A stretch of DNA of 64,000 nucleotides, from positions 62,001 to 126,000 of the IMG/VR virus record IMGVR_UViG_3300042691_036566. The stretch is one strand, 5' to 3'. Source of the DNA: an uncultured virus (IMG/VR IMGVR_UViG_3300042691_036566). Lineage: Duplodnaviria; Heunggongvirae; Uroviricota; Caudoviricetes. Positions 1 to 64,000 of the stretch are shown one piece after another. A model generated the notes under the pieces. It was given only the letters and a program-made list of their open reading frames with translations, was not told the origin of the DNA and ran no database searches. The translations under genes were made by a program, and so were the position numbers. Numbering within the stretch: the stretch's first letter is position 1; every line of letters starts with the position of its first letter.

Positions 1-1
1 T

Positions 2-85
2 CCAAAGCATATCTTTAGTGATTGGGAATTAACAGATGAAGAACAAGGATCTGGTGAAACAGATAAAGTTCGGAAAGATATATAA
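2..85 (+). CDS. 5'-truncated member of the short paralog array
   Basis: Frame 2 reads PKHIFSDWELTDEEQ...*, matching the aromatic-x-L-x-E C-terminus of the downstream paralogs. Confidence 0.5.
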   Translation, partial: PKHIFSDWELTDEEQGSGETDKVRKDI

Positions 86-251
86 AAATAGAAGATGGCA
101 AGGTGATGATTATGTCGTTCCAACTGAATACATGAGAGACTCTCATATGATTCATGTTGTCCGCTTAGACGATCCCAAGCATGATGGTTATATAACAGTA
201 AAAGGTTTTATAGACGGATACGGGTTGGTGGAAAATGTTAATACCGGGTAG
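36..251 (+). CDS. short SH3/DUF1653-like array protein
   Basis: N-term IKFGKIYK, YVVPT, C-term YGLVE shared with neighbours. Confidence 0.7.
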   Translation: MKNKDLVKQIKFGKIYKNRRWQGDDYVVPTEYMRDSHMIHVVRLDDPKHDGYITVKGFIDGYGLVENVNTG

Positions 252-456
252 AATCTATCGAGCAAGCAATTGTGAATATGTACTAGTTGATGAGGTAATA
301 GAGGATAGAAATGCTGCTGGTGGATATTATGTAGCATTTACAGTTGTTGGCGGAAAACCAGTTGAAGGAATAAATGGTAGAATGTTTGAACCATCACACG
401 GATCAGATATAGATTATATAGGTCATTGGAAGTTAGTAACTAAATGGGTAAAATAA
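235..456 (+). CDS. short SH3/DUF1653-like array protein
   Basis: LIPGRIYR...YVLV...HWKLV. Confidence 0.7.
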   Translation: MLIPGRIYRASNCEYVLVDEVIEDRNAAGGYYVAFTVVGGKPVEGINGRMFEPSHGSDIDYIGHWKLVTKWVK

Positions 457-926
457 TGGAAAACAAAACAACAAAATTTTGTAATGGATGCAAACAAGAA
501 AAAGATCTTTCAGAGTTCACAGATAGAAAATATAAAAAAAGTGGAAACGTAGGGAAATACTTTGTTTGTAAATCATGTAAGCAGATAAATAACCGCAAGT
601 GGGCCTTGTCAACAAAAGGTGGTTGGGTATCTACAATGCTAACAAAAGCAAAGACAAGATCAAAAGAGAAAAATATTGAATTCAATATCACAAAAGAAGA
701 TATAAACATTCCAGAGTATTGCCCTGTATTAGGAATCAAGATCGAAAAGAACCCAGATGCAATAACAAAAAACTCACCCAATCTTCCAACCTTGGATCGC
801 GTAGACAATAACAAAGGATACATTAAAGGAAATATTAAAGTTATAAGCTATAGGGCAAATGCATTAAAGAACAATGCAACCCTAGAGGAATTGGAGATGG
901 TCATAAATTATATGAGAGAGACATGA
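444..926 (+). CDS. phage HNH-type (homing) endonuclease with Zn-binding N-terminus
   Basis: CxxC...CxxC; AKTRSKEKNIEFNIT..IPEYCPVLG..PTLDRVDNNKGYIKGNIKVISYRAN; start possibly ATG 456. Confidence 0.8.
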   Translation: MGKIMENKTTKFCNGCKQEKDLSEFTDRKYKKSGNVGKYFVCKSCKQINNRKWALSTKGGWVSTMLTKAKTRSKEKNIEFNITKEDINIPEYCPVLGIKIEKNPDAITKNSPNLPTLDRVDNNKGYIKGNIKVISYRANALKNNATLEELEMVINYMRET

Positions 927-1024
927 AAATAAAACTAGGAAAGATTTATAAGATAAGGGCAACAGAATCATGGATCTCTATGGAAGTATGGCATAAGGCA
1001 AAAGCTAAATGGGAAATAAAATAG
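923..1024 (+). pseudogene. 33-aa truncated array paralog (not in ORF track)
   Basis: MKIKLGKIYKIRATESWISMEVWHKAKAKWEIK*, ATGA overlap with HNH stop. Confidence 0.5.
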
Positions 1025-1353
1025 AGATAGGAAAACTTTATATAAACATCCTTGATCAAAAAAGACCTCCAGACATATATTGTGTAACGGGGTTTAGACA
1101 AGAAGAACAAGGAAAGTTTGTAGAGTTTGTATGGATGAACAATAGAGCAGATGCAGAACAGAAACACGGTGATCCAAAATATGTGGAGGAAACTGCAATT
1201 GAATTGGGAGAGTGGATAAAATTAATTGAGGAAGAACTAGATGGACAAGAAAGAAAAAATCAAGATAGGCAGGATATACAAAAGAAACCCCAATCAACAA
1301 AGTATATATCCAGAATATGTCCTGATAACAGGCGACTACTCAGTAGGCGATAG
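1009..1353 (+). CDS. array paralog (long 3' overlap with next gene)
   Basis: KIEIGKLY...YCVT...WIKLIEEE. Confidence 0.65.
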   Translation: MGNKIEIGKLYINILDQKRPPDIYCVTGFRQEEQGKFVEFVWMNNRADAEQKHGDPKYVEETAIELGEWIKLIEEELDGQERKNQDRQDIQKKPQSTKYISRICPDNRRLLSRR

Positions 1354-1468
1354 AATGGGTAACAAAAGATATTCATATCACAGGATAGACAAGGACAAGG
1401 AATCAATTGCATATATATCCCATGTGGATCTGTATTTCCATTACCAGTTGGTTGAGGATGATGTTTAA
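1241..1468 (+). CDS. array paralog
   Basis: KIKIGRIYKR..YPEYVLIT..HYQLVED. Confidence 0.75.
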   Translation: MDKKEKIKIGRIYKRNPNQQSIYPEYVLITGDYSVGDRMGNKRYSYHRIDKDKESIAYISHVDLYFHYQLVEDDV

Positions 1469-1672
1469 ATGCTGGAGACAACAGTGGTAAAACTTGGTAG
1501 GATATACAAGAGCTTAAAAACAAATGAGTACATCGTCCCAACCGAGTTTATCAACATAATAGAGGCGCAGTTTGTTAAGTATAATGTGATTGAAACTGGT
1601 AACTATGCAATAATGAAGCTAGGCGAGTTTATAACAAGATGGAGACTCATGGAGGATAGTTTTTGGGAATGA
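1469..1672 (+). CDS. array paralog
   Basis: VKLGRIYK..EYIVPTE..RWRLMED. Confidence 0.75.
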   Translation: MLETTVVKLGRIYKSLKTNEYIVPTEFINIIEAQFVKYNVIETGNYAIMKLGEFITRWRLMEDSFWE

Positions 1673-1914
1673 CAAAAGAAAAAGTATATCTAGGGAAGGT
1701 ATATAAGTTAAAGTCATTAGAGAACTATTCAGCAATTGCAACATTTCCAAGATACATGATATTAACACATAAAGTATATCGACAAAAAGAATATTATATG
1801 ACAATGTATAGATACTACGATATAGGTTATGCATCTGTATCGGGGAGACCTATAAGCGAGTATGATATCACATCGTTCTATAAGGTTATAGAAGAAGGTG
1901 AGTGGCAAGAATGA
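1669..1914 (+). CDS. array paralog
   Basis: VYLGKVYK..FPRYMILT..FYKVIEE. Confidence 0.7.
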   Translation: MTKEKVYLGKVYKLKSLENYSAIATFPRYMILTHKVYRQKEYYMTMYRYYDIGYASVSGRPISEYDITSFYKVIEEGEWQE

Positions 1915-2183
1915 TTAAGCTTGGGAGGATATACAAAAGAAAACCAAGTAATAAAGCATCACCATATCCAGCTTACCTGATACCAACAGGTGTTAACCAG
2001 TTAATGACTACAGCGTTGCAAACAAGATACTATTATGTAGATGTAGAGAGGGAGAGAGATTATGGAAGTTATGAGTGTATAACGGAATCATCGCTGCAAT
2101 TGTTTTATGAGTTGGTTGAGGGGGGAATAGATAGGGGAATGGAGATAGGAGAGATACGGCATATCCTGCTGTATATAGGCTAA
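1911..2183 (+). CDS. array paralog (last)
   Basis: IKLGRIYKR..YPAYLIPT..FYELVEG. Confidence 0.7.
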   Translation: MIKLGRIYKRKPSNKASPYPAYLIPTGVNQLMTTALQTRYYYVDVERERDYGSYECITESSLQLFYELVEGGIDRGMEIGEIRHILLYIG

Positions 2184-2384
2184 TAGAAAAAAATGACATA
2201 AAAAAGGTATTTAGGTTATATATGGGCTGCTCGGATATGTCAATACAACCTGATGAATTTGCTATGTGGGAGTAGTATTCCACCAGTATAGCTCTACGCA
2301 TAGGGTGCCACTATCCTACCGATATAGTAGGGGGTATAGGATAAGGCGCAAGTGTCTACTCTATCGGTGCAGTATAAAAAGGGG

Positions 2385-2413
2385 TTGACTTCACAATCAG
2401 CCCGTGATATAAT
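2385..2413 (+). promoter_or_regulatory. sigma70-type promoter
   Basis: TTGACT-17-TATAAT with TG extension. Confidence 0.85.
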
Positions 2414-2466
2414 GCAAGATGCATTTGTGGTCCATATGGGTAACTTAACAATATAAAGGATATGCC

Positions 2467-2607
2467 GTGTATACCGTAAAGAACACTAAACCAACGCTAA
2501 CCGTAATTGTCGAAAGTGGGGAGAAAACAAAAAACAAAATCGTAAAGATCTATTATGATAACCTGGCAATTGAGATTGTAACCGATAAGCTAAATGGTGG
2601 ATATTAA
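2467..2607 (+). CDS. 46-aa hypothetical protein (not in track)
   Basis: AAGGA RBS, GTG start, MYTVKNTKPTLTVIVESG...GGY*. Confidence 0.55.
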   Translation: MYTVKNTKPTLTVIVESGEKTKNKIVKIYYDNLAIEIVTDKLNGGY

Positions 2608-2634
2608 AGGGCAGCTTTATAAGGGGATTTAAAC

Positions 2635-2823
2635 ATGGTATGCTATGTTCTGAAAACAGCAGATAAAGATAAAAGCAGACGCGAGTATGTACAAGCTATA
2701 TTAGCTTCAAATGATGAAGAAGCATGGACTATATCCCAGAATTATGTAAATCGTACAGGCAAGGAAGTTACTGTATATGTTAGTGAAATGTGCATGGGTA
2801 AACTAGTTCCAGCATATGCATGA
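2635..2823 (+). CDS. hypothetical protein
   Basis: AAGGGG RBS, 62 aa. Confidence 0.65.
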   Translation: MVCYVLKTADKDKSRREYVQAILASNDEEAWTISQNYVNRTGKEVTVYVSEMCMGKLVPAYA

Positions 2824-3023
2824 TAAACCCTGTTACCTATATAGCTAGAAACTGATTACTTAGGATATCCCAGTATCAGAGAACACGGTTGGTGAAGTCC
2901 CTTACACAGTGTTCAACAGCAAACAGATATGCTGCGGGTGAATAAGGTAAACACACGCACTGCCAGTCAAACCGATTACACAGGCGGCTGGTTCTATCCG
3001 TAGTGTTTGATTCCCTGTCCACT

Positions 3024-3066
3024 TCACACAGGGTCGCTGGTGTGGGTGGGGAATCTGTGATAAACT
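3024..3066 (+). promoter_or_regulatory. partial copy of phased promoter cassette (A)
   Basis: CACA-N4-GTCGC-TGGTGT-17-TAAACT. Confidence 0.55.
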
Positions 3067-3183
3067 ACTGAGAGTGGCGAGTGTGGGCAAAGCCAGCCGC
3101 CTATATCCTACGGATAGAGTAAACCAGCCGCCGTTTCACTCCTGGTGTCTCGAGGCTTCGCTGGTAGTGTGGGTGCCGCTTTG

Positions 3184-3257
3184 CTCTAACCATGTTGTTT
3201 CTTTGTGGGTCGATTCCACTCCTGGTCGCTTGTGGTTTTCTGTGGTTCTGGTACAAT
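3184..3257 (+). promoter_or_regulatory. phased promoter cassette (C)
   Basis: CTCTAA-N15-GTGGGT-N6-CACT-N4-GTCGC-TTGTGG-16-TACAAT, followed by leader hairpin TGAGG/CCTCA. Confidence 0.75.
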
Positions 3258-3309
3258 AGGTCTATAAGTTGATGAGGAATGAACCTCACAATAAAGAAGG
3301 AATAAAACA

Positions 3310-3489
3310 ATGACAAACAATATCAAGATCGGAATGCGAATCTCGACGCGAATCAATGGAACTGGCATTGTTGTGAGCGGTTTTGGTGATCGCTGGATTG
3401 TCAAGTTTGACAATGATACTTGGGATGGTCCTGTTTATTCATGGAATATCTGGAGTGAAGATGGTAACACTCACAGTGACAGCTTCTAA
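3310..3489 (+). CDS. 59-aa SH3/KOW-like protein (not in track)
   Basis: AAGGA RBS; MTNNIKIGMRISTRINGTGIVVSGFGDRWIVKFD...; stop TAA lies inside the next cassette's TTCTAA box. Confidence 0.75.
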   Translation: MTNNIKIGMRISTRINGTGIVVSGFGDRWIVKFDNDTWDGPVYSWNIWSEDGNTHSDSF

Positions 3490-3558
3490 AGACCGAGTTT
3501 AATAGTGGGTTGAGTACACTGTCAGTCTCTGGTGTTCTGGCACGTCTTGCGGTATAAT
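3484..3558 (+). promoter_or_regulatory. phased promoter cassette (D)
   Basis: TTCTAA-N15-GTGGGT-N6-CACT-N4-GTCTC-TGGTGT-17-TATAAT. Confidence 0.8.
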
Positions 3559-3612
3559 CGAACCTGTTCGATGGTTGGGAATGACCCCACCGGGAAACAA
3601 AAGGAAGAAAGA

Positions 3613-3804
3613 ATGACGATTCTCGAAACTTGGTACAATGATATCCTCGGTCACGCAAAGGCCAACTATGCGAATGGTTGGGATTTCTTTGTCGATTCTG
3701 TCGATATGGAACTCTTTGTTGAGGATATGCGGATTTTCTATGTCCGCGAGTATGAGGACGCTTTCAATCTCTACAATACGTGGGCAATGAACCGTCCCCG
3801 GTAG
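3613..3804 (+). CDS. hypothetical protein
   Basis: AAGGA RBS, ATG 3613, MTILETWYNDILGHAKANYANGWD... Confidence 0.75.
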   Translation: MTILETWYNDILGHAKANYANGWDFFVDSVDMELFVEDMRIFYVREYEDAFNLYNTWAMNRPR

Positions 3805-3828
3805 TGAAAGTGGGTTCACTCCCAGCTA

Positions 3829-3903
3829 CTCTAAAGAGCTGGTTTAGTAGTGGGTCGGGTTCACAGCTAGTCTCTGGACCCTCGGCGCGACCCATGATAG
3901 AAT
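3829..3903 (+). promoter_or_regulatory. phased promoter cassette (E)
   Basis: CTCTAA-N15-GTGGGT-N6-CACA-N4-GTCTC-TGGACC-17-TAGAAT. Confidence 0.8.
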
Positions 3904-3956
3904 GTGTTGGTAAGGTTGACGCGCTGCAAGTGAAGCGGTCAACACAAAAGAGAAGG

Positions 3957-4010
3957 TTCTAAAGAGAGTGTTTTTTTGTTCTTGACCGCAGCGCGGTGCT
4001 GTGGTAGAAT
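3957..4010 (+). promoter_or_regulatory. short-form promoter cassette (F)
   Basis: TTCTAA-N19-TTGACC-17-TAGAAT, TG extension, two leader hairpins. Confidence 0.85.
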
Positions 4011-4080
4011 GTGCAGGTAAGGTTGAGAGGCAATAATGCCTCCAACAATGCGGGTTTCCCGCAGAAAGTAAGGAAAGACA

Positions 4081-4467
4081 ATGGCTAAGGCTAATGGTAC
4101 GGTTTCGGCTTCTAAGATGGAGGCGATTGTTGCTTTCGTTCGGAAGTTCAACGCTAACGAGAATCGCGGTTGCCCGATGGGTGCAATCGAGTATGTTGGC
4201 GGATTCTCGAAGGCCGAGATTAAGGCCGCAAAGTCGAGCGGTAAGCTGGAATCCGGCAAGGGTTCGGAAGGTGGTTTCTTTGTTGCTGGTGCAAAGCCGG
4301 TTGCAAAGGGTCCGGTTGTGAAGGCAACCGTTAAGAATCAGATGGCTGCGTTTATGCGTATGCTGTCGGTTGGTCAGACGCTCGATGCGGATACCGTCGA
4401 GCAGGCAAAGGCGATTCTGCGTGATTACGACGCGCAGAACGCGAAGCGCCGCAAGTCGGACGACTAG
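4081..4467 (+). CDS. winged-helix-like DNA-binding protein, paralog 1
   Basis: GKLESGKGSEGGFF resembles the Rrf2-type wing (L-x-S-x-(R/K)-G-x-x-G-G-aromatic); basic; strong RBS. Confidence 0.6.
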   Translation: MAKANGTVSASKMEAIVAFVRKFNANENRGCPMGAIEYVGGFSKAEIKAAKSSGKLESGKGSEGGFFVAGAKPVAKGPVVKATVKNQMAAFMRMLSVGQTLDADTVEQAKAILRDYDAQNAKRRKSDD

Positions 4468-4471
4468 CATA

Positions 4472-4520
4472 TAACCCGGTTCCGGGGGCAAACCAGCCCC
4501 CGGCACGGCGCAACGGGTTA
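4472..4520 (+). repeat. conserved bulged hairpin motif, copy 1
   Basis: TAACCCGGTT-CCGGGGGC-AAACCA-GCCCCCGG-CACGGCGC-AACGGGTTA. Confidence 0.8.
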
Positions 4521-4536
4521 ATACTTAAAAGGAGAT

Positions 4537-4752
4537 ATGATGCAGACTTTCGGTTGTGCTACTTGTGGTGAAAAGACTTTTGCTCCATCTGCTGTGCTTT
4601 GCGAAACGCACGAGATGCAGGTGCTTGGTATTACTCGCGAGATGCTCGACGCTAATGATGGCGACGATGTTTTGCTCAATACTCGGCAGCTTTGGGATCA
4701 GTGGACAAACGAGAATCCTTGGTCAAACACTTTTAATGTGGAGCGTGGGTAA
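4537..4752 (+). CDS. small Zn-finger-like protein
   Basis: CATC...CETH; AAGGAG RBS. Confidence 0.7.
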   Translation: MMQTFGCATCGEKTFAPSAVLCETHEMQVLGITREMLDANDGDDVLLNTRQLWDQWTNENPWSNTFNVERG

Positions 4753-4964
4753 TGGACGTTTACGCGGTTTTGGATGTTGAAGCATATCAGGGCGAGCAGA
4801 CGGTTGCTCTTTTCTCGACGTATGAGAAGGCAAAGGCGTTTGTCGAGCGCAGGTATGACATGAGTGAATACAAGTACGACGGCGATTCTGCTTGGTTGTA
4901 CTTTGGACACGATACGTCCAGGATTGAGATTGCAACCGTCACGGTTGACGAAAGGGATGAATAA
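4752..4964 (+). CDS. hypothetical phage protein
   Basis: TAATG coupling; VYAV...ALFSTYEKAKAF. Confidence 0.75.
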   Translation: MDVYAVLDVEAYQGEQTVALFSTYEKAKAFVERRYDMSEYKYDGDSAWLYFGHDTSRIEIATVTVDERDE

Positions 4965-5200
4965 TGACTCGCAAGGTAACAAACACGATTCTGGAGATGA
5001 TTGAGGATGGAATCCTCGACCGTGACACGGTAATCAATGCGTGCCTCAAGTATATGTCCGAGGACGACGTTGCGGATATGGCACACGCAAACGAGTTTAT
5101 TGTCGAGGACGAGGAAACCCTCGATGATGATACCGAGGAAGAGGAAGATGATACTGATCCCAATGCGGATTGGTATGATACAAGCAACGAGTTCCTCTAA
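4964..5200 (+). CDS. acidic hypothetical protein
   Basis: TAATG coupling; ACLKYMSEDDVADMAHANE plus D/E-rich tail. Confidence 0.75.
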   Translation: MTRKVTNTILEMIEDGILDRDTVINACLKYMSEDDVADMAHANEFIVEDEETLDDDTEEEEDDTDPNADWYDTSNEFL

Positions 5201-5327
5201 CGCTAGAGCCTCGATGATAGTTAGTTCTATCAATAGAGGCGGGGGCTGGCACTCTATCCCAAGTGTTAAATGTTGGATATTCTAGGGATAGAGGTTGCCC
5301 GCCGCCGCCCATGTGTCCAGAAGTTAA

Positions 5328-5402
5328 CTCTAACGATGTTGTTTTAAAGTGGGTCAATCTCACTCTCAGTCTCTTCCGTTCTCGACCGACTTGGTGTAAT
5401 AT
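5328..5402 (+). promoter_or_regulatory. phased promoter cassette (G)
   Basis: CTCTAA-N15-GTGGGT-N6-CACT-N4-GTCTC-TTCCGT-17-TAATAT. Confidence 0.7.
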
Positions 5403-5485
5403 ACACACATCATCGACGCGCTGGTGGATGCACGAAAGGCCCCAGCCGCCGCTATCCTTGGGATAGTACTAAACTCGGATCTTTG

Positions 5486-5560
5486 CTCTAACTGTCGAGT
5501 TTAATAGTGGGTCGGTTTTACTGACAGTCGCTTCCAAGGCATGGGGTCTTGTGGTAGAAT
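5486..5560 (+). promoter_or_regulatory. phased promoter cassette (H)
   Basis: CTCTAA-N15-GTGGGT-N6-TACT-N4-GTCGC-TTCCAA-17-TAGAAT; 5551-5579 identical to 4001-4029. Confidence 0.8.
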
Positions 5561-5619
5561 GTGCAGGTAAGGTTGAGAGAGGGAATGGTCCCTCCCAACA
5601 ATAAGGAATGAGGAATCAA

Positions 5620-5991
5620 ATGACGGTTGAGACTATGACGCAGAACGAGATTGAAACTCTGGTGAATGAGATTCGTAACACGATCCAGACTATGCGTAAG
5701 GCTCGACTGCTTACGCGAAACGCGATCATGTCGCACATTGGCAAGAACAATGCCGTGCTGCGTCGTGAGGGTGAAAAGCTCAACGCTCTGGGTTTTGAGC
5801 TTGGTGATACCCGCGAGACTCGCAAGTTGCTTATCTGGAATGAGTATCTGGGTATGGAACTTGAGCGTCAGACTGGAATCCCCGCTGAAATGCGGAAGTC
5901 AGCCGCCGTTACTGCTAAGGCAAACGGTATCACTCGGATCAAGGCAAGCAACGTCAATGCAACCACCGCTTTCCTCATGGGTAAGCGGTAA
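5620..5991 (+). CDS. hypothetical protein
   Basis: GAGGA RBS before ATG 5620; codon usage like neighbours. Confidence 0.75.
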   Translation: MTVETMTQNEIETLVNEIRNTIQTMRKARLLTRNAIMSHIGKNNAVLRREGEKLNALGFELGDTRETRKLLIWNEYLGMELERQTGIPAEMRKSAAVTAKANGITRIKASNVNATTAFLMGKR

Positions 5992-6004
5992 GAAAGGAAA
6001 GAGC

Positions 6005-6106
6005 ATGGAAGATATGATTATCGTGCAAATGGTCTGCATTGGGATTGCCAGCCTCTCGCTGGGATTTGTTTTCGGACTTTCAATCAACCTCAAGATCAAG
6101 GAGTAG
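6005..6106 (+). CDS. 33-aa single-TM peptide
   Basis: AAGGA RBS; MEDMIIVQMVCIGIASLSLGFVFGLSINLKIKE. Confidence 0.65.
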   Translation: MEDMIIVQMVCIGIASLSLGFVFGLSINLKIKE

Positions 6107-6108
6107 GA

Positions 6109-6285
6109 ATGAAGGATTTCAAGCGTGGTGTCGAGGGAATGAAGAACGAGCGTTGGACCATTCACGTCAAGATTGATGGTCACACGATTGCTCGCGGAAA
6201 GCGCGGGGTTCGCAAGTGGGTCCGCGACCTCAAGCGTATGTATCACCGCGAGATGCGTCGAGTGAAGTTCGACGCTGAGACATAG
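6109..6285 (+). CDS. 58-aa basic protein (not in track)
   Basis: AAGGAG RBS; MKDFKRGVEGMKNERWTIHVKIDG... Confidence 0.7.
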   Translation: MKDFKRGVEGMKNERWTIHVKIDGHTIARGKRGVRKWVRDLKRMYHREMRRVKFDAET

Positions 6286-6289
6286 AAGG

Positions 6290-6329
6290 TTCGCTGGCGG
6301 TGAAATCCAGCCGCCCAAGGCGCAGCGAA
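6290..6329 (+). repeat. conserved bulged hairpin motif, copy 2
   Basis: TTCGCT-GGCGG-TGAAATCCAG-CCGCC-CAAGGCGC-AGCGAA. Confidence 0.8.
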
Positions 6330-6331
6330 AG

Positions 6332-6385
6332 TTCTAAGGTGAGTGTTTCTTTGTACTGGACTTCACAACCCGGTCGTGGTACACT
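6332..6385 (+). promoter_or_regulatory. short-form promoter cassette (I)
   Basis: TTCTAA-N19-TGGACT-17-TACACT; upstream part homologous to 3957-3987. Confidence 0.8.
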
Positions 6386-6471
6386 CTGTCCTGTAAGTTG
6401 GTGAGAGGGAATGGTTCCCTTGAACCTATCACTCAAAGACGGTTTGACCGTCAGAAGGAATGGGAAATAAA

Positions 6472-6837
6472 ATGGCTACCTCTATCGTTGAGTTCGTTCG
6501 TGCTTTCAATGCCAAGGAGGGTCGTGGTTGCCCTGTTGGTGCGATTGAGTACGTCGGTGGATTCTCGAAGAAGGACATTAAGACCGCTAAGGATAAGGGT
6601 CAGATTGTTTCGACTAAGGGAACCGATGGTGGTTTCTTCCCTGCTGGTGAGGTTGTTAAGACTTCTAAGGCTAAGGTGAAGGATTCTCTCAAGGCCGATA
6701 TGGTCGCTTTCATCACGGCAGTTGCTAATGGCAACGGTGATGCAAAGATGGTTGAGACTGCTCATGCTCTGGTTGCTCGGTATAACGCCGAGTGCGAGAA
6801 GAAGAAGGTTGCTGCTTCTAATCGCAAGACCAAGTAG
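6472..6837 (+). CDS. winged-helix-like DNA-binding protein, paralog 2
   Basis: RGCPVGAIEYVGGFSK..GQIVSTKGTDGGFF aligns with 4081..4467; start 6460 or 6472. Confidence 0.6.
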   Translation: MATSIVEFVRAFNAKEGRGCPVGAIEYVGGFSKKDIKTAKDKGQIVSTKGTDGGFFPAGEVVKTSKAKVKDSLKADMVAFITAVANGNGDAKMVETAHALVARYNAECEKKKVAASNRKTK

Positions 6838-6848
6838 CAAACAAACTA

Positions 6849-6891
6849 ACCCGTTCGGGCGGTTTCCAGCCGCCCGCATGGCGCAACGGGT
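6849..6891 (+). repeat. conserved bulged hairpin motif, copy 3
   Basis: ACCCGTT-CGGGCGG-TTTCCAG-CCGCCCG-CATGGCGC-AACGGGT. Confidence 0.8.
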
Positions 6892-6913
6892 AACTGGAAA
6901 AAAGGAGAAAGTA

Positions 6914-7081
6914 ATGCGAATCGTAGCACTGAGTGACGGCACTTGGGATATCTGTGCGGACATTGTTACACTCTCGGACGATCAATATGAGCGTTTGACA
7001 AGTGGTGAAGTGACAATCGCAGATCTGTATGAGGAAGGCATCGAGGCGGAAGTTATTCAAACCTTTAATCGGGAGCAGTAA
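6914..7081 (+). CDS. hypothetical protein
   Basis: AAGGAG RBS; MRIVALSDGTWDICAD... Confidence 0.7.
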   Translation: MRIVALSDGTWDICADIVTLSDDQYERLTSGEVTIADLYEEGIEAEVIQTFNREQ

Positions 7082-7082
7082 A

Positions 7083-7286
7083 ATGACGAAGCATGAGAAG
7101 CTAGAAAAGGCGAAGGTTGACCACAAGTACGCGATTGCTCGCATCGAGGAGCTGGAGCGTGAACTTACAAAGCAGCGCACGATTGCAAGTGATCGACTGC
7201 ATTCGCTGCGTAAGCTGGACCCCAAGACATATGGGGAAATCAAGAAGGGTTATGTTGATTGGTATACCCTTTCGCGTTCGGAGTAA
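7083..7286 (+). CDS. coiled-coil hypothetical protein
   Basis: GGAG RBS; ATG 7083. Confidence 0.7.
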   Translation: MTKHEKLEKAKVDHKYAIARIEELERELTKQRTIASDRLHSLRKLDPKTYGEIKKGYVDWYTLSRSE

Positions 7287-7294
7287 CTAAGGAA

Positions 7295-7429
7295 ATGAAG
7301 CGTGTGCTAGCCGCCGTTTTGGCGGTTGTAACCCTAACAAACTGTGTAGCAGAAAAGGAGTGCAAGGTGAGCGAAAAGGATTGCGTTGCTCTCTGGTATA
7401 TGATGCTTGATAAGAATGCGAGGCGATGA
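7295..7429 (+). CDS. 44-aa putative lipoprotein (not in track)
   Basis: MKRVLAAVLAVVTLTNC... Confidence 0.6.
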   Translation: MKRVLAAVLAVVTLTNCVAEKECKVSEKDCVALWYMMLDKNARR

Positions 7430-7521
7430 TGGCAGGTGTACTGATTGCGTCAATGATGCTTGGAGTTAGCTGGGCGTTTGGCAAGATGGTTTATAAGGCA
7501 ATCGAGGTGCCGCGTGATTAA
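7426..7521 (+). CDS. 31-aa TM peptide
   Basis: ATGA coupling; MMAGVLIASMMLGVSWAFGKMVYKAIEVPRD. Confidence 0.55.
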   Translation: MMAGVLIASMMLGVSWAFGKMVYKAIEVPRD

Positions 7522-7615
7522 TAAGGAAGTTGTTATCGAGGCTTTGACTGCGGTTGGTTTGGCAGCTGTAGTGGTTGCTGCGTTCTGGGTTGTTTACATT
7601 TTTGAACTGGGGTAG
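7514..7615 (+). CDS. 33-aa TM peptide
   Basis: GAGGT RBS, GTG; MINKEVVIEALTAVGLAAVVVAAFWVVYIFELG. Confidence 0.6.
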   Translation: MINKEVVIEALTAVGLAAVVVAAFWVVYIFELG

Positions 7616-7617
7616 AT

Positions 7618-7689
7618 ATGATCGCGTTGACAGTCTGGTTTGCGGTAGTTGCTTTGATCGTAGGAGTTACCACGGAGGTAGTAGGGTAA
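7618..7689 (+). CDS. 23-aa TM peptide
   Basis: MIALTVWFAVVALIVGVTTEVVG; TAATG coupled to next gene. Confidence 0.5.
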   Translation: MIALTVWFAVVALIVGVTTEVVG

Positions 7690-7832
7690 TGGGGGATGAT
7701 CAGATAAGCTATAGCAAGGAGCGGGGTCAATGTGATACCTGTGCTAGATTCACCTGGGTACTCACTCAGTACCTGGGTGGGTGTATTGTTGCACGGTACT
7801 GTAAGCGGTGCGAACCAAAGGAGATGGACTAA
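7689..7832 (+). CDS. small Zn-finger protein
   Basis: CDTC...CKRC; GGAGG RBS. Confidence 0.65.
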   Translation: MGDDQISYSKERGQCDTCARFTWVLTQYLGGCIVARYCKRCEPKEMD

Positions 7833-8215
7833 TGAGTGCAAAGGCGCAACACTTGTTTGACACGGCAAAGATTCAGCTGGTTAGACTCAACGAGGATTGG
7901 AGTTTGAGTGGTGATACTTTTTGTCACCAGACTGCCTCGATCATTCGATCAGCTGTGTGGAGTGATCGCGATGAGTATCAAAATGTTTACAGCTTGCAGC
8001 GTGCTGTTGCACATCTAGCTAGACGCTTTGCAGACTATACTGATCCCGACAGCGGTCCATGCAATACTGTTGAGCAGAGCAACGAGATTGCTCGGTGGTC
8101 TAATACGTTTGCAGCTGCATCGGATACGGTTAGTTTGCTTGAGGATACTTTGCCTGATAAGCAGCGTGAACTCTTAGCAAATGAAACAATGAGCTTCTAT
8201 CGACAGCTGTTTTAA
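7832..8215 (+). CDS. hypothetical protein
   Basis: AAGGAG RBS, TAATG coupling. Confidence 0.75.
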   Translation: MSAKAQHLFDTAKIQLVRLNEDWSLSGDTFCHQTASIIRSAVWSDRDEYQNVYSLQRAVAHLARRFADYTDPDSGPCNTVEQSNEIARWSNTFAAASDTVSLLEDTLPDKQRELLANETMSFYRQLF

Positions 8216-8392
8216 TGTTATTGCTATCGCTAAAAAACTTCTAGGGGTAGAAGGGGGACTTCCCCTCCCCCTACCCTCATGGTGGTATATATACGGAAAG
8301 TATGTCTACCGTGATTACTATTTTCATATAATAACGCGCCTAGGTCAAAAATATATCGCGGGTCATTTTTTGAAACTTTTTAGTTTTCAATT

Positions 8393-8401
8393 AACTACTT
8401 A
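8393..8401 (+). promoter_or_regulatory. candidate late promoter motif RACTAHTTA (also 8991, 9196, 13262, 18761, 21561, 24240, 53453)
   Basis: Recurrent 9-mer upstream of genes lacking sigma70 promoters. Confidence 0.55.
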
Positions 8402-8438
8402 CTGGTAAACTGTACCACAGAAAAATGGGGAAAAAAAC

Positions 8439-8918
8439 ATGAAAATTACAAGAGAGTTTTTAAGAAGAGTAATCGCGGAAGAATTACAGAGAGAGGTAGA
8501 TAGTTCAGGCGAGATGAACTCTATCGTAAAAGAGTTAGAATTCATAGCCGAGAAATTATCAGAAATCAATAAAAACGAATACGATTTTAAAGGTTTGCAA
8601 GGAAAGAACCCAATTCCAGATCTAGGAAATATGTTTAAACAACATGCTGATTTTATGAAGGTAACACCACCAGGTAGTCCAAATTCTAAAACGCTAGTTA
8701 GCGGATTAACAAAAATATTTGGATACCTAGAAAACATGATCGGTGATCAATCAGTGCAACAAGCTAACGCATATTACAAAGATCCTACCAACGCTGCAAG
8801 AGGACTAGGCATGTTTTACGCTAGAAACCTAGCAGTAGGCAACGACGCTCTTGAGCCTTTCCCACCAGAAAGTCGTAAAAAACTTCTAGATCGCATCAAA
8901 GCACTATATGCGGTATAA
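8439..8918 (+). CDS. hypothetical protein with MKITxxxLRRVIxEE leader (putative head-internal)
   Basis: MKITREFLRRVIAEE. Confidence 0.75.
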   Translation: MKITREFLRRVIAEELQREVDSSGEMNSIVKELEFIAEKLSEINKNEYDFKGLQGKNPIPDLGNMFKQHADFMKVTPPGSPNSKTLVSGLTKIFGYLENMIGDQSVQQANAYYKDPTNAARGLGMFYARNLAVGNDALEPFPPESRKKLLDRIKALYAV

Positions 8919-8931
8919 TATAAATTTTATA

Positions 8932-8982
8932 AATAAAAAACCCAAGTCGCTGGTTAAAATCCGGTAACTTGGGTTTTTTATT
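8932..8982. terminator. bidirectional rho-independent terminator
   Basis: AATAAAAAACCCAAGT...ACTTGGGTTTTTTATT. Confidence 0.8.
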
Positions 8983-9003
8983 GCCTAAAAAACTAATTAT
9001 TTT

Positions 9004-9201
9004 GTGTATAATAAATACAAAATAGGCACCCTCGTATACTCACTATACGATTGTTTAGGGATGATTATAGCAATCTCTAAAGATCATTACAGCAGCAAAT
9101 ATCTTGTTGAGTGGTACTGTCACCGATTCTATGGATCATACACAGAAGAAGAGGTAGAAAATCTAAGAAAGAATTTGCTTGATAAGATGGATAAGGACTA
9201 A
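9004..9201 (+). CDS. SH3/KOW-like small protein
   Basis: KYKIGTLV..LGMIIAI..YLVEW. Confidence 0.65.
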   Translation: MYNKYKIGTLVYSLYDCLGMIIAISKDHYSSKYLVEWYCHRFYGSYTEEEVENLRKNLLDKMDKD

Positions 9202-9208
9202 TTAAAAT

Positions 9209-10147
9209 ATGATAAAAATAAAAATTTCTAAAAAAAGAATGTTGGAGAACGATAAAAAAAGTAGACCCAACGATTTAAACGACGTTCAAAAAAAGAATTT
9301 AAATTTCTTATTGCTAAGTAAATTTGAAATTGGAGTTGGACCACAAGAGGACGACATTTCTGATGAAATTATAAGTTCTATAATTGATTCTGAAATGGAT
9401 AGAACCGGTAATTTTGATCTATATGATAACCCTCCAGCAGCCCTAACTGCTCCAAAGGTTATGGAAGATCTAGTTAAAAAAATTAAACCACTTACCCATG
9501 CAAAATTAATAAAGGCTATAACCGGCAGATCCTACGGCAAAATATTTAAACTCGACAATGAGCACATATTAAAAATATTTTTTGGTGGCATAGATGTTAA
9601 AGAGGATATGGAATGGTATAAAAAATGCCACGACCTAATGCACAAAAAGGGTGCTAAACTAACCACCCTACCTGTGTATGATTATGGAGAAGTCAAACTA
9701 AAAGCCATGCCAGACGCTTTTGTTGCCTATGTTGAAATGGCGGAAGTAGAGCCACTAGACATTTATCTAAAGGGAACTAAAAGAGCCTTAAGTGATGATA
9801 GTCCAGGATCTGATATTGTTTCTAAGTTACAAGCTTACTTTATTGAGGCATATTATAGAGAGAATATAAAAAATATTGATGGAATCAAAGAATATGTTAA
9901 AAAAAGAGTAAATACATTCGACTCTCCATATTTATATGGCAAAAAAGACGACGATGGGGAAGAAGGCCCAGATTATGGTGGTGGAATCTATCGCCCATTA
10001 ACAGACGAAGAAGCTTCTAGCATCCTAGAAGCATTTTATGATATGGTTAAACTTGGATATCAATTAAGCGATATTGCACCTCGAAATATGGGAGTTTTAA
10101 AACAAAGCAGCGTAAGCAATCCAAAAATAGTTATTTTCGATAGGTAA
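9209..10147 (+). CDS. minimal protein-kinase-like protein, paralog 1
   Basis: GRSYGKIF (Gly loop), ILKIF (Lys), YVEMAE (hinge), SDIAPRNMG (catalytic DxxxxN), IVIFD. Confidence 0.7.
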   Translation: MIKIKISKKRMLENDKKSRPNDLNDVQKKNLNFLLLSKFEIGVGPQEDDISDEIISSIIDSEMDRTGNFDLYDNPPAALTAPKVMEDLVKKIKPLTHAKLIKAITGRSYGKIFKLDNEHILKIFFGGIDVKEDMEWYKKCHDLMHKKGAKLTTLPVYDYGEVKLKAMPDAFVAYVEMAEVEPLDIYLKGTKRALSDDSPGSDIVSKLQAYFIEAYYRENIKNIDGIKEYVKKRVNTFDSPYLYGKKDDDGEEGPDYGGGIYRPLTDEEASSILEAFYDMVKLGYQLSDIAPRNMGVLKQSSVSNPKIVIFDR

Positions 10148-10153
10148 AACAAG

Positions 10154-11005
10154 ATGAAAATAAAAAATAAAATATTAAAAATAATAAAAGAGCAGATATC
10201 GCTAATAGAAAATAGTTCTTCTCCCGCTGAACACAATTTTGATATCATCTTTAAACAAGCTTGGAGTGACCAATCTGGTATGATCTATGATAGCATATTT
10301 GGATCGGCTGGGGATGTTTTTGGAGCTTTTACTGGTGAATATAGCGATGAGGAGAAAGAAGAAAAAGCTAACAATATTCGCGGTCTTATAAACAATATCT
10401 CCTGCCTAAAATCTTTTAAAATTGAAAAAGCTGTAACAGGTCGCTCATTTGGTAAAGTATTTAAAATGAGTAATGGTCATATGCTTAAAATATTTTCTGA
10501 TTCATTAAATGTTCAAGATGATCTTGAATGGTACAAAGAAGCGTATGATAAAGCATTTGAAGGAAGCGCAAATTTAAATACACTACCTATATATGATTTT
10601 GGATCGTTTGATCCTGGTGATGGGGCAGATATTCATTTTGTTGAAATGGCTGAAGTTATGCCGCTTGATAAATGGATTATCTATACAAAACGCGGAAATG
10701 AATCTGATGCGCGTGATGGTTTAAGTCCTCTTATTTCATTCTATGACGAGATGCGCCGTGAAGCAAGAAAAAATAAAGTGTTAGATATGACAAAAGAAGA
10801 TGCAGTACAAATGACACTTTTTATGCTTGCTCATGCCCGAAGTAATTATGAACCGTTCACAAGACAGGAAGCAGAAGCCATTTTAGGTGCTTTCTGGGAG
10901 GCTGAACAATCAGGATGGTCTCTGCAAGATACAGCTGTTCGTAATATGGGTGTAACAAAACAAAGTGACCCAAATAATCCCGTTGTTATAATTTTTGACA
11001 GATAA
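10154..11005 (+). CDS. minimal protein-kinase-like protein, paralog 2
   Basis: GRSFGKVF, MLKIF, FVEMAE, QDTAVRNMG, VIIFDR. Confidence 0.7.
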   Translation: MKIKNKILKIIKEQISLIENSSSPAEHNFDIIFKQAWSDQSGMIYDSIFGSAGDVFGAFTGEYSDEEKEEKANNIRGLINNISCLKSFKIEKAVTGRSFGKVFKMSNGHMLKIFSDSLNVQDDLEWYKEAYDKAFEGSANLNTLPIYDFGSFDPGDGADIHFVEMAEVMPLDKWIIYTKRGNESDARDGLSPLISFYDEMRREARKNKVLDMTKEDAVQMTLFMLAHARSNYEPFTRQEAEAILGAFWEAEQSGWSLQDTAVRNMGVTKQSDPNNPVVIIFDR

Positions 11006-11039
11006 TATGTTATAATCCTATAATATATATTTTTTTTTC

Positions 11040-11068
11040 TTGACCGGCCCATTAATATGTGGTATTAT
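11040..11068 (+). promoter_or_regulatory. sigma70-type promoter
   Basis: TTGACC-17-TATTAT with TG extension and T-rich upstream tract. Confidence 0.8.
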
Positions 11069-11074
11069 AGTACC

Positions 11075-11299
11075 ATGATTAAGCAAACCTCAACTCAAAA
11101 ACATAATATTGGCGAAATGGTGTGTATGTGTAAAATTGACCAATCTATTGGTACAATTGTTAAATTTGATGGATTATTTTATAAAGTTCATTGGAACATG
11201 AATCCGTTTGTATCAAACAATAAAATTGAAACGCATCATCTTGATGCAAATATCTCAATTATGAAGAAAAATTTACAAGAACTCCTAGAGGAGTCATAA
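11075..11299 (+). CDS. SH3/KOW-like small protein
   Basis: HNIGEMV..IGTIVK..YKVHW. Confidence 0.65.
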   Translation: MIKQTSTQKHNIGEMVCMCKIDQSIGTIVKFDGLFYKVHWNMNPFVSNNKIETHHLDANISIMKKNLQELLEES

Positions 11300-11313
11300 G
11301 AAAAGAGAAAAAC

Positions 11314-11535
11314 ATGAACGGTCCTAGATTAACAGAAAAAGATTTATTTAACGCAAAAACATTAGTTTGTGAATCGTGTGGAAATAATACATTTGTGAAT
11401 GTCTACATGATTAAACAAATTTCTGCCCTACTTTCCCCGAGTGGTCAAGAGATTAATGCACCAATCCCGACATTTGCTTGTAGCAAGTGTTCACACATCA
11501 ACAAAAGTTTTCTCCCGCCTGAGCGGCAAGAATAA
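11314..11535 (+). CDS. Zn-ribbon protein
   Basis: CESC...FACSKCSH. Confidence 0.75.
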   Translation: MNGPRLTEKDLFNAKTLVCESCGNNTFVNVYMIKQISALLSPSGQEINAPIPTFACSKCSHINKSFLPPERQE

Positions 11536-11546
11536 GGTAAACAAAT

Positions 11547-12059
11547 ATGAGAGTCTTAGCCCTAAGCTGTAATTATGAACCACTAGGAACTGTTTCTTGG
11601 GAAAAAGCAATTGGTTTAATATTTAACGATAAAGTTTTAACAGTCGGTGAGTATGATCAAGAAATTCGTTCGCCATCTTATACAATGAAGCTACCATCAG
11701 TTATTGTATATAAGAGCAGCAAATGGCGTAAGATTAATTCTGTACGTTTTTCACGTCGTAATGTTTGGCTTCGAGATGAAGGTAGATGTCAATATTGCTC
11801 AAGACGAATTTCACTAAAAAACTTCACACTAGATCACGTTGTGCCTAAAAGCACAGGTGGTAAAACCGTCTGGACAAACGTCGTGGCGTGTTGCTATGAA
11901 TGTAACCAGAAGAAAGGAAACCAAACTTTGAAGGAGTCTGGTATGGGGCTTTTAAAAACTCCAATCAAACCCATGTCTCTTCCATTTGTTCAAGAATCAG
12001 AAACTTCTTTTACTGATAGTTCTCTGCACCCAACTTGGAAGTTCTGGTTGAATAGATAA
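11547..12059 (+). CDS. McrA-like HNH endonuclease
   Basis: RDEGRCQYC..TLDHVVPKSTGG..WTNVVACCYECNQKK. Confidence 0.9.
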   Translation: MRVLALSCNYEPLGTVSWEKAIGLIFNDKVLTVGEYDQEIRSPSYTMKLPSVIVYKSSKWRKINSVRFSRRNVWLRDEGRCQYCSRRISLKNFTLDHVVPKSTGGKTVWTNVVACCYECNQKKGNQTLKESGMGLLKTPIKPMSLPFVQESETSFTDSSLHPTWKFWLNR

Positions 12060-12635
12060 ATGCTTGTAACAGTTCTTGATACAGAAACAACAGGATTAGA
12101 TCCTAAAGTTCACGAAATTATACAGTTTGCTGCTGTTCGTTTTTCATTGAAAGATGACAGCAGTATCTGTATACTTGATAAATTAGATATAAAAATTAAA
12201 CCTAAAAATCTCGCGGCGGCTTCGCCGCAAGCATTGAAGGTTAATGGGTTCACGCCCGAAGCGTGGGAAGATTCTTTAGAAATTGAACACCATTTGCCTG
12301 CAATTGAGTCGTTTATTACAAATTCTTCTTTCTTATTAGGCCAAAATCTTATCTTTGATCTAAGATTTATTAGTTTAGCTTTCAAAGAAAAAAAAATAAC
12401 TTTTCCGCACTACGCCGATACAAAACACATGGCTAGTAAACTAGTATCTAAAGGTTTATTAAAAAGTGCTGCAATGGATAAATTGTGCGAACACTACCAA
12501 ATTAAGTTTCAAGGGCGCGCACATACAGCTTTAGTTGACTGTCAGAGAACATTAAATGTTTGGTTAAGACTGATAAAAGAAACTGACGTAGATTTTTTCT
12601 CATATGAGGCTCCTTTTGATCCATACAACAAATAA
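12060..12635 (+). CDS. DEDDh 3'-5' exonuclease (DnaQ-like)
   Basis: DTETTG, NLIFD, HTALVD. Confidence 0.9.
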   Translation: MLVTVLDTETTGLDPKVHEIIQFAAVRFSLKDDSSICILDKLDIKIKPKNLAAASPQALKVNGFTPEAWEDSLEIEHHLPAIESFITNSSFLLGQNLIFDLRFISLAFKEKKITFPHYADTKHMASKLVSKGLLKSAAMDKLCEHYQIKFQGRAHTALVDCQRTLNVWLRLIKETDVDFFSYEAPFDPYNK

Positions 12636-12636
12636 C

Positions 12637-12825
12637 ATGAATGAACAACAAAAAAGACCATTAACAGACACCGAATTGGAAAAATTATCGTCTATATTTT
12701 ATAGGCTTTCAACTGCAGCACGTTACTCATTTTTAGCATCAATGATAGTTAAATATCCGGAAAATTATCCTCAGATAATTGAAAGATTGGGTGAGATGTA
12801 TGAAAAAACAATTGTACGAGCCTAG
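12637..12825 (+). CDS. hypothetical protein
   Basis: ORF between exonuclease and next gene. Confidence 0.6.
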   Translation: MNEQQKRPLTDTELEKLSSIFYRLSTAARYSFLASMIVKYPENYPQIIERLGEMYEKTIVRA

Positions 12826-13066
12826 GATTGGAGATTTTGTTGCAAAGAAAATACCAGATACAGATTGGGTTATAACAGGTGTAATAGTTGATTATTATTC
12901 TCTCTATACTCAATCTCCTACTTATAAAGTTTTATGGTCGCCAGAACCAAGATTTCCAATATCTAGTGGTGAATTATACGAATCATATGAAAACTTTGAA
13001 TATAGTAATATTAAAATAATTCGTAGTGAAAAAGATATCCCAGATGATTTTTTGCCCGCTATTTAA
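12800..13066 (+). CDS. SH3/KOW-like small protein
   Basis: PRIGDFV..TGVIVD..YKVLW. Confidence 0.65.
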   Translation: MKKQLYEPRIGDFVAKKIPDTDWVITGVIVDYYSLYTQSPTYKVLWSPEPRFPISSGELYESYENFEYSNIKIIRSEKDIPDDFLPAI

Positions 13067-13083
13067 TTTAGGAGGCAAAATCC

Positions 13084-13236
13084 ATGAAAAAGCAGGAACA
13101 TGAAGAAAGGCCAATGTTACAGATTGATCTATTTGAAGTTCAGCAGGAATGGGAGTGGTATCAGAAAAAAAAGCAAGAGGAAGAAAAAAAAGAGTCTAAA
13201 AAAGAAAATACTGTTATAATTATAGATGTTTATTAA
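13084..13236 (+). CDS. 50-aa charged protein (not in track)
   Basis: AGGAGG RBS; MKKQEHEERPMLQIDLF...VIIIDVY. Confidence 0.7.
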   Translation: MKKQEHEERPMLQIDLFEVQQEWEWYQKKKQEEEKKESKKENTVIIIDVY

Positions 13237-13308
13237 AACAAATACATTTATTCATTTTAGAAACTACTTATGATTAAGTTCATAGGTAGTTTTTTTTTGG
13301 CAAAAAAT

Positions 13309-14142
13309 ATGGCATATTTATTATTAGAAAAAATTTCTAGAGAAGAAATGAAAGATTATATGAAAGAATTATACCTTTATTTAAAGGAAAAAATGCCAAA
13401 AATCGATAGAGATCCTAAAGTTTTTTTAGAGTCTGACAAGGAAAATGCAGAAGATCTATTAGGTAAAACAGGATTTTATGATCCTAAATCTGAAGAAATA
13501 CATTTATTTATAACTGATAGACATGCAAAAGATGTGTTAAGATCTTTTGCACACGAAGTTGTGCATCACGAACAAAATTGTAGTGGATTTACTGCAACTA
13601 TTAATTTATCCAACACTCATAAAATAGATTATGCATCAACAGATCCAAAATTACGTAAAGCTGAGAAAGATGCTTTTACGAGAGGAAATATGTTTTTTCG
13701 TGATTGGACAGATTCTTTAAAAGTAAAAAGAGAAAAGGAGAAAGATATTATGGCTGAAAATGTAAAGATCGACAAAGAGAAAGCAGATTTAAATAAAGAT
13801 AATAAATTATCAGGATATGAAAAAAAGCGTGGCGAGGCTATTCAAAAAGCCATGTCTAAAAATAAAAAACCTGTAAAAAAAGTTAAAGAACAAAAATCTT
13901 GTTCCTCAAAAAAAGAGGTTGAGGAAGCTAAGAAGAAAGCAAAAGAAGATGCAAAAAAACACATTAAACACCAAAGAGGAAAAGATATAGAAGAATTAAA
14001 AGAAGAGGAATCTTTAGAAGAATCTAAGATTCCATATTCTAATTTGTTTGAAACAAAAGAAAGACTACTAAAAGAAGTTTTTGAAAGAAAAGAAAATCTT
14101 GTGTTTAATACTTTGATGGAAAGATTTATTAAAAATGCCTAA
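13309..14142 (+). CDS. zincin-like metallopeptidase with K/E-rich tail
   Basis: FAHEVVHHEQ...E; EF-hand-like DLNKDNKLS; start 13270 or 13309. Confidence 0.7.
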   Translation: MAYLLLEKISREEMKDYMKELYLYLKEKMPKIDRDPKVFLESDKENAEDLLGKTGFYDPKSEEIHLFITDRHAKDVLRSFAHEVVHHEQNCSGFTATINLSNTHKIDYASTDPKLRKAEKDAFTRGNMFFRDWTDSLKVKREKEKDIMAENVKIDKEKADLNKDNKLSGYEKKRGEAIQKAMSKNKKPVKKVKEQKSCSSKKEVEEAKKKAKEDAKKHIKHQRGKDIEELKEEESLEESKIPYSNLFETKERLLKEVFERKENLVFNTLMERFIKNA

Positions 14143-14323
14143 TCCAGTTAAATCTTATAGTAATTATGTAATTGATGATATTACAGGTTCGTTTCAGGAA
14201 CAACAACAATATATAGCACCGGAAAGTTCTGGCTCTGCTCCTATTTTGTTTACCATAGACGGTCCTCTATCACTAAAAGGAACTAATTTACCTTACACAG
14301 TAACTGCTTCTAAAAGAAAATAA
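14135..14323 (+). CDS. hypothetical protein
   Basis: coupled ORF. Confidence 0.6.
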   Translation: MPNPVKSYSNYVIDDITGSFQEQQQYIAPESSGSAPILFTIDGPLSLKGTNLPYTVTASKRK

Positions 14324-14334
14324 GGAATTATAAA

Positions 14335-16491
14335 ATGAATTTAGATTTATTAGTTGAGGGTGGTGCTGCTGGTCATATGAATCATCTTTATGATAACGGC
14401 GATCTAACCTTTACAAAGATGAAAGAAATTTTTACAGCTGCTGCTGCCGGTAAACTAGAAGGTACAGAAAAAACTGATGGTCAAAATCTTATGATCTCAT
14501 ATTCTGTAAAAGATGGTAGAGCAAAAGGCGTTAGAAACAAAACAGAAATTAAAAGTGGAGGTTTAACACCAGAACAACTTGCAGCTAAATTTGCTGATCG
14601 TGCAAATCCAGCCTTAAAAGAAACATTTAAAGATGCCTTAAAAGCTTTTGAAAGAGCTATTCAAGGAATTTCTTATGAAGAACAAATAGAATTATTTGGA
14701 GAAGATACTAGTATATACTACAATGCTGAGGTTATGGACCCAAGAACTCCAAATGTTATAAACTATGATACAAAAACATTAGTTATTCATAGGGCTGGTC
14801 ATGCTGAATTTAATAGAACTACCGGTGAACGCTTACAGGTTGACCTATCTGCAAAGGCTACCAAATTAGAATCTATTATTTCTACAGCACAAGAAAGATT
14901 AAAAAATGAAGATTATGGTGTTCAAGTAAATGCTGTTAGAAGGTTATCTGCATTGTCAAATAATGCACCTCTTAATACAGCTATAAGCAGATTAAATTCT
15001 GTTATATCTTCTGTAAATTATTTGATCGGAAACAAAGAATTATTTTTAAGTGATGAGTCTACTATATCAGAATTTATGATGGCTAGAATTTATATATTAA
15101 TAAGTTCTATTTTAGATCGTGCTTCTGCTGAGATTGGTCAAGTAGATCCTTATGCCAAGATGAACATCGCTAAAAGAATATTAGGAGTTAGCGGAATAAA
15201 AATTACTGATATAGTTAAAAAGCTAACACCAGAACAAAAAAATTATGCTAAAGAAAATTTACTAAATGCAACTAGCATGTCTAATATGTTAAAAGCAGCT
15301 ATAACACCAATTGAAATGATTGTTTCAGATTTTGCTACCGAGATGTTACGCGGCCTTGAAAGTGCATTTATTTTAGATAATTCTAGAGAAGTTAAAAGAT
15401 TGAGAGGTGAAGTACATTCTGCAATTACAGCCATTCAAGGCTCAGGCAATGAAGAGGCTATGGGCATACTATCACACCAATTAAAAAAGTTAAAGTCAGC
15501 AGATAATGTTACTGCAACGGCGGAAGGTTTTGTTTTTGATTACGACGGTGTTACCTATAAATTTACAGGTAACTTTGCGCCCGTAAATCAAATTTTAGGT
15601 CTCTTCAAATACGGTCGCGGCAAAGTTCCACCAATTAAAAAAGATTCGTTACAAGAAAAGAAAGATAAAAATATAAATGAAATAGCACTTAAATTGGCAG
15701 ATGTTGCAGTCATACCTGGGGCTTTTAAACCTCCACATAAAGGTCATATTGATATGATTGCTTCATATGCAAATATGGCAAAACGTGTTGTCGTACTAGT
15801 ATCTCCACTTCCACGTATGTTGCCAGATAATCGTCCTGTATCATTTGAAACATCTAAAAAAATATTTGACATTTTTCTAAGTGAGGCTGGAATAGCAGAT
15901 ATGGTTGAGGTATTAGAGTCTCCTATTAATTCACCAGTTGGTGCAAGTTTTGCATTTGTTGGTAATGAAGAAGACAAACCAGAATATGCACAAAAAGGAG
16001 AAACGGTTATTTTAGGAACTAGTACAAAAGGCGGAGACGATTCACGTTTTAAAGCAAATGCTCAAAAATACGCTAGAGAAGGTGTAAAAGTTGAAGTTGT
16101 TCCTGTAAAACCTTTTGAAAATTTATCTGCTACTGATATGCGTAAAGCAATATCGGAAAAAGATATAAAGAGTTTAATGAATTTTATACCAGATGATTTT
16201 GGAAAAGAAAAAAAGAAAATTGCAGAAAAAATACTTTCTATGTTTTCTTCTGATGGAATTACAGAATCATTGATTTATGATATAATTTCCGAAACAATAA
16301 AAAAAATAGGCGATAAGTATTGCTTAATTTCCAAGAAAAATAAAAAAAATTTAGGATGTTATGATTCTAAAGTTGGAGCATCAAAAAGAGAAAAGCAAGT
16401 AAATTATTTTAAACACCTCAACAAAGAACAGATGTCTGCTGGTGCTGTTGCTGGCTTTCCTGCTAAAATAAACAACGATAAAGAGGAATAA
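14335..16491 (+). CDS. fusion: ligase-like covalent nucleotidyltransferase + HIGH-family (cytidyl/adenylyl)transferase
   Basis: EKTDG, EGFVF, YKFTG; PGAFKPPHKGH and LSATDMRKAI. Confidence 0.7.
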   Translation: MNLDLLVEGGAAGHMNHLYDNGDLTFTKMKEIFTAAAAGKLEGTEKTDGQNLMISYSVKDGRAKGVRNKTEIKSGGLTPEQLAAKFADRANPALKETFKDALKAFERAIQGISYEEQIELFGEDTSIYYNAEVMDPRTPNVINYDTKTLVIHRAGHAEFNRTTGERLQVDLSAKATKLESIISTAQERLKNEDYGVQVNAVRRLSALSNNAPLNTAISRLNSVISSVNYLIGNKELFLSDESTISEFMMARIYILISSILDRASAEIGQVDPYAKMNIAKRILGVSGIKITDIVKKLTPEQKNYAKENLLNATSMSNMLKAAITPIEMIVSDFATEMLRGLESAFILDNSREVKRLRGEVHSAITAIQGSGNEEAMGILSHQLKKLKSADNVTATAEGFVFDYDGVTYKFTGNFAPVNQILGLFKYGRGKVPPIKKDSLQEKKDKNINEIALKLADVAVIPGAFKPPHKGHIDMIASYANMAKRVVVLVSPLPRMLPDNRPVSFETSKKIFDIFLSEAGIADMVEVLESPINSPVGASFAFVGNEEDKPEYAQKGETVILGTSTKGGDDSRFKANAQKYAREGVKVEVVPVKPFENLSATDMRKAISEKDIKSLMNFIPDDFGKEKKKIAEKILSMFSSDGITESLIYDIISETIKKIGDKYCLISKKNKKNLGCYDSKVGASKREKQVNYFKHLNKEQMSAGAVAGFPAKINNDKEE

Positions 16492-16494
16492 AAT

Positions 16495-17301
16495 ATGAAT
16501 TCTGTAGATAAAATTAGAGAAGCCGTAAGAGAGATCGCGCGAAAAATTAAAGGCGAACAAAAAACAAAATTAAAAGAAGAAATGAGGTTAAGAAGATATA
16601 TTAGAAAAATTCTACGTGAAGTAGAAGAAGTTTCACCTCATGAATCAACAGGTGTCAACGTATTAGAAGATTTGTTAAAAACAATTGTTCCTATCTTAGA
16701 AGCAAGTTATAAACGTTTAACTACAGATGTTAACCAAAGAAAATCTTTTAGATCACATATCCTTAGAGCTGTACAAAATTTACTTTCTACAGAATCTATA
16801 TATTTTAAACACGATAAAGCTAGAGGTGCCACTCCACAACAACAAGTAGCGATCACAGAAGCGGAAGAGAAAGCACCAGTTGAAGATGATCCAGCCTTTA
16901 TTGATATTGAAAAAGAGAAAAAAGCTAAAGAAAAACAAGCATCAGAACCAAAACCAGAAGATGCTTTTATGCCTATAGCAGGAGAGGATCCAACCGGTAG
17001 AGGTTTTGCTTTACGTGCATTTCAAAAGATTCAAAAACAAATTTTAGATTCTTATTCCTTACTTGGAAAAGATGAGGATAGGGAAGTTTTTTATGATTAT
17101 CTAATAACAAACTTAAAATTATATTTTGATAAGTTTGAAGACGAATTACAAAAAAATCTAGAAGAGCCAACAACTCCTGAGTATGAAGAAGAGAAACAGA
17201 AAAAAGCTTCAATGTTAGGAGGCGGTCCTGCCGAAGCTCCAGCAGAAATGCCAGAAGAAGAACCAGGGGCTGAACTAGGTGGGGAAGAAGAGGCGACATA
17301 G
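16495..17301 (+). CDS. hypothetical protein, acidic tail
   Basis: LRRYIRKILRE leader; E/P-rich C-terminus. Confidence 0.75.
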   Translation: MNSVDKIREAVREIARKIKGEQKTKLKEEMRLRRYIRKILREVEEVSPHESTGVNVLEDLLKTIVPILEASYKRLTTDVNQRKSFRSHILRAVQNLLSTESIYFKHDKARGATPQQQVAITEAEEKAPVEDDPAFIDIEKEKKAKEKQASEPKPEDAFMPIAGEDPTGRGFALRAFQKIQKQILDSYSLLGKDEDREVFYDYLITNLKLYFDKFEDELQKNLEEPTTPEYEEEKQKKASMLGGGPAEAPAEMPEEEPGAELGGEEEAT

Positions 17302-17347
17302 ATACATTTGTACTCTACTAAAATTTTGAAGTTAAGGAGAAATAATT

Positions 17348-17539
17348 ATGGGAAATCCACATAAAAGAAAAAAAGCTAGAAAAGTGCAGGCATATAGATC
17401 TGCAATGGAAAAAGAAACTGTTAAAGAGTCAGAGATTATTTTAGAAGAAGATAAAAATGAAGAAGTTGTTGTAATACCAGATGTTGAAAATAATGTAGAG
17501 GTTAAACCTAAAAAGAAAAAACAAACAGTAGCGGAATAA
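17348..17539 (+). CDS. small charged protein
   Basis: AAGGAG RBS. Confidence 0.65.
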   Translation: MGNPHKRKKARKVQAYRSAMEKETVKESEIILEEDKNEEVVVIPDVENNVEVKPKKKKQTVAE

Positions 17540-17543
17540 AATA

Positions 17544-18152
17544 ATGCTTAAAATTTCTAGTTCAAAATTAAAAAAAATCATACTAGAAGAAATGTCTAAA
17601 TTAGGTATAAAAAATGAACCTAAAGACATTAAATCTTCTTTTTCTTCTATAAAAGATTTAGAGGATAGTTTGGTAGATATGTTACAGAACAGCTACCAAT
17701 TTATGGGCGGCTGGAAAGGTTTAGAAACACCCGAAGCACTAAAGAAAAGATTTACAAATTTCTATCTAATAGATGTAGATGAAGATCCTGAACCAGATGC
17801 AGGAATTTATTATACAGATTGGGGTGGTTCAAAAAAAGCTTCTGCAATTGTTTCCGATGAATCACAAGATGGTAAAGCAGCTGTTAGAAAGCTGATGAAA
17901 GATTTCTTCGGAAATCCAGGAAGTTGGATAGAAGTTTCTGGTGCTCCAGCTAATATAGCAATAAAAAAATTAGGGTTAGAGTATGTCTCTTCTGAAAAAG
18001 AAATAAGAGCTTTATTAAAAAATCTACCCCAAGACGATATTGAATTTAGAGGAAAACACCCAGATCCTTCTGTAGATTATGGAGATGGATGGTATACTAG
18101 AACTATTGGAGATAAAAGAGTAACTAAAATTATAGTAGGAAGCCCTCCATAA
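17544..18152 (+). CDS. hypothetical phage protein with LKKIILEE leader
   Basis: MLKISSSKLKKIILEE...WYTRTIGDKRVTKIIVG. Confidence 0.75.
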   Translation: MLKISSSKLKKIILEEMSKLGIKNEPKDIKSSFSSIKDLEDSLVDMLQNSYQFMGGWKGLETPEALKKRFTNFYLIDVDEDPEPDAGIYYTDWGGSKKASAIVSDESQDGKAAVRKLMKDFFGNPGSWIEVSGAPANIAIKKLGLEYVSSEKEIRALLKNLPQDDIEFRGKHPDPSVDYGDGWYTRTIGDKRVTKIIVGSPP

Positions 18153-18161
18153 TTTTCTTTC

Positions 18162-18190
18162 TTTACTGTACTTTTTTTCTATAGTATACT
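18162..18190 (+). promoter_or_regulatory. sigma70-type promoter
   Basis: TTTACT-17-TATACT. Confidence 0.6.
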
Positions 18191-18196
18191 GTTTTT

Positions 18197-18481
18197 ATGA
18201 ACAAAACATATATACAAATAGCGGAAGAAGTAGGAAAATTAGTACAAGAAAAAAATGCTGCATATGGTAGCTCGTTTGCAGAGAGTTATAAAATTTTGAG
18301 CGTCCTGTACCCTAATGGTATTAAACCTGAACAGTACACGGACGCTCTTGCTATTATTCGAGTAATTGATAAATTATTTCGTATAGCTACAAATAAAGAT
18401 GCGTTTGGTGAATCACCTTGGCGTGATATTGCTGGATATGCGCTTTTAGGAATTGCAAATGGCGAAAAAAGCCGCTCCTAG
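18197..18481 (+). CDS. nucleotide-modification-associated (DUF1599/Nmad1-like) all-alpha protein
   Basis: KNAAYGSSF..RVIDKLFRI..DIAGYALL. Confidence 0.65.
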   Translation: MNKTYIQIAEEVGKLVQEKNAAYGSSFAESYKILSVLYPNGIKPEQYTDALAIIRVIDKLFRIATNKDAFGESPWRDIAGYALLGIANGEKSRS

Positions 18482-18857
18482 AGATAAGTTTTCTATAGTT
18501 AAAAAACTTAGAGAAGAAAATAAAAGTAATGATATATTTGAAATAATGTTATCAAACTTAACATTTGAAGAAATAATTGCTCTTAAATTAGAGTTAGTAA
18601 GTAAATCTGTAGGAAGTAATTTATACGGCTTACCATTATGGAGATCATTAAGTTTTATTGTAAAAGACGCAATGCTAAGATATGCATTAGCATCAACTCA
18701 ATCTAAAACAAAAGCAATTCAATTTTTAGGACTAGATAGTAAAACATTTTATCGTTATCTAACTAATTATGGTTTAAGGGACTATTTTAATGATCCCAAA
18801 GGAAACGATAATAATGAGTCTAATAACAGAGGATCAACTAAAAAAGATTTATCCTAA
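18459..18857 (+). CDS. Fis-type HTH protein
   Basis: YALASTQSKTKAIQFLGLDSKTFYRYL. Confidence 0.65.
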   Translation: MAKKAAPRDKFSIVKKLREENKSNDIFEIMLSNLTFEEIIALKLELVSKSVGSNLYGLPLWRSLSFIVKDAMLRYALASTQSKTKAIQFLGLDSKTFYRYLTNYGLRDYFNDPKGNDNNESNNRGSTKKDLS

Positions 18858-19392
18858 TTGCAAACCTGATAAAATAAAATATTATACTGAAGCCTTTAAT
18901 AAAGTATGGCCTACATTTAATATCAATACACCAAAACGTATTGCAGCTTTTTTAGGACAAGTAGCAGTAGAGTCTGGAGAGTTAAAATATGATAAAGAAC
19001 TTCCTTCTAAATGGAATAAAAAAGATCCAAAAAACCCAAATGAACCTACTGGAACTTTGTACGAGGGTCGCAAAAACTTGGGAAATACAACACCTGGAGA
19101 TGGCCCAAAGTTTATTGGGCGCGGCGTTCTTCAATTAACAGGTAGAGCAAATTACGATTCGTATGGTAAAAAACTAGGAATTGATTTAATCGGAAATCCA
19201 GAACTAGCAGCAACACCAGAAGTTTCTGTAAAAATAGCTTGTCAATATTTTAAAGATCGTTCGCTACTAAAATTTGCTGATGATTGGAATCTTGACGAAG
19301 TTACTAAAAGAGTAAATGGAACAGCTAAATTGCATCACGATCAAAGAGTAATTTATTCAGAAAGGGCATTAAAAGTTCTATCAGCTGGTTAG
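18814..19392 (+). CDS. GH19 (chitinase-like) endolysin
   Basis: RIAAFLGQVAVESG, GRGVLQLTGRANY, VTKRVNG. Confidence 0.9.
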   Translation: MSLITEDQLKKIYPNCKPDKIKYYTEAFNKVWPTFNINTPKRIAAFLGQVAVESGELKYDKELPSKWNKKDPKNPNEPTGTLYEGRKNLGNTTPGDGPKFIGRGVLQLTGRANYDSYGKKLGIDLIGNPELAATPEVSVKIACQYFKDRSLLKFADDWNLDEVTKRVNGTAKLHHDQRVIYSERALKVLSAG

Positions 19393-19405
19393 TTGGAGAA
19401 CGATC

Positions 19406-19624
19406 ATGGATGATGGTATAAGTAATAAAAAAATTAGTATAAATTTAGTTATATTTTTATCTTATTTTTTGCTAATGATGTTAATAATTGGTGTTATTAA
19501 ATGTGATTCTAATAAAATTGAAAAACATTTAGATGAATGTAGAGAAATTTGTAAACCTAAAGATATTATAGAGACATTCTCTAAAAAGAAATGTCTCTGC
19601 AAAGAACCTATAGAAATAGAATAA
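19406..19624 (+). CDS. small TM protein with Cys-rich C-terminus
   Basis: hydrophobic segment; CREIC...CLC. Confidence 0.65.
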   Translation: MDDGISNKKISINLVIFLSYFLLMMLIIGVIKCDSNKIEKHLDECREICKPKDIIETFSKKKCLCKEPIEIE

Positions 19625-19632
19625 AAAAGTTC

Positions 19633-19661
19633 TTGACGCTGCTATTTTAGCGCGCTATAAT
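19633..19661 (+). promoter_or_regulatory. sigma70 promoter of tmRNA
   Basis: TTGACG-17-TATAAT. Confidence 0.85.
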
Positions 19662-19674
19662 AGGTGCGTAATTT

Positions 19675-19963
19675 GGGGATGACTTGGTTTCGACAAAGGT
19701 AACTAAAAACAAAATGCAGGAAGTCTGCGAACAGCTACAGACTTTAATAAACGGTTCAACAACACAAAAGCCAACGATGACGTTGACTCTGAATTCTACG
19801 CCCTAGCTGCGTAATTCTTGGGCTGGCAACTTGCCTCGAAACAGAAAAGTTGCAATTTTGTTTTAAACTGTAATAAATTGTAATATCTTGTAAGATAATC
19901 CTGTGTATCATTTTGTAGAATACGTATTTTTGGACCGGGGTTCGACTCCCCGCATCTCCACCA
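19675..19963 (+). ncRNA. ssrA: tmRNA; tag ANDDVDSEFYALAA (19770-19814)
   Basis: 5' GGGGATG...TTCGAC; 3' GGGGTTCGACTCCCCGCATCTCCACCA; G3.U70 pair; tag ORF ends LAA*. Confidence 0.95.
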
Positions 19964-20012
19964 AATTTTATACTATCCCGTCAGAGTTTATATTTTACAG
20001 GATTTTTTCCTG

Positions 20013-20041
20013 TTGACGGGAGTTTTTTGCCGTGGTATTAT
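20013..20041 (+). promoter_or_regulatory. sigma70 promoter overlapping a TCCCGTCA/TGACGGGA hairpin
   Basis: TTGACG-17-TATTAT. Confidence 0.7.
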
Positions 20042-20076
20042 ACTCAAACAATGGCCGCTGTGCCGAGGAGACAATC

Positions 20077-20340
20077 GTGACTGTTACTAAGGATGAAGTG
20101 AAGAATGGTGATTCATGGACGAATGTACGTTATTTTTCAAGCTTTGAGGAAGCTGATGCAATGCGTAAGTCACTACGGTCACAAGACCGTGCTGGTATGA
20201 TGCAATTTAAAGTAAAACGTTGCGGTGAGGGTGGAACCCTGTTTGTTGTTAAGTCTCGTATTGATCAAAATGCTAAAGCTGAGTTAGAAGCTCTAGAAGA
20301 AAAAATGTTTAGCAAGAAAAACAAGAAGAACAACAAATAA
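20077..20340 (+). CDS. hypothetical protein
   Basis: GAGGAG RBS before GTG 20077. Confidence 0.7.
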   Translation: MTVTKDEVKNGDSWTNVRYFSSFEEADAMRKSLRSQDRAGMMQFKVKRCGEGGTLFVVKSRIDQNAKAELEALEEKMFSKKNKKNNK

Positions 20341-20352
20341 TAGGGATAAAAA

Positions 20353-20946
20353 ATGAAATATATTCTTAATGCAAATCCAAAATTAGATGAAGACTCAGTT
20401 GATGAGTCTAGCGATGTAGAAGATAACGATAATAATATTTATTTCTATGCTGGAGTTTCGAAGAAGTCAATTTTTGAACTAAATAAAAAAATCGCTTCAA
20501 CGTCAAAAGCTCTAGTCCTTACTGGAATTGAGCTAGATATTCCAACACCAGAAATCAAACTACACATTAATAGCGGTGGTGGAAGTTTGCTAGACTGTTT
20601 TTCTGCAATTGACTACATTAGAAACAGTAAAGCCCCAGTGCATTCTATTATTGAGGGTCATGCAGCTTCTGCTGCAACGCTTATGAGTGTTGTTGCAAAA
20701 AAGCGTTCAATTACAAAACATTCTGTTATGCTTATTCATCAACTATCTGCCGGTATGTGGGGTAAATTTGAGAGTATGAAAGACGAAATTGAAAATGCAA
20801 CAATGTTCATGAATACAATCAATGAAATTTATACAAAATATACAAAAATACCAAAAAGTGTCTTAAAAGAAATTTTAAAACGTGATATATATATGGATGC
20901 AAAAACTTGTCTCAAGTATGGTCTTGTAGATAAGATTATGGAATAA
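20353..20946 (+). CDS. clpP: ClpP-family protease
   Basis: HINSGGG, AASAA (Ser), MLIHQ (His), RDIYM (Asp), YGLVD. Confidence 0.9.
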   Translation: MKYILNANPKLDEDSVDESSDVEDNDNNIYFYAGVSKKSIFELNKKIASTSKALVLTGIELDIPTPEIKLHINSGGGSLLDCFSAIDYIRNSKAPVHSIIEGHAASAATLMSVVAKKRSITKHSVMLIHQLSAGMWGKFESMKDEIENATMFMNTINEIYTKYTKIPKSVLKEILKRDIYMDAKTCLKYGLVDKIME

Positions 20947-20948
20947 AC

Positions 20949-21161
20949 ATGAAAAAAATTGTCTTTTTATCTTCACTATTACTAGTTAGTTGCCTAAAAG
21001 AAGAGCAAAATACCTTAAGTGTGAAGGAGTGTGATCCATATTCCGTTCAATGTCTGGAAAGAATAAGCAAAAATGTCTGCCCAGACCCAGAAACAAGAGA
21101 GTTTGACTTCCTCGCAGAGGAAGTAATGGAAACAATTAACTATAACAAAGGATGCAAATAA
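20949..21161 (+). CDS. putative lipoprotein
   Basis: MKKIVFLSSLLLVSC. Confidence 0.7.
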   Translation: MKKIVFLSSLLLVSCLKEEQNTLSVKECDPYSVQCLERISKNVCPDPETREFDFLAEEVMETINYNKGCK

Positions 21162-21163
21162 AT

Positions 21164-21343
21164 ATGAAAAAAGTAATTGTAGTAGGAATTTTAGCAATGA
21201 TTGCTGGTTGTGTAGTAGCTTGTGTAAACGATCCAACAACTTCTACTGATGTTGGTGTGGATACGTCTTCAGAAACTGTTGTAGATACCGATGTAGTTAC
21301 GGATACTACAACTAACACAGAAACAGCTACTGCTGTAGAATAA
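21164..21343 (+). CDS. putative Thr-rich lipoprotein
   Basis: MKKVIVVGILAMIAGCVVAC + T/D/V-rich tail. Confidence 0.7.
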   Translation: MKKVIVVGILAMIAGCVVACVNDPTTSTDVGVDTSSETVVDTDVVTDTTTNTETATAVE

Positions 21344-21344
21344 T

Positions 21345-21419
21345 GCGGGTGTAGTTCAGTGGTAGAACTCTAGTCTTCCAAACTAGATGTCGTCGGTTCA
21401 AATCCGTCCACCCGCTCCA
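21345..21419 (+). tRNA. tRNA-Gly (UCC)
   Basis: GCGGGTG/CACCCGC acceptor, CTAGT-CTTCCAA-ACTAG, TTCAAAT loop, CCA. Confidence 0.95.
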
Positions 21420-21588
21420 ATTAGGTTTAATCTACCTTCTATGTTTTCTTTCTGGGCGATCAATCCATAGAAAAAAGATTCGGTGATTCGGCCACCGTAA
21501 ACTTGTCTTGATCGACACAAGTTTCCAGCTTCTTGATAAAAAGCTGGTTCTTGTTTTGGTGACTATTTATTGCAAGGAGATAGTGGTC

Positions 21589-21831
21589 ATGACAAAAAAG
21601 AAAAAAGAACCAACATCTAAATTAGATACACAAATAGTTCTAGCTAAGAGAAAAATAAAATTTTATTTAGGTGTTGCATTAGTTACGTTAGGTGTAATAA
21701 TTGGTGTTGTAGTATATGGTAAAAAACAACCAGATTATGTAAAGAAAAATGTAGTAAATCAATATGTTTGTAAAATAGTTGGATCAGTTCCAGATGAAGA
21801 TATACTTGCGTTGGAGTGTTTAACGAAGTAA
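21589..21831 (+). CDS. single-TM protein
   Basis: AAGGAG RBS; FYLGVALVTLGVIIGVVVY. Confidence 0.7.
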   Translation: MTKKKKEPTSKLDTQIVLAKRKIKFYLGVALVTLGVIIGVVVYGKKQPDYVKKNVVNQYVCKIVGSVPDEDILALECLTK

Positions 21832-21974
21832 TGTTAGCGACAAAGTGTTTTATATATTTATGTATTACATACTGCCAAGATTTAGTAGCTAATATGGATG
21901 GTGGCTATAAATACACAGAGCCTTATATACAATATATTGATAAGCAATGTTTGGAGAATCAAAATAAAAAATAA
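21831..21974 (+). CDS. 47-aa hypothetical protein (not in track)
   Basis: TAATG coupling; MLATKCFIYLCITYC... Confidence 0.45.
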   Translation: MLATKCFIYLCITYCQDLVANMDGGYKYTEPYIQYIDKQCLENQNKK

Positions 21975-21977
21975 ATT

Positions 21978-22051
21978 GGGCTGGTAAGCTAATGGTAAAC
22001 TGCCGCCTTTGCACGGCGGTCTTGTGGGTTCGATTCCCACTCGGTCCACCA
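21978..22051 (+). tRNA. tRNA-Ala (UGC)
   Basis: GGGCTGG/TCGGTCC with G3.U70, CCGCC-TTTGCAC-GGCGG, TTCGATT, ACCA. Confidence 0.92.
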
Positions 22052-22056
22052 ATTTT

Positions 22057-22085
22057 AACCCATCTCTTATGAGGTGGGTTTTTTT
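22057..22085 (+). terminator. rho-independent terminator
   Basis: AACCCATCTC-TTAT-GAGGTGGGTT + T run. Confidence 0.8.
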
Positions 22086-22098
22086 ATAGGAGAAAAAA

Positions 22099-23457
22099 AT
22101 GAAAAGATCAACAATTATATTTCTAGGATTTCTAGTTCTGTTAGTAACTTCTGTAAGTATTTTTATTTATGGTGCTAAAAAGCCATCTACAATTAGTCCT
22201 GTAGACTTTGCAGAAGTACAATCACAATCATTTAATTTCCCAGAGAGTGAAGAAACGATTTATGAGTGGGTCACTAAAAATGATAGTGCATCAGTAACAA
22301 AACATGCATGGGGTATTTGGGCGGGTTTGACAGAAAAAACAGGTCAAACCTATAAAGGAAGAAATTTACGAGTCTATGAAACGTGGCACGGTGTTGGACA
22401 ATTAGCAGACGCTGCAGCCTTTGGTAACAGAGACTACGGTTGTAATTTAAATTCACACACAGCAACAAAATTAAAAGTCCCTAAGCAACTAGCTCATGCA
22501 GGAGTGTTAAATTCAACAATTACAAATGATTATGCAATTTTAGAAACTGTTGCTTATAGTCCTGATGCTGCCTGCTTTGCTACAGCTAATTTATTATTTA
22601 ATAAATCAGTATTGGATAGACTGTTAGTAGAAGGTGATATTGGAAAAATTCCTGATTTTCCTGTTAGATCAATTACAACAAAACCTACCTATTACGTAGC
22701 AAAAGCTACAAATGGCTTAGTAAGAGTCCCAGCGTGGACAACAACACCAGTTCCTCCAAAGGTATTTGGTCACCATGATTGGAAAAATTATATTTATGTA
22801 GATGTTGACAACAAACAAGATCCTAACAAAAAATTAGTACCAGTTACATCAGAAAATCCAAGCCAAGAAGAAATTGCAGCTGCCACTTGCAATATGACTG
22901 ATTTTATCAGCTTTAGAATCGATAAAGAAACTGCTGAATATTTAAACACACTTCAAGACAGAGGTAACGATCCGGCACATCAATTCCAAGAAGGGAGCGT
23001 AGCATTACTTGTTGCAATGCATGTAACGAGTAAAGAAATTAAAAATTGGACTTGGCAAACATATTTTTGGGTTTCGGATCCAAAAAATCCTGGGCATCCA
23101 AGTGCAACCAATTATGCTGATTTAATGCCTGATTCGGTAAAAGAAGAAGCCAGACACTATGCTGTATCCCCTTGCTATGCAATGACAACTTCAAAAGACG
23201 AGCCTATGATTTGTTATAATCCATATCTTGAAGCTGGTTTTGGACCACAAGTGTTTAAGATGGCAAATAAAACAAACCCAGACTTCCAGTACGGAGTACA
23301 GACAAATTGTATGTCGTGCCATGCACTAGCTACTTCTTCTGGTAAACTAGGATATACAACAGATCAAAACATTAATATGTTTGATCCGATGTTTGCAAAT
23401 GATGTGCAATTAGATTTTGCTTGGTCTATTCAAGGAAATCTAAATACAGATAAATAG
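22099..23457 (+). CDS. membrane-anchored protein with C-terminal CxxCH heme-c motif
   Basis: N-terminal TM/signal; TNCMSCHA. Confidence 0.65.
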   Translation: MKRSTIIFLGFLVLLVTSVSIFIYGAKKPSTISPVDFAEVQSQSFNFPESEETIYEWVTKNDSASVTKHAWGIWAGLTEKTGQTYKGRNLRVYETWHGVGQLADAAAFGNRDYGCNLNSHTATKLKVPKQLAHAGVLNSTITNDYAILETVAYSPDAACFATANLLFNKSVLDRLLVEGDIGKIPDFPVRSITTKPTYYVAKATNGLVRVPAWTTTPVPPKVFGHHDWKNYIYVDVDNKQDPNKKLVPVTSENPSQEEIAAATCNMTDFISFRIDKETAEYLNTLQDRGNDPAHQFQEGSVALLVAMHVTSKEIKNWTWQTYFWVSDPKNPGHPSATNYADLMPDSVKEEARHYAVSPCYAMTTSKDEPMICYNPYLEAGFGPQVFKMANKTNPDFQYGVQTNCMSCHALATSSGKLGYTTDQNINMFDPMFANDVQLDFAWSIQGNLNTDK

Positions 23458-23465
23458 GAAAAAAA

Positions 23466-23690
23466 ATGAGTGATAAAGTTGAAAAAGTTCTTGGACATAT
23501 AAAGTGTCTTGAGGTTAAAGAGTTGGATGATGGTTCTGCATATGTCACTTTCGATGCAGATCCAGAGTTTATAAATAACTATCTAGAAACTTTTAATCTT
23601 GAAGAATGGGACCAAAAACATTTTGAAAAAACAATTCAAGATGCGATTAGTGCTAGCGTTTTAAAGGTAAAATCTGAAAAAGGAGAATAA
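23466..23690 (+). CDS. hypothetical protein
   Basis: AGGA RBS; ELDDGSA. Confidence 0.7.
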   Translation: MSDKVEKVLGHIKCLEVKELDDGSAYVTFDADPEFINNYLETFNLEEWDQKHFEKTIQDAISASVLKVKSEKGE

Positions 23691-23691
23691 A

Positions 23692-24249
23692 GTGGAAGTA
23701 CCTGGGATTGAAAATTGGAATGTAATTGACAAATATAAAAATGATCGTCTTACAAAATGGAATAAAGAATTGATCAAGAAAGATTTGAAACAAAAAGCAT
23801 TTCCATATGCAATCCTTATGGAAAATTTTCTTGGAGATTTTAATATTGGTACAGTAATTCGTTCTGCAAATGCGTTTAATGTACGCGCTGTATACTATTT
23901 AGGACGTAAGCATTATGATCGTCGTGGAACTGTTGGAACTCATAATTATACTGATGTAATCCATCTAAATACCCGCGACCAATTGCTCAAGTTAAAAGAG
24001 GAATACGAACTTGTGGCTCTTGAAAATACTGTGCCGTCTGCTACTTCTTTGGTCGATGCCACATATAGCCGTCCTCCTCTATTTATATTGGGCGAAGAAG
24101 GTGTCGGGATCACTCCAGAAACCCTTGAGCTTTGTGAAAAGTTTGTTTATATTCCTCAGTACGGAAGTGTGCGTTCTCTCAATGCTGCTGTGGCTGGTAG
24201 CATTATTATGAATGATTTTGTCACCAAATATAATAATAAAACTATTTAA
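23692..24249 (+). CDS. SpoU/TrmH-family RNA 2'-O-methyltransferase
   Basis: NIGTVIRSANAF, LGEEGVG, IPQYGSVRSLNAAVA. Confidence 0.9.
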   Translation: MEVPGIENWNVIDKYKNDRLTKWNKELIKKDLKQKAFPYAILMENFLGDFNIGTVIRSANAFNVRAVYYLGRKHYDRRGTVGTHNYTDVIHLNTRDQLLKLKEEYELVALENTVPSATSLVDATYSRPPLFILGEEGVGITPETLELCEKFVYIPQYGSVRSLNAAVAGSIIMNDFVTKYNNKTI

Positions 24250-24302
24250 GTATTATTATATGAGCACTTTATTTAAAAAAATACATTTTATGTAGTACCA
24301 TT

Positions 24303-24335
24303 GGGGAAGTCGATTTTTTCGACTTCCCCTTTTTT
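24303..24335 (+). terminator. terminator-like hairpin
   Basis: GGGGAAGTCGA...TCGACTTCCCC + TTTTTT. Confidence 0.75.
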
Positions 24336-24355
24336 ATTCTAAGGACCAAAATCAA

Positions 24356-25690
24356 ATGGCAAAAAAATCAAAAAAAGTTTATGTAATTGATACAAATGTT
24401 TTTTTAAGCGACTTTAATGCAGTATATGCATTTCAAGATAATGATATAGTGGTGCCACTAAAAGTCCTAGAAGAAATCGATAAACACAAAAAACGTCAAG
24501 ACGGAGTTGGCGCAAATGCTCGTCAAGTAATTCGTATTTTTGATGGTCTAAGAGAAAAAGGACAGCTAGACAAAGGTGTTAAAATTGGTAGTCGTAAAGG
24601 CACACTTACTGTAGTAAACTATGGTAAGAGTTTACTCCCTGCAGAAATGTCTATGCAAGATCCAGATAATCAAATTCTTGCTACTGTATTATCCGTTATG
24701 TCGGAAGAAGAGAATATTCCAGCTACCAGCCGCCCTGTGTATCTAGTTTCACAAGATATTAACATGCGAGTTAAAGCAGATGCCCTTGGTATTCTTGCAC
24801 AAGATTATACAACAAATAAAATTGTTGAGATGAAAGAAGAGATTTATACTGGATTTACCTCTCATCTTGTTGACGATCATCTTGTTGATCGTTTTTATAA
24901 CGGAGAAAAAATCTTCCTAGAAGAAAAAGACATCAAGTTACACCCAAATCAGTATGTAATGCTTGTATCAAATGCCAACGAAAAGAAAACCGCCCTATGC
25001 AAGTTCCGTAATTATAACTTTGCATTAACAAAAGTTCGGGAATTTAAGGAAGGCGTATGGGATGTGCGTGCAAAAAACAAAGAGCAACAATTTGCTTTTG
25101 ATCTTCTAATGGATGATAATGTTAAAATAGTGTCTCTTGTAGGTCTTGCTGGGTGTGGTAAGACACTTATTGCTCTTGCATCAGCACTAGAGCAAACTCT
25201 AGCGTCTACAACATATAAGAAAATAATTGTATCCCGTCCAGTGCAACCGATGGGTCGTGATATTGGTTTCTTGCCAGGAACATTAGAAGAAAAAATGGCT
25301 CCTTGGGTTGCTCCAATCCAAGATAACCTTGAGTTCCTTATGGGTGATGATAAAGAGCATCTACAAATGCTTCAAGAAAAGGGTACAATTGAAGTAGAAG
25401 CTCTTACATTTATTCGTGGACGCTCTATTGCAAACGCATTTATTATCATTGATGAAGCGCAGAACTTAACAATGCACGAATTAAAGACTATAATTACAAG
25501 AGTTGGTGAAAATACTAAAATTGTTTTAACAGGTGATATTGAACAGATTGATAGTGCTTTTCTTGATGCGACTAACAATGGTTTAACTTATGCTGTTGAA
25601 AAATTTAAACCATTCGAGCTAACAGGTCATATAACATTGCAAAAAGGTGAACGTTCTGCAGTTGCTACACTAGCTGCATCAGTATTATAG
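24356..25690 (+). CDS. phoH: PIN-PhoH (PhoH2-type) ATPase
   Basis: YVIDTNV PIN; GLAGCGKT; GFLPG; RGRS; IIDEAQN; GDIEQID. Confidence 0.93.
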   Translation: MAKKSKKVYVIDTNVFLSDFNAVYAFQDNDIVVPLKVLEEIDKHKKRQDGVGANARQVIRIFDGLREKGQLDKGVKIGSRKGTLTVVNYGKSLLPAEMSMQDPDNQILATVLSVMSEEENIPATSRPVYLVSQDINMRVKADALGILAQDYTTNKIVEMKEEIYTGFTSHLVDDHLVDRFYNGEKIFLEEKDIKLHPNQYVMLVSNANEKKTALCKFRNYNFALTKVREFKEGVWDVRAKNKEQQFAFDLLMDDNVKIVSLVGLAGCGKTLIALASALEQTLASTTYKKIIVSRPVQPMGRDIGFLPGTLEEKMAPWVAPIQDNLEFLMGDDKEHLQMLQEKGTIEVEALTFIRGRSIANAFIIIDEAQNLTMHELKTIITRVGENTKIVLTGDIEQIDSAFLDATNNGLTYAVEKFKPFELTGHITLQKGERSAVATLAASVL

Positions 25691-25698
25691 GAGAAAAA

Positions 25699-25986
25699 AT
25701 GGAGACAGCTTTAAAGGAAAAAGACTTTGAAAACCCGGATCTAAAATCTACAGTAAAAGTTGATAACGCCCTAAAAGAATTATTCGTAACTTATGTAGGC
25801 AATAAACTACAACCAAAAGATGATAATGTTACAGTCGAGATGATTGTAGATGTTTTAGCAGAAGAATTCCCAGAGTTTGTTTTAGCGTTGGCAGAAGAAA
25901 ATTTTATAAGAGGCTATAAGCAAGCAATTGCTGATGTTGAGTCAGCTGAAGTCAAGAAAAGTAAAAAAGCTAAAAGACGTAAGTAA
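25699..25986 (+). CDS. hypothetical protein
   Basis: AGGAG RBS. Confidence 0.75.
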   Translation: METALKEKDFENPDLKSTVKVDNALKELFVTYVGNKLQPKDDNVTVEMIVDVLAEEFPEFVLALAEENFIRGYKQAIADVESAEVKKSKKAKRRK

Positions 25987-26669
25987 TGACCACACAAAGT
26001 TTTATAAAAAAATCTCACGAAAGAAACCTTCTAGAGAGGAGGGAATATCAATTATTTAATAAGCACTGGATATTAATTGATAGTCCTCTCCCTAGGGAAA
26101 TAAATATGACTAATGTGGTAAGGCAAATTGAAAAATATTTGCCTTACCAATTAGCAAATAATTTAAATAATATCTTCGTAGGAAACTATGATATTCTTTC
26201 TGATCGAGAAGTAGAGTCAATATATTATAATCACGATATATGGATCTCAAATCGACAAGATTCAGAAGAGTTGATGGTATCAACCATCATTCATGAAATT
26301 GCACACTCTCTTGAAGATGCGTATGGTGAAGATATTTATGGTGATTCTGAAATTATAGACGAATTTATCTCTAAGAGAAAAAAACTTCTTTTGTTATTAA
26401 AACAACAAGGTATTGATAGCGATGTAAGAAAAATGATAAATACCTCTTATGATCCAGAACTTGATGAATTTTTCTATAAAAAAGTTGGATACGATTTATT
26501 AAATCGTTTATGTTCTGGATTGTTTGCATCTGCTTATGCTTGTACATCTTTAAGAGAGTATTTTAGTAATGGTTTTGAATGTTATTTTATGAAAGACCAA
26601 GACTATATCAATAGAATAAGCCCTAAATTATGCTCTAAAATAAAGTACTTGACAAAAAATCTGTCGTAG
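25986..26669 (+). CDS. HExxH metallopeptidase
   Basis: IIHEIAH ... Y...LREYFS (third-ligand Glu). Confidence 0.7.
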   Translation: MTTQSFIKKSHERNLLERREYQLFNKHWILIDSPLPREINMTNVVRQIEKYLPYQLANNLNNIFVGNYDILSDREVESIYYNHDIWISNRQDSEELMVSTIIHEIAHSLEDAYGEDIYGDSEIIDEFISKRKKLLLLLKQQGIDSDVRKMINTSYDPELDEFFYKKVGYDLLNRLCSGLFASAYACTSLREYFSNGFECYFMKDQDYINRISPKLCSKIKYLTKNLS

Positions 26670-26677
26670 GTTATAAT
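26649..26677 (+). promoter_or_regulatory. consensus sigma70 promoter
   Basis: TTGACA-17-TATAAT. Confidence 0.9.
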
Positions 26678-26699
26678 AGTCTCAACATTGGAGATTATT

Positions 26700-27473
26700 A
26701 TGTCGCATATTTCATTTTCTGCACTAAAGGTTTGGAACGATTGTCCTTACAAGTTTAAACTCATCTATCAGGATGAAGTTAAGAAATTTTCTGGCTCTGA
26801 ATATACAGCATTTGGAACAGCACTACATGAAGCAGCTGAATTAAAAGTTCAGGACACTTCAGTAAACGAAGTAGAAATTTTCTTAAATAAGTTTGATAGT
26901 GAAATTAAAATTCTGAAAGAAAATTCATCAAAGATAGACGAAAAATTGCTTACGCAAATGCGTAAGCAGGGTGAAGATTTGTCTAAACAAATTCTTCCTG
27001 CATTACAAAATCACTTTGGTGAATTTAAAGTGCTTGCAGCAGAAGAAGATATTTATGAGGTAGTCGAATCAATACCAGAGCTAAATTATTCTTTTAAAGG
27101 TTTTATTGATCTTATTATCCAAACTTCTGATAATAAGATTCATATTATCGATTGGAAAAGTTGTGCTTGGGGTTGGGATGCAAAAAAGAAAAGTGATGCG
27201 ATGACAACGTATCAGCTAACGTTTTATAAGCATTTTTACGCTAAAAAACACAATGTGGATCCAAAAAATATTGAAACTCATTTTGCTCTCTTAAAGAGAA
27301 CTGCGAAAAAAGATAATATTGAAATCTTTAGGGTAACAAGTGGAACAGTAAAAACGCAAAATGCGTTTAAACTTTTGGATAAAGCCTTATATAATATCAA
27401 AGTTGGGATGTATCCAAAAAATAAATTAAACTGTAAAAACTGTGAATTCAAAAATACAGTCGAATGCCCATAA
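26700..27473 (+). CDS. PD-(D/E)XK Cas4/RecB-like exonuclease
   Basis: ISFS..CP, FGTALH, KGFIDL, IIDWKS, QLTFY, CKNC..CP. Confidence 0.88.
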   Translation: MSHISFSALKVWNDCPYKFKLIYQDEVKKFSGSEYTAFGTALHEAAELKVQDTSVNEVEIFLNKFDSEIKILKENSSKIDEKLLTQMRKQGEDLSKQILPALQNHFGEFKVLAAEEDIYEVVESIPELNYSFKGFIDLIIQTSDNKIHIIDWKSCAWGWDAKKKSDAMTTYQLTFYKHFYAKKHNVDPKNIETHFALLKRTAKKDNIEIFRVTSGTVKTQNAFKLLDKALYNIKVGMYPKNKLNCKNCEFKNTVECP

Positions 27474-27481
27474 GGATTAAA

Positions 27482-28462
27482 ATGAAGACAGCTATAGTTA
27501 CAGGAATAACAGGACAAGACGGTTCTTTTTTGGCTGAATTGCTGCTTAAAAACAATTATAAAGTAATTGGTCTAGTAAGAAGATCAGCCATGGAAGATAA
27601 GAAATATTATAATATTAATCATCTTTTAGATGATAAAAATCTAAAAATAGAAAATGGAGATGTAACAGATTCTTCTTCTATTTGGAGACTCGTATCTTGC
27701 TATAAGCCTGATGAATTCTATAATTTAGCTGCACAGTCCCATGTGGCCGCTTCGTTTACTTCTCCAGAAAGCACTTTAGAAATAAATACAACAGGGGTTT
27801 TAAATTGTCTAGAGGCAATTAGAAATCTATCTCCTTCTACAAAATTTTACCAAGCTAGTACAAGTGAAATGTATGGCGATAATAGTGCTGCTCCACAAAA
27901 TGAGCAGACACCATTTTCTCCTGTTTCTCCCTATGCCTGTGCTAAAGTTGCAGCCCATAACCTTGTGGTTAATTACCGCAAGGCTTATGGGCTTTTTTGT
28001 TGTTCTGGTATCCTTTTTAATCACGAAAGTGAAAGACGAGGAGAGCAATTCGTAACAAGAAAAATTACAAAAGCAGCTGCAAGGATTAAACTAGGACTTC
28101 AAAAAGAGTTAAGATTAGGAAATTTAGAAGCAAGAAGAGATTGGGGATACGCTCCTGAATATGTTAAAGGTATGTGGTTGATGTTACAAAATACAGCAGC
28201 TGATGACTTTGTTTTGGGAACTGGAAAAACTTATACAATTAAAGATTTTATTTCTTGCGTTTCTGAAATTGCTGGTTATAATCTAATGGAGTATGTAGTG
28301 ATAGATGATTCATTTAAGAGACCAAGTGAAGTACCACTACTACAAGCCAATCCGGCAAAAGCTAGAAATATTTTAAAATGGAATCCAGCTACAACATTGT
28401 CTCAATTAGCGGAAATAATGTATTTAAATGACTTAGAAAAGGAAACAATAAATGTTAGATAG
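27482..28462 (+). CDS. gmd: GDP-mannose 4,6-dehydratase
   Basis: TGITGQDGS, NLAAQSHV, YQASTSE, SPYACAK, LFNHES, FVTRKI. Confidence 0.95.
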   Translation: MKTAIVTGITGQDGSFLAELLLKNNYKVIGLVRRSAMEDKKYYNINHLLDDKNLKIENGDVTDSSSIWRLVSCYKPDEFYNLAAQSHVAASFTSPESTLEINTTGVLNCLEAIRNLSPSTKFYQASTSEMYGDNSAAPQNEQTPFSPVSPYACAKVAAHNLVVNYRKAYGLFCCSGILFNHESERRGEQFVTRKITKAAARIKLGLQKELRLGNLEARRDWGYAPEYVKGMWLMLQNTAADDFVLGTGKTYTIKDFISCVSEIAGYNLMEYVVIDDSFKRPSEVPLLQANPAKARNILKWNPATTLSQLAEIMYLNDLEKETINVR

Positions 28463-29693
28463 AAAATTAAAAGTATTTGTAATCTCTGATCATCTTTTAG
28501 CTCCTAGCGGAGTTGGAACTCAAACTAATTACATGGTAAATGGTTTGCTAAAGACTGGTAAATATCAATTTTTATGTTTTGGTGGCGCAGTTAAACATAG
28601 TGATTATAGACCAGTAAGATTTCAAGAACACGGAGAAGATTTAACCGTAATTCCAGTTGATGGCTATGGAACACCAGAACAAGTTAGAGCTGCTATTAGA
28701 GATTTTAAGCCTGATGTTATGTGGTTTATGACAGATCCAAGATTTTATGGCTGGTTATGGAATTTTGCTCAAGAAATTAGAGGAAACGTTCCAATGGTTT
28801 ATTACCATGTATGGGACAACTATCCATATCCAAAATTTAATCGTAAATTTTATCTATCAAATGATAAAATTGTAACGATCAGCAAATTAACAAGTGATAT
28901 CGTAAAAACTGTTTCACCAGAAGTTGAAGAAGAATATTTACCCCATGCCGTTAATACTGATTTTTATAAAATTTTAGATGAGTCTTCATATTCTGAATAT
29001 AGAGAAAAAAATAAAACATTATTCTTTTGGACTAATAGAAATGCTAGAAGAAAGATGAGCGGCTCTGTAGTTTGGTGGTTTAAAGAATTTTTAGATATAG
29101 TTGGACACGATAAGGCATTGTTATTAATGCATACGGATCCAAAAGATCCAAATGGACAAGACTTAGAAGCTATTGCAAAAGAAGTTGGATTAAGCAGAGA
29201 AAATTTTGCAATCTCTACTGCAAAAGTTCCTTTGGAGCATATGGCAAAATTTTATAATGCTGCTGATTGCACTATTAACGTAAGTGATGCGGAAGGTTTT
29301 GGTCTTTCCGTTCTAGAGTCTTTGTCTTGCGGAACACCAGTAATTGCTAATAGAACTGGTGGTATGCAGGATCAACTAACAGATGGAAATGAAACCTTTG
29401 GAGTATTAATAGACCCAGTTTCAAGGGCGGTTATTGGTAGTCAAGAAGTTCCGTATATTTATGAAGATAGAATTTCAAAAGAAGACTTTATATCGGCATT
29501 ATTAAAAATTCATAATATGACGAGAGAAGAAAGAAAAGAATTGGGAAGAAGGGGAAGTGAATTTGTGTCAAAGAATTTCAATTTTAAAGATTTTGTTCAA
29601 AGATGGGATAATGTTTTTGAAAAGGTATATGAAAAATATGGATCTTGGGAAACAAGAAAAAACTACAAAGCTTGGAGCATAAAGGAATATTAA
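28452..29693 (+). CDS. GT-B (GT4-like) glycosyltransferase
   Basis: RNARRK; EGFGLSVLESLSCGTPVI. Confidence 0.9.
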   Translation: MLDRKLKVFVISDHLLAPSGVGTQTNYMVNGLLKTGKYQFLCFGGAVKHSDYRPVRFQEHGEDLTVIPVDGYGTPEQVRAAIRDFKPDVMWFMTDPRFYGWLWNFAQEIRGNVPMVYYHVWDNYPYPKFNRKFYLSNDKIVTISKLTSDIVKTVSPEVEEEYLPHAVNTDFYKILDESSYSEYREKNKTLFFWTNRNARRKMSGSVVWWFKEFLDIVGHDKALLLMHTDPKDPNGQDLEAIAKEVGLSRENFAISTAKVPLEHMAKFYNAADCTINVSDAEGFGLSVLESLSCGTPVIANRTGGMQDQLTDGNETFGVLIDPVSRAVIGSQEVPYIYEDRISKEDFISALLKIHNMTREERKELGRRGSEFVSKNFNFKDFVQRWDNVFEKVYEKYGSWETRKNYKAWSIKEY

Positions 29694-29694
29694 T

Positions 29695-31656
29695 ATGAAG
29701 AAAAAAATAGTTATCACAGGACCAGTATTTAGTAGAAGTGGCTATGGAGAGATGGCAAGGTTTGCATTTAGATCTTTAAAAAATACATTAGACTATAATG
29801 ACCTATACATTATCCCTACAAATTGGGGAGGAAACGGAAATATTGCGGATAAAGATGAAGAGACAAGAGAGTTACATAAAATTTGTTTAGAGACCCATAA
29901 TTACATTGCGTCAACAAATAATAATCCAAATTTTGACATATCAGTTCAAATTTCAATTCCAAATGAATGGAAGCCAATAGCAGCTAAAAATATAGGCTAT
30001 ACAGCTGGTATAGAGACAAATAATATCTCCCCAGCATGGCTAAATCCCTCTAATCAAATGGATCAAATTATTGTTATTAGTGAGCACGCAAAGTCTTCAT
30101 TTATTAACACTATATTCTCAGATGACAAGGGCCAGAATTATAAAGTGGAAAAAAGAGTGGATGTTTGCCATTTTCCGGTAAGAGATTTTACTGTATCTCC
30201 AATAGAACTAGACCTTAAACACGATTTTAATTTTTTGTCTGTATGTCAGTGGGGTCCAAGAAAAAATTTAGAGCAAACAATTGTAGGATTTTTAGAAGAA
30301 TTTAAAAACGAAGAAGTTGGACTTGTATTAAAAATTAATATGACAAATGATTCTATCTTAGATAGAGAAACAGTTGATCAAAGATTACAAAATCTATTAT
30401 CTAGCCATAAAGATCGTAAATGTTCTGTTTATTTACTTCATGGGTACTTAACAGAATCTGAAATGGCTAGTTTGTATAGTAATCCAAAAATAAAAGCAAT
30501 AGTATCAACAACGCATGGAGAAGGATTTGGTTTTCCACTATTTGAAGCCACCACAAACGAACTACCTGTTGTAGCAACTGATTGGAGCGGGCATTTAGAT
30601 TTTCTTACAGTGGAAGATGAAGATGGCGCACAGAAAAAATTATTTGCAAAAGTAGACTATGAGTTAAAACCAATTGCTAAAGAGCATGTTTGGCAAGGAG
30701 TTTTAGAAGAGGGAACCAGTTGGGCTTACCCAGTACATAGAAGCTATAAGGCTAAATTAAGAGAAGTTTATAAAGACTATAATAGATTTAAGAGTTGGTC
30801 AAAGAAATTAAATAAAGCAGTCAGAGAGCAATTCACTGAAGAAAAAATGTATACAAGATTTTGTGAATTAGTTACTGGAGAGAAAAATCAAAAAGTTGAA
30901 ATTTCTGATCTTCCAAAAATATCTGTAATTACATCAGTGTACAACGGGGAAGAACATATTAAAGGATTTTTAGAGGACATAACTTCCCAAAGTATTTTTA
31001 AAGAAAAATGTGAACTAATTCTAGTCAACTGTAACTCACCAGAAAATGAAGAAGAAACAATAAATAAATATTTAGAACAGTATCCTGAAAATATTAAATA
31101 CATTAAGCTGGAGAAAGACCCAGGTATTTATGCCGCTTGGAATATTGCAATTAAAGAAGCTTCTGGTGAGTATATTACTAATGCTAATTTAGATGATCGT
31201 AAATTTCCAAATGCTCTTGAAGAATTAGCAAAAAAATTATATACAAGTCCGGAGATTGATGGGGTATATGCAAACAACTTAGTAACTAACAACGCTAATG
31301 AAACATGGGATAAAAATACTGCTAAATCAAATTATCCATCAGAACCATTTAGTGAAGAATCTATGTTAAGAGGAAATCCTTTGCATTGTATGCCAATGTG
31401 GCGTAAATCAATACATGATAAATATGGATATTTTGAAGAAAAATATCGTAGTGCAAGTGATTGGGAAATGTGGCTAAGATGCACTTTTGAAGGTTCTAAG
31501 TTTTTAAAGCTTAACAAAACTTTAGGATTGTATTATTTTAATCCTAAAGGAATGTCAACCAATCAAGATAATAATTCTTGGAAACGAAAAGAAGAAAAAG
31601 AAATCTTCCAAAAATATCTTGCTATTTTCCAAAAAAGGTTGACGCAAGCTGCGTAA
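29695..31656 (+). CDS. bifunctional GT4-like + GT2 glycosyltransferase
   Basis: GEGFGFPLFEA; KISVITSVYN..NANLDDR..SDWEMWLR. Confidence 0.9.
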   Translation: MKKKIVITGPVFSRSGYGEMARFAFRSLKNTLDYNDLYIIPTNWGGNGNIADKDEETRELHKICLETHNYIASTNNNPNFDISVQISIPNEWKPIAAKNIGYTAGIETNNISPAWLNPSNQMDQIIVISEHAKSSFINTIFSDDKGQNYKVEKRVDVCHFPVRDFTVSPIELDLKHDFNFLSVCQWGPRKNLEQTIVGFLEEFKNEEVGLVLKINMTNDSILDRETVDQRLQNLLSSHKDRKCSVYLLHGYLTESEMASLYSNPKIKAIVSTTHGEGFGFPLFEATTNELPVVATDWSGHLDFLTVEDEDGAQKKLFAKVDYELKPIAKEHVWQGVLEEGTSWAYPVHRSYKAKLREVYKDYNRFKSWSKKLNKAVREQFTEEKMYTRFCELVTGEKNQKVEISDLPKISVITSVYNGEEHIKGFLEDITSQSIFKEKCELILVNCNSPENEEETINKYLEQYPENIKYIKLEKDPGIYAAWNIAIKEASGEYITNANLDDRKFPNALEELAKKLYTSPEIDGVYANNLVTNNANETWDKNTAKSNYPSEPFSEESMLRGNPLHCMPMWRKSIHDKYGYFEEKYRSASDWEMWLRCTFEGSKFLKLNKTLGLYYFNPKGMSTNQDNNSWKRKEEKEIFQKYLAIFQKRLTQAA

Positions 31657-32318
31657 TGAAAAAAATAATTTCTTATTCTTTATGGGGAAATAATCCAAAG
31701 TATACAATTGGTGCTATAAAAAATGCAAACCTAGCCGAGAAATTTTATCCCGGCTGGGTTTGTCGTTTTTATTGTTCTAATAATGTTCCAAAAAATATAT
31801 TAGAGGAACTAGAAAAAAACTCAGAAGTAATAGTATGTAACGATAATCCTGATTGGACTTTTACAACAAAAAGATTTCTTCCTATGTCGGAAGATGGTAT
31901 AGAAAGAATAATTTTTCGAGATACAGATTCTAGATTTTCTAAAAGAGAAGTAGATGCCGTTAATGAATGGATAGGCTCAGAAAAATATTTACATATAATG
32001 AAAGATCATCCATATCATGGTAATTTTCCAATATTAGCTGGCATGTTTGGCATAGTTGGTGGGTTAATACCTGACGTAGAAAATTTACTTAATTTAGCTA
32101 AGAACGTCCCAGAGCAATATCACTATGATCAAATTTTTTTACAAAAATATATATGGAATATTTTTAAGAATAATTGCGTAATACACGATGAATTTTTTGT
32201 AAAAAATCCATTTCCAAGCAAAAGAGAAGAATATAATTTTGTTGGAGAACCTTTTAATCATGACGATACTGTATGTGATCCATCCCATAGAGAAATTTTA
32301 AAGGCGGCTATTAAATGA
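31656..32318 (+). CDS. putative GT-A-like glycosyltransferase
   Basis: IISYSLWG..FRDTDSR (DxD)..ILAGMFG..DQIFL. Confidence 0.6.
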   Translation: MKKIISYSLWGNNPKYTIGAIKNANLAEKFYPGWVCRFYCSNNVPKNILEELEKNSEVIVCNDNPDWTFTTKRFLPMSEDGIERIIFRDTDSRFSKREVDAVNEWIGSEKYLHIMKDHPYHGNFPILAGMFGIVGGLIPDVENLLNLAKNVPEQYHYDQIFLQKYIWNIFKNNCVIHDEFFVKNPFPSKREEYNFVGEPFNHDDTVCDPSHREILKAAIK

Positions 32319-32998
32319 AAAATGGTTATTTATTTCATCACCTTGGATTAGGTGATCACATAATTTGTAATGGTATGACAAGAGAATTATTAAAAACATA
32401 TGATACTATCGTGTATCCCGTTAAAAAACATAATTTGTTAAACGTCAAGGCAATGTTCAAAGATCTAGAGGATATAACTATCCTCCCAGTAGACGATGAT
32501 AATGATATGATAAAAAAATATCAGAGAGTATTCCTACCAATAAAAATTGGATGTTTTGAACAGCCTAATTTTATATTACGAAATGAGGATTTTTGTAAAG
32601 CATTTTATAGACAAAGTAATATTGATTATGAAAAAAGATGGGAAAGTTTTTATATTAATAGAGATAAAGAAAAAGAAAACTTACTTAGATCTGAAATAGG
32701 GCATAAATATATATTTGTTCACGATGATATCAGCAGAGGTCTTGTTATAAAAAATAATTTTAAACATAAAATATACCGGCCAAATCATATACTCGGAAAA
32801 GATTCACAAAATAGTATTTTTGATTATATTAAATTGATAGAGGATAGCGAAGAAATACATTGTATGGATAGTTCTTTTGCGGCCATGATTGATCATATCC
32901 CAGAATTAAAAGATAAGCCAAAGTTTATACATAGATATATAAGAAAAAATAATGCAAATCCATATTATAAAAATAATTGGGTAATATTAAATGAGTAA
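32315..32998 (+). CDS. putative GT-B-like transferase
   Basis: HHLGLGDHII..EIHCMDSSF. Confidence 0.55.
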   Translation: MKNGYLFHHLGLGDHIICNGMTRELLKTYDTIVYPVKKHNLLNVKAMFKDLEDITILPVDDDNDMIKKYQRVFLPIKIGCFEQPNFILRNEDFCKAFYRQSNIDYEKRWESFYINRDKEKENLLRSEIGHKYIFVHDDISRGLVIKNNFKHKIYRPNHILGKDSQNSIFDYIKLIEDSEEIHCMDSSFAAMIDHIPELKDKPKFIHRYIRKNNANPYYKNNWVILNE

Positions 32999-33386
32999 AA
33001 TTATCTTTACAAATGGATGTTTTGATATAATACATACTGGGCATATAAGATTATTAGAATACGCTAAAAGCTTAGGAGATTATCTAATAGTCGGCCTAAA
33101 TAGCGATGATAGTATTAAAAGATTAAAGGGTGAGACTAGACCCATAAATAAAGAAAAAGATAGAAAATATATTTTAGAATGTATTAGATTTGTAGACCAG
33201 GTTATAATTTTTGAAGAAGATACACCGTATAAACTTTTACAAAAAATAAAACCACATATTATAGTGAAAGGTGGAGATTACACTAAAGAAGAGGTTGTAG
33301 GAAATGACCTAGCTGAAGTTGTAATTTTTAAATATATAAATGGATATTCAACAACTAACATTATTAAAAATATTGGTAATAGGTGA
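32991..33386 (+). CDS. HldE/RfaE domain II-like adenylyl/cytidylyltransferase
   Basis: TNGCFDIIHTGH, VGLNSD, KGGDY, GYSTT. Confidence 0.88.
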   Translation: MSKIIFTNGCFDIIHTGHIRLLEYAKSLGDYLIVGLNSDDSIKRLKGETRPINKEKDRKYILECIRFVDQVIIFEEDTPYKLLQKIKPHIIVKGGDYTKEEVVGNDLAEVVIFKYINGYSTTNIIKNIGNR

Positions 33387-34113
33387 TTATTGTCAAGATG
33401 TATTTAAGTATGGAAAATGTGAAAGACTAAGCCCGGAAGCACCTGTCCCAGTGTTTTGTTTTGAGAGAGAGATAAAAACAGAAGGTATGTCTGGAAACGT
33501 TTATAAAAACTTGTTAGCGTTAAATGTACAGGCGCATTTAATTGTTTCTAACATGGATACGATTAAAGAAAGATATATTGATAGCAAGTCAAAGCAGCAC
33601 CTATTAAGAGTAGACTATGAAAAACAATCTGAAGAAATTAAAATTCCTAAAGAAAAATTAGATAAATATCATGCAATTATAGTATCTGACTATAATAAAG
33701 GATCTATAAATGAAAACAATATAAGATCCTTATTCAACTTTAGTGGTCCCATTTTCGTTGATTCAAAAAAGCCGGATTTACAAATTTTTGATCGTGAAAA
33801 TGTATTTGTAAAAATAAATCAAGATGAATACAATAGATCTAAATCCCTTCCTCAAAAAAATAGATTAATAGTTACCATGGGAGAAAAAGGCGCTTTATAT
33901 AATGGGAATATATATCCTAGTAAAAAGGTAGACGTATTTGATGTTAGTGGAGCTGGGGATACTTTTATAGCAGCTCTTTGTGTGCAATATTTATTAACTA
34001 ATTCTATATCAGAGGCTATAATATTTGCCAATCTATGCGCCTCCAGTGTTGTTAGTAAATCTGGGACTGCAATTATAAACTTTGAGGATGTTAAAAATGA
34101 CTTACGTTTTTGA
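33340..34113 (+). CDS. HldE/RfaE domain I-like PfkB sugar-phosphate kinase
   Basis: VIGD, RLSPEAPVPV, SDYNKG, DVSGAGDTF. Confidence 0.88.
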   Translation: MDIQQLTLLKILVIGDYCQDVFKYGKCERLSPEAPVPVFCFEREIKTEGMSGNVYKNLLALNVQAHLIVSNMDTIKERYIDSKSKQHLLRVDYEKQSEEIKIPKEKLDKYHAIIVSDYNKGSINENNIRSLFNFSGPIFVDSKKPDLQIFDRENVFVKINQDEYNRSKSLPQKNRLIVTMGEKGALYNGNIYPSKKVDVFDVSGAGDTFIAALCVQYLLTNSISEAIIFANLCASSVVSKSGTAIINFEDVKNDLRF

Positions 34114-34411
34114 TATAGATGGAACAATATGTACTTTAACAAATGGAAAGTACGAAGACGCAAAACCCTTTGTAGATAGGATTGAAAAAATTAACAAACT
34201 TTACGATGAGGGTCATAGGATAGTGATGTATACAGCTAGAGGAATGGATAGATATAATGGAGATGTTGATAGGGCTAATGAAAGATTTTTTTATTTTACT
34301 CTTGAACAATTGAAAAGTTGGGGTTTGAAATTTAGCTACCTAAAGCTAGGTAAGCCAGCCGCCGATTTCTACGTAGATGATAAGGGGTTTAAAGATGTTG
34401 ACTTCTTCTGA
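34097..34411 (+). CDS. minimal HAD phosphatase
   Basis: FDIDGT, YTARG, GKP..YVDD. Confidence 0.85.
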   Translation: MTYVFDIDGTICTLTNGKYEDAKPFVDRIEKINKLYDEGHRIVMYTARGMDRYNGDVDRANERFFYFTLEQLKSWGLKFSYLKLGKPAADFYVDDKGFKDVDFF

Positions 34412-34754
34412 GCAAATTTTTGTTCCCAAAGGATGGGGATTTGAAAAATGGATTACAAATAATAACAAATATTGCGGTAAGTTACTTTATTTTATAAAAG
34501 GAAAAAAATGCTCTTGGCATTATCATAAAGTAAAAGATGAAGTTTTTTATATTCAAAGTGGAAAATTAAAAGTTTTTTATGGGGATGATGACAATATTTT
34601 AAATGCAAATACTATTATTTTAGAAAAAGGCGATAGTTTTCATGTAAAAACGGGCCTAAGACATCAAATGGTTGCTTTACAAGATACAGAACTATTTGAA
34701 TTTTCTACTCAACATTTTGATGAGGATAGCATAAGGATAGAAAAAGGTGATTAA
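34395..34754 (+). CDS. cupin sugar isomerase-like
   Basis: KGWG, SWHYHKVKDE, GLRH. Confidence 0.8.
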   Translation: MLTSSEQIFVPKGWGFEKWITNNNKYCGKLLYFIKGKKCSWHYHKVKDEVFYIQSGKLKVFYGDDDNILNANTIILEKGDSFHVKTGLRHQMVALQDTELFEFSTQHFDEDSIRIEKGD

Positions 34755-35355
34755 ATTAGTTATCTTTGATATGGACGGCGTTTTAGTAGACGCATGTGAT
34801 TGGCATAGAATAGCTTTTAATTTAGCACTTAAGAATGTTTGTAATTATGAGCTATCCCTGGAAGAACACTATAAAGAATATAATGGTTTACCGACAAAAA
34901 TAAAATTAAAAAAATTAAAAGATAAAGGGATGGTCACAGAAAATTTATTTGATACCATAGAATCACTAAAACAAGAAAATACTATAAAATTAATAAATGA
35001 TCTTTGCGCGTATGATTCTTCTAAAGTAGAACTATTAAAATACTTAAAAGATAAAAATATTAAAATTGCTTGCTATACTAATAGCATAAGAAAAACTGCC
35101 GAATTGATCCTGAAAAAAGCAGGTGTTTTATCCTCGTTAGATAAACTGATCACAAATCAAGACGTTAATTCTCCAAAACCAAACCCAGAAGGTTATATAA
35201 ATTGTATTAATTTTTTTAATGTCTCTCCAAACGAAACTATAATAGTGGAAGATTCTCCAAAAGGAATTGAAGCAGCTTCTGGTGCCGGCGCTTTTATAAT
35301 AAAAGTCGATAATGCTAAACAGGTTAATATAGACCTTATGAAGGAATACATATGA
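34747..35355 (+). CDS. HAD phosphatase
   Basis: FDMDGVL, TNS, KPNP, EDS. Confidence 0.88.
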   Translation: MIKLVIFDMDGVLVDACDWHRIAFNLALKNVCNYELSLEEHYKEYNGLPTKIKLKKLKDKGMVTENLFDTIESLKQENTIKLINDLCAYDSSKVELLKYLKDKNIKIACYTNSIRKTAELILKKAGVLSSLDKLITNQDVNSPKPNPEGYINCINFFNVSPNETIIVEDSPKGIEAASGAGAFIIKVDNAKQVNIDLMKEYI

Positions 35356-36080
35356 ATATAGTTATACCGATGGTTGGTCTTGGGAAGAGATTTTTTGATG
35401 CGGGATATTTAGATCCAAAACCATTAATTAAAATAGAGGAAAAAACAATAGTTCAACACGCTATAGATAGTCTAGGAATAGAAGGACAATATATATTTGT
35501 AATTAGAAAAAGTAACTTTTCTGATAAGCTAAAAGATGTATTATATAATACTAAGCCCGACTCTATAATTATTGAAATTGATTATTTAACTGATGGTACA
35601 GTAAGCTCTATATTATTAGCAAAAGAATTTATAGATAATGATACAGAACTTATCACTACAAATTGTGATCAAAGAACTATCTGGGATAGTAACTTATTTT
35701 TAAATTCATGTCGAAGAAAAAATCTCGATGGCTGTGTTGCTACTTATCCTTATGATAATATAATAGTGGGAGAAAAGAGTCCTTATAGTTTTATAAAAAC
35801 AGATGAAAATAATTTAGGTCTACTGTTAGATGAAAAAACTGCTATTTCTAATTTGGCTTTATGCGGTATTCATTATTGGAGAAAAGGAAGCTATTTTGTA
35901 AACTCTGCGGTGGAATTGTTAAAAAACAATGATAGAGTTAATAATGAATTTTATGTATCTAAAACATATAATTATTTAATAAAAAAAGGTATGAACATAG
36001 GTTATCACTCTCTCAATAAGGGTGAATTTTATTCTTTAGGAACGCCGGAGGACATAAAAATTTATGAAAACAGAAAATAA
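35352..36080 (+). CDS. sugar-phosphate nucleotidyltransferase
   Basis: IPMVGLGKRF..PKPLI, NCDQ, NNEFYV, LGTPED. Confidence 0.88.
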   Translation: MNIVIPMVGLGKRFFDAGYLDPKPLIKIEEKTIVQHAIDSLGIEGQYIFVIRKSNFSDKLKDVLYNTKPDSIIIEIDYLTDGTVSSILLAKEFIDNDTELITTNCDQRTIWDSNLFLNSCRRKNLDGCVATYPYDNIIVGEKSPYSFIKTDENNLGLLLDEKTAISNLALCGIHYWRKGSYFVNSAVELLKNNDRVNNEFYVSKTYNYLIKKGMNIGYHSLNKGEFYSLGTPEDIKIYENRK

Positions 36081-36804
36081 AAAAATAGCATTAGTACTAA
36101 GCGGTCATTTAAGAACATATATGGATACATTTCTTAATTTAAAGAAAAATTTATTAGATTTATATGATTGTGATATATACATCTCCACCTGGAATAATAC
36201 GGATCATCTTACTGATTTTTATCACTCTGAAGAGTCTATGAAAAAATTATTATCTGTTTATTCTCCTTGGACTAAGGTGATAGTAATAAATGAATCTAGG
36301 GGTTTTTTTGAATACAATAAAAAAAATATAGAAATACATCCTACCAAATATGGAACTTGGAATACGGAAAATAGTCAATACAAAACATATCAAGGTGGAA
36401 ATGTACCAGAAGAGGCAGTAAATAGATTAACTTCGCAATGGTATGCTGTGTCTGAGGGTTTTAAATCTATAAAAAACTATGAAAAATATGATTTTCTTAT
36501 CAGAAGTCGATTTGATATTGATTTATTAAAGCCATTTAATTTTGTGGATGAAAAAATTGTCGTTGGAGATTCTTATGGAGTAGAAAATTATTACAATATA
36601 AGAGACTATATCGTATATATAAAACCTGAAGCTTTTGATATTATGAAAAATATCTATGCTTTGAGTATTGAAAATTTTAAAAAATATAATAATTTTTCTG
36701 CAGAAACCATGCTTGAATATACTTTAAAAAATAATGATCTAAAAATACCTTTAACAATAGATAATAATTTAAGATATGATTTAGAATATAGGCTTAAGAG
36801 ATGA
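36064..36804 (+). CDS. glycan-cluster hypothetical protein (WavE-like motifs)
   Basis: ALVLSGHLR, YISTW, YDFLIRSRFD. Confidence 0.6.
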   Translation: MKTENKKIALVLSGHLRTYMDTFLNLKKNLLDLYDCDIYISTWNNTDHLTDFYHSEESMKKLLSVYSPWTKVIVINESRGFFEYNKKNIEIHPTKYGTWNTENSQYKTYQGGNVPEEAVNRLTSQWYAVSEGFKSIKNYEKYDFLIRSRFDIDLLKPFNFVDEKIVVGDSYGVENYYNIRDYIVYIKPEAFDIMKNIYALSIENFKKYNNFSAETMLEYTLKNNDLKIPLTIDNNLRYDLEYRLKR

Positions 36805-37121
36805 AAATAGATAATATAAATAATATGTGGAGAGGTTGGATGGTAGGAAATTTCAATCCGAGCGTTTATAAAACTGACCTCTTTGAAGTTGGAATACTTA
36901 TTCATAAAAAAGGTGAAAAGTGGCCTAAACATTATCATAAAATTGCTACAGAAATTAACTGCTTAATTTCTGGTAAGATGGTAATATGCGGAAAAGAAAT
37001 CAACCCAGGTGATATTTTTATTCTTGAACCGCTAGAAATAGCAGATCCTGAATTTTTAGAAGATTGCAAAATAGTTGTTGTAAAAACAGCTTCTGTTCCA
37101 AATGATAAATATGAGGTATAA
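36801..37121 (+). CDS. cupin protein
   Basis: GWMVGNF, HYHKIATEIN. Confidence 0.8.
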   Translation: MKIDNINNMWRGWMVGNFNPSVYKTDLFEVGILIHKKGEKWPKHYHKIATEINCLISGKMVICGKEINPGDIFILEPLEIADPEFLEDCKIVVVKTASVPNDKYEV

Positions 37122-38012
37122 ATGACTAAAGATTTTTTATTTTTTTCTTATTCTTGGGTTGATAATGCAAATTTTTATTTCAAAAAATTTGAAGAATTAG
37201 GCTATAAGTGTGATTATGTATATGAAACAAACCTAGCAGATTTTAAGCCAGTACATGATTATCAAAATATTGTTTTATATCTTCATGAGTGGAATACTAT
37301 ACCAATAACTAATAAAATAATAGATACATATTATAGATTCTCTAATCTTATTCAACACGATGATACCGACTTTGAAGATATACAAATTTGGAGCAATAGA
37401 AAACCAGACTTAATAATGCATAGAGAGTTGACAGATAATTCAAAAAATCCATGGAAAAGCCCTGTATATGGATTTCATTTTCCTGTTGCTACAAAATATG
37501 ATCAAAGATTTCAATTAAAAGAGATCGATTTATCTTTTATAGGAAGAATGACTTCTGGAAGAAGGAAACCGTTTGTTGAGCACATTAAGCAACTATCAGT
37601 GAATGAGTTAAAAAATATGAACTGGCATATTGATGTTGATGATCATGTAGGTGTAGCTGATAAAATTACTAAAAAATATACAGAAGTTATAAATTCTTCA
37701 AAAATAGGACTAAATTATTTTGGTAATTCTTATGACTCTAAAAGAACTTGGGAATTGGCAAGTACAAAATGCGCTATAATAATGCCAAAATTAAAACTAA
37801 AATCTACATCAAAAGATGGTATACTATTCGATAGTTATATAGAAATAAGAGATGATTTTCAGGATTTAAAAGAAAAAATACTTTACACAATGGAAAATAA
37901 GAGATATATTGACTATGGAGAAGCTGCGTATGAATCTTACACAAAGTTTCACACTCCCGAAAAATGCTTCGAAAAATATTATGAAATTGTAAAAAATATT
38001 TTACAATTATGA
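37122..38012 (+). CDS. GT-B glycosyltransferase (CgeB-like C-terminus)
   Basis: DLSFIG, SSKIGLN, RTWE. Confidence 0.7.
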   Translation: MTKDFLFFSYSWVDNANFYFKKFEELGYKCDYVYETNLADFKPVHDYQNIVLYLHEWNTIPITNKIIDTYYRFSNLIQHDDTDFEDIQIWSNRKPDLIMHRELTDNSKNPWKSPVYGFHFPVATKYDQRFQLKEIDLSFIGRMTSGRRKPFVEHIKQLSVNELKNMNWHIDVDDHVGVADKITKKYTEVINSSKIGLNYFGNSYDSKRTWELASTKCAIIMPKLKLKSTSKDGILFDSYIEIRDDFQDLKEKILYTMENKRYIDYGEAAYESYTKFHTPEKCFEKYYEIVKNILQL

Positions 38013-38019
38013 GGAAAAT

Positions 38020-39213
38020 ATGAAATTTAATATTTTTACTAGTGAGTTGGATTACGAGAAATATTATATAGCAAAATATAAAATTAAGTCAAAAACTAAT
38101 TTAAAGGATGCTGCTTGGAATTTAGCAATCGGACAAAGCGTTGGCAATCCAAATGTTAGAAACGAATGGGAAACTGAAGAATTGTTTCAAAATCATTCTT
38201 GCCTTATTTTACATTCAGAATCAGAATTGAGCGAAAAAACTGAAGGTGAAGTAAATATTGCATTTCCTGTTGCAAACAATGACTGGCAATCTGATGGAAT
38301 TTCTCACATGATATGCCAATTAATGGGTGGTCATGTTGATATAGATATAGTTGAAAGATGTAGATTAATTGATTTAAAATTACCTAAATCTGTTACAGAC
38401 AATTTTTTAGGTCCAAAATTTGGAATCAGTGGATTTAGGAATTTTACAGGACAATATAATAAACCCCTGTTCGGAAGTATTGTTAAGCCAAAAATTGGAG
38501 TAACTCCATATATTTTACTAGAAATGGTAAAACAAATGGTTGATGGTGGTGCCGACTTTATCAAAGAAGATGAAATCATGAGCAACCCAGTGGTGGCTCC
38601 TCTTGAAAAAAGAGTAGAGATTGTTTCAAATTATCTAGCAAGCCAAAACCGTAAAGTTGTTTTCTGTCACACCATAAATTGTGATCCACATATTCTTGTA
38701 GATAGAGTAAAAAGAGTATATGAATTAGGAGGAAATGGTGTACATATTAACGTGTTTAGCGGCTTAGGTTCTTATAATAGCATAAGAAAATTAAATCTAC
38801 CTTTATTTTTACACTATCAGAGTAGCGGCGCAAAAGTTTTTACAGAGAAAGATCATAAATACAGTATTTCTTGGAAGGTTATGTGTTATTTAGCTACTTT
38901 AATGGGCGTTGATACCATCCAAACTGGTATGATTGGTGGATATAGTAATGACGATCCAGAAGAAATTTTAGAATGTATCTCAACTTTAAGAAATGGAAAC
39001 ACACTCCCAGCATTAAGTTGTGGTATGCACCCAGGGTTAGTGGAGTATGTAACTTCAAAAGTTGGTATTGACTATCTAGCAAATGCGGGTGGTGCTGTCC
39101 ATGGTCATCCTAATGGTACAATTTCTGGTGCTATGGCAATGAGACAGTCAATTGATAAAAATTATAAATCTGAATATAATATAGCTATAGAAAAATGGGG
39201 ATTGGTAAAATAA
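38020..39213 (+). CDS. RuBisCO-like protein (form IV type)
   Basis: FLGPKFGISG, GSIVKPKIG, GGADFIKEDE, PALSCG, AGGAVHGHPNG. Confidence 0.92.
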   Translation: MKFNIFTSELDYEKYYIAKYKIKSKTNLKDAAWNLAIGQSVGNPNVRNEWETEELFQNHSCLILHSESELSEKTEGEVNIAFPVANNDWQSDGISHMICQLMGGHVDIDIVERCRLIDLKLPKSVTDNFLGPKFGISGFRNFTGQYNKPLFGSIVKPKIGVTPYILLEMVKQMVDGGADFIKEDEIMSNPVVAPLEKRVEIVSNYLASQNRKVVFCHTINCDPHILVDRVKRVYELGGNGVHINVFSGLGSYNSIRKLNLPLFLHYQSSGAKVFTEKDHKYSISWKVMCYLATLMGVDTIQTGMIGGYSNDDPEEILECISTLRNGNTLPALSCGMHPGLVEYVTSKVGIDYLANAGGAVHGHPNGTISGAMAMRQSIDKNYKSEYNIAIEKWGLVK

Positions 39214-39821
39214 TGAAAAAATGGCAATCTGATTTATTAAGAGACATAAGATTTAATGATTCAAGAGATGATTCAGATCTTCCTCTAAGTGAAACAACTG
39301 ATGTATATTATGATGGACAAAATGGTGAATTTACTCCATGCAATCATGAAAGCTTAAAAAAATATTTTTTAACAGTTAAAGATAGATGTAGAGCTATTTT
39401 AGAGATAGGAATTGCTAGAAGTGAATTTGGTAGTTCATATACACTTGTAAAAAACAAAAACAAAGACTGTGTATATATTGGAGTAGATATCAGAGATTGT
39501 TCATTTTTGAATGACGAAGAGAATAATGTTTATACTCTTCAAACAAAATCTGAAAATTATTCTGAAATATTAGAATTCATAAAATCTAAAGGAGTTGAGG
39601 AAATAGATTTTATTTTTATAGATGGTTGGCATAGTATAAATCAAGTATATGCAGAGTGGGAATTTACAAACTTATTATCCGAATATGGAATTGTTGGATT
39701 TCACGATACGAACAACCATCCAGGACCAAAACTGTTTGTCCAAAATTTAAATTTTGATTGGGTAGTTCAGAAAGAATGTTTAACAGATCATGGAATTTCT
39801 TTTGTATGGAAAAAACAGTAA
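39213..39821 (+). CDS. class I SAM methyltransferase (Methyltransf_24-like)
   Basis: ILEIG, IDFIFIDGWH, VGFHD. Confidence 0.85.
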   Translation: MKKWQSDLLRDIRFNDSRDDSDLPLSETTDVYYDGQNGEFTPCNHESLKKYFLTVKDRCRAILEIGIARSEFGSSYTLVKNKNKDCVYIGVDIRDCSFLNDEENNVYTLQTKSENYSEILEFIKSKGVEEIDFIFIDGWHSINQVYAEWEFTNLLSEYGIVGFHDTNNHPGPKLFVQNLNFDWVVQKECLTDHGISFVWKKQ

Positions 39822-40591
39822 TAATTCAAGGCGAAATACAAAATAATATGGTGCAGAGATCCATAAACCAAATAAGGGAATGGTTTGATGGAGAATTAAT
39901 AATATCAACTTGGGAAGGACAAAATAATAATTTAAGCGGATATGATAAAATATTATTTTGTAAAGATCCCGGACCTGGGCCTTTTAATGGTTTATTGCCT
40001 GTACAACAACATTGCAATCTAAAAAGACAGTTATATGGGCTTAAAAAAGCACTAGAAGAAAGTTCAAATGATCTTATATTCAAGATAAGAAATGATTGTT
40101 TGGTAACTAAAAATATTTTTAGTTATTTTAATTTTGAAAAAGCATTTGGAGAATATAAAATCTTTGATAGTAAAGTAGTGGTCAGTAATATGATGACCAT
40201 AAACCCAGACTCCACATCAGAACCAAAACCTTGGTTTAGAATTTCTGATTGGTTTTATTTAGGCATGAAAGAAGATATTAAAAAAATTTGTGATGTATAT
40301 GATGACTTAGAGAAAACAGACTTTTCTAATTCTTTTTTTGGAACTGAACATATATTATCTTTTAATCTGATAAAAAAATATATCTACAAGGATTTAACCC
40401 TAGAAGACTACATAACTCTGACAAGAGATTCGTGGAAATATATATTAAACAACTATAAGGTTATAGATACAAAAAGCACTGCAGGTATTATAAATATTGG
40501 AAAATGGATTAATCAACCAGAATATTTATCATGTTATTTAACAGAAGAACAATACAAAGAAAGAATTTCTGATGAAAATTATATCACATAG
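39806..40591 (+). CDS. WavE-like LPS/glycan synthesis protein
   Basis: VIIQG, IISTW, DPG, NLKRQ, KIRND, ISDWFYLG. Confidence 0.8.
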   Translation: MEKTVIIQGEIQNNMVQRSINQIREWFDGELIISTWEGQNNNLSGYDKILFCKDPGPGPFNGLLPVQQHCNLKRQLYGLKKALEESSNDLIFKIRNDCLVTKNIFSYFNFEKAFGEYKIFDSKVVVSNMMTINPDSTSEPKPWFRISDWFYLGMKEDIKKICDVYDDLEKTDFSNSFFGTEHILSFNLIKKYIYKDLTLEDYITLTRDSWKYILNNYKVIDTKSTAGIINIGKWINQPEYLSCYLTEEQYKERISDENYIT

Positions 40592-40985
40592 AGGAAATTT
40601 AAATGGCATAGAAAGAAATCTGGAAAACAATCCAGATAGGATCTTAGAAGTAATAAAAAAATTTGAAGTTGAAGTAGATGTTTGGTATGTAAATAATAAA
40701 TGGTTTTTAGGACACGATTTACCAACATACGAAGTAACAAATTTTTTCTTTAGCAATAAAATGTGGCTACATGCTAAAAATTTTGATGCTTGTATCAGAC
40801 TGAAAAATACTGAGTTAAATTGGTTTTGGCATGAAAATGATAAAATTACTTTAACTAGTAAAAATTATTTATGGTGTTTTCCTGGTGTTTATATACAAGA
40901 TGGGATTACGGTAGAATTTGGACACAACAAAAACCTACCTAAAAATATATTAGGGGTATGTACCGATTTTCCTGAATTATATTAG
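40572..40985 (+). CDS. minimal PLC-like phosphodiesterase
   Basis: ISHRGN, EN, EVDVW, LGHD, WLHAKN, GVCTD. Confidence 0.75.
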   Translation: MKIISHRGNLNGIERNLENNPDRILEVIKKFEVEVDVWYVNNKWFLGHDLPTYEVTNFFFSNKMWLHAKNFDACIRLKNTELNWFWHENDKITLTSKNYLWCFPGVYIQDGITVEFGHNKNLPKNILGVCTDFPELY

Positions 40986-40994
40986 AGGAATTAT

Positions 40995-41939
40995 ATGATT
41001 ATTATAACTGGCGGCTCTGGATTACTTGGAAGTGCATTTAAAAAAATATTACCGGATGCTCTCTATCCAACACATAAAGAATTAAACTTAGAAAACTATG
41101 ATGATACTCATCGATATTTTGATAATTTTAATGAATTCTCCGAATCAAAAATAAAAGCAGTAATACATTTAGCAGGAAAGGTTGGAGGAGTAAAAGCAAA
41201 TACTCGCTATATTTCTGATTTTTATAACACAAACTCTGAGATAAATAACAACATTATTCAATCTTGTATATTTACAGATGTCCCAAAGTTAATTTGTTGT
41301 CTATCAACGTGTATATACCCAGACGAAAAATATGTAAATTATCCACTAACTGAAGATCAGCTTCATAATGGCCCTCCACATGATTCAAATTTTGGATATG
41401 CTTATGCAAAACGTATGGTTGATGTTCAATTAAAAGCAGCAAATCAACAATACAGTACAGAATATATATCAGTTATTCCAAACAACATGTATGGAGAACA
41501 TGATAATTTTGATCTTGAGAATGGTCATGTTATCCCATCTTTAATCCGTAAAATCTGGGAGGCAAAAATTAATAATAAACCATCGTTTGAAGTTTGGGGT
41601 GATGGTGAAGTTTATCGTGAGTTTACTTATGCTGAAGATATTGCTAAAGCGATAAAATTCTTATTAGATAATAATTATACCGGAGATCCAGTAAATATTG
41701 GATCTACTAAAGAATACAAATTAAAAGATGTTATTACTTTAATTTCTAAAGAATTAGAATATAATGGTGATATAACGTATGATAATAAAAAACCAAAAGG
41801 ACAAATTCGTAAACCAACTTCTAATAAAAAATTTCTAGATTTAGGATGGAAAGAAGAAACGTATACAAGTTTAGAAGTAGGGATAAAGAAGACTTGTGAC
41901 TGGTTTAAAAAAAATTATCCAAATATAAGAGGAGTATAA
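40995..41939 (+). CDS. fcl: GDP-L-fucose synthase
   Basis: TGGSGLLG, LAGKVGG, LSTCIYP, YAYAKR, HVIPSL, WGDG..REF. Confidence 0.92.
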   Translation: MIIITGGSGLLGSAFKKILPDALYPTHKELNLENYDDTHRYFDNFNEFSESKIKAVIHLAGKVGGVKANTRYISDFYNTNSEINNNIIQSCIFTDVPKLICCLSTCIYPDEKYVNYPLTEDQLHNGPPHDSNFGYAYAKRMVDVQLKAANQQYSTEYISVIPNNMYGEHDNFDLENGHVIPSLIRKIWEAKINNKPSFEVWGDGEVYREFTYAEDIAKAIKFLLDNNYTGDPVNIGSTKEYKLKDVITLISKELEYNGDITYDNKKPKGQIRKPTSNKKFLDLGWKEETYTSLEVGIKKTCDWFKKNYPNIRGV

Positions 41940-41940
41940 A

Positions 41941-42120
41941 ATGAAATTATCTGACCAAGCTTTAACATGTGTTATGGTAGCTTTACAAAAAAGTCTAATG
42001 GAACAAACTGATATTGTTCCACTTATGAAAAGTTTTGATCTAGAATTAGAAGATGGAGAGTTAGTTGTTGTAAATCCACCTGTTGCTATGAAACTATCGG
42101 AAGACCAAGCGGGAGAATGA
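41941..42120 (+). CDS. 59-aa hypothetical protein (not in track)
   Basis: GAGGAG RBS; MKLSDQALTCVMVALQKSLMEQTDIVP... Confidence 0.7.
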   Translation: MKLSDQALTCVMVALQKSLMEQTDIVPLMKSFDLELEDGELVVVNPPVAMKLSEDQAGE

Positions 42121-42122
42121 TC

Positions 42123-42377
42123 ATGCCATTATATACATACGAATGTAAACAGTGTGAATATAAATTTGATTCTTTTCACAGCATGAATGAAAGTTTAAAA
42201 CTATGTGAAAAGTGCGGAAAAGAAACTTTGGAAAGAATCCCACAACTATTAACTTCCTATTCTAAACAAAAATCCGAAAGAGACATGGCTGGTGAAAGAG
42301 TCGAAAAATTTATAGAGGATTCCAGAAAGTTATTATTGGATTCTAAACAAGAACTTAAAGGAAGAGAATATAAATGA
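42123..42377 (+). CDS. FmdB-family Zn-ribbon protein
   Basis: MPLYTYECKQC..CEKCG..LER. Confidence 0.8.
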   Translation: MPLYTYECKQCEYKFDSFHSMNESLKLCEKCGKETLERIPQLLTSYSKQKSERDMAGERVEKFIEDSRKLLLDSKQELKGREYK

Positions 42378-42676
42378 TACTTTTAACAATCCTTTTTTTA
42401 TCGGCACTTATAAATATTGTATTAATTTGGTATTGTAGAAAGTTAGTAAAAAATCTATGGTATGGTATATCTAATGTAGATGAACTTCAGAAACTATTAA
42501 ATGAATATTCAAATTCTTTACAGTCTGTTTATGAATTAGAAGAATTCTATGGTGATGAAACAATTAAAATTGCTATAGAGAATACAAAATTAATCGTTGA
42601 AGCATGTCGTGTATATAAAGAAACTATAATTCAAAAACAGGAAGAAAAAAAAGTTGAAGAAAAGAACAGAGAATGA
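42374..42676 (+). CDS. N-terminal TM coiled-coil protein
   Basis: hydrophobic N-terminus; YELEEFYGDET. Confidence 0.7.
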   Translation: MILLTILFLSALINIVLIWYCRKLVKNLWYGISNVDELQKLLNEYSNSLQSVYELEEFYGDETIKIAIENTKLIVEACRVYKETIIQKQEEKKVEEKNRE

Positions 42677-43373
42677 TAACAAAGAAAATAAGATCTATTT
42701 TTCTAAGACGCATGAAGATGCGATTTTAGAATACGCAACTATAATAGATCATAAAAGAAGAACAGAATTATATATAACTCTAATACAACCAGCGTTTAAT
42801 GAAATGGTTGATAAAATTGTATATACGTATAAATTTAATACGCTTCCTAATATTCAAGACTTAAAAGATGAATGTAAAATTTGGCTTACGACCATATTGG
42901 ATAAATACGATGTATCCAAAGGGTCTAAAGCCTTTTCTTATTTTTCGGTTATTACAAAAAATTGGTTCATCCATAAGGTAAAAAAAATACAAAACAGTAA
43001 AGAAGTGTGTATAGATGATATAGGAAATTTAGCCGAGGATGAAAATTTTATATCTTATAATACATACGATCAAAAAAGAGAAGAAACAGAATTTTGGACA
43101 GCTCTATGGAAAGAAATAGATTCATGGCAACCTGAAAAAATGAAGCAAAATGAATTAAAAGTCTTTAAGGCTATAAAAGTTTTACTAGAAAGTCCCGAAA
43201 GTATACAAATTTTTAATAAAAAAGCTATTTATCTTTACATAAGAGAGATGACTGGTTTAAGTACAAAACAAGTTGTAAACAACTTAAAAAAATTTAGAGG
43301 TAGATATACACACTTTAAAAATGATTGGGATGAAGGAAAGATAACACATCTATGGAGCGAAGAAGATGAGTAA
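42654..43373 (+). CDS. phage sigma factor (T4 gp55-like late sigma)
   Basis: region-2-like LDKYDVSKGSKAFSYFSVITKN. Confidence 0.75.
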   Translation: MKKRTENDNKENKIYFSKTHEDAILEYATIIDHKRRTELYITLIQPAFNEMVDKIVYTYKFNTLPNIQDLKDECKIWLTTILDKYDVSKGSKAFSYFSVITKNWFIHKVKKIQNSKEVCIDDIGNLAEDENFISYNTYDQKREETEFWTALWKEIDSWQPEKMKQNELKVFKAIKVLLESPESIQIFNKKAIYLYIREMTGLSTKQVVNNLKKFRGRYTHFKNDWDEGKITHLWSEEDE

Positions 43374-43650
43374 ATCATTACAAGATTTTATAGAAAAATC
43401 TGTACAAAATATAGAGCAAGATAGAGCAGTTGCTTCCTATCTTTTAACTCGTTTAGTAGATAAAATGAAAGATGATGCATCTTCACACCAAAACTTAGGT
43501 CATATTGCAGCACAATATTTAGAAACTCTTCAAAGATCAAATGAACAGATGGTTAAATTAACTGCAATCGTTCAAAAGAAAGAAGGAAATAAAGAAAAGC
43601 TTTCCGAAAGAGAAATTGATGGTCTCTTTGACATGATAAAGGAGAACTAA
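43366..43650 (+). CDS. hypothetical protein
   Basis: YLETLQRSNEQMVKL. Confidence 0.75.
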   Translation: MSKSLQDFIEKSVQNIEQDRAVASYLLTRLVDKMKDDASSHQNLGHIAAQYLETLQRSNEQMVKLTAIVQKKEGNKEKLSEREIDGLFDMIKEN

Positions 43651-43654
43651 AAAA

Positions 43655-45349
43655 ATGAGTCAAGTTAGAGGTTTAAATTTCGTTTCTGCTGATTTATTTA
43701 GGAGCGAATTAAATGCTCAAACTTCTACCGTGCAAAGCGCACTAAAAGAAGTCCTAAGAGAAAAATATACGCCGGATGCTCTAGGTGGAACTGTATTTTA
43801 CGCAGGAACAGTTCTAAAACAAATAGAATCAGCAGACCCAGGTGAAGAAACTTTCTCCTTGGCATTTATGAATATTCCACCTAGACCTTCAACCGGCACA
43901 CCGCCAGAAGGCGAATCTGTTACTTCCGAACAAGCACCAGTTGCAGATACTTCATTGGTTATACGAAAATTTATTGTATATATCCCAGAAGTTCATGCTG
44001 GATTGCCAGCACCGGAAACGCTACCAGAATTACAAAATGGCCTAGAAGCCTCTAAAGAAGATAAAGAAAAATTTGCCAGAACAGAACAAAAAATGGCAAG
44101 TTATACGCAAGTAGCAGAATTTAATCCAGGTAAAAATGAGAACATCCAGCCGGGTGATGGCGTTTGGATTATGTTCCAAAATGCTAGAACTAGAGAGAAT
44201 GGCTTTTTAATATCTAAAATAGTATCTGAACCAAACATGTCTGGTCCAAATGGAGCATATGGTTCAGCTGCTGGAGGCCCAGCTGGCTCTGGAATCGTTG
44301 GTGCTGCATTTACTGGCGGCTCTGTTGCTCCCGATGGTAATAAAGGTGATCCATCTATGCCACCTGGATATAATGGAAGATGGATAGTTGATTATAGTGA
44401 AATTATTGATACCATGATAAATTCAAAAGGATGTCTATATAGATATGGATGGTATCCAAATTTTTATGAACCAGGAAAATTTTCTGGTGCATTAAATGGC
44501 AAAGGCAATAGAAGCCCACCAGACGAATGTTTAACACATGAAGGATGGAAAAATTATAGTGCCAAGTATCCTAATGCAAATTGGTATCCAAGTGGACCAT
44601 GGGAAGCTATGTATGTAGGACTTGACTGTATTGGATATTGCAGATATTGCCTAATAAAAATAGGAGCTTTAGATCCAAAAGCACCAGGGCCACCTGGTTA
44701 CAGTACTGTTGCATATGGAATTGGTCAAAATAACGCAAAAGGGTTTTTTCAACTATTTTGTAACAGAGTACCAATTGGACAACAAGTTCCTGGAGATGTA
44801 GTTATATACGCTGGTGGTGCTCACATTATGATGGTTGTATCATATCCTGATCCTTCACATGGTAATCATTCTATAGTTTGGGGAGCAAATGGACCTGGAG
44901 CGCCTTGTGATGCAGATATGGCAGATTCTGGAATAGGAGTAGATACCCCAGGAGCTAAATCTTGGTGTGCAAAAAGTAAAGAATACAATCATGATGTATG
45001 GTTTAAACCACAATATGGAGATTGGTGGAAAGCTTTTGCTGGATATTATCGAGTAAAACCTCAATTTGCTAGAAAAGAACTTTTATCAACATCTGGGGCT
45101 TTAGAGAAAAGTGGTAATTTTCCTAAAAATTATGCGAATCAATATAAATATCCTGCATCCGTTTCTGTCCATCCACCAGCTGTAATAAAAGCTCCAGATA
45201 TAGCAAAAGAAAGAAGAGTTTGGTTATTAGCAAACAATCTTCATCAAAGAAGTGGAAGAAGAAAAGGCTCGGCAAATCCGATGTCTGGAACACCAGCTAT
45301 CGCTGGTGGTGGTAAAGCAATAACAGCATCTAAATCACGTACTGTATAG
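43655..45349 (+). CDS. baseplate hub-like protein with NlpC/P60 cell-wall peptidase
   Basis: PGDGVWIMF (gp5 OB-like), Gly-rich linker, GLDCIGY..PGDVVIY..AHIMM. Confidence 0.7.
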   Translation: MSQVRGLNFVSADLFRSELNAQTSTVQSALKEVLREKYTPDALGGTVFYAGTVLKQIESADPGEETFSLAFMNIPPRPSTGTPPEGESVTSEQAPVADTSLVIRKFIVYIPEVHAGLPAPETLPELQNGLEASKEDKEKFARTEQKMASYTQVAEFNPGKNENIQPGDGVWIMFQNARTRENGFLISKIVSEPNMSGPNGAYGSAAGGPAGSGIVGAAFTGGSVAPDGNKGDPSMPPGYNGRWIVDYSEIIDTMINSKGCLYRYGWYPNFYEPGKFSGALNGKGNRSPPDECLTHEGWKNYSAKYPNANWYPSGPWEAMYVGLDCIGYCRYCLIKIGALDPKAPGPPGYSTVAYGIGQNNAKGFFQLFCNRVPIGQQVPGDVVIYAGGAHIMMVVSYPDPSHGNHSIVWGANGPGAPCDADMADSGIGVDTPGAKSWCAKSKEYNHDVWFKPQYGDWWKAFAGYYRVKPQFARKELLSTSGALEKSGNFPKNYANQYKYPASVSVHPPAVIKAPDIAKERRVWLLANNLHQRSGRRKGSANPMSGTPAIAGGGKAITASKSRTV

Positions 45350-45358
45350 AGAAAAAAT

Positions 45359-46363
45359 ATGTTTGAATCCTTTAAAAAAGTAATAATAGAAAGTGAAGAC
45401 GCCAGAGAAATAACATCACCTAATTCTATGAAAATAGGTGATGTACCAGCTAGCGTAATTTTGTCACAAAGAAATTCAGAAAATATAACTTCAAAACTTG
45501 GAATAGGAAATACTGAATTAATTGAAGCTATACCTATTTTTAATAAAGCAGACTGTGAAAATGTTTTATCCTATCACAATTTAAATTGTTCAATAGTTTT
45601 TGGTAGAGACAGACCATCAGATAGATTATCTGGATATGGAGGTGCTGCGGTAAAAAGATCTGCAGCGATAGATATAGTCGTAGGAAGAATGGGTCCAAAT
45701 CCAAAATCTACCGATTCTACAAATAATCCAATATTTACTGAAAATAACTATACTATGGATGCAGCAAGAATAGTTATAAGCCAAAGAACAAATTTAGATC
45801 ATAATTTTAGAATAAGAAGTAGTTTAGCCGCACCGTCTGAAAATTGTTCCGGTATAGGAATAAAAGCTGATTCAGTTAGAATCATTGGCAGAAAAGATAT
45901 AAAAATAGTCTCTGGAACTGATTTTTATGACTCACATGGTAATGCAGTTGGCGTAGATTATCCTATTGGACACAGAATATGTTTAATAGGAGATAATAGA
46001 GATGATCTTCTACAGCCTTTGGTAAAAGGAGAAAATTTACAAGGATTTTTAGTAGAAATTACAGATGCAATGCATCATATTATATCCACTCTAGAGTCTT
46101 TTGTTATTAGCCAAAATGCTTTAAATATGTTAGTATTAAATCATACACATAGAGATTCTTTCTATGGAAATGTAGGATTGCCTTCTCAGTCATTGATATT
46201 TAATGGATATAATCAAGCAATAAGACTTTTAACAGATGTTAAAGCATCGACTATGGAATTAACTGGATTTATTGAAGCCTCTAAAGCTAGATACATCTTA
46301 GTGCCAGACGATGGAATGGAAAATTCAGCAAATATACTAAGCAGTTATGTATTTTGTAATTAA
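45359..46363 (+). CDS. baseplate spike-like protein
   Basis: beta-repeat IGIKADSVRIIGR, QPLVKGENL, NHTH. Confidence 0.6.
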   Translation: MFESFKKVIIESEDAREITSPNSMKIGDVPASVILSQRNSENITSKLGIGNTELIEAIPIFNKADCENVLSYHNLNCSIVFGRDRPSDRLSGYGGAAVKRSAAIDIVVGRMGPNPKSTDSTNNPIFTENNYTMDAARIVISQRTNLDHNFRIRSSLAAPSENCSGIGIKADSVRIIGRKDIKIVSGTDFYDSHGNAVGVDYPIGHRICLIGDNRDDLLQPLVKGENLQGFLVEITDAMHHIISTLESFVISQNALNMLVLNHTHRDSFYGNVGLPSQSLIFNGYNQAIRLLTDVKASTMELTGFIEASKARYILVPDDGMENSANILSSYVFCN

Positions 46364-46374
46364 AGGGAATAAAT

Positions 46375-49300
46375 ATGTCTAACAGCCCAGATAGATACGC
46401 TAGATTAAATAAAAATAATAGATTACCATATAGAGAAGAAAAGCCAACTCATATTTTATCAGTTGGATCGATTGTATACTATGATTTTGATAGTATAGTT
46501 AACCAAGATTTAACACAGCCAGTTGTTGAAAGATTTTCTAATTCAGACACTAAATTTTCAGTGTTGCCAGATTTTAATACTGAAACACCAGTATCAAATA
46601 TGGAAGAAGAAGAGATAATTTTTGACGAACTTACAGACGAAGAATTAAAAGGTCTTACATTCCCAGACGCTCAACCACAAGAGCCTTATGCTGCTGATTT
46701 GGGGATTGATAATAATTTATCATCTACAGAAACACAAGAATTTTCATTTCCAAAAACTGTTGCAAATACAGTAATTGATAGAAGAGAATCTGAAGGTTTA
46801 TATGGTGCAATACCCACAACAACAGATTTAATATCTCAAACTTTCTTTAATGAAACTTTGGGACCACCTAGAGAAGCAGAGCAAACCGAGGTTGAATATT
46901 CAGTTACCATAGTAGAAGATTTTATCGGCATTCTTGGATTGTTTAGTAAAGTGTCTTTAATGTTAGATTCTGGCCCTATTGAATTTTTTGTAAGAAGAAA
47001 CCAGCTTACTCCAATTGAAGGATTAGAATATAGCTTTTTAAAGCCAGTAGAAATACCTAGGATTGGTTATTTACAGGAAACAGATATAATTGGATGGTCT
47101 GATAAAAAACCATTTATTGTTTATTATGATGAAAGGAGTGAATTGTATTACTGTTCAGTAGAAGCGGAATATGATGGCCTTGAACTTACTGATGAAAAAA
47201 TACAAAAATATGTTGAAGATGCTTATTTCACCGGCTTAAGATTAATTTTTAAATCTAACGCTAAGAAAAACTCTGAAGATTATATAAAACAAATGTCTGA
47301 TAGATTTTATCTATTCGGATATGCTAGAGATTGGGCTATAAAACTTAGACCTTGTTCAAATTTTTATACACTTGTAGTGTTTCCTAAAAAATATCTATCT
47401 TCTACTGATTTAATTGATTATAGAGCAGATCCACTACAAGCTGCTAAAGATGGAGTTACTGGTGGCCTATTAGATCCCTCAGTAAATCCAGAAGATATTA
47501 AATACATAGTAACTTATAGTTTTTTAAACTATAATAGCTTTGCTGAAACTATAAAAGATATATCTAAAATTTTAGCTAGTAGAGGAGAGGAGCAATTTAA
47601 TTTTGCCTTAAAAGCAGCTGATCAGTACATGGGTGCTTTAACGGCTGACAATTATTTAGAGTTGATAGAATTAGATTTAAGAAAAGAAGCTAAAAAATTC
47701 TATGATAAAGATAATGTAGGAAACTTTTTAATAACTATTAAAAAATTATTAGAAATAAATACCATAGAACATGATGTTTTATATACAGATGCTACAAAAA
47801 ATAATATAGCTTTTGGATTGACAGATCAATTTAATATAGCATATATAGATATCGTTAGAGATGGTATAGCACAAACTTTTGTAATTGATGGGTATATATT
47901 TGAAAATGAATTTGGAAGTTATGGGGTTATATCAAATAGAAGCGGCTTCTTTTTATATAACTACTGTACATATAAAATTATTACCGATTTAGCAACATAT
48001 GAAGGAGAATGGAATAAAGAGCTTAGAAATAATTTAGATATCGATAAGTATATAGAAAAATTTGTTATTCCACAGCCAAAAGAAATAGATATCCCTAAAA
48101 GAGATTTTGATTGTGCAAAAAATAACATGAAAAAACTTTGGGAAGATGGAATTATAAAAGGTTATAATTCAATAAAAGCCGTAGCACCTGTTGCAGAAGC
48201 TAACTTTAAAAAACAACTAGCTTATGCTAGAGGCGGCAAAAGAAGATGGATAGATTTTGATGCAGAAGCAGACAAACAGGCAGCATCAACTCCAGCAGCT
48301 ACTTTACCAACAACAGATCCTGAACCTCCTACCTTTGGTGATGATACCCTTAGTGCAATTAAAAATGCTGGTTATGGAGATTGGAGTAAACCTGGTCCTG
48401 CTGCTTTGCATCTTCTCAAAAAAACTCTAAGAGAGACAAACTTTCAGAGAGCTTTATTACAACAAATTATTTGTTGGATAAGGGATGCAAATAATCAACA
48501 AGCATTGGCTAATTTAGATTCACAATTTAATAGTGATTTAAAAAAAAGGATACAAGAAGCTTTAACTAAATTTTTCTGCACTCCTTTCATGGATATGTTA
48601 ATTAAAGCTTTAGCTGCTTACAAAGTTCCAAAATTTAATCCTTCTGATATGTCAAAAGCCTTAAGAGATGCGTATGTTACTGCATTATCACAAGCTATAA
48701 TTGAAACTTTCAATATTGCTATAAAAGAGCTTATAAAACTTATGGCTAATTGTTCAAAACAAGGACAAGGCAAAAATTCTCCTTTTACTTCAGATCAAGA
48801 ACTAGGTCTTTCTGCAGCACTAGATGCAATTTTAGATAATCAAGATAATCCTTTTTCTAATAGTTCTATTGCGGACATATATGGAGCAATGGGGCTTCCT
48901 ACAGGAAATTCTGATGAAGACATACAAGAAAGAGAGAGAGCAAAAGAAGACTTAAAAAATTTAATTGCAGATATTGCATGTCTTATGAATCCTACAGAGA
49001 TTTGTAGATTGATTGCAGAAGGTACAGCAACAGATGATATTTTATCTTTGGTCAGAGCTATAATAGAAGCTAAGTATCCAAATATATCATCAGTACTAAA
49101 AACCAGATCTGAAGTGGAATACTTATTTCAAAAATTAGGACAGATTTTAAATATTTCAGACGTGTGCAAAAAATTAGGAGATCAAATAGCTCAAGAAAAT
49201 ACCAATATTTGTTCTACGGAATCTGCTACAAAAGCATTAAAAGATGCTCTAGCACAAAACGGCCTAACACCAGAACAAATTGAGGGTTTAATTGCTGATG

Positions 49301-52300
49301 CAGAGGATGAAAAAAATAAAAGACTTTCCGATTTATTGGACGGTGTGACAAGAACCCCGGAACAATTACCTATGTTGTGTAGAAATGGAAAGCCAGGAAT
49401 TATAAATCCTGCAAAAGTTGATACTAACTATCTTGATATGTTCCAAGGTACACTACAAGGATCTTTACAGCCATATTATGAAATGTTTAATAGCGACTTA
49501 AAAGAGTGGTCAGCTAATATGATTGAAAATCCTAAAATAAGTCTGACTCCAGAAGAGATAAAAACTCTTTCAGCTGCTTCAACATCTCCTTTGGGCGGCT
49601 CTAACGCTTCAAATACTAAAGCTGCAGAAGAAAATAGAGAAAAACTTTTAGCAATGTTAATTGCAAAAGGCATATTAGTAGCAGATTATGTATTAGACGA
49701 AAATGGTGGTATTAAGTATGAAGATTATGAAAAGAAAACTGGGGCGAAACAAAAAGAAATAAACGGAGTAAAACAATGGAAATTGTCAGATGATGCATTT
49801 CCAAAACCAAAATCCAATGATCAATCTCAACAATCTGAAAGTAATGAAAATAAAAATAATGTAGATACCTCAAATATGGTAATTTCTCCAATATTAACAC
49901 AAACGCTAGAAAGAGTGGATTTTCTAGAGATTACTAAAAATTTATCTGAAATAATTATAAACACAAGAGTTAATTCAGACATAGAGAGAGAAAAATTTAA
50001 AATATTAGCAGAAGCACAGTTAAATACAGGCATACAAGATGAAATTAAAAGAATAGCCGCCGAAAAGATGGGTACAATTTATTATCAAATAACAACCGAA
50101 CTTGTAAACGGAGGTATAACACTACTAGAACAATGGGCCGCTGGCACTATTGAAGAAGATGCAGGATTTTGGATTGGTTTACAGGATCTAGAAAAACGTT
50201 ATAAGGGCGGCTGGGATGGATGGTGGAGTACGCTTCTAGCTGGATTATGGGCAATATATGAATTATTAGATGTGTTTATTGCTGATATTACCGGTGCTGT
50301 GAGAACACAAGGAGCGCAAAGAGTAGGCATAGGAGATGTATCACAGATATCTACCGTAAATAGAAGTATTAGAACAGAAGCCGCAAGAGCGGCTCCAGCT
50401 GGAACTCGTGTTGCTGTAGCAAAAAGAGCTGATTCTGTGTATACTGTTACTTCTGGTGATACAATTGTTGCTACATATGATTCCTCTTACGCATCTACAA
50501 TTCAATCAAAAGGAAAAACCTCAGCAGAAGTTGTGGTTCTTGAAAATGAAAAAAAAGCGGCAATAGACAAAAGAGCGGCATATGAAAATTATTTAAATAA
50601 CCCTAGTGATCCAAATGCGAAAAGTGCTGCCGAGAGATTTGGAATTACAGAAACTACTCAACAGGGATTAGATGCAGCCAAACAGGCAGAAAAAACAGCT
50701 ACAGCAAATTTAGATAATGCTCAAAGACAAGATGAATTTTTGATTCCTGAAAATAAACTGGGAACAACCGAATTATTTGCTGGGATAGATAGTTTGGCGG
50801 AGGGTATAAGTAGGGATATTAAATTATTTGAAGAATCATTTGCATTTAAAGCTATTTCTGGTATTTGGACAACAATTTTAGATGCAATAAGTGGTTTGCA
50901 ATCAGAGGTTAGTACTTTAGATGCACAATTAGAAGACGCTAGAAAGCAATTAGCATCAGCAGATATTGCTTTTCCAAATTATGATATAAAATATACTTTT
51001 GGATCTGTGATCTCACCCGAGAGAGCAAGAACTAGTGAATTTTTATCCCAAGTAAGCAACATTAACATTACAAAAAATTTAAATCCATTTATTTCTTCAT
51101 CTTATTTGGAAGAAATAAGCCCAGACATTGCGATGTATATAAAAAATAATAATCTTCTAGCTGGTTATAATGGAAGCTCTAGTATACAACAATATGCTTT
51201 TGAAAAATATATGACGCAAATTAGAAAAATAGATCCAAAAGAAATAAATTATTCTGACATAGAGAGTGAATTTATGTCTGATATATATAATGATTTAAAA
51301 CAAAGTTTCTTTTATAAGAAGCCTGATAATATTGGAAATACACCTTATAAAAATATGTCAAATCTTAAAAAGTTTCAAGCAACTTTAAGAGAGCCACCAG
51401 GAACAAATAGTGATCAATTTTGTGGAATTAATAATAATTCCCTGGATTTAGACGAAATAATCGAAGATGTGATTAACGATTTTAGAGAGGAAGCATGTAA
51501 CAATGAGCCTCCTAATCCAACTGGAGGTAAAAGAGAAAATATGCATCCTACAGAAAGAGCTATGTCTGATGCATTTTTACTAGCAACCTTAAGAGTCTAT
51601 ATATATGATTATTTCTTAAAAGGAATTTTCTTATTTGATAAATATCCTATTGGTATTGTAGCTACTGATCCAATGTTGGAATTTTTATCTAGATGTTTTG
51701 AGATAGAAATGAAATCTTTTGAACCTATTTACTATCAAAGATTTTTAGATCAATGTGTTTCTTACTTCTATAAGAAAAATCCCACTGAATCTAAAAAAAT
51801 AGAAATTAAAACAGGAGAGAGATACGATACACTATCAGCGAGAACCAAAAAAGAAATTTTTAAAAAAGTTATAAAATCGCAAATACTTTATATTTCTACT
51901 AGAGTAACAAAAAAAATCAACAATGTAATAAATGAAAAGAATGCAGCTCCTTGGCAAAGACTTTTTGTATATGGAGATGAAACAAAAAAATATGAGTCAC
52001 AATATGAATTACAACAATTTGAAAACTATGACAATATCCAAGGTCATATATTGAAGTTTTTTGAAAATAGAGATCCATCTGAAAAAATATTTACAGTTGT
52101 AAAAAACAGCTCTCAAACCAAAGTACCTGTTGCAGGCGGGAGAGTGATTGATACAAAAGGAGAAACTTTAGAGTTATATTTTAAATCAAAGAAGATATTG
52201 GTAACTAAGAGCAAATTTAAAAAATCTATAACATTTAAATTCTTGTTTGAGTTCTGTTTTCCAATTAGAAAATATATAAGCGTAGTTACAATGCAAGCCA

Positions 52301-53055
52301 TAATGGCTAACAATGCAAGATTACAAAGCATGAAAACATTTTTTAGTACAAAAGCAGCTCTAAAGGCTAGACACAACTCTTTAATGGCTGGAAATGGCTA
52401 TAAAAATAATAATGATCTTGGTGGCGCTCCAGCAAATGGAGGAAATTCTACAGCTAATTCTGGAGATCAAGAAGCCGGATGGCAATCTCTTCTACCTCTT
52501 ATTTTAAGGCTTGCTGTACAAACACCATGGCAGATGTTAAAAGGTTTGTGTGAAGTAGGTGATCCTAACGTATTTTTAGCATCACTACCGTATAATATAG
52601 CAAGACCTATCACTCTTGCTATAATGAATCAGATCCCCATGTTACCAGAAAAAACATATGGTCCTGATGATTTAAAGCCTCCTCCTCCAAGAATTTATGA
52701 AGAAGGTGCATTAAAAGGATTACCTTATGCGGAAGATGTCATGAGAAGAATAGGTTTTAACATGTCTCACGGTTTATTTTACGCAACACCAGCTGCGGGT
52801 CTTGCATTAACATTCTGTTTTATTCCTCCAACTCCTTTTGGTTTAGCGTATTATTTATTAGGATGTTGGTATGACGATTTTATTGATGATACATCAAATA
52901 ATGAAACAGTAAATACAACTAATGCAATTAACTTTTTAAATGTAAAATCTAACTACAAAGCAGATTCTTGTAATATTGCTAGAATGGCAAAAAAAGCACT
53001 AAAACCAAAGATCGAATTGACAGAAGAACAAATGATAGATCTACAATATTCTTAA
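46375..53055 (+). CDS. 2226-aa virion/baseplate-region protein
   Basis: giant ORF between spike and gp25 genes; no recognised domain. Confidence 0.75.
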   Translation: MSNSPDRYARLNKNNRLPYREEKPTHILSVGSIVYYDFDSIVNQDLTQPVVERFSNSDTKFSVLPDFNTETPVSNMEEEEIIFDELTDEELKGLTFPDAQPQEPYAADLGIDNNLSSTETQEFSFPKTVANTVIDRRESEGLYGAIPTTTDLISQTFFNETLGPPREAEQTEVEYSVTIVEDFIGILGLFSKVSLMLDSGPIEFFVRRNQLTPIEGLEYSFLKPVEIPRIGYLQETDIIGWSDKKPFIVYYDERSELYYCSVEAEYDGLELTDEKIQKYVEDAYFTGLRLIFKSNAKKNSEDYIKQMSDRFYLFGYARDWAIKLRPCSNFYTLVVFPKKYLSSTDLIDYRADPLQAAKDGVTGGLLDPSVNPEDIKYIVTYSFLNYNSFAETIKDISKILASRGEEQFNFALKAADQYMGALTADNYLELIELDLRKEAKKFYDKDNVGNFLITIKKLLEINTIEHDVLYTDATKNNIAFGLTDQFNIAYIDIVRDGIAQTFVIDGYIFENEFGSYGVISNRSGFFLYNYCTYKIITDLATYEGEWNKELRNNLDIDKYIEKFVIPQPKEIDIPKRDFDCAKNNMKKLWEDGIIKGYNSIKAVAPVAEANFKKQLAYARGGKRRWIDFDAEADKQAASTPAATLPTTDPEPPTFGDDTLSAIKNAGYGDWSKPGPAALHLLKKTLRETNFQRALLQQIICWIRDANNQQALANLDSQFNSDLKKRIQEALTKFFCTPFMDMLIKALAAYKVPKFNPSDMSKALRDAYVTALSQAIIETFNIAIKELIKLMANCSKQGQGKNSPFTSDQELGLSAALDAILDNQDNPFSNSSIADIYGAMGLPTGNSDEDIQERERAKEDLKNLIADIACLMNPTEICRLIAEGTATDDILSLVRAIIEAKYPNISSVLKTRSEVEYLFQKLGQILNISDVCKKLGDQIAQENTNICSTESATKALKDALAQNGLTPEQIEGLIADAEDEKNKRLSDLLDGVTRTPEQLPMLCRNGKPGIINPAKVDTNYLDMFQGTLQGSLQPYYEMFNSDLKEWSANMIENPKISLTPEEIKTLSAASTSPLGGSNASNTKAAEENREKLLAMLIAKGILVADYVLDENGGIKYEDYEKKTGAKQKEINGVKQWKLSDDAFPKPKSNDQSQQSESNENKNNVDTSNMVISPILTQTLERVDFLEITKNLSEIIINTRVNSDIEREKFKILAEAQLNTGIQDEIKRIAAEKMGTIYYQITTELVNGGITLLEQWAAGTIEEDAGFWIGLQDLEKRYKGGWDGWWSTLLAGLWAIYELLDVFIADITGAVRTQGAQRVGIGDVSQISTVNRSIRTEAARAAPAGTRVAVAKRADSVYTVTSGDTIVATYDSSYASTIQSKGKTSAEVVVLENEKKAAIDKRAAYENYLNNPSDPNAKSAAERFGITETTQQGLDAAKQAEKTATANLDNAQRQDEFLIPENKLGTTELFAGIDSLAEGISRDIKLFEESFAFKAISGIWTTILDAISGLQSEVSTLDAQLEDARKQLASADIAFPNYDIKYTFGSVISPERARTSEFLSQVSNINITKNLNPFISSSYLEEISPDIAMYIKNNNLLAGYNGSSSIQQYAFEKYMTQIRKIDPKEINYSDIESEFMSDIYNDLKQSFFYKKPDNIGNTPYKNMSNLKKFQATLREPPGTNSDQFCGINNNSLDLDEIIEDVINDFREEACNNEPPNPTGGKRENMHPTERAMSDAFLLATLRVYIYDYFLKGIFLFDKYPIGIVATDPMLEFLSRCFEIEMKSFEPIYYQRFLDQCVSYFYKKNPTESKKIEIKTGERYDTLSARTKKEIFKKVIKSQILYISTRVTKKINNVINEKNAAPWQRLFVYGDETKKYESQYELQQFENYDNIQGHILKFFENRDPSEKIFTVVKNSSQTKVPVAGGRVIDTKGETLELYFKSKKILVTKSKFKKSITFKFLFEFCFPIRKYISVVTMQAIMANNARLQSMKTFFSTKAALKARHNSLMAGNGYKNNNDLGGAPANGGNSTANSGDQEAGWQSLLPLILRLAVQTPWQMLKGLCEVGDPNVFLASLPYNIARPITLAIMNQIPMLPEKTYGPDDLKPPPPRIYEEGALKGLPYAEDVMRRIGFNMSHGLFYATPAAGLALTFCFIPPTPFGLAYYLLGCWYDDFIDDTSNNETVNTTNAINFLNVKSNYKADSCNIARMAKKALKPKIELTEEQMIDLQYS

Positions 53056-53071
53056 AATATGAGGAAAATAG

Positions 53072-53458
53072 ATGAAAGGGTATTCCGTTCAAGTTCCATT
53101 AAAATATGATGCTGGTGATGGTTTTTATAAGATGAATAAAGATCTACGAGAGGTTATAAAGCAAAATTTAAAAATGCTTATCTTAACTAATCCCGGTGAG
53201 AGAATTATGAATACTGATTATGGAGTCGGTGCTAAAAGATTGCTATTTTTTAACAGAAAAGAATCAGTATCTGAAATAGATATGGAAAGAATAATAAGGA
53301 ATCAAATACAAAAATATATGCCATATATTATAATTCAAGATATAGATATAACGGATATTTTGCCACAAGAACAAAATGCTGTTTTTATTTCAATTTCTTA
53401 TTCTGTTCCTTCTCTAAAAGAAAGAGATAGTATCGAATTAATTCTTAACCCAGACTAA
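53072..53458 (+). CDS. baseplate wedge gp25-like
   Basis: IKQNLKMLILTNPGERIMNTDYGVG. Confidence 0.9.
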   Translation: MKGYSVQVPLKYDAGDGFYKMNKDLREVIKQNLKMLILTNPGERIMNTDYGVGAKRLLFFNRKESVSEIDMERIIRNQIQKYMPYIIIQDIDITDILPQEQNAVFISISYSVPSLKERDSIELILNPD

Positions 53459-53481
53459 TTATATTTCTGAGAGGGAAAAAA

Positions 53482-55287
53482 ATGTCTAAAAGAACGCCAA
53501 TTATTAGGTATACATCAAGGGATTTTGATAGTATAAAAACTGATTTAGTTAATTACGCCAAGAAATATTATCCAGATGTTCATCAAGATTTTAATGAGGG
53601 ATCTTTTGGATCTCTTGTTACTGATATGGTTGCTTATGTTGGAGATGTTTTATCGTACTACCTAGATTACCAGGCAAATGAATCATTTTTGGCAACAGCG
53701 ATAGAGTATGGAAATATTTTAAAACTAGGAAAAGCATTAGGATACAGGCCAAAATTAGCAACTGCAGCATCTGGAATTGTAACAATTTATGTTCCAATTC
53801 CAGCCAACTCTTTCGGTACTTCTTATGATAGCAACTATCTCCCAGTTATAAAAAAAGGTACTTCTTTTTCTTCCAATAACGGAAATAATTATACATTAAT
53901 AGATGATGTTGTGATGACAACATCTAATACAGAAATTAGAAAATCAAAAATTAATGAAAATAGCCCTTTTCAATTTGTTGCTAAAACATATGGAAAAGTA
54001 ATTTCTGGTCTAGAGGAAGAAACTACTATTTCAATAGGAGATTTTGAAAAATTTAAAAAAGTAAAAGTAGGCTTTAATAATATAAGTGAGATATTATCAG
54101 TAGTAGATACAAACGGAAATGAGTATTATGAAGTCGATTATCTAACGCAAAATGTAATTTATAGATCTACTTTAAATCCAGACGCTTCGCAAAGATCTCA
54201 GACTCCTTCTCTTTTAAAACCTTATGGAGTTGCAAGAAGGTTTATTGTTGTACGAGAAGATGATGGTGTTTATATACAATTTGGAGGTGCTAGTGATTCC
54301 TCTACAATATTTAATAATAATAAAAAATTAGATCCATCCAATGTTGTAATTAATTCTTATGGAAAAGACTACATAACGGATGAAAGTTTTGATCCTTCTA
54401 TTTTAGTATCAAATGATAAACTAGGAATAGCACCATCGAATACAATAATTACCATTAAATATCGAGCAGACGAAACAATTATGATGGCAACCCCATCAAA
54501 TTCTATAACAAGAGTTGCAAATCCAGTACTGGAATTTCAAGACCAGCAAAATCTAGATATAGGAATGTTAGCTATAGTAAGAAATGGAATAAGAGTTACA
54601 AATGAGTTCCCTATAGTTGGATTTCAAGATGAATTTACATCCGAAGAAATAAAAAATAAAATCTATGGTACTTTTTCAGCACAAAACAGAGCAGTAACAA
54701 CAAGTGATTATGAAGCTTTATGTTATAATATGCCTGGAAAATATGGTGCAATAAGAAGAGTAAGAGCAATGCAGGGTTATCACGCTGGACAAAAGAAAAT
54801 TAACCTCTATGTTCTTTCAGAGGATGATGATGGAAATTTAGTGTCTGCTAATAATTCTACAAAAAATAATTTAAAGAATTGGCTAAATAAGAGTAAAATG
54901 ATAAATGATAATATAGAAATTTTAGATCCATATGTAGTTAACTTTGGAATATATTTTACTGCTATGATAGACAGAAATTATAATAAATACGATGTTTTAG
55001 CTAATGGAATTCAAGCTGTTATAAATGAATTTTCTATAAAAATGGACATAGGAGAACATTTACATATTGCTAGAGTGTACAATGCATTAAGAAAGGTTGA
55101 TGGATTAATAGACGTAAGATCTGTAATGATCACAAATAAATTAGATTCATCAACCGTATCTTATTCAAACTATTCATTTAATTTTGATGAAAATATGACT
55201 AAAGACGGTACATTTATTAGAGTTCCAAAAAATGTTGTAATGGAATTAAAATACCCAACATCTGACGTTGAAGGAAGAATAATTTAA
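53482..55287 (+). CDS. baseplate wedge gp6-like
   Basis: YTSRDFDSIK, DFNEGS, SYYLD, QNRAVTTSDY. Confidence 0.9.
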   Translation: MSKRTPIIRYTSRDFDSIKTDLVNYAKKYYPDVHQDFNEGSFGSLVTDMVAYVGDVLSYYLDYQANESFLATAIEYGNILKLGKALGYRPKLATAASGIVTIYVPIPANSFGTSYDSNYLPVIKKGTSFSSNNGNNYTLIDDVVMTTSNTEIRKSKINENSPFQFVAKTYGKVISGLEEETTISIGDFEKFKKVKVGFNNISEILSVVDTNGNEYYEVDYLTQNVIYRSTLNPDASQRSQTPSLLKPYGVARRFIVVREDDGVYIQFGGASDSSTIFNNNKKLDPSNVVINSYGKDYITDESFDPSILVSNDKLGIAPSNTIITIKYRADETIMMATPSNSITRVANPVLEFQDQQNLDIGMLAIVRNGIRVTNEFPIVGFQDEFTSEEIKNKIYGTFSAQNRAVTTSDYEALCYNMPGKYGAIRRVRAMQGYHAGQKKINLYVLSEDDDGNLVSANNSTKNNLKNWLNKSKMINDNIEILDPYVVNFGIYFTAMIDRNYNKYDVLANGIQAVINEFSIKMDIGEHLHIARVYNALRKVDGLIDVRSVMITNKLDSSTVSYSNYSFNFDENMTKDGTFIRVPKNVVMELKYPTSDVEGRII

Positions 55288-56711
55288 TGTCTATCAAAAG
55301 ATATAATGCGGAAGCAGATACTACCATAACAAATGCTTATAAAGAAAATCTTGTCTATAGGGCAACTGGCTCAAATATGGGGGCTTCTGATTCTATGGAG
55401 GTATTTTCTTTATATGCTCAAGTTACAACCTCTTCTTTAGAATTATCAAGAGCACTAGTAAGATTCCCAGTATCAGATATTATATCCGATAGAGCTTCTG
55501 GAAAAATTCCAGCCTCTGGTAGCGTAAGTTTCTTTTTTAAATTATATAACGCACAACATCCATTCAGCCTTCCAAAAGATTATTATCTTTCTGTTTATCC
55601 GCTATCTCAATCGTGGGATGAAGGATATGGATTAGATATGGAAAATTATTCAGATCCAGGGTTTGGAGTTTATAATGGGTACGGGACTAACTGGATATAT
55701 GCAAAATCTGGATCTGCATGGGAAGGAACTGGTAGTTCTTTTATAACCCAAAGTTATGATATAAAACAACACTTTTTAAAAGGAAATGAAGATTTAGAAG
55801 TAGATGTAACAAACTTAGTAGAAAATTGGATAAGTGGTACATTAAATAATAATGGATTTTTAGTAAAATTATCTGGTTCTTACGAAGATGGAAGTAAGCG
55901 AAATAGTTATTATACAAAAAAATTCTTCTCAAGAGGAACTCAATATTTCTTTAAAAAACCAATAATAGAATGTAGATGGGAAGATGTAGTTAAAGACGAT
56001 AGGGGATCCTTTTATTCTACAAGCAGTCTTTTAAGTGATTCTGATAATACATATAATTTATATTTTTACAATAGATTTAATGGAAAATTAAAAAATATAA
56101 ATTCCAATCCTAATCTACAAATTAAATTATATTCAGACAGTAATTATACAAATCAAGTATCTGTTGTTTCTTCTTCTGTAAGTAATCCTTCTATTGGGGT
56201 TTATAAAGCAAGTATTAGAGTGTCTACTACTGCAAGTGCTTTATATGATAAATGGCATTTATCTGGTAACCAATCAGTAATATACTTTTCTAGTTCTTTT
56301 GATGTTAATCAATATAATGCACAAGATTTTTATTCAAATGAACAATATGTTTTTTCAATTACCAATATGAAAACTAAATACTCAAGTGGAGAAAATGTTA
56401 TATTTAGAATATTTAGTAGACTGAAAGATTGGGATCCAAACGTCTATAGTGTCTCAACAAGAAATATAGAAAATTCTGTTGTTAAAAATCTATTCTATAG
56501 AATATATAGAATAGATGATGGACTTGAAATAGTACCATACTCAACTGGCTCATTAGAATATACAAAAACCTCATATGACACAAATGGAAATTATTTTAAT
56601 TTTGACATGAATATTTTAGAGCCTGATTATTCTTATGGTTTACAATTAGCTAGGTGGGATGGAAACGTTTTAGAAGAATATAAGCAAGTATATAAATTTA
56701 GGGTTGAATAA
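55287..56711 (+). CDS. DNRLRE-like virion structural protein
   Basis: ADTTI..SRALVRF..SWDEGYG..DVTNLVENW..NNGFLVK. Confidence 0.7.
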   Translation: MSIKRYNAEADTTITNAYKENLVYRATGSNMGASDSMEVFSLYAQVTTSSLELSRALVRFPVSDIISDRASGKIPASGSVSFFFKLYNAQHPFSLPKDYYLSVYPLSQSWDEGYGLDMENYSDPGFGVYNGYGTNWIYAKSGSAWEGTGSSFITQSYDIKQHFLKGNEDLEVDVTNLVENWISGTLNNNGFLVKLSGSYEDGSKRNSYYTKKFFSRGTQYFFKKPIIECRWEDVVKDDRGSFYSTSSLLSDSDNTYNLYFYNRFNGKLKNINSNPNLQIKLYSDSNYTNQVSVVSSSVSNPSIGVYKASIRVSTTASALYDKWHLSGNQSVIYFSSSFDVNQYNAQDFYSNEQYVFSITNMKTKYSSGENVIFRIFSRLKDWDPNVYSVSTRNIENSVVKNLFYRIYRIDDGLEIVPYSTGSLEYTKTSYDTNGNYFNFDMNILEPDYSYGLQLARWDGNVLEEYKQVYKFRVE

Positions 56712-56713
56712 AA

Positions 56714-59700
56714 ATGAATCTAAAAGACTTATTAGAATTAAATAACAGCACTCAAAAAGAATCATTAGATAGTATAAATGAAAAACTCGGCTCTAAGGAA
56801 TACATGGAGCAAGCAGTTACTGAGAGGGAAAGAACCTACTATCCAGTAGACTACTCAACTGCTAGTTATTTTGCAAGGTATGGATCTGCAGAAAAATATT
56901 ATACAGATTCTATTAATAATATTTATTTAACTTATCCATATGATGGATCTAAAAAAGAAAGACAAGAGTGGAGAAATAATGCAACTGATCTAGATTTGCA
57001 TATTTTAGACAATTCTTATCCAAAAACAACTGGCTTTATTAATTTAGGTTCTTCATCTTGGAATTCTTACTATGTTTCTTCCACCACAACATCAAGACCT
57101 CAATATATAATATTTTATGGAAACTATAACTCTAGTTCTATTTTTACAAAAGCCGATAAAACGGAATCAGACATTAATTATAATCTTAATTTAGATGGTA
57201 GAAGAGGCAATACTATTGAATTTTGGTTTAAAAGAAATGGATCCCCAAGCAATATTCAAAGAGTATTTGATTTTTGGAATAATGTAACCGCTTCTAGTAG
57301 TGATTATGGAAGATTTGCTGGCTACTTTCAGGACAGTAATTTAGTTCTTACTTATAGATCTGGTTCATATGGATATGTTAATAGTGTTAAAACAATTTCT
57401 TCCGTAACTACACAGATAGATAGTTGGCATCATTACGCTATTTCAGTTATAAATAGCGGATCCAACTTAGTTACAAAAGTTTACTTAGATGGAGTATTAG
57501 TATCAACAAGTGCTTCAGCAGGACAAACTACAAATGGATTTTTATCATCTTCTTATAATATTACAGGTGTTCTGGGAAGTGGTATGTTATCTACACTTGG
57601 ACTAACACAGGGTCCAACTTTATATTCTGTATATGGCTCATTTGATGAATTTAGATTCTGGAATGAGGAAAGAGATGAATCTGACATTAGATTAAACATG
57701 TATTCTCATGTCGGAGGCGGTGTTAACAATGATGAAAATAATCAAAACTTAGGAGTTTACTATAAATTTAATGAAGGCACTACAGGAACTTCTAGTATAG
57801 ATTCAATATGTTTGGATTACTCAGGACATATCTGCAATGGAACAATAGTAAATTATTTTAATTCTTCTGATAGATCAACTGGTTCAGCTATGGAATTAGC
57901 TAATCCAAGCATTACTGAACCAAAAGATCCAATTATTTATGCAAATCACTCTGATGTTGTAAACTTATACTCTCTATATGAAACCACTGGTAGTGAGTAT
58001 GATGAAAATAATCCAAATATGCTTATAAATACAATTCCTTCTTGGATTGTTGAAGAAGAGCAAAGAGAAGGACGAGATGAAATTAAAAATTTGATGCAAA
58101 TTATTGGAAGTTATTTTGATAATTTGCATGTACAAATAGATAAATTAAAAACTCTTGGATATTCAGAATATCCTTCATTTGGAAGTGAAAAAGCACTACC
58201 TTTCTACGATAAAATTTTAACTTCATATGATTTCGATGTGTCGGATATTCTTTCAGACACCTCTTTATATGAATTATTGGATTCAAAAAATAAAAACTTA
58301 AATTTTGATGAAAAAGTACATGAAGTAAAAAATCAAATACTAAGAAATATATACAATAATTTAATTTATTTATATAAATCTAAGGGAACATCAAAATCAA
58401 TAAGAAATCTTCTAAGAACTTTTGGAATCGATGAAAAAATAGTAAAACCTAATATATATGCAAATAATTCAGAGTATTTGATAGAAGATAATTTGGAGCA
58501 AGAAACATATACAAGAAGATATGTTAATTTTAATAATACTTCAAGTTTCTCAGCTACTGTATTTCAATCAGCTTCTGTGTTTGGACAATCAGATGAAAGA
58601 GGATATCTAAGAATTTCTTCTTCTTTAAATAATTTTGAATTAGTGCCAAATACAATAGAAGCAGAAATATTTCTTCCTAAAAAATTTGAAGATGACTCAC
58701 CTCAATATTTTGAGTTTGGATACCTAACATCTTCTATATATGGTGTGTATCAAGCAGCTTCAGATGAAAGAGATCTTTCATTTCAATCCCCAGACAATTT
58801 TAATTTTCAAGTCTATGCTGTAAAAACTTCATATGAGAGTCCTCATATAAGATTTGTTTTAAGTTCTTCTGCTTTTGGAGGAAAATACTTAGAATCGCCA
58901 ATCATATATAATGCCTATAATGATGAAAGATGGAATTTAGCTGTTAGAATATTGCATCCAAAATATGAATTAGCTGACATTTCTTTTGCTTCAGCCAGTG
59001 AAGATTATAGATTAGAATTTTATGGCGTAAATACGGTTGCCGGCGATATAGTAAATTCTTTCTCTAGCTCCACAACAATAACTAACGCGACAGCAGTTTC
59101 TGCATTAAAAAACTTTAGAAGGTTATATGTTGGAGCAAATAGACAAAACTTTACAGGATCAGTTATAAATTATTCTGATGTTGGAGTGTTTTCTGTTAAG
59201 TATTGGCTAAATTACTTAGATAACACACAGATAAATAACCATGCATTAAACCCTGATCTTTATGGAATAAAAGATCCTGATGCCATAGCTTATAAAGGAA
59301 TCAATTCCCTAAGAACATTGAATATTACTAATTTGGATACATTAGTTCTTCATTGGAATTTTGATAATATTACAGGATCTAATTCTGGTGGTAATTTCTA
59401 CTCATACGATTTATCTTCTGGTAGTTTAAACGATAGAAGATATGGTGATTATAGTCAAAACTTATTTAAAAAACATAGTGCGAGGGGATACGGATTCCCA
59501 TCTAGTAATTCAGAAGTCGGTAAATCATATTATCTTTCATCAAATAAAAGTAAGCTACCAGAAATAATTTCTGGTGATGATATGATTCAAATAGTAAGCA
59601 ATGAAACTATTAGAACAAATAAAGATGTTAAGACAACTGATTATCAGATGATTTTTGAAAAAAGCATGTATCAAACAATTTCAGAAGATGCTATAAAATT

Positions 59701-62700
59701 ATTCTCTTCTGTAAATGATTTAAATACAATAATTGGTCACAAAATAAATAACTATTCAGATAACTATAAACAATTAGAATATTTTAGAACTCTATATTTT
59801 AACAAACTAGGTTCTACACCAGATCTAGAAAAATATATAGAATTCTATAAATGGATAGATTCTTCTATAATAGAAATGCTATCAAGACTAGTTCCAGCTT
59901 CAGCACAATCTAATAACTTTATATCAAATACAATAGAAAGCCATGTGATGGAAAGAAATAAAATCCGTCAATCTAGAGCTTTTTCTATGATAAGCAATCC
60001 TCCACAAAAAAGCATATTTATTTCTAGTCCAACATCTATCACAACAACAAATATTAATTATAGCGATATTAAACCACCTTCTTCTCCTTCTGGAAAAACA
60101 TGGGCAAAACAAAGAGCGAATAGAGTGACCGATGTTTCCTCTTCGAGTGGAGTTTTAGAAGTTGATGCAGATAGAGAACAGATCAGAAAGGCTTCATATC
60201 ATAAGAATATAAATACAATTTATAACGCATTTGATAAAAATTTAAATATAGCTTATAACAATTATGAAGATAAAGTTAGATTATTTTCAAATGCATTATC
60301 AGTGGTTTCAAGTGTTCATGACTTAAAACCAATGAATAAGTATAAATTTATAAAGAGTCTATATGCACAGGGAAATAATTTTAATATAATCTTCTCAGCC
60401 AGTGTCAATGAATCAACTGAAGATTTATCGCTATTGAAGCAAAAATTGTATACTTCAATAAGTGGGAATCTGGATGATCTATTTTCTTTAAACTCTGAAG
60501 GCATTTTACCTTTCAGTGTATTTAAAAATACATCAAATAATACAAATTATATTACTAATAACTTTTCTGATGCCTATACAGAAACAAGAGAAATTGGTTT
60601 ACAAGGACCATTTACCGATGCACATGTAGGCGGGAACTCTCATAGACATAATTCTATTAATCAAACTTTAGATAGAAAAGAATTATATCTGACAGATGGA
60701 TCTTCTTCTGTAGCACCAGCTGCATCGATTAATGGATTGTTATACAGAAATACAAGAATTAAAAGTCCGGTGAATATAAGAAATATTCAACATAATATTT
60801 CTAAAGAAGAACTTGGTAATTATAGTAAAGGATATGAAGTATTATCTTTAAATAGCAGATATGATACAAACACTGAATTGATTAACAGTGGAGCCATGAA
60901 CTATTCTTCTACTGCAAGTTCTAATAGTATATTTAGAGAAAAACAATTAAGAGAAAGAAAAGCAAATTCAACAGTTATAGTTAATAGATTCTCAACCCCT
61001 GGTGCAGAAACAAATGCAAGAGGAGCATTAGACGAAGATAGTGAAGAGTATAGTGTATATAACTCAATAAATAATAGAAACCAAAAAGTAAGAAAATATT
61101 TAAATGCTTGGCATTCAAATACTTCTAGTATTGATTCAAATTTTCCTTCTTTACACAAGGTAAATAAAAATGCTCTTTATCAAGCAGTTTTATCAGGTAC
61201 TTCAACAACCATAACCACTCAAGGAGTAGAATACGATAATCAATTTGTCCAGCACCAAATTCCTAGATCTGATAGAAATTATAGCTGGATTACAGCTTCT
61301 GTAACTGGTAATTTAGGGATTGGTGGTTATATAAACAGCCAAGCATCATCTAGTTTAGCCAACTATATAACTTTCTTAACAGGTGTCAATGAAACAATAG
61401 AGTCTATTTATGTAAAAAATAGAGATTCAATAGTTCAATATGGCCTAGAGATATATTTTAAACCAGATGGAAAAAGACTTTATGCTACTGCTGGCGGTGT
61501 GGCTGCAAATTCTACATTATGGCAATATGATCTTCAATATGCTTGGGATATAACAAGTATTATATCTACTGGGTCTATTAACATTGGAACTCTTTTAGGT
61601 GGAAGTGCTGCTGGTATATATCCTCAAGGAATTTGGATTAATCCCAATGGAAGAGAAATTTTTATACTAGATGAATACAACTCAAGAATAACAAAATCTT
61701 CTACTTTAGCAGCTGCAGATGCTTGGAACTTTTTAAAATTATCTACAGTTGCAGCACAAACGCTAGTTACTGGTTCTAACATGGGTAAGGGATTAGAGTT
61801 TAAACCAGATGGTACAAAGATGTACATAGCTAACAATGTAGATAAAAAAATATATCAATTTTCTTTAGCTACTCCGTTTACAATTAATGCTGGTGTTACT
61901 CGCGATAGCGCAGAAATTCATACATCTAGTAGTTTTGCAACAAGTCTTACTGGATGTGCTGTTTTAATGGGAAATCCTGACTCAATTAGATTTTCTTCTG
62001 ATGGAACAAAATTATATGTCAGTTCTGACGTTCAAGACGACGATCCATTGTTGTTACCAGACGGATTATATGAATTTACTCTTTCAACTGCTTGGGATAT
62101 ATCATCCGCAAGACTTACAAATAGAATAATTCAATATTCCAGCTTCACTAATTATGATATGACAGCAGCTGGTTTATATGTTAGAGATACAAGCGGTACA
62201 TTAGAAAATATCAGTTTCTATGTATATGATTTCCTTAATTCTCCGCCGAACATTTATAATGTAATCAAAAAAGTAGAACCAGTATCAGTAAGCAATATCT
62301 TTATGGGAAATACTAAAACATATGATAGATCATCTAATCTTGTATATTTAAATAATGAAGCATTAACTGATTTAAGCGGACCTAATAGAAATCCATATAG
62401 AGAATTTTTGTTAAATAATAACTCAGTTTATAGATATCCTTCTTGGAAACAGATAAGAAATAACGATAACAATTTAGTTAGATTAAACAAAAAAGAAAAT
62501 ATTATAACAGTTCAAGATAATGAAATATCTACACAGGATAGACAATCAAGTGGGTTTTTGAATACATTTAGCTCGTACAAAGAACCGCCTGTGCAGTATA
62601 ACTATCCTATTAAGCAAGTGATCCTAGATAAAACAAAAAACTCTATTTTAACAAATCAATATAAATTAGAAGAAAATAAAATATTTTATGAGCCATACAT

Positions 62701-64000
62701 GCTAAATGAATATGATAATATTTCTTCTTCATTCGCAAATGAAGGTCTTCAATTAAAACTAGACATTAAAGATGTGGAAATAAATAAACTAGACTATTCT
62801 AAATATAGATTTTTATATGAGAACAATTCTTCGTTTGAGCTAAAAAGAGCGGAACATAAGAAAAAAATATTCCCTTCTAAATTATATTCAACTCTTAGTA
62901 GAATAAGAAGTAAACCAAACTATGAATCAGATGGAACTACGGGATCAAATGGAAGAAATGGAAATATTGCTAATGTGAGAACTTTTTGGAAAGATAATAT
63001 ATTAAATAGAATAAGATCAACACATATTTCAACCAGTTCTTTTGGTGCTCTTGAATCAAGTTCTTATTCATCTTATTTTTCAGGATCTAACACTCTAAGA
63101 GGAAAAACTGTAAGATCAGATATAATTACAGCTTGTCATTATAATGATAATTGGTTAGCACATCCTAACCATTTATACTTAGTACACCCTCTAACTTCTT
63201 CTTTTGATACTTTCCACACTTCTAGTATTTTTGAATTAGATAAATCATTTAGTCCATTAATTACAAGAAGTGTTACGATAGGATCAAGATTAAGTCATAT
63301 TATGACTGGAAGTAATTATATATATGGAGAGTTGGTTCCATATACGGAATATGAGACATTATTTTCTGTATTATCAATGTCAAATAGTGAATTTATCCCA
63401 AGACCACAATTGTTCTTTATGAATCCAGGCCCAAAGTTTGTTACTGGAGGGGTTGAGTTTGTTTCATTTAATACAGGAACAACATATACAATGACTTCTA
63501 GTGGTAAAAAACCATTTTTTGATTCTTATCAAGATTTTTATGAAGATATTAAATATTCAGCATATGAATATTCTTACGTACCAGAATATAAATTTCATGA
63601 TGTTTCTGACTTTTATATAAAAGATAACAATGGTGATTTTAATGCTATATATACTTCTTCTTATTTATCTTTAGATGGAGCAGACGAAGAATTTATAAAT
63701 GTTACAGGCAATCTAAATTTAACCAACAACTTCCATTCTGATATTTTTGAAGAAATAGGTAATAAGAAATTAGAAATAACTATTGATGGTATCAAAAAGC
63801 TGTTGCCATATAAAGGATTTTATCCTTCAGAGAGATCTGTACAATTATTTTACCATTTTTGTAATTCATGGGTTGGGGATTCAACAGAAAGGGGAAGACA
63901 TACTGTATCATATGGAGCAACTGATTATCTCGGTCCAACATATAATCAACAGATGCTTTCCTTAACTCAACCTTTATTTTCACCTGGTATATTATTTAAT
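56714..64000 (+). CDS. giant tail/baseplate protein (>2400 aa, runs off window) with LamG-like and beta-propeller segments
   Basis: ATG 56714 MNLKDLL..; TIEFWF, WHHYAIS, FDEFRFWN, YYKFNEG; FKPDG repeats; same frame reads LTQPLFSPGILFN at the window end. Confidence 0.85.
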   Translation, partial: MNLKDLLELNNSTQKESLDSINEKLGSKEYMEQAVTERERTYYPVDYSTASYFARYGSAEKYYTDSINNIYLTYPYDGSKKERQEWRNNATDLDLHILDNSYPKTTGFINLGSSSWNSYYVSSTTTSRPQYIIFYGNYNSSSIFTKADKTESDINYNLNLDGRRGNTIEFWFKRNGSPSNIQRVFDFWNNVTASSSDYGRFAGYFQDSNLVLTYRSGSYGYVNSVKTISSVTTQIDSWHHYAISVINSGSNLVTKVYLDGVLVSTSASAGQTTNGFLSSSYNITGVLGSGMLSTLGLTQGPTLYSVYGSFDEFRFWNEERDESDIRLNMYSHVGGGVNNDENNQNLGVYYKFNEGTTGTSSIDSICLDYSGHICNGTIVNYFNSSDRSTGSAMELANPSITEPKDPIIYANHSDVVNLYSLYETTGSEYDENNPNMLINTIPSWIVEEEQREGRDEIKNLMQIIGSYFDNLHVQIDKLKTLGYSEYPSFGSEKALPFYDKILTSYDFDVSDILSDTSLYELLDSKNKNLNFDEKVHEVKNQILRNIYNNLIYLYKSKGTSKSIRNLLRTFGIDEKIVKPNIYANNSEYLIEDNLEQETYTRRYVNFNNTSSFSATVFQSASVFGQSDERGYLRISSSLNNFELVPNTIEAEIFLPKKFEDDSPQYFEFGYLTSSIYGVYQAASDERDLSFQSPDNFNFQVYAVKTSYESPHIRFVLSSSAFGGKYLESPIIYNAYNDERWNLAVRILHPKYELADISFASASEDYRLEFYGVNTVAGDIVNSFSSSTTITNATAVSALKNFRRLYVGANRQNFTGSVINYSDVGVFSVKYWLNYLDNTQINNHALNPDLYGIKDPDAIAYKGINSLRTLNITNLDTLVLHWNFDNITGSNSGGNFYSYDLSSGSLNDRRYGDYSQNLFKKHSARGYGFPSSNSEVGKSYYLSSNKSKLPEIISGDDMIQIVSNETIRTNKDVKTTDYQMIFEKSMYQTISEDAIKLFSSVNDLNTIIGHKINNYSDNYKQLEYFRTLYFNKLGSTPDLEKYIEFYKWIDSSIIEMLSRLVPASAQSNNFISNTIESHVMERNKIRQSRAFSMISNPPQKSIFISSPTSITTTNINYSDIKPPSSPSGKTWAKQRANRVTDVSSSSGVLEVDADREQIRKASYHKNINTIYNAFDKNLNIAYNNYEDKVRLFSNALSVVSSVHDLKPMNKYKFIKSLYAQGNNFNIIFSASVNESTEDLSLLKQKLYTSISGNLDDLFSLNSEGILPFSVFKNTSNNTNYITNNFSDAYTETREIGLQGPFTDAHVGGNSHRHNSINQTLDRKELYLTDGSSSVAPAASINGLLYRNTRIKSPVNIRNIQHNISKEELGNYSKGYEVLSLNSRYDTNTELINSGAMNYSSTASSNSIFREKQLRERKANSTVIVNRFSTPGAETNARGALDEDSEEYSVYNSINNRNQKVRKYLNAWHSNTSSIDSNFPSLHKVNKNALYQAVLSGTSTTITTQGVEYDNQFVQHQIPRSDRNYSWITASVTGNLGIGGYINSQASSSLANYITFLTGVNETIESIYVKNRDSIVQYGLEIYFKPDGKRLYATAGGVAANSTLWQYDLQYAWDITSIISTGSINIGTLLGGSAAGIYPQGIWINPNGREIFILDEYNSRITKSSTLAAADAWNFLKLSTVAAQTLVTGSNMGKGLEFKPDGTKMYIANNVDKKIYQFSLATPFTINAGVTRDSAEIHTSSSFATSLTGCAVLMGNPDSIRFSSDGTKLYVSSDVQDDDPLLLPDGLYEFTLSTAWDISSARLTNRIIQYSSFTNYDMTAAGLYVRDTSGTLENISFYVYDFLNSPPNIYNVIKKVEPVSVSNIFMGNTKTYDRSSNLVYLNNEALTDLSGPNRNPYREFLLNNNSVYRYPSWKQIRNNDNNLVRLNKKENIITVQDNEISTQDRQSSGFLNTFSSYKEPPVQYNYPIKQVILDKTKNSILTNQYKLEENKIFYEPYMLNEYDNISSSFANEGLQLKLDIKDVEINKLDYSKYRFLYENNSSFELKRAEHKKKIFPSKLYSTLSRIRSKPNYESDGTTGSNGRNGNIANVRTFWKDNILNRIRSTHISTSSFGALESSSYSSYFSGSNTLRGKTVRSDIITACHYNDNWLAHPNHLYLVHPLTSSFDTFHTSSIFELDKSFSPLITRSVTIGSRLSHIMTGSNYIYGELVPYTEYETLFSVLSMSNSEFIPRPQLFFMNPGPKFVTGGVEFVSFNTGTTYTMTSSGKKPFFDSYQDFYEDIKYSAYEYSYVPEYKFHDVSDFYIKDNNGDFNAIYTSSYLSLDGADEEFINVTGNLNLTNNFHSDIFEEIGNKKLEITIDGIKKLLPYKGFYPSERSVQLFYHFCNSWVGDSTERGRHTVSYGATDYLGPTYNQQMLSLTQPLFSPGILFN

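Follow-up and report, generated by a model that had tools for sequence, protein, structure and literature searches.

Structured RNA signals of several kinds are known. The nut sites (boxA plus boxB) and the put sites (two stem-loops) are both placed after cro, the T-box antiterminator presents a fixed UGGN on a 7-nt bulge at its 5' side, and small ribozymes appear in alignments as an invariant unpaired core with a variable, tetraloop-capped stem. The RNase III sites (R sites) in the early region of phage T7 are intergenic hairpins in which, according to passages of PMC3867540 and PMC1540722, an asymmetric loop or bulge can limit cutting to one strand and thereby leave a protective 3' hairpin. 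The same passages describe how, in RNase III substrates, a single cut at a bulge or loop leaves a protective 3' hairpin, and how short helices can stack coaxially (PMC1540722; PMC3867540), and a section of PMC1540722 gives at least 11 bp as the helix that the E. coli enzyme needs between cut and loop. For CsrA/RsmE the site motif is (A/U)CANGGANG(U/A), as stated in an excerpt of PMC5864733.

Here we describe a bulged hairpin that occurs three times in a 187-kb T4-like phage record (G001), of which a stretch of 64,000 nt (the window) was analyzed. All three copies lie in a GC-rich, promoter-dense island with a GC content of 0.43-0.50, as compared to 0.27-0.37 in the rest of the window. Including the window phage, the bulged hairpin has four carriers, the others being the related contigs L087, L088 and L089, and together these give five distinct sequences; L194 is a more distant relative (upstream protein 60% identical).

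Genomic context of the hairpins

The features of the island are as follows, where promoters are consensus matches only.

2300..8300, + strand: GC-rich island in which small genes, recurring promoter-like sites and five stand-alone 9-mers lie
3982..4010, + strand: sigma-70-type promoter-like site, 10/12 matches, extended -10; layout common to L087, L088 and L194
4081..4467, + strand: gene upstream of copy 1; its 128-aa basic product has a predicted winged-helix domain at the N terminus; first gene to follow promoter 3982-4010
4472..4520, + strand: copy 1; 9-bp outer stem in which one G is bulged, 8-bp inner stem (4482-4503), bulge at 4504-4511
4493..4501, + strand: DNA word CCAGCCSCC (variant), overlapping the loop and 3' inner strand of copy 1
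4530..4534, + strand: ribosome-binding site for the following gene; lies beyond the hairpin, about 10 nt 3' of the copy-1 stem
6109..6285, + strand: gene upstream of copy 2; encodes a protein of 58 aa that is rich in Arg/Lys (18 K+R) and shows no relation to the paralogs; final gene ahead of the next promoter-like site
6290..6329, + strand: copy 2; 6-bp outer stem, 6-bp inner stem (6296-6315), bulge at 6316-6323
6307..6315, + strand: DNA word CCAGCCGCC, overlapping copy 2
6357..6385, + strand: promoter-like site (relaxed consensus), starting 28 nt after copy 2
6472..6837, + strand: gene upstream of copy 3; 48% identical to its paralog 4081-4467; first to follow the promoter-like site at 6357
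6849..6891, + strand: copy 3; 7-bp outer stem, 8-bp inner stem (6856-6876), bulge at 6877-6884
6866..6874, + strand: DNA word CCAGCCGCC, overlapping copy 3
6903..6907, + strand: ribosome-binding site for the following gene; lies beyond the hairpin, about 11 nt 3' of the copy-3 stem

The island is likely the early region of the phage, its timing being our inference. SPO1's host-takeover module has a similar layout, a cluster of small genes with strong promoter-like and ribosome-binding sites as described in part of PMC6873191; SPO1 belongs to another phage group, the timing in the present phage is presumed, and the likeness noted is one of layout. The 128-aa protein gave no match in Pfam or PHROG, though 35 homologous proteins were collected, a few of them with their genomic surroundings. 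Neither the winged-helix protein nor the island DNA was matched among GenBank phages, apart from one 50-base acidic-codon stretch of the latter. When the 58-aa protein was checked for a dsRNA-binding domain, the structure model was of low confidence (pLDDT 58.8), the best Z was 4.6 and no such family was listed.

Structure of the three copies

As originally predicted, each copy consists of an outer stem, an inner stem and an 8-nt 3' bulge CA(C/A/T)GGCGC, begins shortly after a TAG stop (4, 4 and 11 nt for copies 1, 2 and 3) and is followed by no U-tract on the + strand; the element measures 40-49 nt. The sequence pattern gave 3 matches against a mean of 0.05 in 100 shuffles, and a structure descriptor (bulge plus stems) found 3 against a mean of 0.012; when the GC-rich island was shuffled 2000 times, no shuffle gave as many as 3. 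Both chance tests are post hoc, because the patterns were drawn from these same copies. Folding z-scores of the single copies were modest (-3.0, -1.6 and -2.4 for copies 1, 2 and 3), and copy 2 has an alternative register, close in energy, that pairs part of the bulge. When copy-1 types were folded in 200-nt context, the outer pairs next to the junction had low occupancy (0.06-0.42), and two bases of the bulge may form pairs in their stead. Pairing of the bulge with upstream Arg codons was seen in 3 of 7 instances and is not conserved.

Conservation in related contigs

L087 and L088 carry orthologs of copy 1, two new versions of the hairpin placed about 12-13 nt after the stop codon. Across the five distinct sequences the inner stems are paired at 37/37 positions, and the orthologs show compensatory changes in the stems, in line with the original observation that these differ in sequence yet stay paired. 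The covariation score was 0.282 compared to 0.114 in shuffles, none of 500 of which scored as high (the alignment was model-fitted and the sequences are related). The orthologs confirm the predicted fold independently of the post hoc chance tests. The bulge CANGGCGC and its U-A junction pair are invariant in all five, with variation at the third bulge base. The loop was replaced by UUCG in L087 and by GCAA (GNRA-type) in L088, read on the + strand, and such RNA-type tetraloops on the transcribed strand support a putative structured RNA element.

Copy 2 is identical in L088 (38/38, cut by the contig end) and L089 (40/40), and copy 3 in L089 (43/43). The proposal that the unpaired parts are the conserved ones therefore holds for the bulge and fails for copies 2 and 3, which are identical in relatives with stems included. 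The gene before copy 2 is only 130/178 and 82/121 identical (68-73%) in the same two contigs; full identity of copy 2 exceeds what the fold needs and suggests an overlapping constraint at the DNA level. The hairpin stays with its upstream gene, and most of the gene that follows copy 1 differs between the window and L087/L088. At the copy-1 place L194 has a plain, U-tailed, terminator-like hairpin that lacks the bulge. Two contigs of run X13 align only as far as the stop codons that precede copies 1 and 3. Because of these cases, the element is not universal in the clade.

Comparison with known RNA families and sites

Compared with known sites, the element matches no Rfam family, CsrA site or intrinsic terminator. 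At the gathering threshold Rfam 15 found only tmRNA and two tRNAs in the whole window; at E up to 10 it gave four weak matches in 2300-8500, none over a copy, and at E up to 1 four weak matches in L087, L088, L089 and L194, none at the element. Together with the compensatory stem changes and the RNA-type tetraloops, this supports the suggestion of an unannotated structured element.

An intrinsic terminator resembles the element as a GC-rich hairpin right after a stop codon, and the U-tailed hairpin of L194 stands at the same place with six outer-stem pairs the same as in L087 (its tail is 9/10 pyrimidine, 8 T in 10). The element differs by its invariant 8-nt bulge and second stem and by lacking a + strand U-tract in the window, L087 and L088: all five distinct sequences have + tails with at most 4 T per 10 bases (8 in L194), and the element was absent from the terminator scan. 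With CsrA/RsmE sites it shares the first five bulge positions, CANGG. All five sequences have GGC instead of the GGA core of CANGGANG, however, the bulge is neither an apical loop nor placed over a ribosome-binding site, and the 187-kb record encodes neither CsrA nor RNase III. The T-box antiterminator bulge was likewise rejected, as the bulge here has 8 nt, lies on the 3' side and has C, U or A before the GG.

With the T7 R sites the element shares an asymmetric bulge and the intergenic position in an early region that is probably transcribed by the host, here judged from promoter consensus matches. In contrast to these sites, the helix above the bulge is 6-8 bp, below the 11-bp minimum of the E. 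coli enzyme; a length of 12-17 bp would require stacking of the two stems across the bulge. Known RNase III determinants also lie in base pairs; the element is the reverse, as its stems vary freely and the bulge sequence is fixed.

A possible mRNA 3'-end or processing signal

Our preferred reading, plausible though tentative, is that the hairpin would act in cis on the mRNA, as a 3'-end or processing signal with a bulge that some protein reads, in the manner of the T7 early-region RNase III sites. The host polymerase would transcribe the island from the sigma-70-type promoters, and the hairpin would fold so that its two stems stack and the bulge is pushed out. The bulge may then be engaged by a nuclease or binding protein, and at this point the RNA would be cut or exonucleases would halt. 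The upstream gene, twice that of a predicted winged-helix protein, would gain a protected 3' end and would be uncoupled from the next gene, whose ribosome-binding site sits just outside the stem. For this reading we count the stop-codon position, the paired stems, the invariant bulge, covariation, the tetraloops, the constant association with the upstream gene and the U-tailed hairpin of L194; against it the small number of carriers (four, with five distinct sequences), the inner stems of 6-8 bp, the over-conservation of copy 2, the weak outer pairs in context, the missing bulge in L194 and the two X13 contigs. A further point against it is that no partner was found: the record has no RNase III or CsrA and, among 244 ORFs, Pfam listed no RNase or RNA-regulator family besides PIN-PhoH, an RNase T-type exonuclease and a SpoU methylase.

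If true, this reading describes a compact, portable mRNA 3'-end signal that is set by a bulge sequence and not by stem sequence or a U-tract. The relatives would then form a natural series, with a plain U-tailed hairpin in one and bulged hairpins in the others, of a terminator position becoming a protein-read site. Of the functions originally proposed, a processing or protein-binding site is the likeliest class; antitermination and a single-stranded DNA element fared less well.

An antitermination or factor-loading site, where a factor of phage or host, or the polymerase, would attach to the hairpin and read-through would be promoted as by nut and put, we consider unlikely. It would fit with the place of copies 1 and 3, each behind the predicted winged-helix gene that comes first after a promoter-like site, with the Arg-rich gene before copy 2 and with the invariance of the single-stranded bases. 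However, what follows copy 2 is a new promoter-like site and not a gene, and we found no convincing U-tailed terminator between the copies and the island end (the scan gave 7 terminator-like sites against 4.7 +/- 2.5 expected). In addition, L194 has a terminator-like hairpin in its place, and, compared by inspection with HK022 put and lambda nut, the element is a single bulged hairpin.

A genome-wide DNA word overlaps the hairpins

The loop sequence CCAG had been taken as a conserved part of the motif. Its G is paired in all three copies and the loops of L087 and L088 differ, which removes loop CC from 2/5 distinct sequences and leaves the suggested contact between loop CC and bulge GG unsupported. 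In this genome CCAG is part of CCAGCCGCC and derives from this separate, genome-wide DNA word, not from an RNA motif; given also the ortholog loops, a loop-bulge contact is therefore not required.

The word CCAGCCGCC is the most over-represented 9-mer of the phage, with 17 exact copies in 126.7 kb against ~0.04 expected per strand; its 27 one-mismatch neighbours total 9 copies and 251 permutations have a mean of 0.10. It occurs in both orientations (13:4), in coding and non-coding DNA, and clusters near promoter-like sites; the five stand-alone copies in the island are at 2983 and 5241 on the - strand and at 3093, 3124 and 5442 on the + strand. No paper with CCAGCCGCC as a whole word was found in the phage literature. 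Chi sites, which part of PMC3784561 describes as enriched in phages, and stoperator-like words are similar as exact short words strongly over-represented in phage coding and non-coding DNA. The 9-mer differs from Chi in that it is not the E. coli Chi sequence, lies near promoter-like sites and occurs in both orientations. An exact 9-base DNA word, strongly selected across the phage genome, is thus separated out from the hairpin element.

The word or a variant is present in all three window copies, the place syntenic to copy 2 is occupied in L194 by the word alone, and folding energy does not separate the + and - strands. Together with the over-representation, this gives some ground for a DNA-level element, a cruciform or single-stranded hairpin displaying CCAGCCGCC to a DNA-binding protein. 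We nevertheless regard it as rather unlikely, since L087 and L088 keep hairpin and bulge without the word and with RNA-type tetraloops, a closing U-G pair is found on the + strand in 3/5 distinct sequences, and 15 of the 17 exact words lie outside such hairpins.

Other explanations

That the hairpins are functionless terminator relics, stable structures copied by gene duplication with a bulge shared by descent, is improbable. Copies 1 and 3 do follow paralogs, L194 has a simple hairpin, and the copy-1/3 types have U-rich minus-strand tails and could therefore stop antisense transcription. Against descent alone, the adjoining inner stem and loop were replaced while the bulge was unchanged, copy 2 follows an unrelated gene, and that copy is conserved well beyond this gene in both relatives.

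Even less probable is a new self-cleaving RNA of roughly 45 bases, with bulge and junction as catalytic core, that would cut the early polycistronic RNA without protein; the phage lineage would then have built a ribozyme from a terminator hairpin and obtained single-gene messages without a host nuclease. Size, invariant unpaired core, variable capped stem and intergenic place resemble small ribozymes. However, only about 9 bases are invariant, no conserved pseudoknot partner for the unpaired core was found in cis at a shared offset within 250 nt (7 instances), and the Rfam scans, even at E up to 10, gave no match to the core or model of the hammerhead, twister, twister-sister, pistol, hatchet or HDV-like families.

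Least probable of all is docking in trans of the bulge, through its GCGC core, to another RNA or another copy: the bulge is mostly unpaired in isolated folds of L087 and copy 3, and the last 9 bases of a tRNA-like gene in this phage equal the copy-1 bulge plus A, but this match is within chance (G000 has 4 other CANGGCGC matches), the third bulge base varies and no partner was identified.

Searches for further homologs

Pattern scans of viral contigs (84, 85 and 18 loci) gave both stems plus bulge only in loci of the same phage (2, 2 and 1), promoter-pattern scans gave no new relative of the island, and protein-led viral scans found the same phage alone. In supplement files 3-6 of PMC10690425 the motif strings were not found, and the motif may still be among the candidates of that paper. 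The bin holding L194 had 62 9-mer matches, 5 of them on one short contig and equal to the count of L194 itself, against 47 for the reversed control.

The model R1 found exactly three copies in G001. Of two weak matches in G002, one (E 0.08) is a bacterial hairpin of the plain type that lacks the bulge, and the other had E 1.5. One of 101 genomes of the class of G002 matched (E 3.6e-4), apparently within a gene and without inner stem, and was taken as chance. Of 80 capsid-related loci, 28 fragments were picked for identity and length; these are 8-70% complete and may lack the island, and one of them matched R1 partially (E 0.42).

Three bulged hairpins follow stop codons

The three predicted copies of the element, in which an outer and an inner stem flank an 8-nt 3' bulge, CA(C/A/T)GGCGC, are present and fold as described, and each lies just after a stop codon (4, 4 and 11 nt upstream of copies 1, 2 and 3), as had also been predicted.

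4472-4520, + strand: copy 1, after the 128-aa gene 4081-4467
6290-6329, + strand: copy 2, after the 58-aa gene 6109-6285
6849-6891, + strand: copy 3, after the gene 6472-6837

The sequence pattern occurs three times against 0.05 expected, and a descriptor of the bulge and both stems found three sites in the surrounding GC-rich island, three in the whole 126,749-base record G000 and never three in 2000 island shuffles, both tests being built from patterns drawn from the copies themselves. The fold is not rigid, as pairing with the 5' strand is open to two of the bulge bases in copy 1 and in the related contig L088, and to four of them in copy 2. The next genes have their ribosome-binding sites 10-11 nt past the stem.

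Since the genes before copies 1 and 3 are paralogous (48% identity), these copies probably stem from one duplication; the 58-aa gene before copy 2 is unrelated to them. The paralogs form a duplicated predicted winged-helix family without Pfam or PHROG match. Most of the 35 relatives of the 128-aa protein lie on short contigs, and the AlphaFold model of this protein (24 sequences) reached a mean pLDDT of 79.4. The best structural matches of its N-terminal domain were mostly winged-helix (best Z 7.9, rmsd 2.7 over 62 residues), and Foldseek matches of the protein were weak (E 0.05 or weaker).

The stems change while the bulge is kept

The 24 aligned sequences of the 128-aa protein led to four metagenome loci, L086 from this phage and L087, L088 and L089 from relatives; a genome scan contributed a further relative, L194, and a second match of only 15 residues, which was spurious. 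The copy-1 orthologs of L087 and L088 have a rewritten inner stem and a UUCG or GCAA loop, with the bulge unchanged. Counted from the junction, the five distinct sequences have 8, 8, 7, 8 and 6 inner-stem pairs (37 of 37 paired), closed by a U-G pair in three of them. All five have U-A as the first outer pair and U-A or C-G as the second, and the outer-stem irregularities are one mismatch in L088 and a bulged G in copy 1. Both partners changed in six of 14 pairs, and covariation scored 0.282 vs 0.114 in shuffles (0 of 500 as high), in a model-fitted alignment that misregisters the inner stems, leans to the model and holds mutually related sequences.

Copy 2 is identical in L088 (38/38, up to the contig end) and L089 (40/40), the gene before it being identical at 130/178 and 82/121 positions, respectively. 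L089 also has an identical copy 3, preceded by a gene that is identical at 345/366 positions. In the more distant L194 a plain hairpin stands at the copy-1 place; six of its outer pairs are the same as in L087, a T-rich tail follows it, and no bulged hairpin was found across this contig. The element is carried by four of the five phages with context. The next gene downstream of copy 1 is unlike its counterparts in L087 and L088 over most of its length, so the element goes with the gene before it. Two contigs of run X13 depart from the alignment at the stop codons that precede copies 1 and 3; past the stop (window 6836) one of them continues differently, with a TTTCCAG word retained (30 letters).

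No Rfam family matched, and covariance model R1 recovered only the known copies in 14 sequence sources and in G001, the 187,450-base record of this phage. We found no description of the element in the literature; the motif was absent from four searched supplement files of a large phage RNA catalogue (PMC10690425), which may nevertheless list it. We regard the element as a genuine phage RNA motif of narrow distribution, apparently undescribed. The original prediction of a new structured element stands in that stems change yet stay paired, and falls in its conserved CCAG loop.

A separate 9-base word overlaps the hairpins

The loops of L087 and L088 lack CCAG, which instead belongs to CCAGCCGCC, the most over-represented 9-mer in G000, with 17 copies (13 on + and 4 on -) where about 0.04 would be expected per strand. 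Together its 27 one-mismatch neighbours occur nine times, two of these being CCAGCCCCC, and its 251 permutations average 0.10. The class CCAGCCSCC occurs 20 times in G001 and its reversed control not at all. Copies 2 and 3 contain CCAGCCGCC and copy 1 a variant; the 15 other exact copies lie in genes and near promoter-like sites, without this hairpin.

2983, 3093, 3124, 5241, 5442, 17706, 24726, 34355, 50206: sites of CCAGCCGCC in the window, besides those in copies 2 and 3

The word is also present in L088, L089 and L194, the last with five copies, one of them at the syntenic place of copy 2 without a hairpin. We therefore regard the word as a separate signal, likely DNA-level, that overlaps the hairpins. 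It accounts for their shared loop ending and probably for part of the conservation of copy 2. In 28 capsid-related fragments there were 12 word matches vs one for the control, which may partly reflect one conserved coding site, and in the bin holding L194 62 vs 47, no clear enrichment. The word may be Chi-like or operator-like; Chi enrichment in phages is known (PMC3784561), but CCAGCCGCC is not the E. coli Chi word.

Possible modes of action

Our tentative reading is a protein-read 3'-end or processing signal, because of the element's position, the swap with a U-tailed hairpin, the free loop and stems and the fixed bulge. It would act like the early RNase III signals of T7, in which a single cut at a loop or bulge leaves behind a protective hairpin at the 3' end (PMC3867540; PMC1540722); single cuts are common (PMC6212723). 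The inner stem taken alone has fewer than 11 bp, and the fixed part is bulge bases whereas the known determinants are base pairs. The start of the bulge resembles a CsrA site (PMC5864733), but GGA is missing. Neither CsrA nor RNase III was found in G001, and Pfam gave no RNA-regulator family in 244 ORFs (24, 215 of 246 listed, and 5 more; scans excluded ORFs >900 aa, most <60 aa, overlaps and opposite-strand frames).

An antitermination or factor-loading site is an unlikely alternative. Display of the 9-mer at the DNA level is slightly less likely still as the role of the hairpin. Folding energies discriminate neither strands nor RNA vs DNA parameters. UUCG and GCAA are common stable RNA loops, and these two independent tetraloops are RNA-type when read on +, not on -; together with the U-G closing pairs they favour the + (coding) strand. 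The copy-1 and copy-3 types have U-rich tails on the minus strand and may, as a side role, counter antisense transcription. A relic without function is improbable beside a bulge kept while stems were rewritten, a new ribozyme a little more so, and an RNA docking site the least probable. No conserved cis partner for the bulge was found within 250 nt, which removes the pseudoknot idea.

Genome setting

G000, the record from which the window is taken, matches G001, which is rated 100% complete, and T4-like capsid, portal, terminase, gp32 and RecA-like genes were found by Pfam. The hairpins sit in an island at ~2300-8300 (GC 0.43-0.50 vs 0.27-0.37 elsewhere) with small + strand genes, recurrent sigma-70-type promoter-like sites and an upstream repeat in six copies. 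From its likeness to modules such as that of SPO1 (PMC6873191) we infer that the island may be an early, host-transcribed region.

2360-5534: six-copy 48-nt repeat, TCTAA box at its start, upstream of promoter-like sites and accompanied by a shared leader after the -10 box
1-2300, with G000 52-62 kb: long run of tandem 60-110-aa genes without Pfam hits
19675-19963: phage tmRNA
38020-39213: RuBisCO large-chain domain match (E 1.9e-33) within a sugar-modification gene cluster, likely a RuBisCO-like protein

The TCTAA-box repeat and leader are conserved in L087, L088, L089 and L194. L194 also has long palindromes near promoter-like sites; this phage island contig was binned with bacterial sequences under the title uncultured Methylococcus sp., perhaps wrongly, and the bin is no evidence of host. 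Many of the window's tandem genes start with a similar I/L-G-R/K-I-Y-K-like stretch. ARAGORN found 26 tRNAs and one tmRNA in G000, 24 of the tRNAs clustered at 47-51.5 kb, and missed a tRNA-like gene at L214:8942-9030 (G000 ~46942-47030, outside the window) with an apparent UAU anticodon, a long variable arm, a CCA end and a weak tRNA-Sec score (24.5 bits vs gathering 47). At its 3' end this gene reads the same as the copy-1 bulge followed by A, a match that is probably due to chance.

Follow-up and report, generated by a model that had tools for sequence, protein, structure and literature searches.

The window analysed here is the whole stretch of 64,000 nucleotides from an uncultured virus of the Caudoviricetes, in which a gene for a RuBisCO-like protein (RLP) lies within a glycan island. 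The relevant features are as follows.

27464..34754, + strand: preceding stretch of this glycan island, from sequence matches
34747..35355, + strand: HAD-IA phosphatase (beta-PGM/YqaB-like); Pfam HAD_2 E 5.5e-31, TIGR02009 best, under its cut-off
35352..36080, + strand: sugar-phosphate nucleotidyltransferase (NTPT; GT-A, 4EVW-like); Pfam E 1.3e-4, 4evw E 6.3e-15, profile E 8e-35
36064..36804, + strand: 246-aa protein, candidate sugar transferase; relatives weakly DUF7796-like
36801..37121, + strand: small cupin; invariant H44, H46 and E51, cupin matches
37122..38012, + strand: glycosyltransferase-like protein, accessory; PF13524 E 1.6e-5
38020..39213, + strand: RLP of a phage-rich Form IV-like clade; 397 aa, intact ORF
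39195..39821, + strand: class I SAM methyltransferase, Methyltransf_24-like; E 5e-4 (under cut-off), relative E 3.4e-7
39758..40591, + strand: WavE family protein, accessory candidate transferase; PF07507 E 7e-22, likely start ATG 39806
40572..40985, + strand: miniature GDPD-fold phosphodiesterase (mini-GDPD), core partner; 7e0v E 1e-4
40995..41939, + strand: GDP-fucose synthase-like epimerase/reductase, last gene of the glycan island, from sequence matches

The upstream part of the island encodes a GDP-mannose dehydratase, GT4 and GT4-GT2 proteins, an HldE-like adenylyltransferase and kinase, a BcbF-like phosphatase, a second cupin and two unknown ORFs. Genes of the RLP cluster overlap or abut, with gaps of 0-7 bp, and the likely start of the methyltransferase is an ATG that overlaps the stop codon of the RLP (39213), in agreement with the tight coupling noted in a preliminary description of this DNA. 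The HAD gene at 34747 lies directly against that of the NTP transferase, as if the common HAD-NTPT fusion had been split in two. The same description listed a HAD, a nucleotidyltransferase, a cupin, a glycosyltransferase, a methyltransferase and a mini-phosphodiesterase, all of which are present, and WavE-like proteins, of which only one ORF is WavE. The 246-aa ORF at 36064 was considered as a second WavE and rejected, having neither a Pfam match nor a BLAST similarity to the WavE ORF; a relative in locus L070 matches DUF7796 (E 3e-10), and the protein is a candidate sugar transferase. The small cupin retains HxH..E, with the fourth His not seen, and is a candidate epimerase or isomerase; the methyltransferase is a probable sugar O-methyltransferase. 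The ORF at 40572 has the barrel, the two catalytic His and the E-x-D metal ligands of the GDPD family. Its model (pLDDT 97) finds nearly all of its top fold matches in that family (best Z 10.1, rmsd 3.2, 130 aligned), and H6, E34, D36 and H48 are invariant in 31/31 sequences.

The ORF at 38020-39213 matches Pfam RuBisCO_large (E 1.9e-33) and contains both RuBisCO domains (PF00016 and PF02788). Its AlphaFold model (pLDDT 89) superposes on RLP and RuBisCO chains, with 2oem as the best fold match (Z 43.0, rmsd 2.2, 366 aligned). Residues are numbered as in spinach RuBisCO, with the RLP's own numbers after the equals sign or arrow, and are discussed with the roles that we take these positions to have. 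Retained are K175=K156, K177=K158, K201=K182, D203=D184 and E204=E185, together with S379, G381, G403 and G404, among them the P1-phosphate glycines. Altered are E60->G38, T65->N43, N123->G104, H294->Q267, R295->S268, H298->A271, H327->Q301, K334->Y308 and G380->C334. An automatic table had placed H265 at position 294; this was rejected, as the sister sequence P0137, together with deep members in which a 2-residue insertion is absent, identifies Q267 as the true equivalent. A fold with both domains, a kept carbamate/Mg motif (K182/D184/E185) and substituted carboxylation residues place the protein among Form IV RLPs, and bona fide RuBisCO of forms I-III was rejected, as E60, N123, H294, R295, H327 and K334 are absent and TIGR03326 scores 159 vs 497 bits. 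Thus the preliminary description was right that this is an RLP, that it has equivalents of K175/K177 and of the Mg/carbamate motif, and that H294/R295, H327, K334, E60 and N123 are gone.

The same pattern extends across 79 aligned RLP rows, 5 of which are the window's own gene. The enolisation residues (K175, K177, K201, D203, E204, S379 and the glycines of the P1 site) do not vary in 79/79, and carboxylation residues including E60, N123 and H294 are replaced in 79/79, with Tyr at position 334 throughout. The P2 site is gone in 44/79 rows, this RLP among them. Clade-specific invariant residues are Q39, N43, D107, Q267, Y308 and C334. Outer clade members retain K/R295 and H327, so that their own substrate may have a second anion, a point against the reaction proposed below.

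In a FastTree phylogeny, 55 rows including the window's RLP form one branch (support 99), which takes in a Beckwithbacteria member (L066, 49% identity to the RLP). Judged by monophyly of the phage sequences with this member, the branch most likely corresponds to the 'Form IV-like' group that Jaffe et al. (2019, PMC6389311) reported, a clade of phages and Beckwithbacteria for which they gave no clear function. The phage RLP clade as such has thus been published before. The published group and the one seen here are both phage-dominated and divergent, with a Beckwithbacteria member and altered key residues; by comparison with the published text as far as it was available, members here also come from SAR11, DPANN, Elusimicrobia and an actinomycete, and a conserved sugar-activation cassette is seen. 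The words 'glycosyl', 'nucleotidyltransferase' and 'polysaccharide' do not occur in the main text of that paper, whose Fig. S1 on genomic context may show the neighbours described below. As to a position outside all other RLPs, which would mark the Jaffe clade, the tree puts the branch next to RLPs of no characterised function, with weak support at depth (83-88), in a sampling that took in neither most reference clades nor an R. rubrum-type isomerase sequence; the branch is separate from MtnW and OiaX.

Relatives of the RLP in genome contigs were recovered by an alignment scan, a single-sequence scan having returned none. Among 50,697 annotated phage records there were 0 matches to the RLP and 20 to the HAD-type nucleotidyltransferase, 19 of them in Synechococcus phages. 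The RLP occurs in 2/401 genomes of the G001 family, which are largely incomplete, G001 itself being one of the two. The plasmid RLP matches listed (15 of 374) were distant, at about 30% identity or less, and no RNA holder appeared among the matches listed. Some 'cellular' RLP loci resemble phage contigs binned into MAGs; L068, for example, carries gp32, helicase and RNA ligase genes.

We compared the neighbourhoods of 51 distinct RLP loci with those of 35 distinct RLP-less loci carrying the same nucleotidyltransferase, two sets drawn by different anchors and not independent. The nucleotidyltransferase is the core partner of the RLP. It is found in 48/51 distinct RLP loci, spanning phages, bacteria and archaea, and lies within 1.5 kb of the RLP in 62/71 loci; the exceptions among the 51 are L043, L062 and the truncated L071. 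Neither it nor the other cassette neighbours were found in any of 62 distant RLP loci. Protein P0122 is a natural RLP-nucleotidyltransferase fusion, and in P0149 the mini-phosphodiesterase precedes an RLP N-terminus, as judged by eye. The small cupin is RLP-associated (36/51 RLP loci vs 5/35 RLP-less loci), as is the methyltransferase (22/51 vs 2/35). The mini-GDPD (35/51 and 27/35) and the 246-aa family (20/51 and 16/35) are found in both sets. The conserved neighbourhood expected by the preliminary description is thus present, and its coupled unit stands for the nucleotidyltransferase, but the HAD (5/51), WavE (3/51) and the glycosyltransferase-like gene (3/51) fall outside it. In SAR11 the cassette is set among genes for surface glycans (O-antigen ligase, GT9 and gmd), next to the 23S rRNA gene in L061 and within the 5S rRNA gene in L059, and in CPR bacteria it lies in GT2 clusters.

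In most loci the HAD takes the place of the RLP and is not its partner. HAD-IA is present in 32/35 RLP-less loci, and the remaining 3/35 carry a C-terminal HAD-type domain, so that a phosphatase is found in 35/35. HAD motif I of any kind was found in only 2/67 HAD-less RLP loci, and RLP and HAD occur together in 6/150 NTPT-bearing loci, the window included. Both an RLP and a phosphatase are present in this window and in L037, L045/L046, L061, L219 and L139; these few cases are not needed by a pure replacement, and the HAD at 34747, of a kind rare in RLP loci, is accessory. NTPTs from RLP-less loci arose twice, as two distinct lineages that both bear a fused phosphatase (AU p 0.00145, for a group named after the first tree), and most RLP-linked NTPTs lie on a branch of their own (support 93-94); these trees come from quick searches, and their inner nodes have low support (80-84). 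A nesting of SAR11-type RLP-linked NTPTs inside the HAD-fused group was discarded when a later tree placed them as its sister.

The best sequence and fold match to the RLP is MtnW, the DK-MTP-1-P enolase of Bacillus and Geobacillus (2oej/2oem), and both have Gly at position 60 and no P2 site. The RLP differs from it in having about 28% identity, scores under the HMM cut-offs, no mtn genes and a separate clade; it keeps K177 and lacks H294 and the position-123 lysine, which we take to be the catalytic base in MtnW. The 3-oxo-isoapionate-4-phosphate decarboxylase OiaX and related catabolic RLPs also act on a sugar monophosphate, but OiaX keeps H294, R295 and K334 and adjoins a four-carbon acid sugar kinase, as the RLP here does not, and the RLP scores 141 against the OiaX cut-off of 700. 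Also comparable are the BcbE/BcbF/BcbG system of the P. multocida type B capsule (PMC13552107) and the HAD-NTPT-PDE cassettes found in cyanophages and on plasmids: members of the nucleotidyltransferase family stand with BcbF-type or HAD-IA phosphatases, a phosphodiesterase and WavE, with no RLP in the regions viewed. According to PMC13552107, bcbE and bcbG are needed for fructose side chains and bcbF is predicted for them; the part of it that was available names neither the donor nor the steps of the reaction. On a Citrobacter plasmid this NTPT family is accompanied by WavE, an NTP-transferase/APH-kinase protein and a true BcbF, which scores 166.5 bits against a cut-off of 162. The link to a ketose comes from this one plasmid and BcbF, the 514-aa neighbour there being no more than a candidate BcbE.

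We propose, with a probability of about 0.45, that the RLP is a Mg/carbamate enediolate isomerase that supplies the nucleotidyltransferase with a ketose monophosphate in glycan gene clusters. Sequence, fold, residues, linkage, fusion and exclusivity are observations; every reaction, substrate and target named here is what we infer. The R. rubrum RLP is an MTRu-1-P 1,3-isomerase that is followed by a cupin (PMC6302742, available in part), and by analogy the RLP would carry out a 1,3 carbonyl shift in the reverse direction. Host D-xylulose or D-ribulose 5-phosphate would become a pentulose 1-phosphate bound at the P1 site, which is conserved; in RLP-less cassettes, a HAD phosphatase acting on a ketose bisphosphate would yield a substrate of that kind. 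Activation of the ketose 1-phosphate would fall to the nucleotidyltransferase. The mini-GDPD would process the phosphodiester, possibly via a 1,2-cyclic phosphate through which the phosphate reaches the anomeric carbon. Modification of the sugar would be the task of the cupin and methyltransferase, and its transfer to a glycan that of DUF7796/WavE-like proteins. That the RLP brings phosphate to C1 of a pentose-phosphate-pathway ketose, replacing the phosphatase, and that the nucleotidyltransferase and a cyclising mini-phosphodiesterase then yield an activated ketofuranose, is a more tentative proposal that we regard as doubtful. The R. rubrum enzyme shares with this model a monophosphate, an enediolate carbonyl shift between pentulose 1- and 5-phosphates, and a cupin, there a methylsulfurylase, a likeness of chemistry and gene partner; as described in that partial text, it differs in serving salvage from methylthioadenosine and having no nucleotidyltransferase. 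Neither the cassette nor a ketose donor route was found in the literature searched, which reached few subscription papers. The preliminary idea of a biosynthetic RLP coupled to the nucleotidyltransferase in glycan loci gains support from the conserved linkage, the P0122 fusion and the separate clade.

Other chemistries could be imagined for the same active site. The RLP could be a C3 epimerase or 2-to-3 ketose isomerase on a ketose 1-phosphate made by a host or cassette phosphatase, diversifying the sugar with the phosphatase not replaced. Its residue set permits enolisation and reprotonation, RLP and phosphatase do co-occur in the loci named above, and the separate branch of most RLP-linked NTPTs suggests a different substrate; we nevertheless consider this unlikely, as it leaves unexplained why a phosphatase is found in 35/35 RLP-less loci and in few RLP loci. 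The near-exclusivity with two kinds of HAD is what would be expected if the RLP itself removed phosphate, by beta-elimination from the enediolate or by hydrolysis, as a direct HAD substitute. RuBisCO variants without the loop-6 lysine are known to eliminate phosphate as a side reaction. Elimination would yield a deoxy-diulose and not the phosphatase product, however, and the four RLP reaction types given in the available part of PMC10176493 include no phosphatase, making this improbable. A branched sugar formed by carboxylation, transcarboxylation or skeletal rearrangement is less likely than the carbonyl shift, and we hold it to be quite improbable. In the breakdown of apiose and hamamelose, RLPs work on branched substrates, according to sources available in part, and the invariant Q39, N43, D107, Q267, Y308 and C334 could serve new chemistry. 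A branched product, which the preliminary description had allowed for, is disfavoured as the outcome of a carboxylation because Tyr replaces K334, a residue that OiaX and its relatives retain, in 79/79 rows, and E60, N123 and H294 are likewise replaced in 79/79; nor does a branched product explain the exchange with phosphatases.

That the gene is simply carried along by a mobile glycan island, or serves host carbon metabolism with no tie to the genes around it, is very unlikely: L043 and L062 lack the nucleotidyltransferase despite long flanks, but the linkage in 48/51 loci across phages, bacteria and archaea, the gene fusion and the absence of such neighbours from 62 distant RLPs argue against it. 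Least probable of all is a methionine-salvage-like enolase, with the HAD and cupin acting as MtnX and MtnD to recycle SAM by-products. The best PDB matches are MtnW, the RLP/HAD/cupin trio mirrors MtnW/MtnX/MtnD, and the HAD protein MtnC is, in the partly available literature, an alternative to MtnW. Against this, the NCBIfam scores (164 and 138 bits) fall under the cut-offs (409 and 513.6), Gly (G104) stands at position 123 where MtnW has a lysine, the RLP lies in a separate clade and its constant partner is a nucleotidyltransferase. The 126.7-kb record, about 70% complete, has 0 matches to PF01008 (MtnA), PF00596 (class II aldolase, MtnB) or PF03079 (ARD, MtnD), in line with the preliminary remark that methionine-salvage genes are absent, and the tree, by which that description would have judged its proposal, shows no grouping with MtnW or OiaX.

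The RLPs treated in the reviews cited, as far as these were available, are enzymes of salvage or catabolism, and no function was given when the phage Form IV-like clade was reported. That function becomes approachable by a small coupled assay through the conserved cassette, the fusion and the exchange with phosphatases. If the enediolate isomerase reading is true, the RuBisCO fold would have an anabolic role in surface-glycan synthesis, and genes annotated as RuBisCO in phages of viromes should not be taken for genes of carbon fixation. A route to activated ketofuranose donors for side branches may then lie in the wider cassette family, a route that would be common to phages, SAR11, CPR bacteria and DPANN archaea.

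The RuBisCO-like protein (RLP) encoded at 38020-39213 (plus strand, 397 aa) is real and intact. It matches PF00016 with an E-value of 1.9e-33, falls far under every cut-off of the NCBIfam RuBisCO-family models, and yields an AlphaFold model (mean pLDDT 89) that aligns with RLP and RuBisCO chains at a top Z of 43.0. Residues, in spinach RuBisCO numbering, were counted over 79 clade rows, five of which are the window's own gene. K175, K177, K201, D203, E204, S379, G381, G403 and G404 were invariant, and five positions were replaced in all 79 rows (E60 by G, T65 by N, N123 by G, K334 by Y and G380 by C). The automatic alignment register at 294-298 was wrong; the sister protein P0137, together with deep members that lack a two-residue insertion, equates Q267 with H294. 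In the corrected register, position 294 is Q in every one of the 79 rows, 295 is S in 44 and K in 35, and 298 is A in 44 and D in 33; position 327 is Q in 50 and H in 29. We take the roles of these residues in enolisation, the P1 and P2 phosphate sites and carboxylation to be those of the established RuBisCO mechanism. Read in this way, the pattern indicates that the enolising machinery and P1 site are kept and carboxylation removed, and that the window RLP's subclade has also lost the P2 site.

The best 120 relatives of the RLP are each at least 72% identical, and 55 viral loci carry it. Among the best 80 genome matches, 18 were close (39-58% identity) and 62 distant (24-32%). Among the close matches were four SAR11 records, CPR bacteria including a Beckwithbacterium, DPANN archaea, an Elusimicrobium and Nonomuraea; the MAG records with close RLPs include viral-looking contigs. 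The close RLPs form one branch (FastTree support 99), apart from the methionine-salvage enolase MtnW, the catabolic decarboxylase OiaX and bona fide forms. Jaffe et al. 2019 (PMC6389311) describe a 'Form IV-like' clade of about 80 phage sequences plus Beckwithbacteria, its function unclear. Our clade fits that description and is most likely the published one; neither the RLP cassette nor a biosynthetic RLP role was found in searches of openly accessible paper text. At one viral locus (L047:8001-9146) the RLP shows up as two ORFs of 155 and 212 aa, through a frameshift or perhaps an assembly error. Other RuBisCO-family fusions (P0173, P0154, P0165) join a TIR domain to an RLP, or an IF-2B-family isomerase to a form III-like RuBisCO.

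Collapsing RLP loci at 90% identity left 51, with a nucleotidyltransferase in 48, a cupin in 36, a mini-phosphodiesterase with the fold and catalytic residues of GDPD in 35, a methyltransferase in 22 and a DUF7796-like gene in 20. HAD-IA and BcbF-like genes each occurred in five, and WavE and glycosyltransferase-like genes each in three. The 62 distant RLP loci all lacked the nucleotidyltransferase, cupin and phosphodiesterase. One protein, P0122, fuses RLP with nucleotidyltransferase. The SAR11 cassettes neighbour O-antigen ligase, heptosyltransferase and gmd genes, and adjoin the 23S gene in one locus (L061) and lie within the 5S gene in another (L059), an interval that forms the O-chain island.

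The virus record from which the window comes is linear, 126,749 bases long and ~70% complete. Its RLP cassette forms the second half of a tightly packed, plus-strand glycan island running from a GDP-mannose dehydratase (27464) to a GDP-fucose synthase-like gene (41939). Baseplate wedge genes also lie in the window (PHROG matches, E 3.5e-14 and 3.4e-21), and the structural region (46375-64000) has very long ORFs (2226 aa; >2429 aa) on either side of them. Phage-encoded RNA genes, and two ORFs close to them recognized by eye, are:

18790-19392, GH19-type lysin-like ORF
19675-19963, tmRNA
20353-20946, ClpP-like ORF
21345-21419, tRNA-Gly
21978-22051, tRNA-Ala

The stretch 2000-8000 is GC-rich (43-50% versus ~31%) and holds two small ORFs, 4081-4467 and 6460-6837, which are paralogues with a long N-terminal motif in common. 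The ORF at 25986-26669 has an HExxH motif and matches Pfam ATLF under the cut-off (E 1.7e-4); it is probably a zincin-type phage metallopeptidase. A second sugar-activation block (32991-34754) has a split HldE-like adenylyltransferase and kinase, a BcbF-like phosphatase and a cupin; no SIS isomerase was seen in it. By eye, genome record G000 has DNA polymerase III alpha-like and GroEL-like ORFs outside the window (C1:10489-13926 and 23533-25110).

Phosphatase and RLP are largely exclusive of each other. Retrieval through the nucleotidyltransferase gave 78 viral loci, 72 with HAD, three with RLP and none with both. After dereplication, 32 of 35 RLP-less loci had HAD-IA, mostly fused, and the remaining three a HAD-type domain at the C-terminus; any HAD motif I appeared in just 2 of 67 RLP loci lacking HAD-IA, even with the longer flanks used for RLP loci. 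RLP-less nucleotidyltransferases formed two lineages in a 50-row quick tree, which rejected their single grouping (AU p 0.00145, for a group named after an earlier tree). A third cassette type (loci L143, L180, L224, L139) pairs a cupin with a nucleotidyltransferase bearing a C-terminal HAD-type domain; only L139 among these, a locus with the closest relative of the window enzyme (61%), has an RLP.

An indirect line of evidence links the nucleotidyltransferase cassette to ketoses. The only close structure to the enzyme is 4evw, a nucleoside-diphosphate-sugar pyrophosphorylase. Plasmid family members, often in two or three copies, lie beside HAD, GDPD-like and WavE genes, and one on a Citrobacter plasmid adjoins an above-cut-off BcbF and an NTP-transferase/kinase protein. 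In P. multocida type B, the fructose side chain is absent from mutants in bcbE and in bcbG, and BcbF is a predicted participant (PMC13552107).

The RLP of R. rubrum converts a pentulose 1-phosphate into pentulose 5-phosphates and back, with a cupin following it (PMC6302742). Run in reverse, such a shift would convert xylulose or ribulose 5-phosphate to pentulose 1-phosphate with no phosphatase required. We give this isomerase reading, whose steps are putative, a probability of roughly 0.45. The pentulose 1-phosphate would be able to close to a furanose, and its phosphate could then be moved through a cyclic intermediate by GDPD-type chemistry; the full route from RLP isomerisation through nucleotidyltransferase to phosphate relocation, with every step putative, we consider less likely still. 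The glycan receiving the sugar might be on the virion, the host surface or DNA. Competing with the isomerase are an RLP that epimerises, one that removes phosphate directly and one that makes a branched product; in two further alternatives the RLP serves salvage or is a hitch-hiker. RLP and phosphatase occur together in the window and in L037, L045/L046, L061 and L219, and in L139 with a fused HAD. These loci may be intermediates, or the RLP may add a step instead of replacing one. These facts fit together most simply if RLP and phosphatase are alternative suppliers of a ketose monophosphate to the nucleotidyltransferase.
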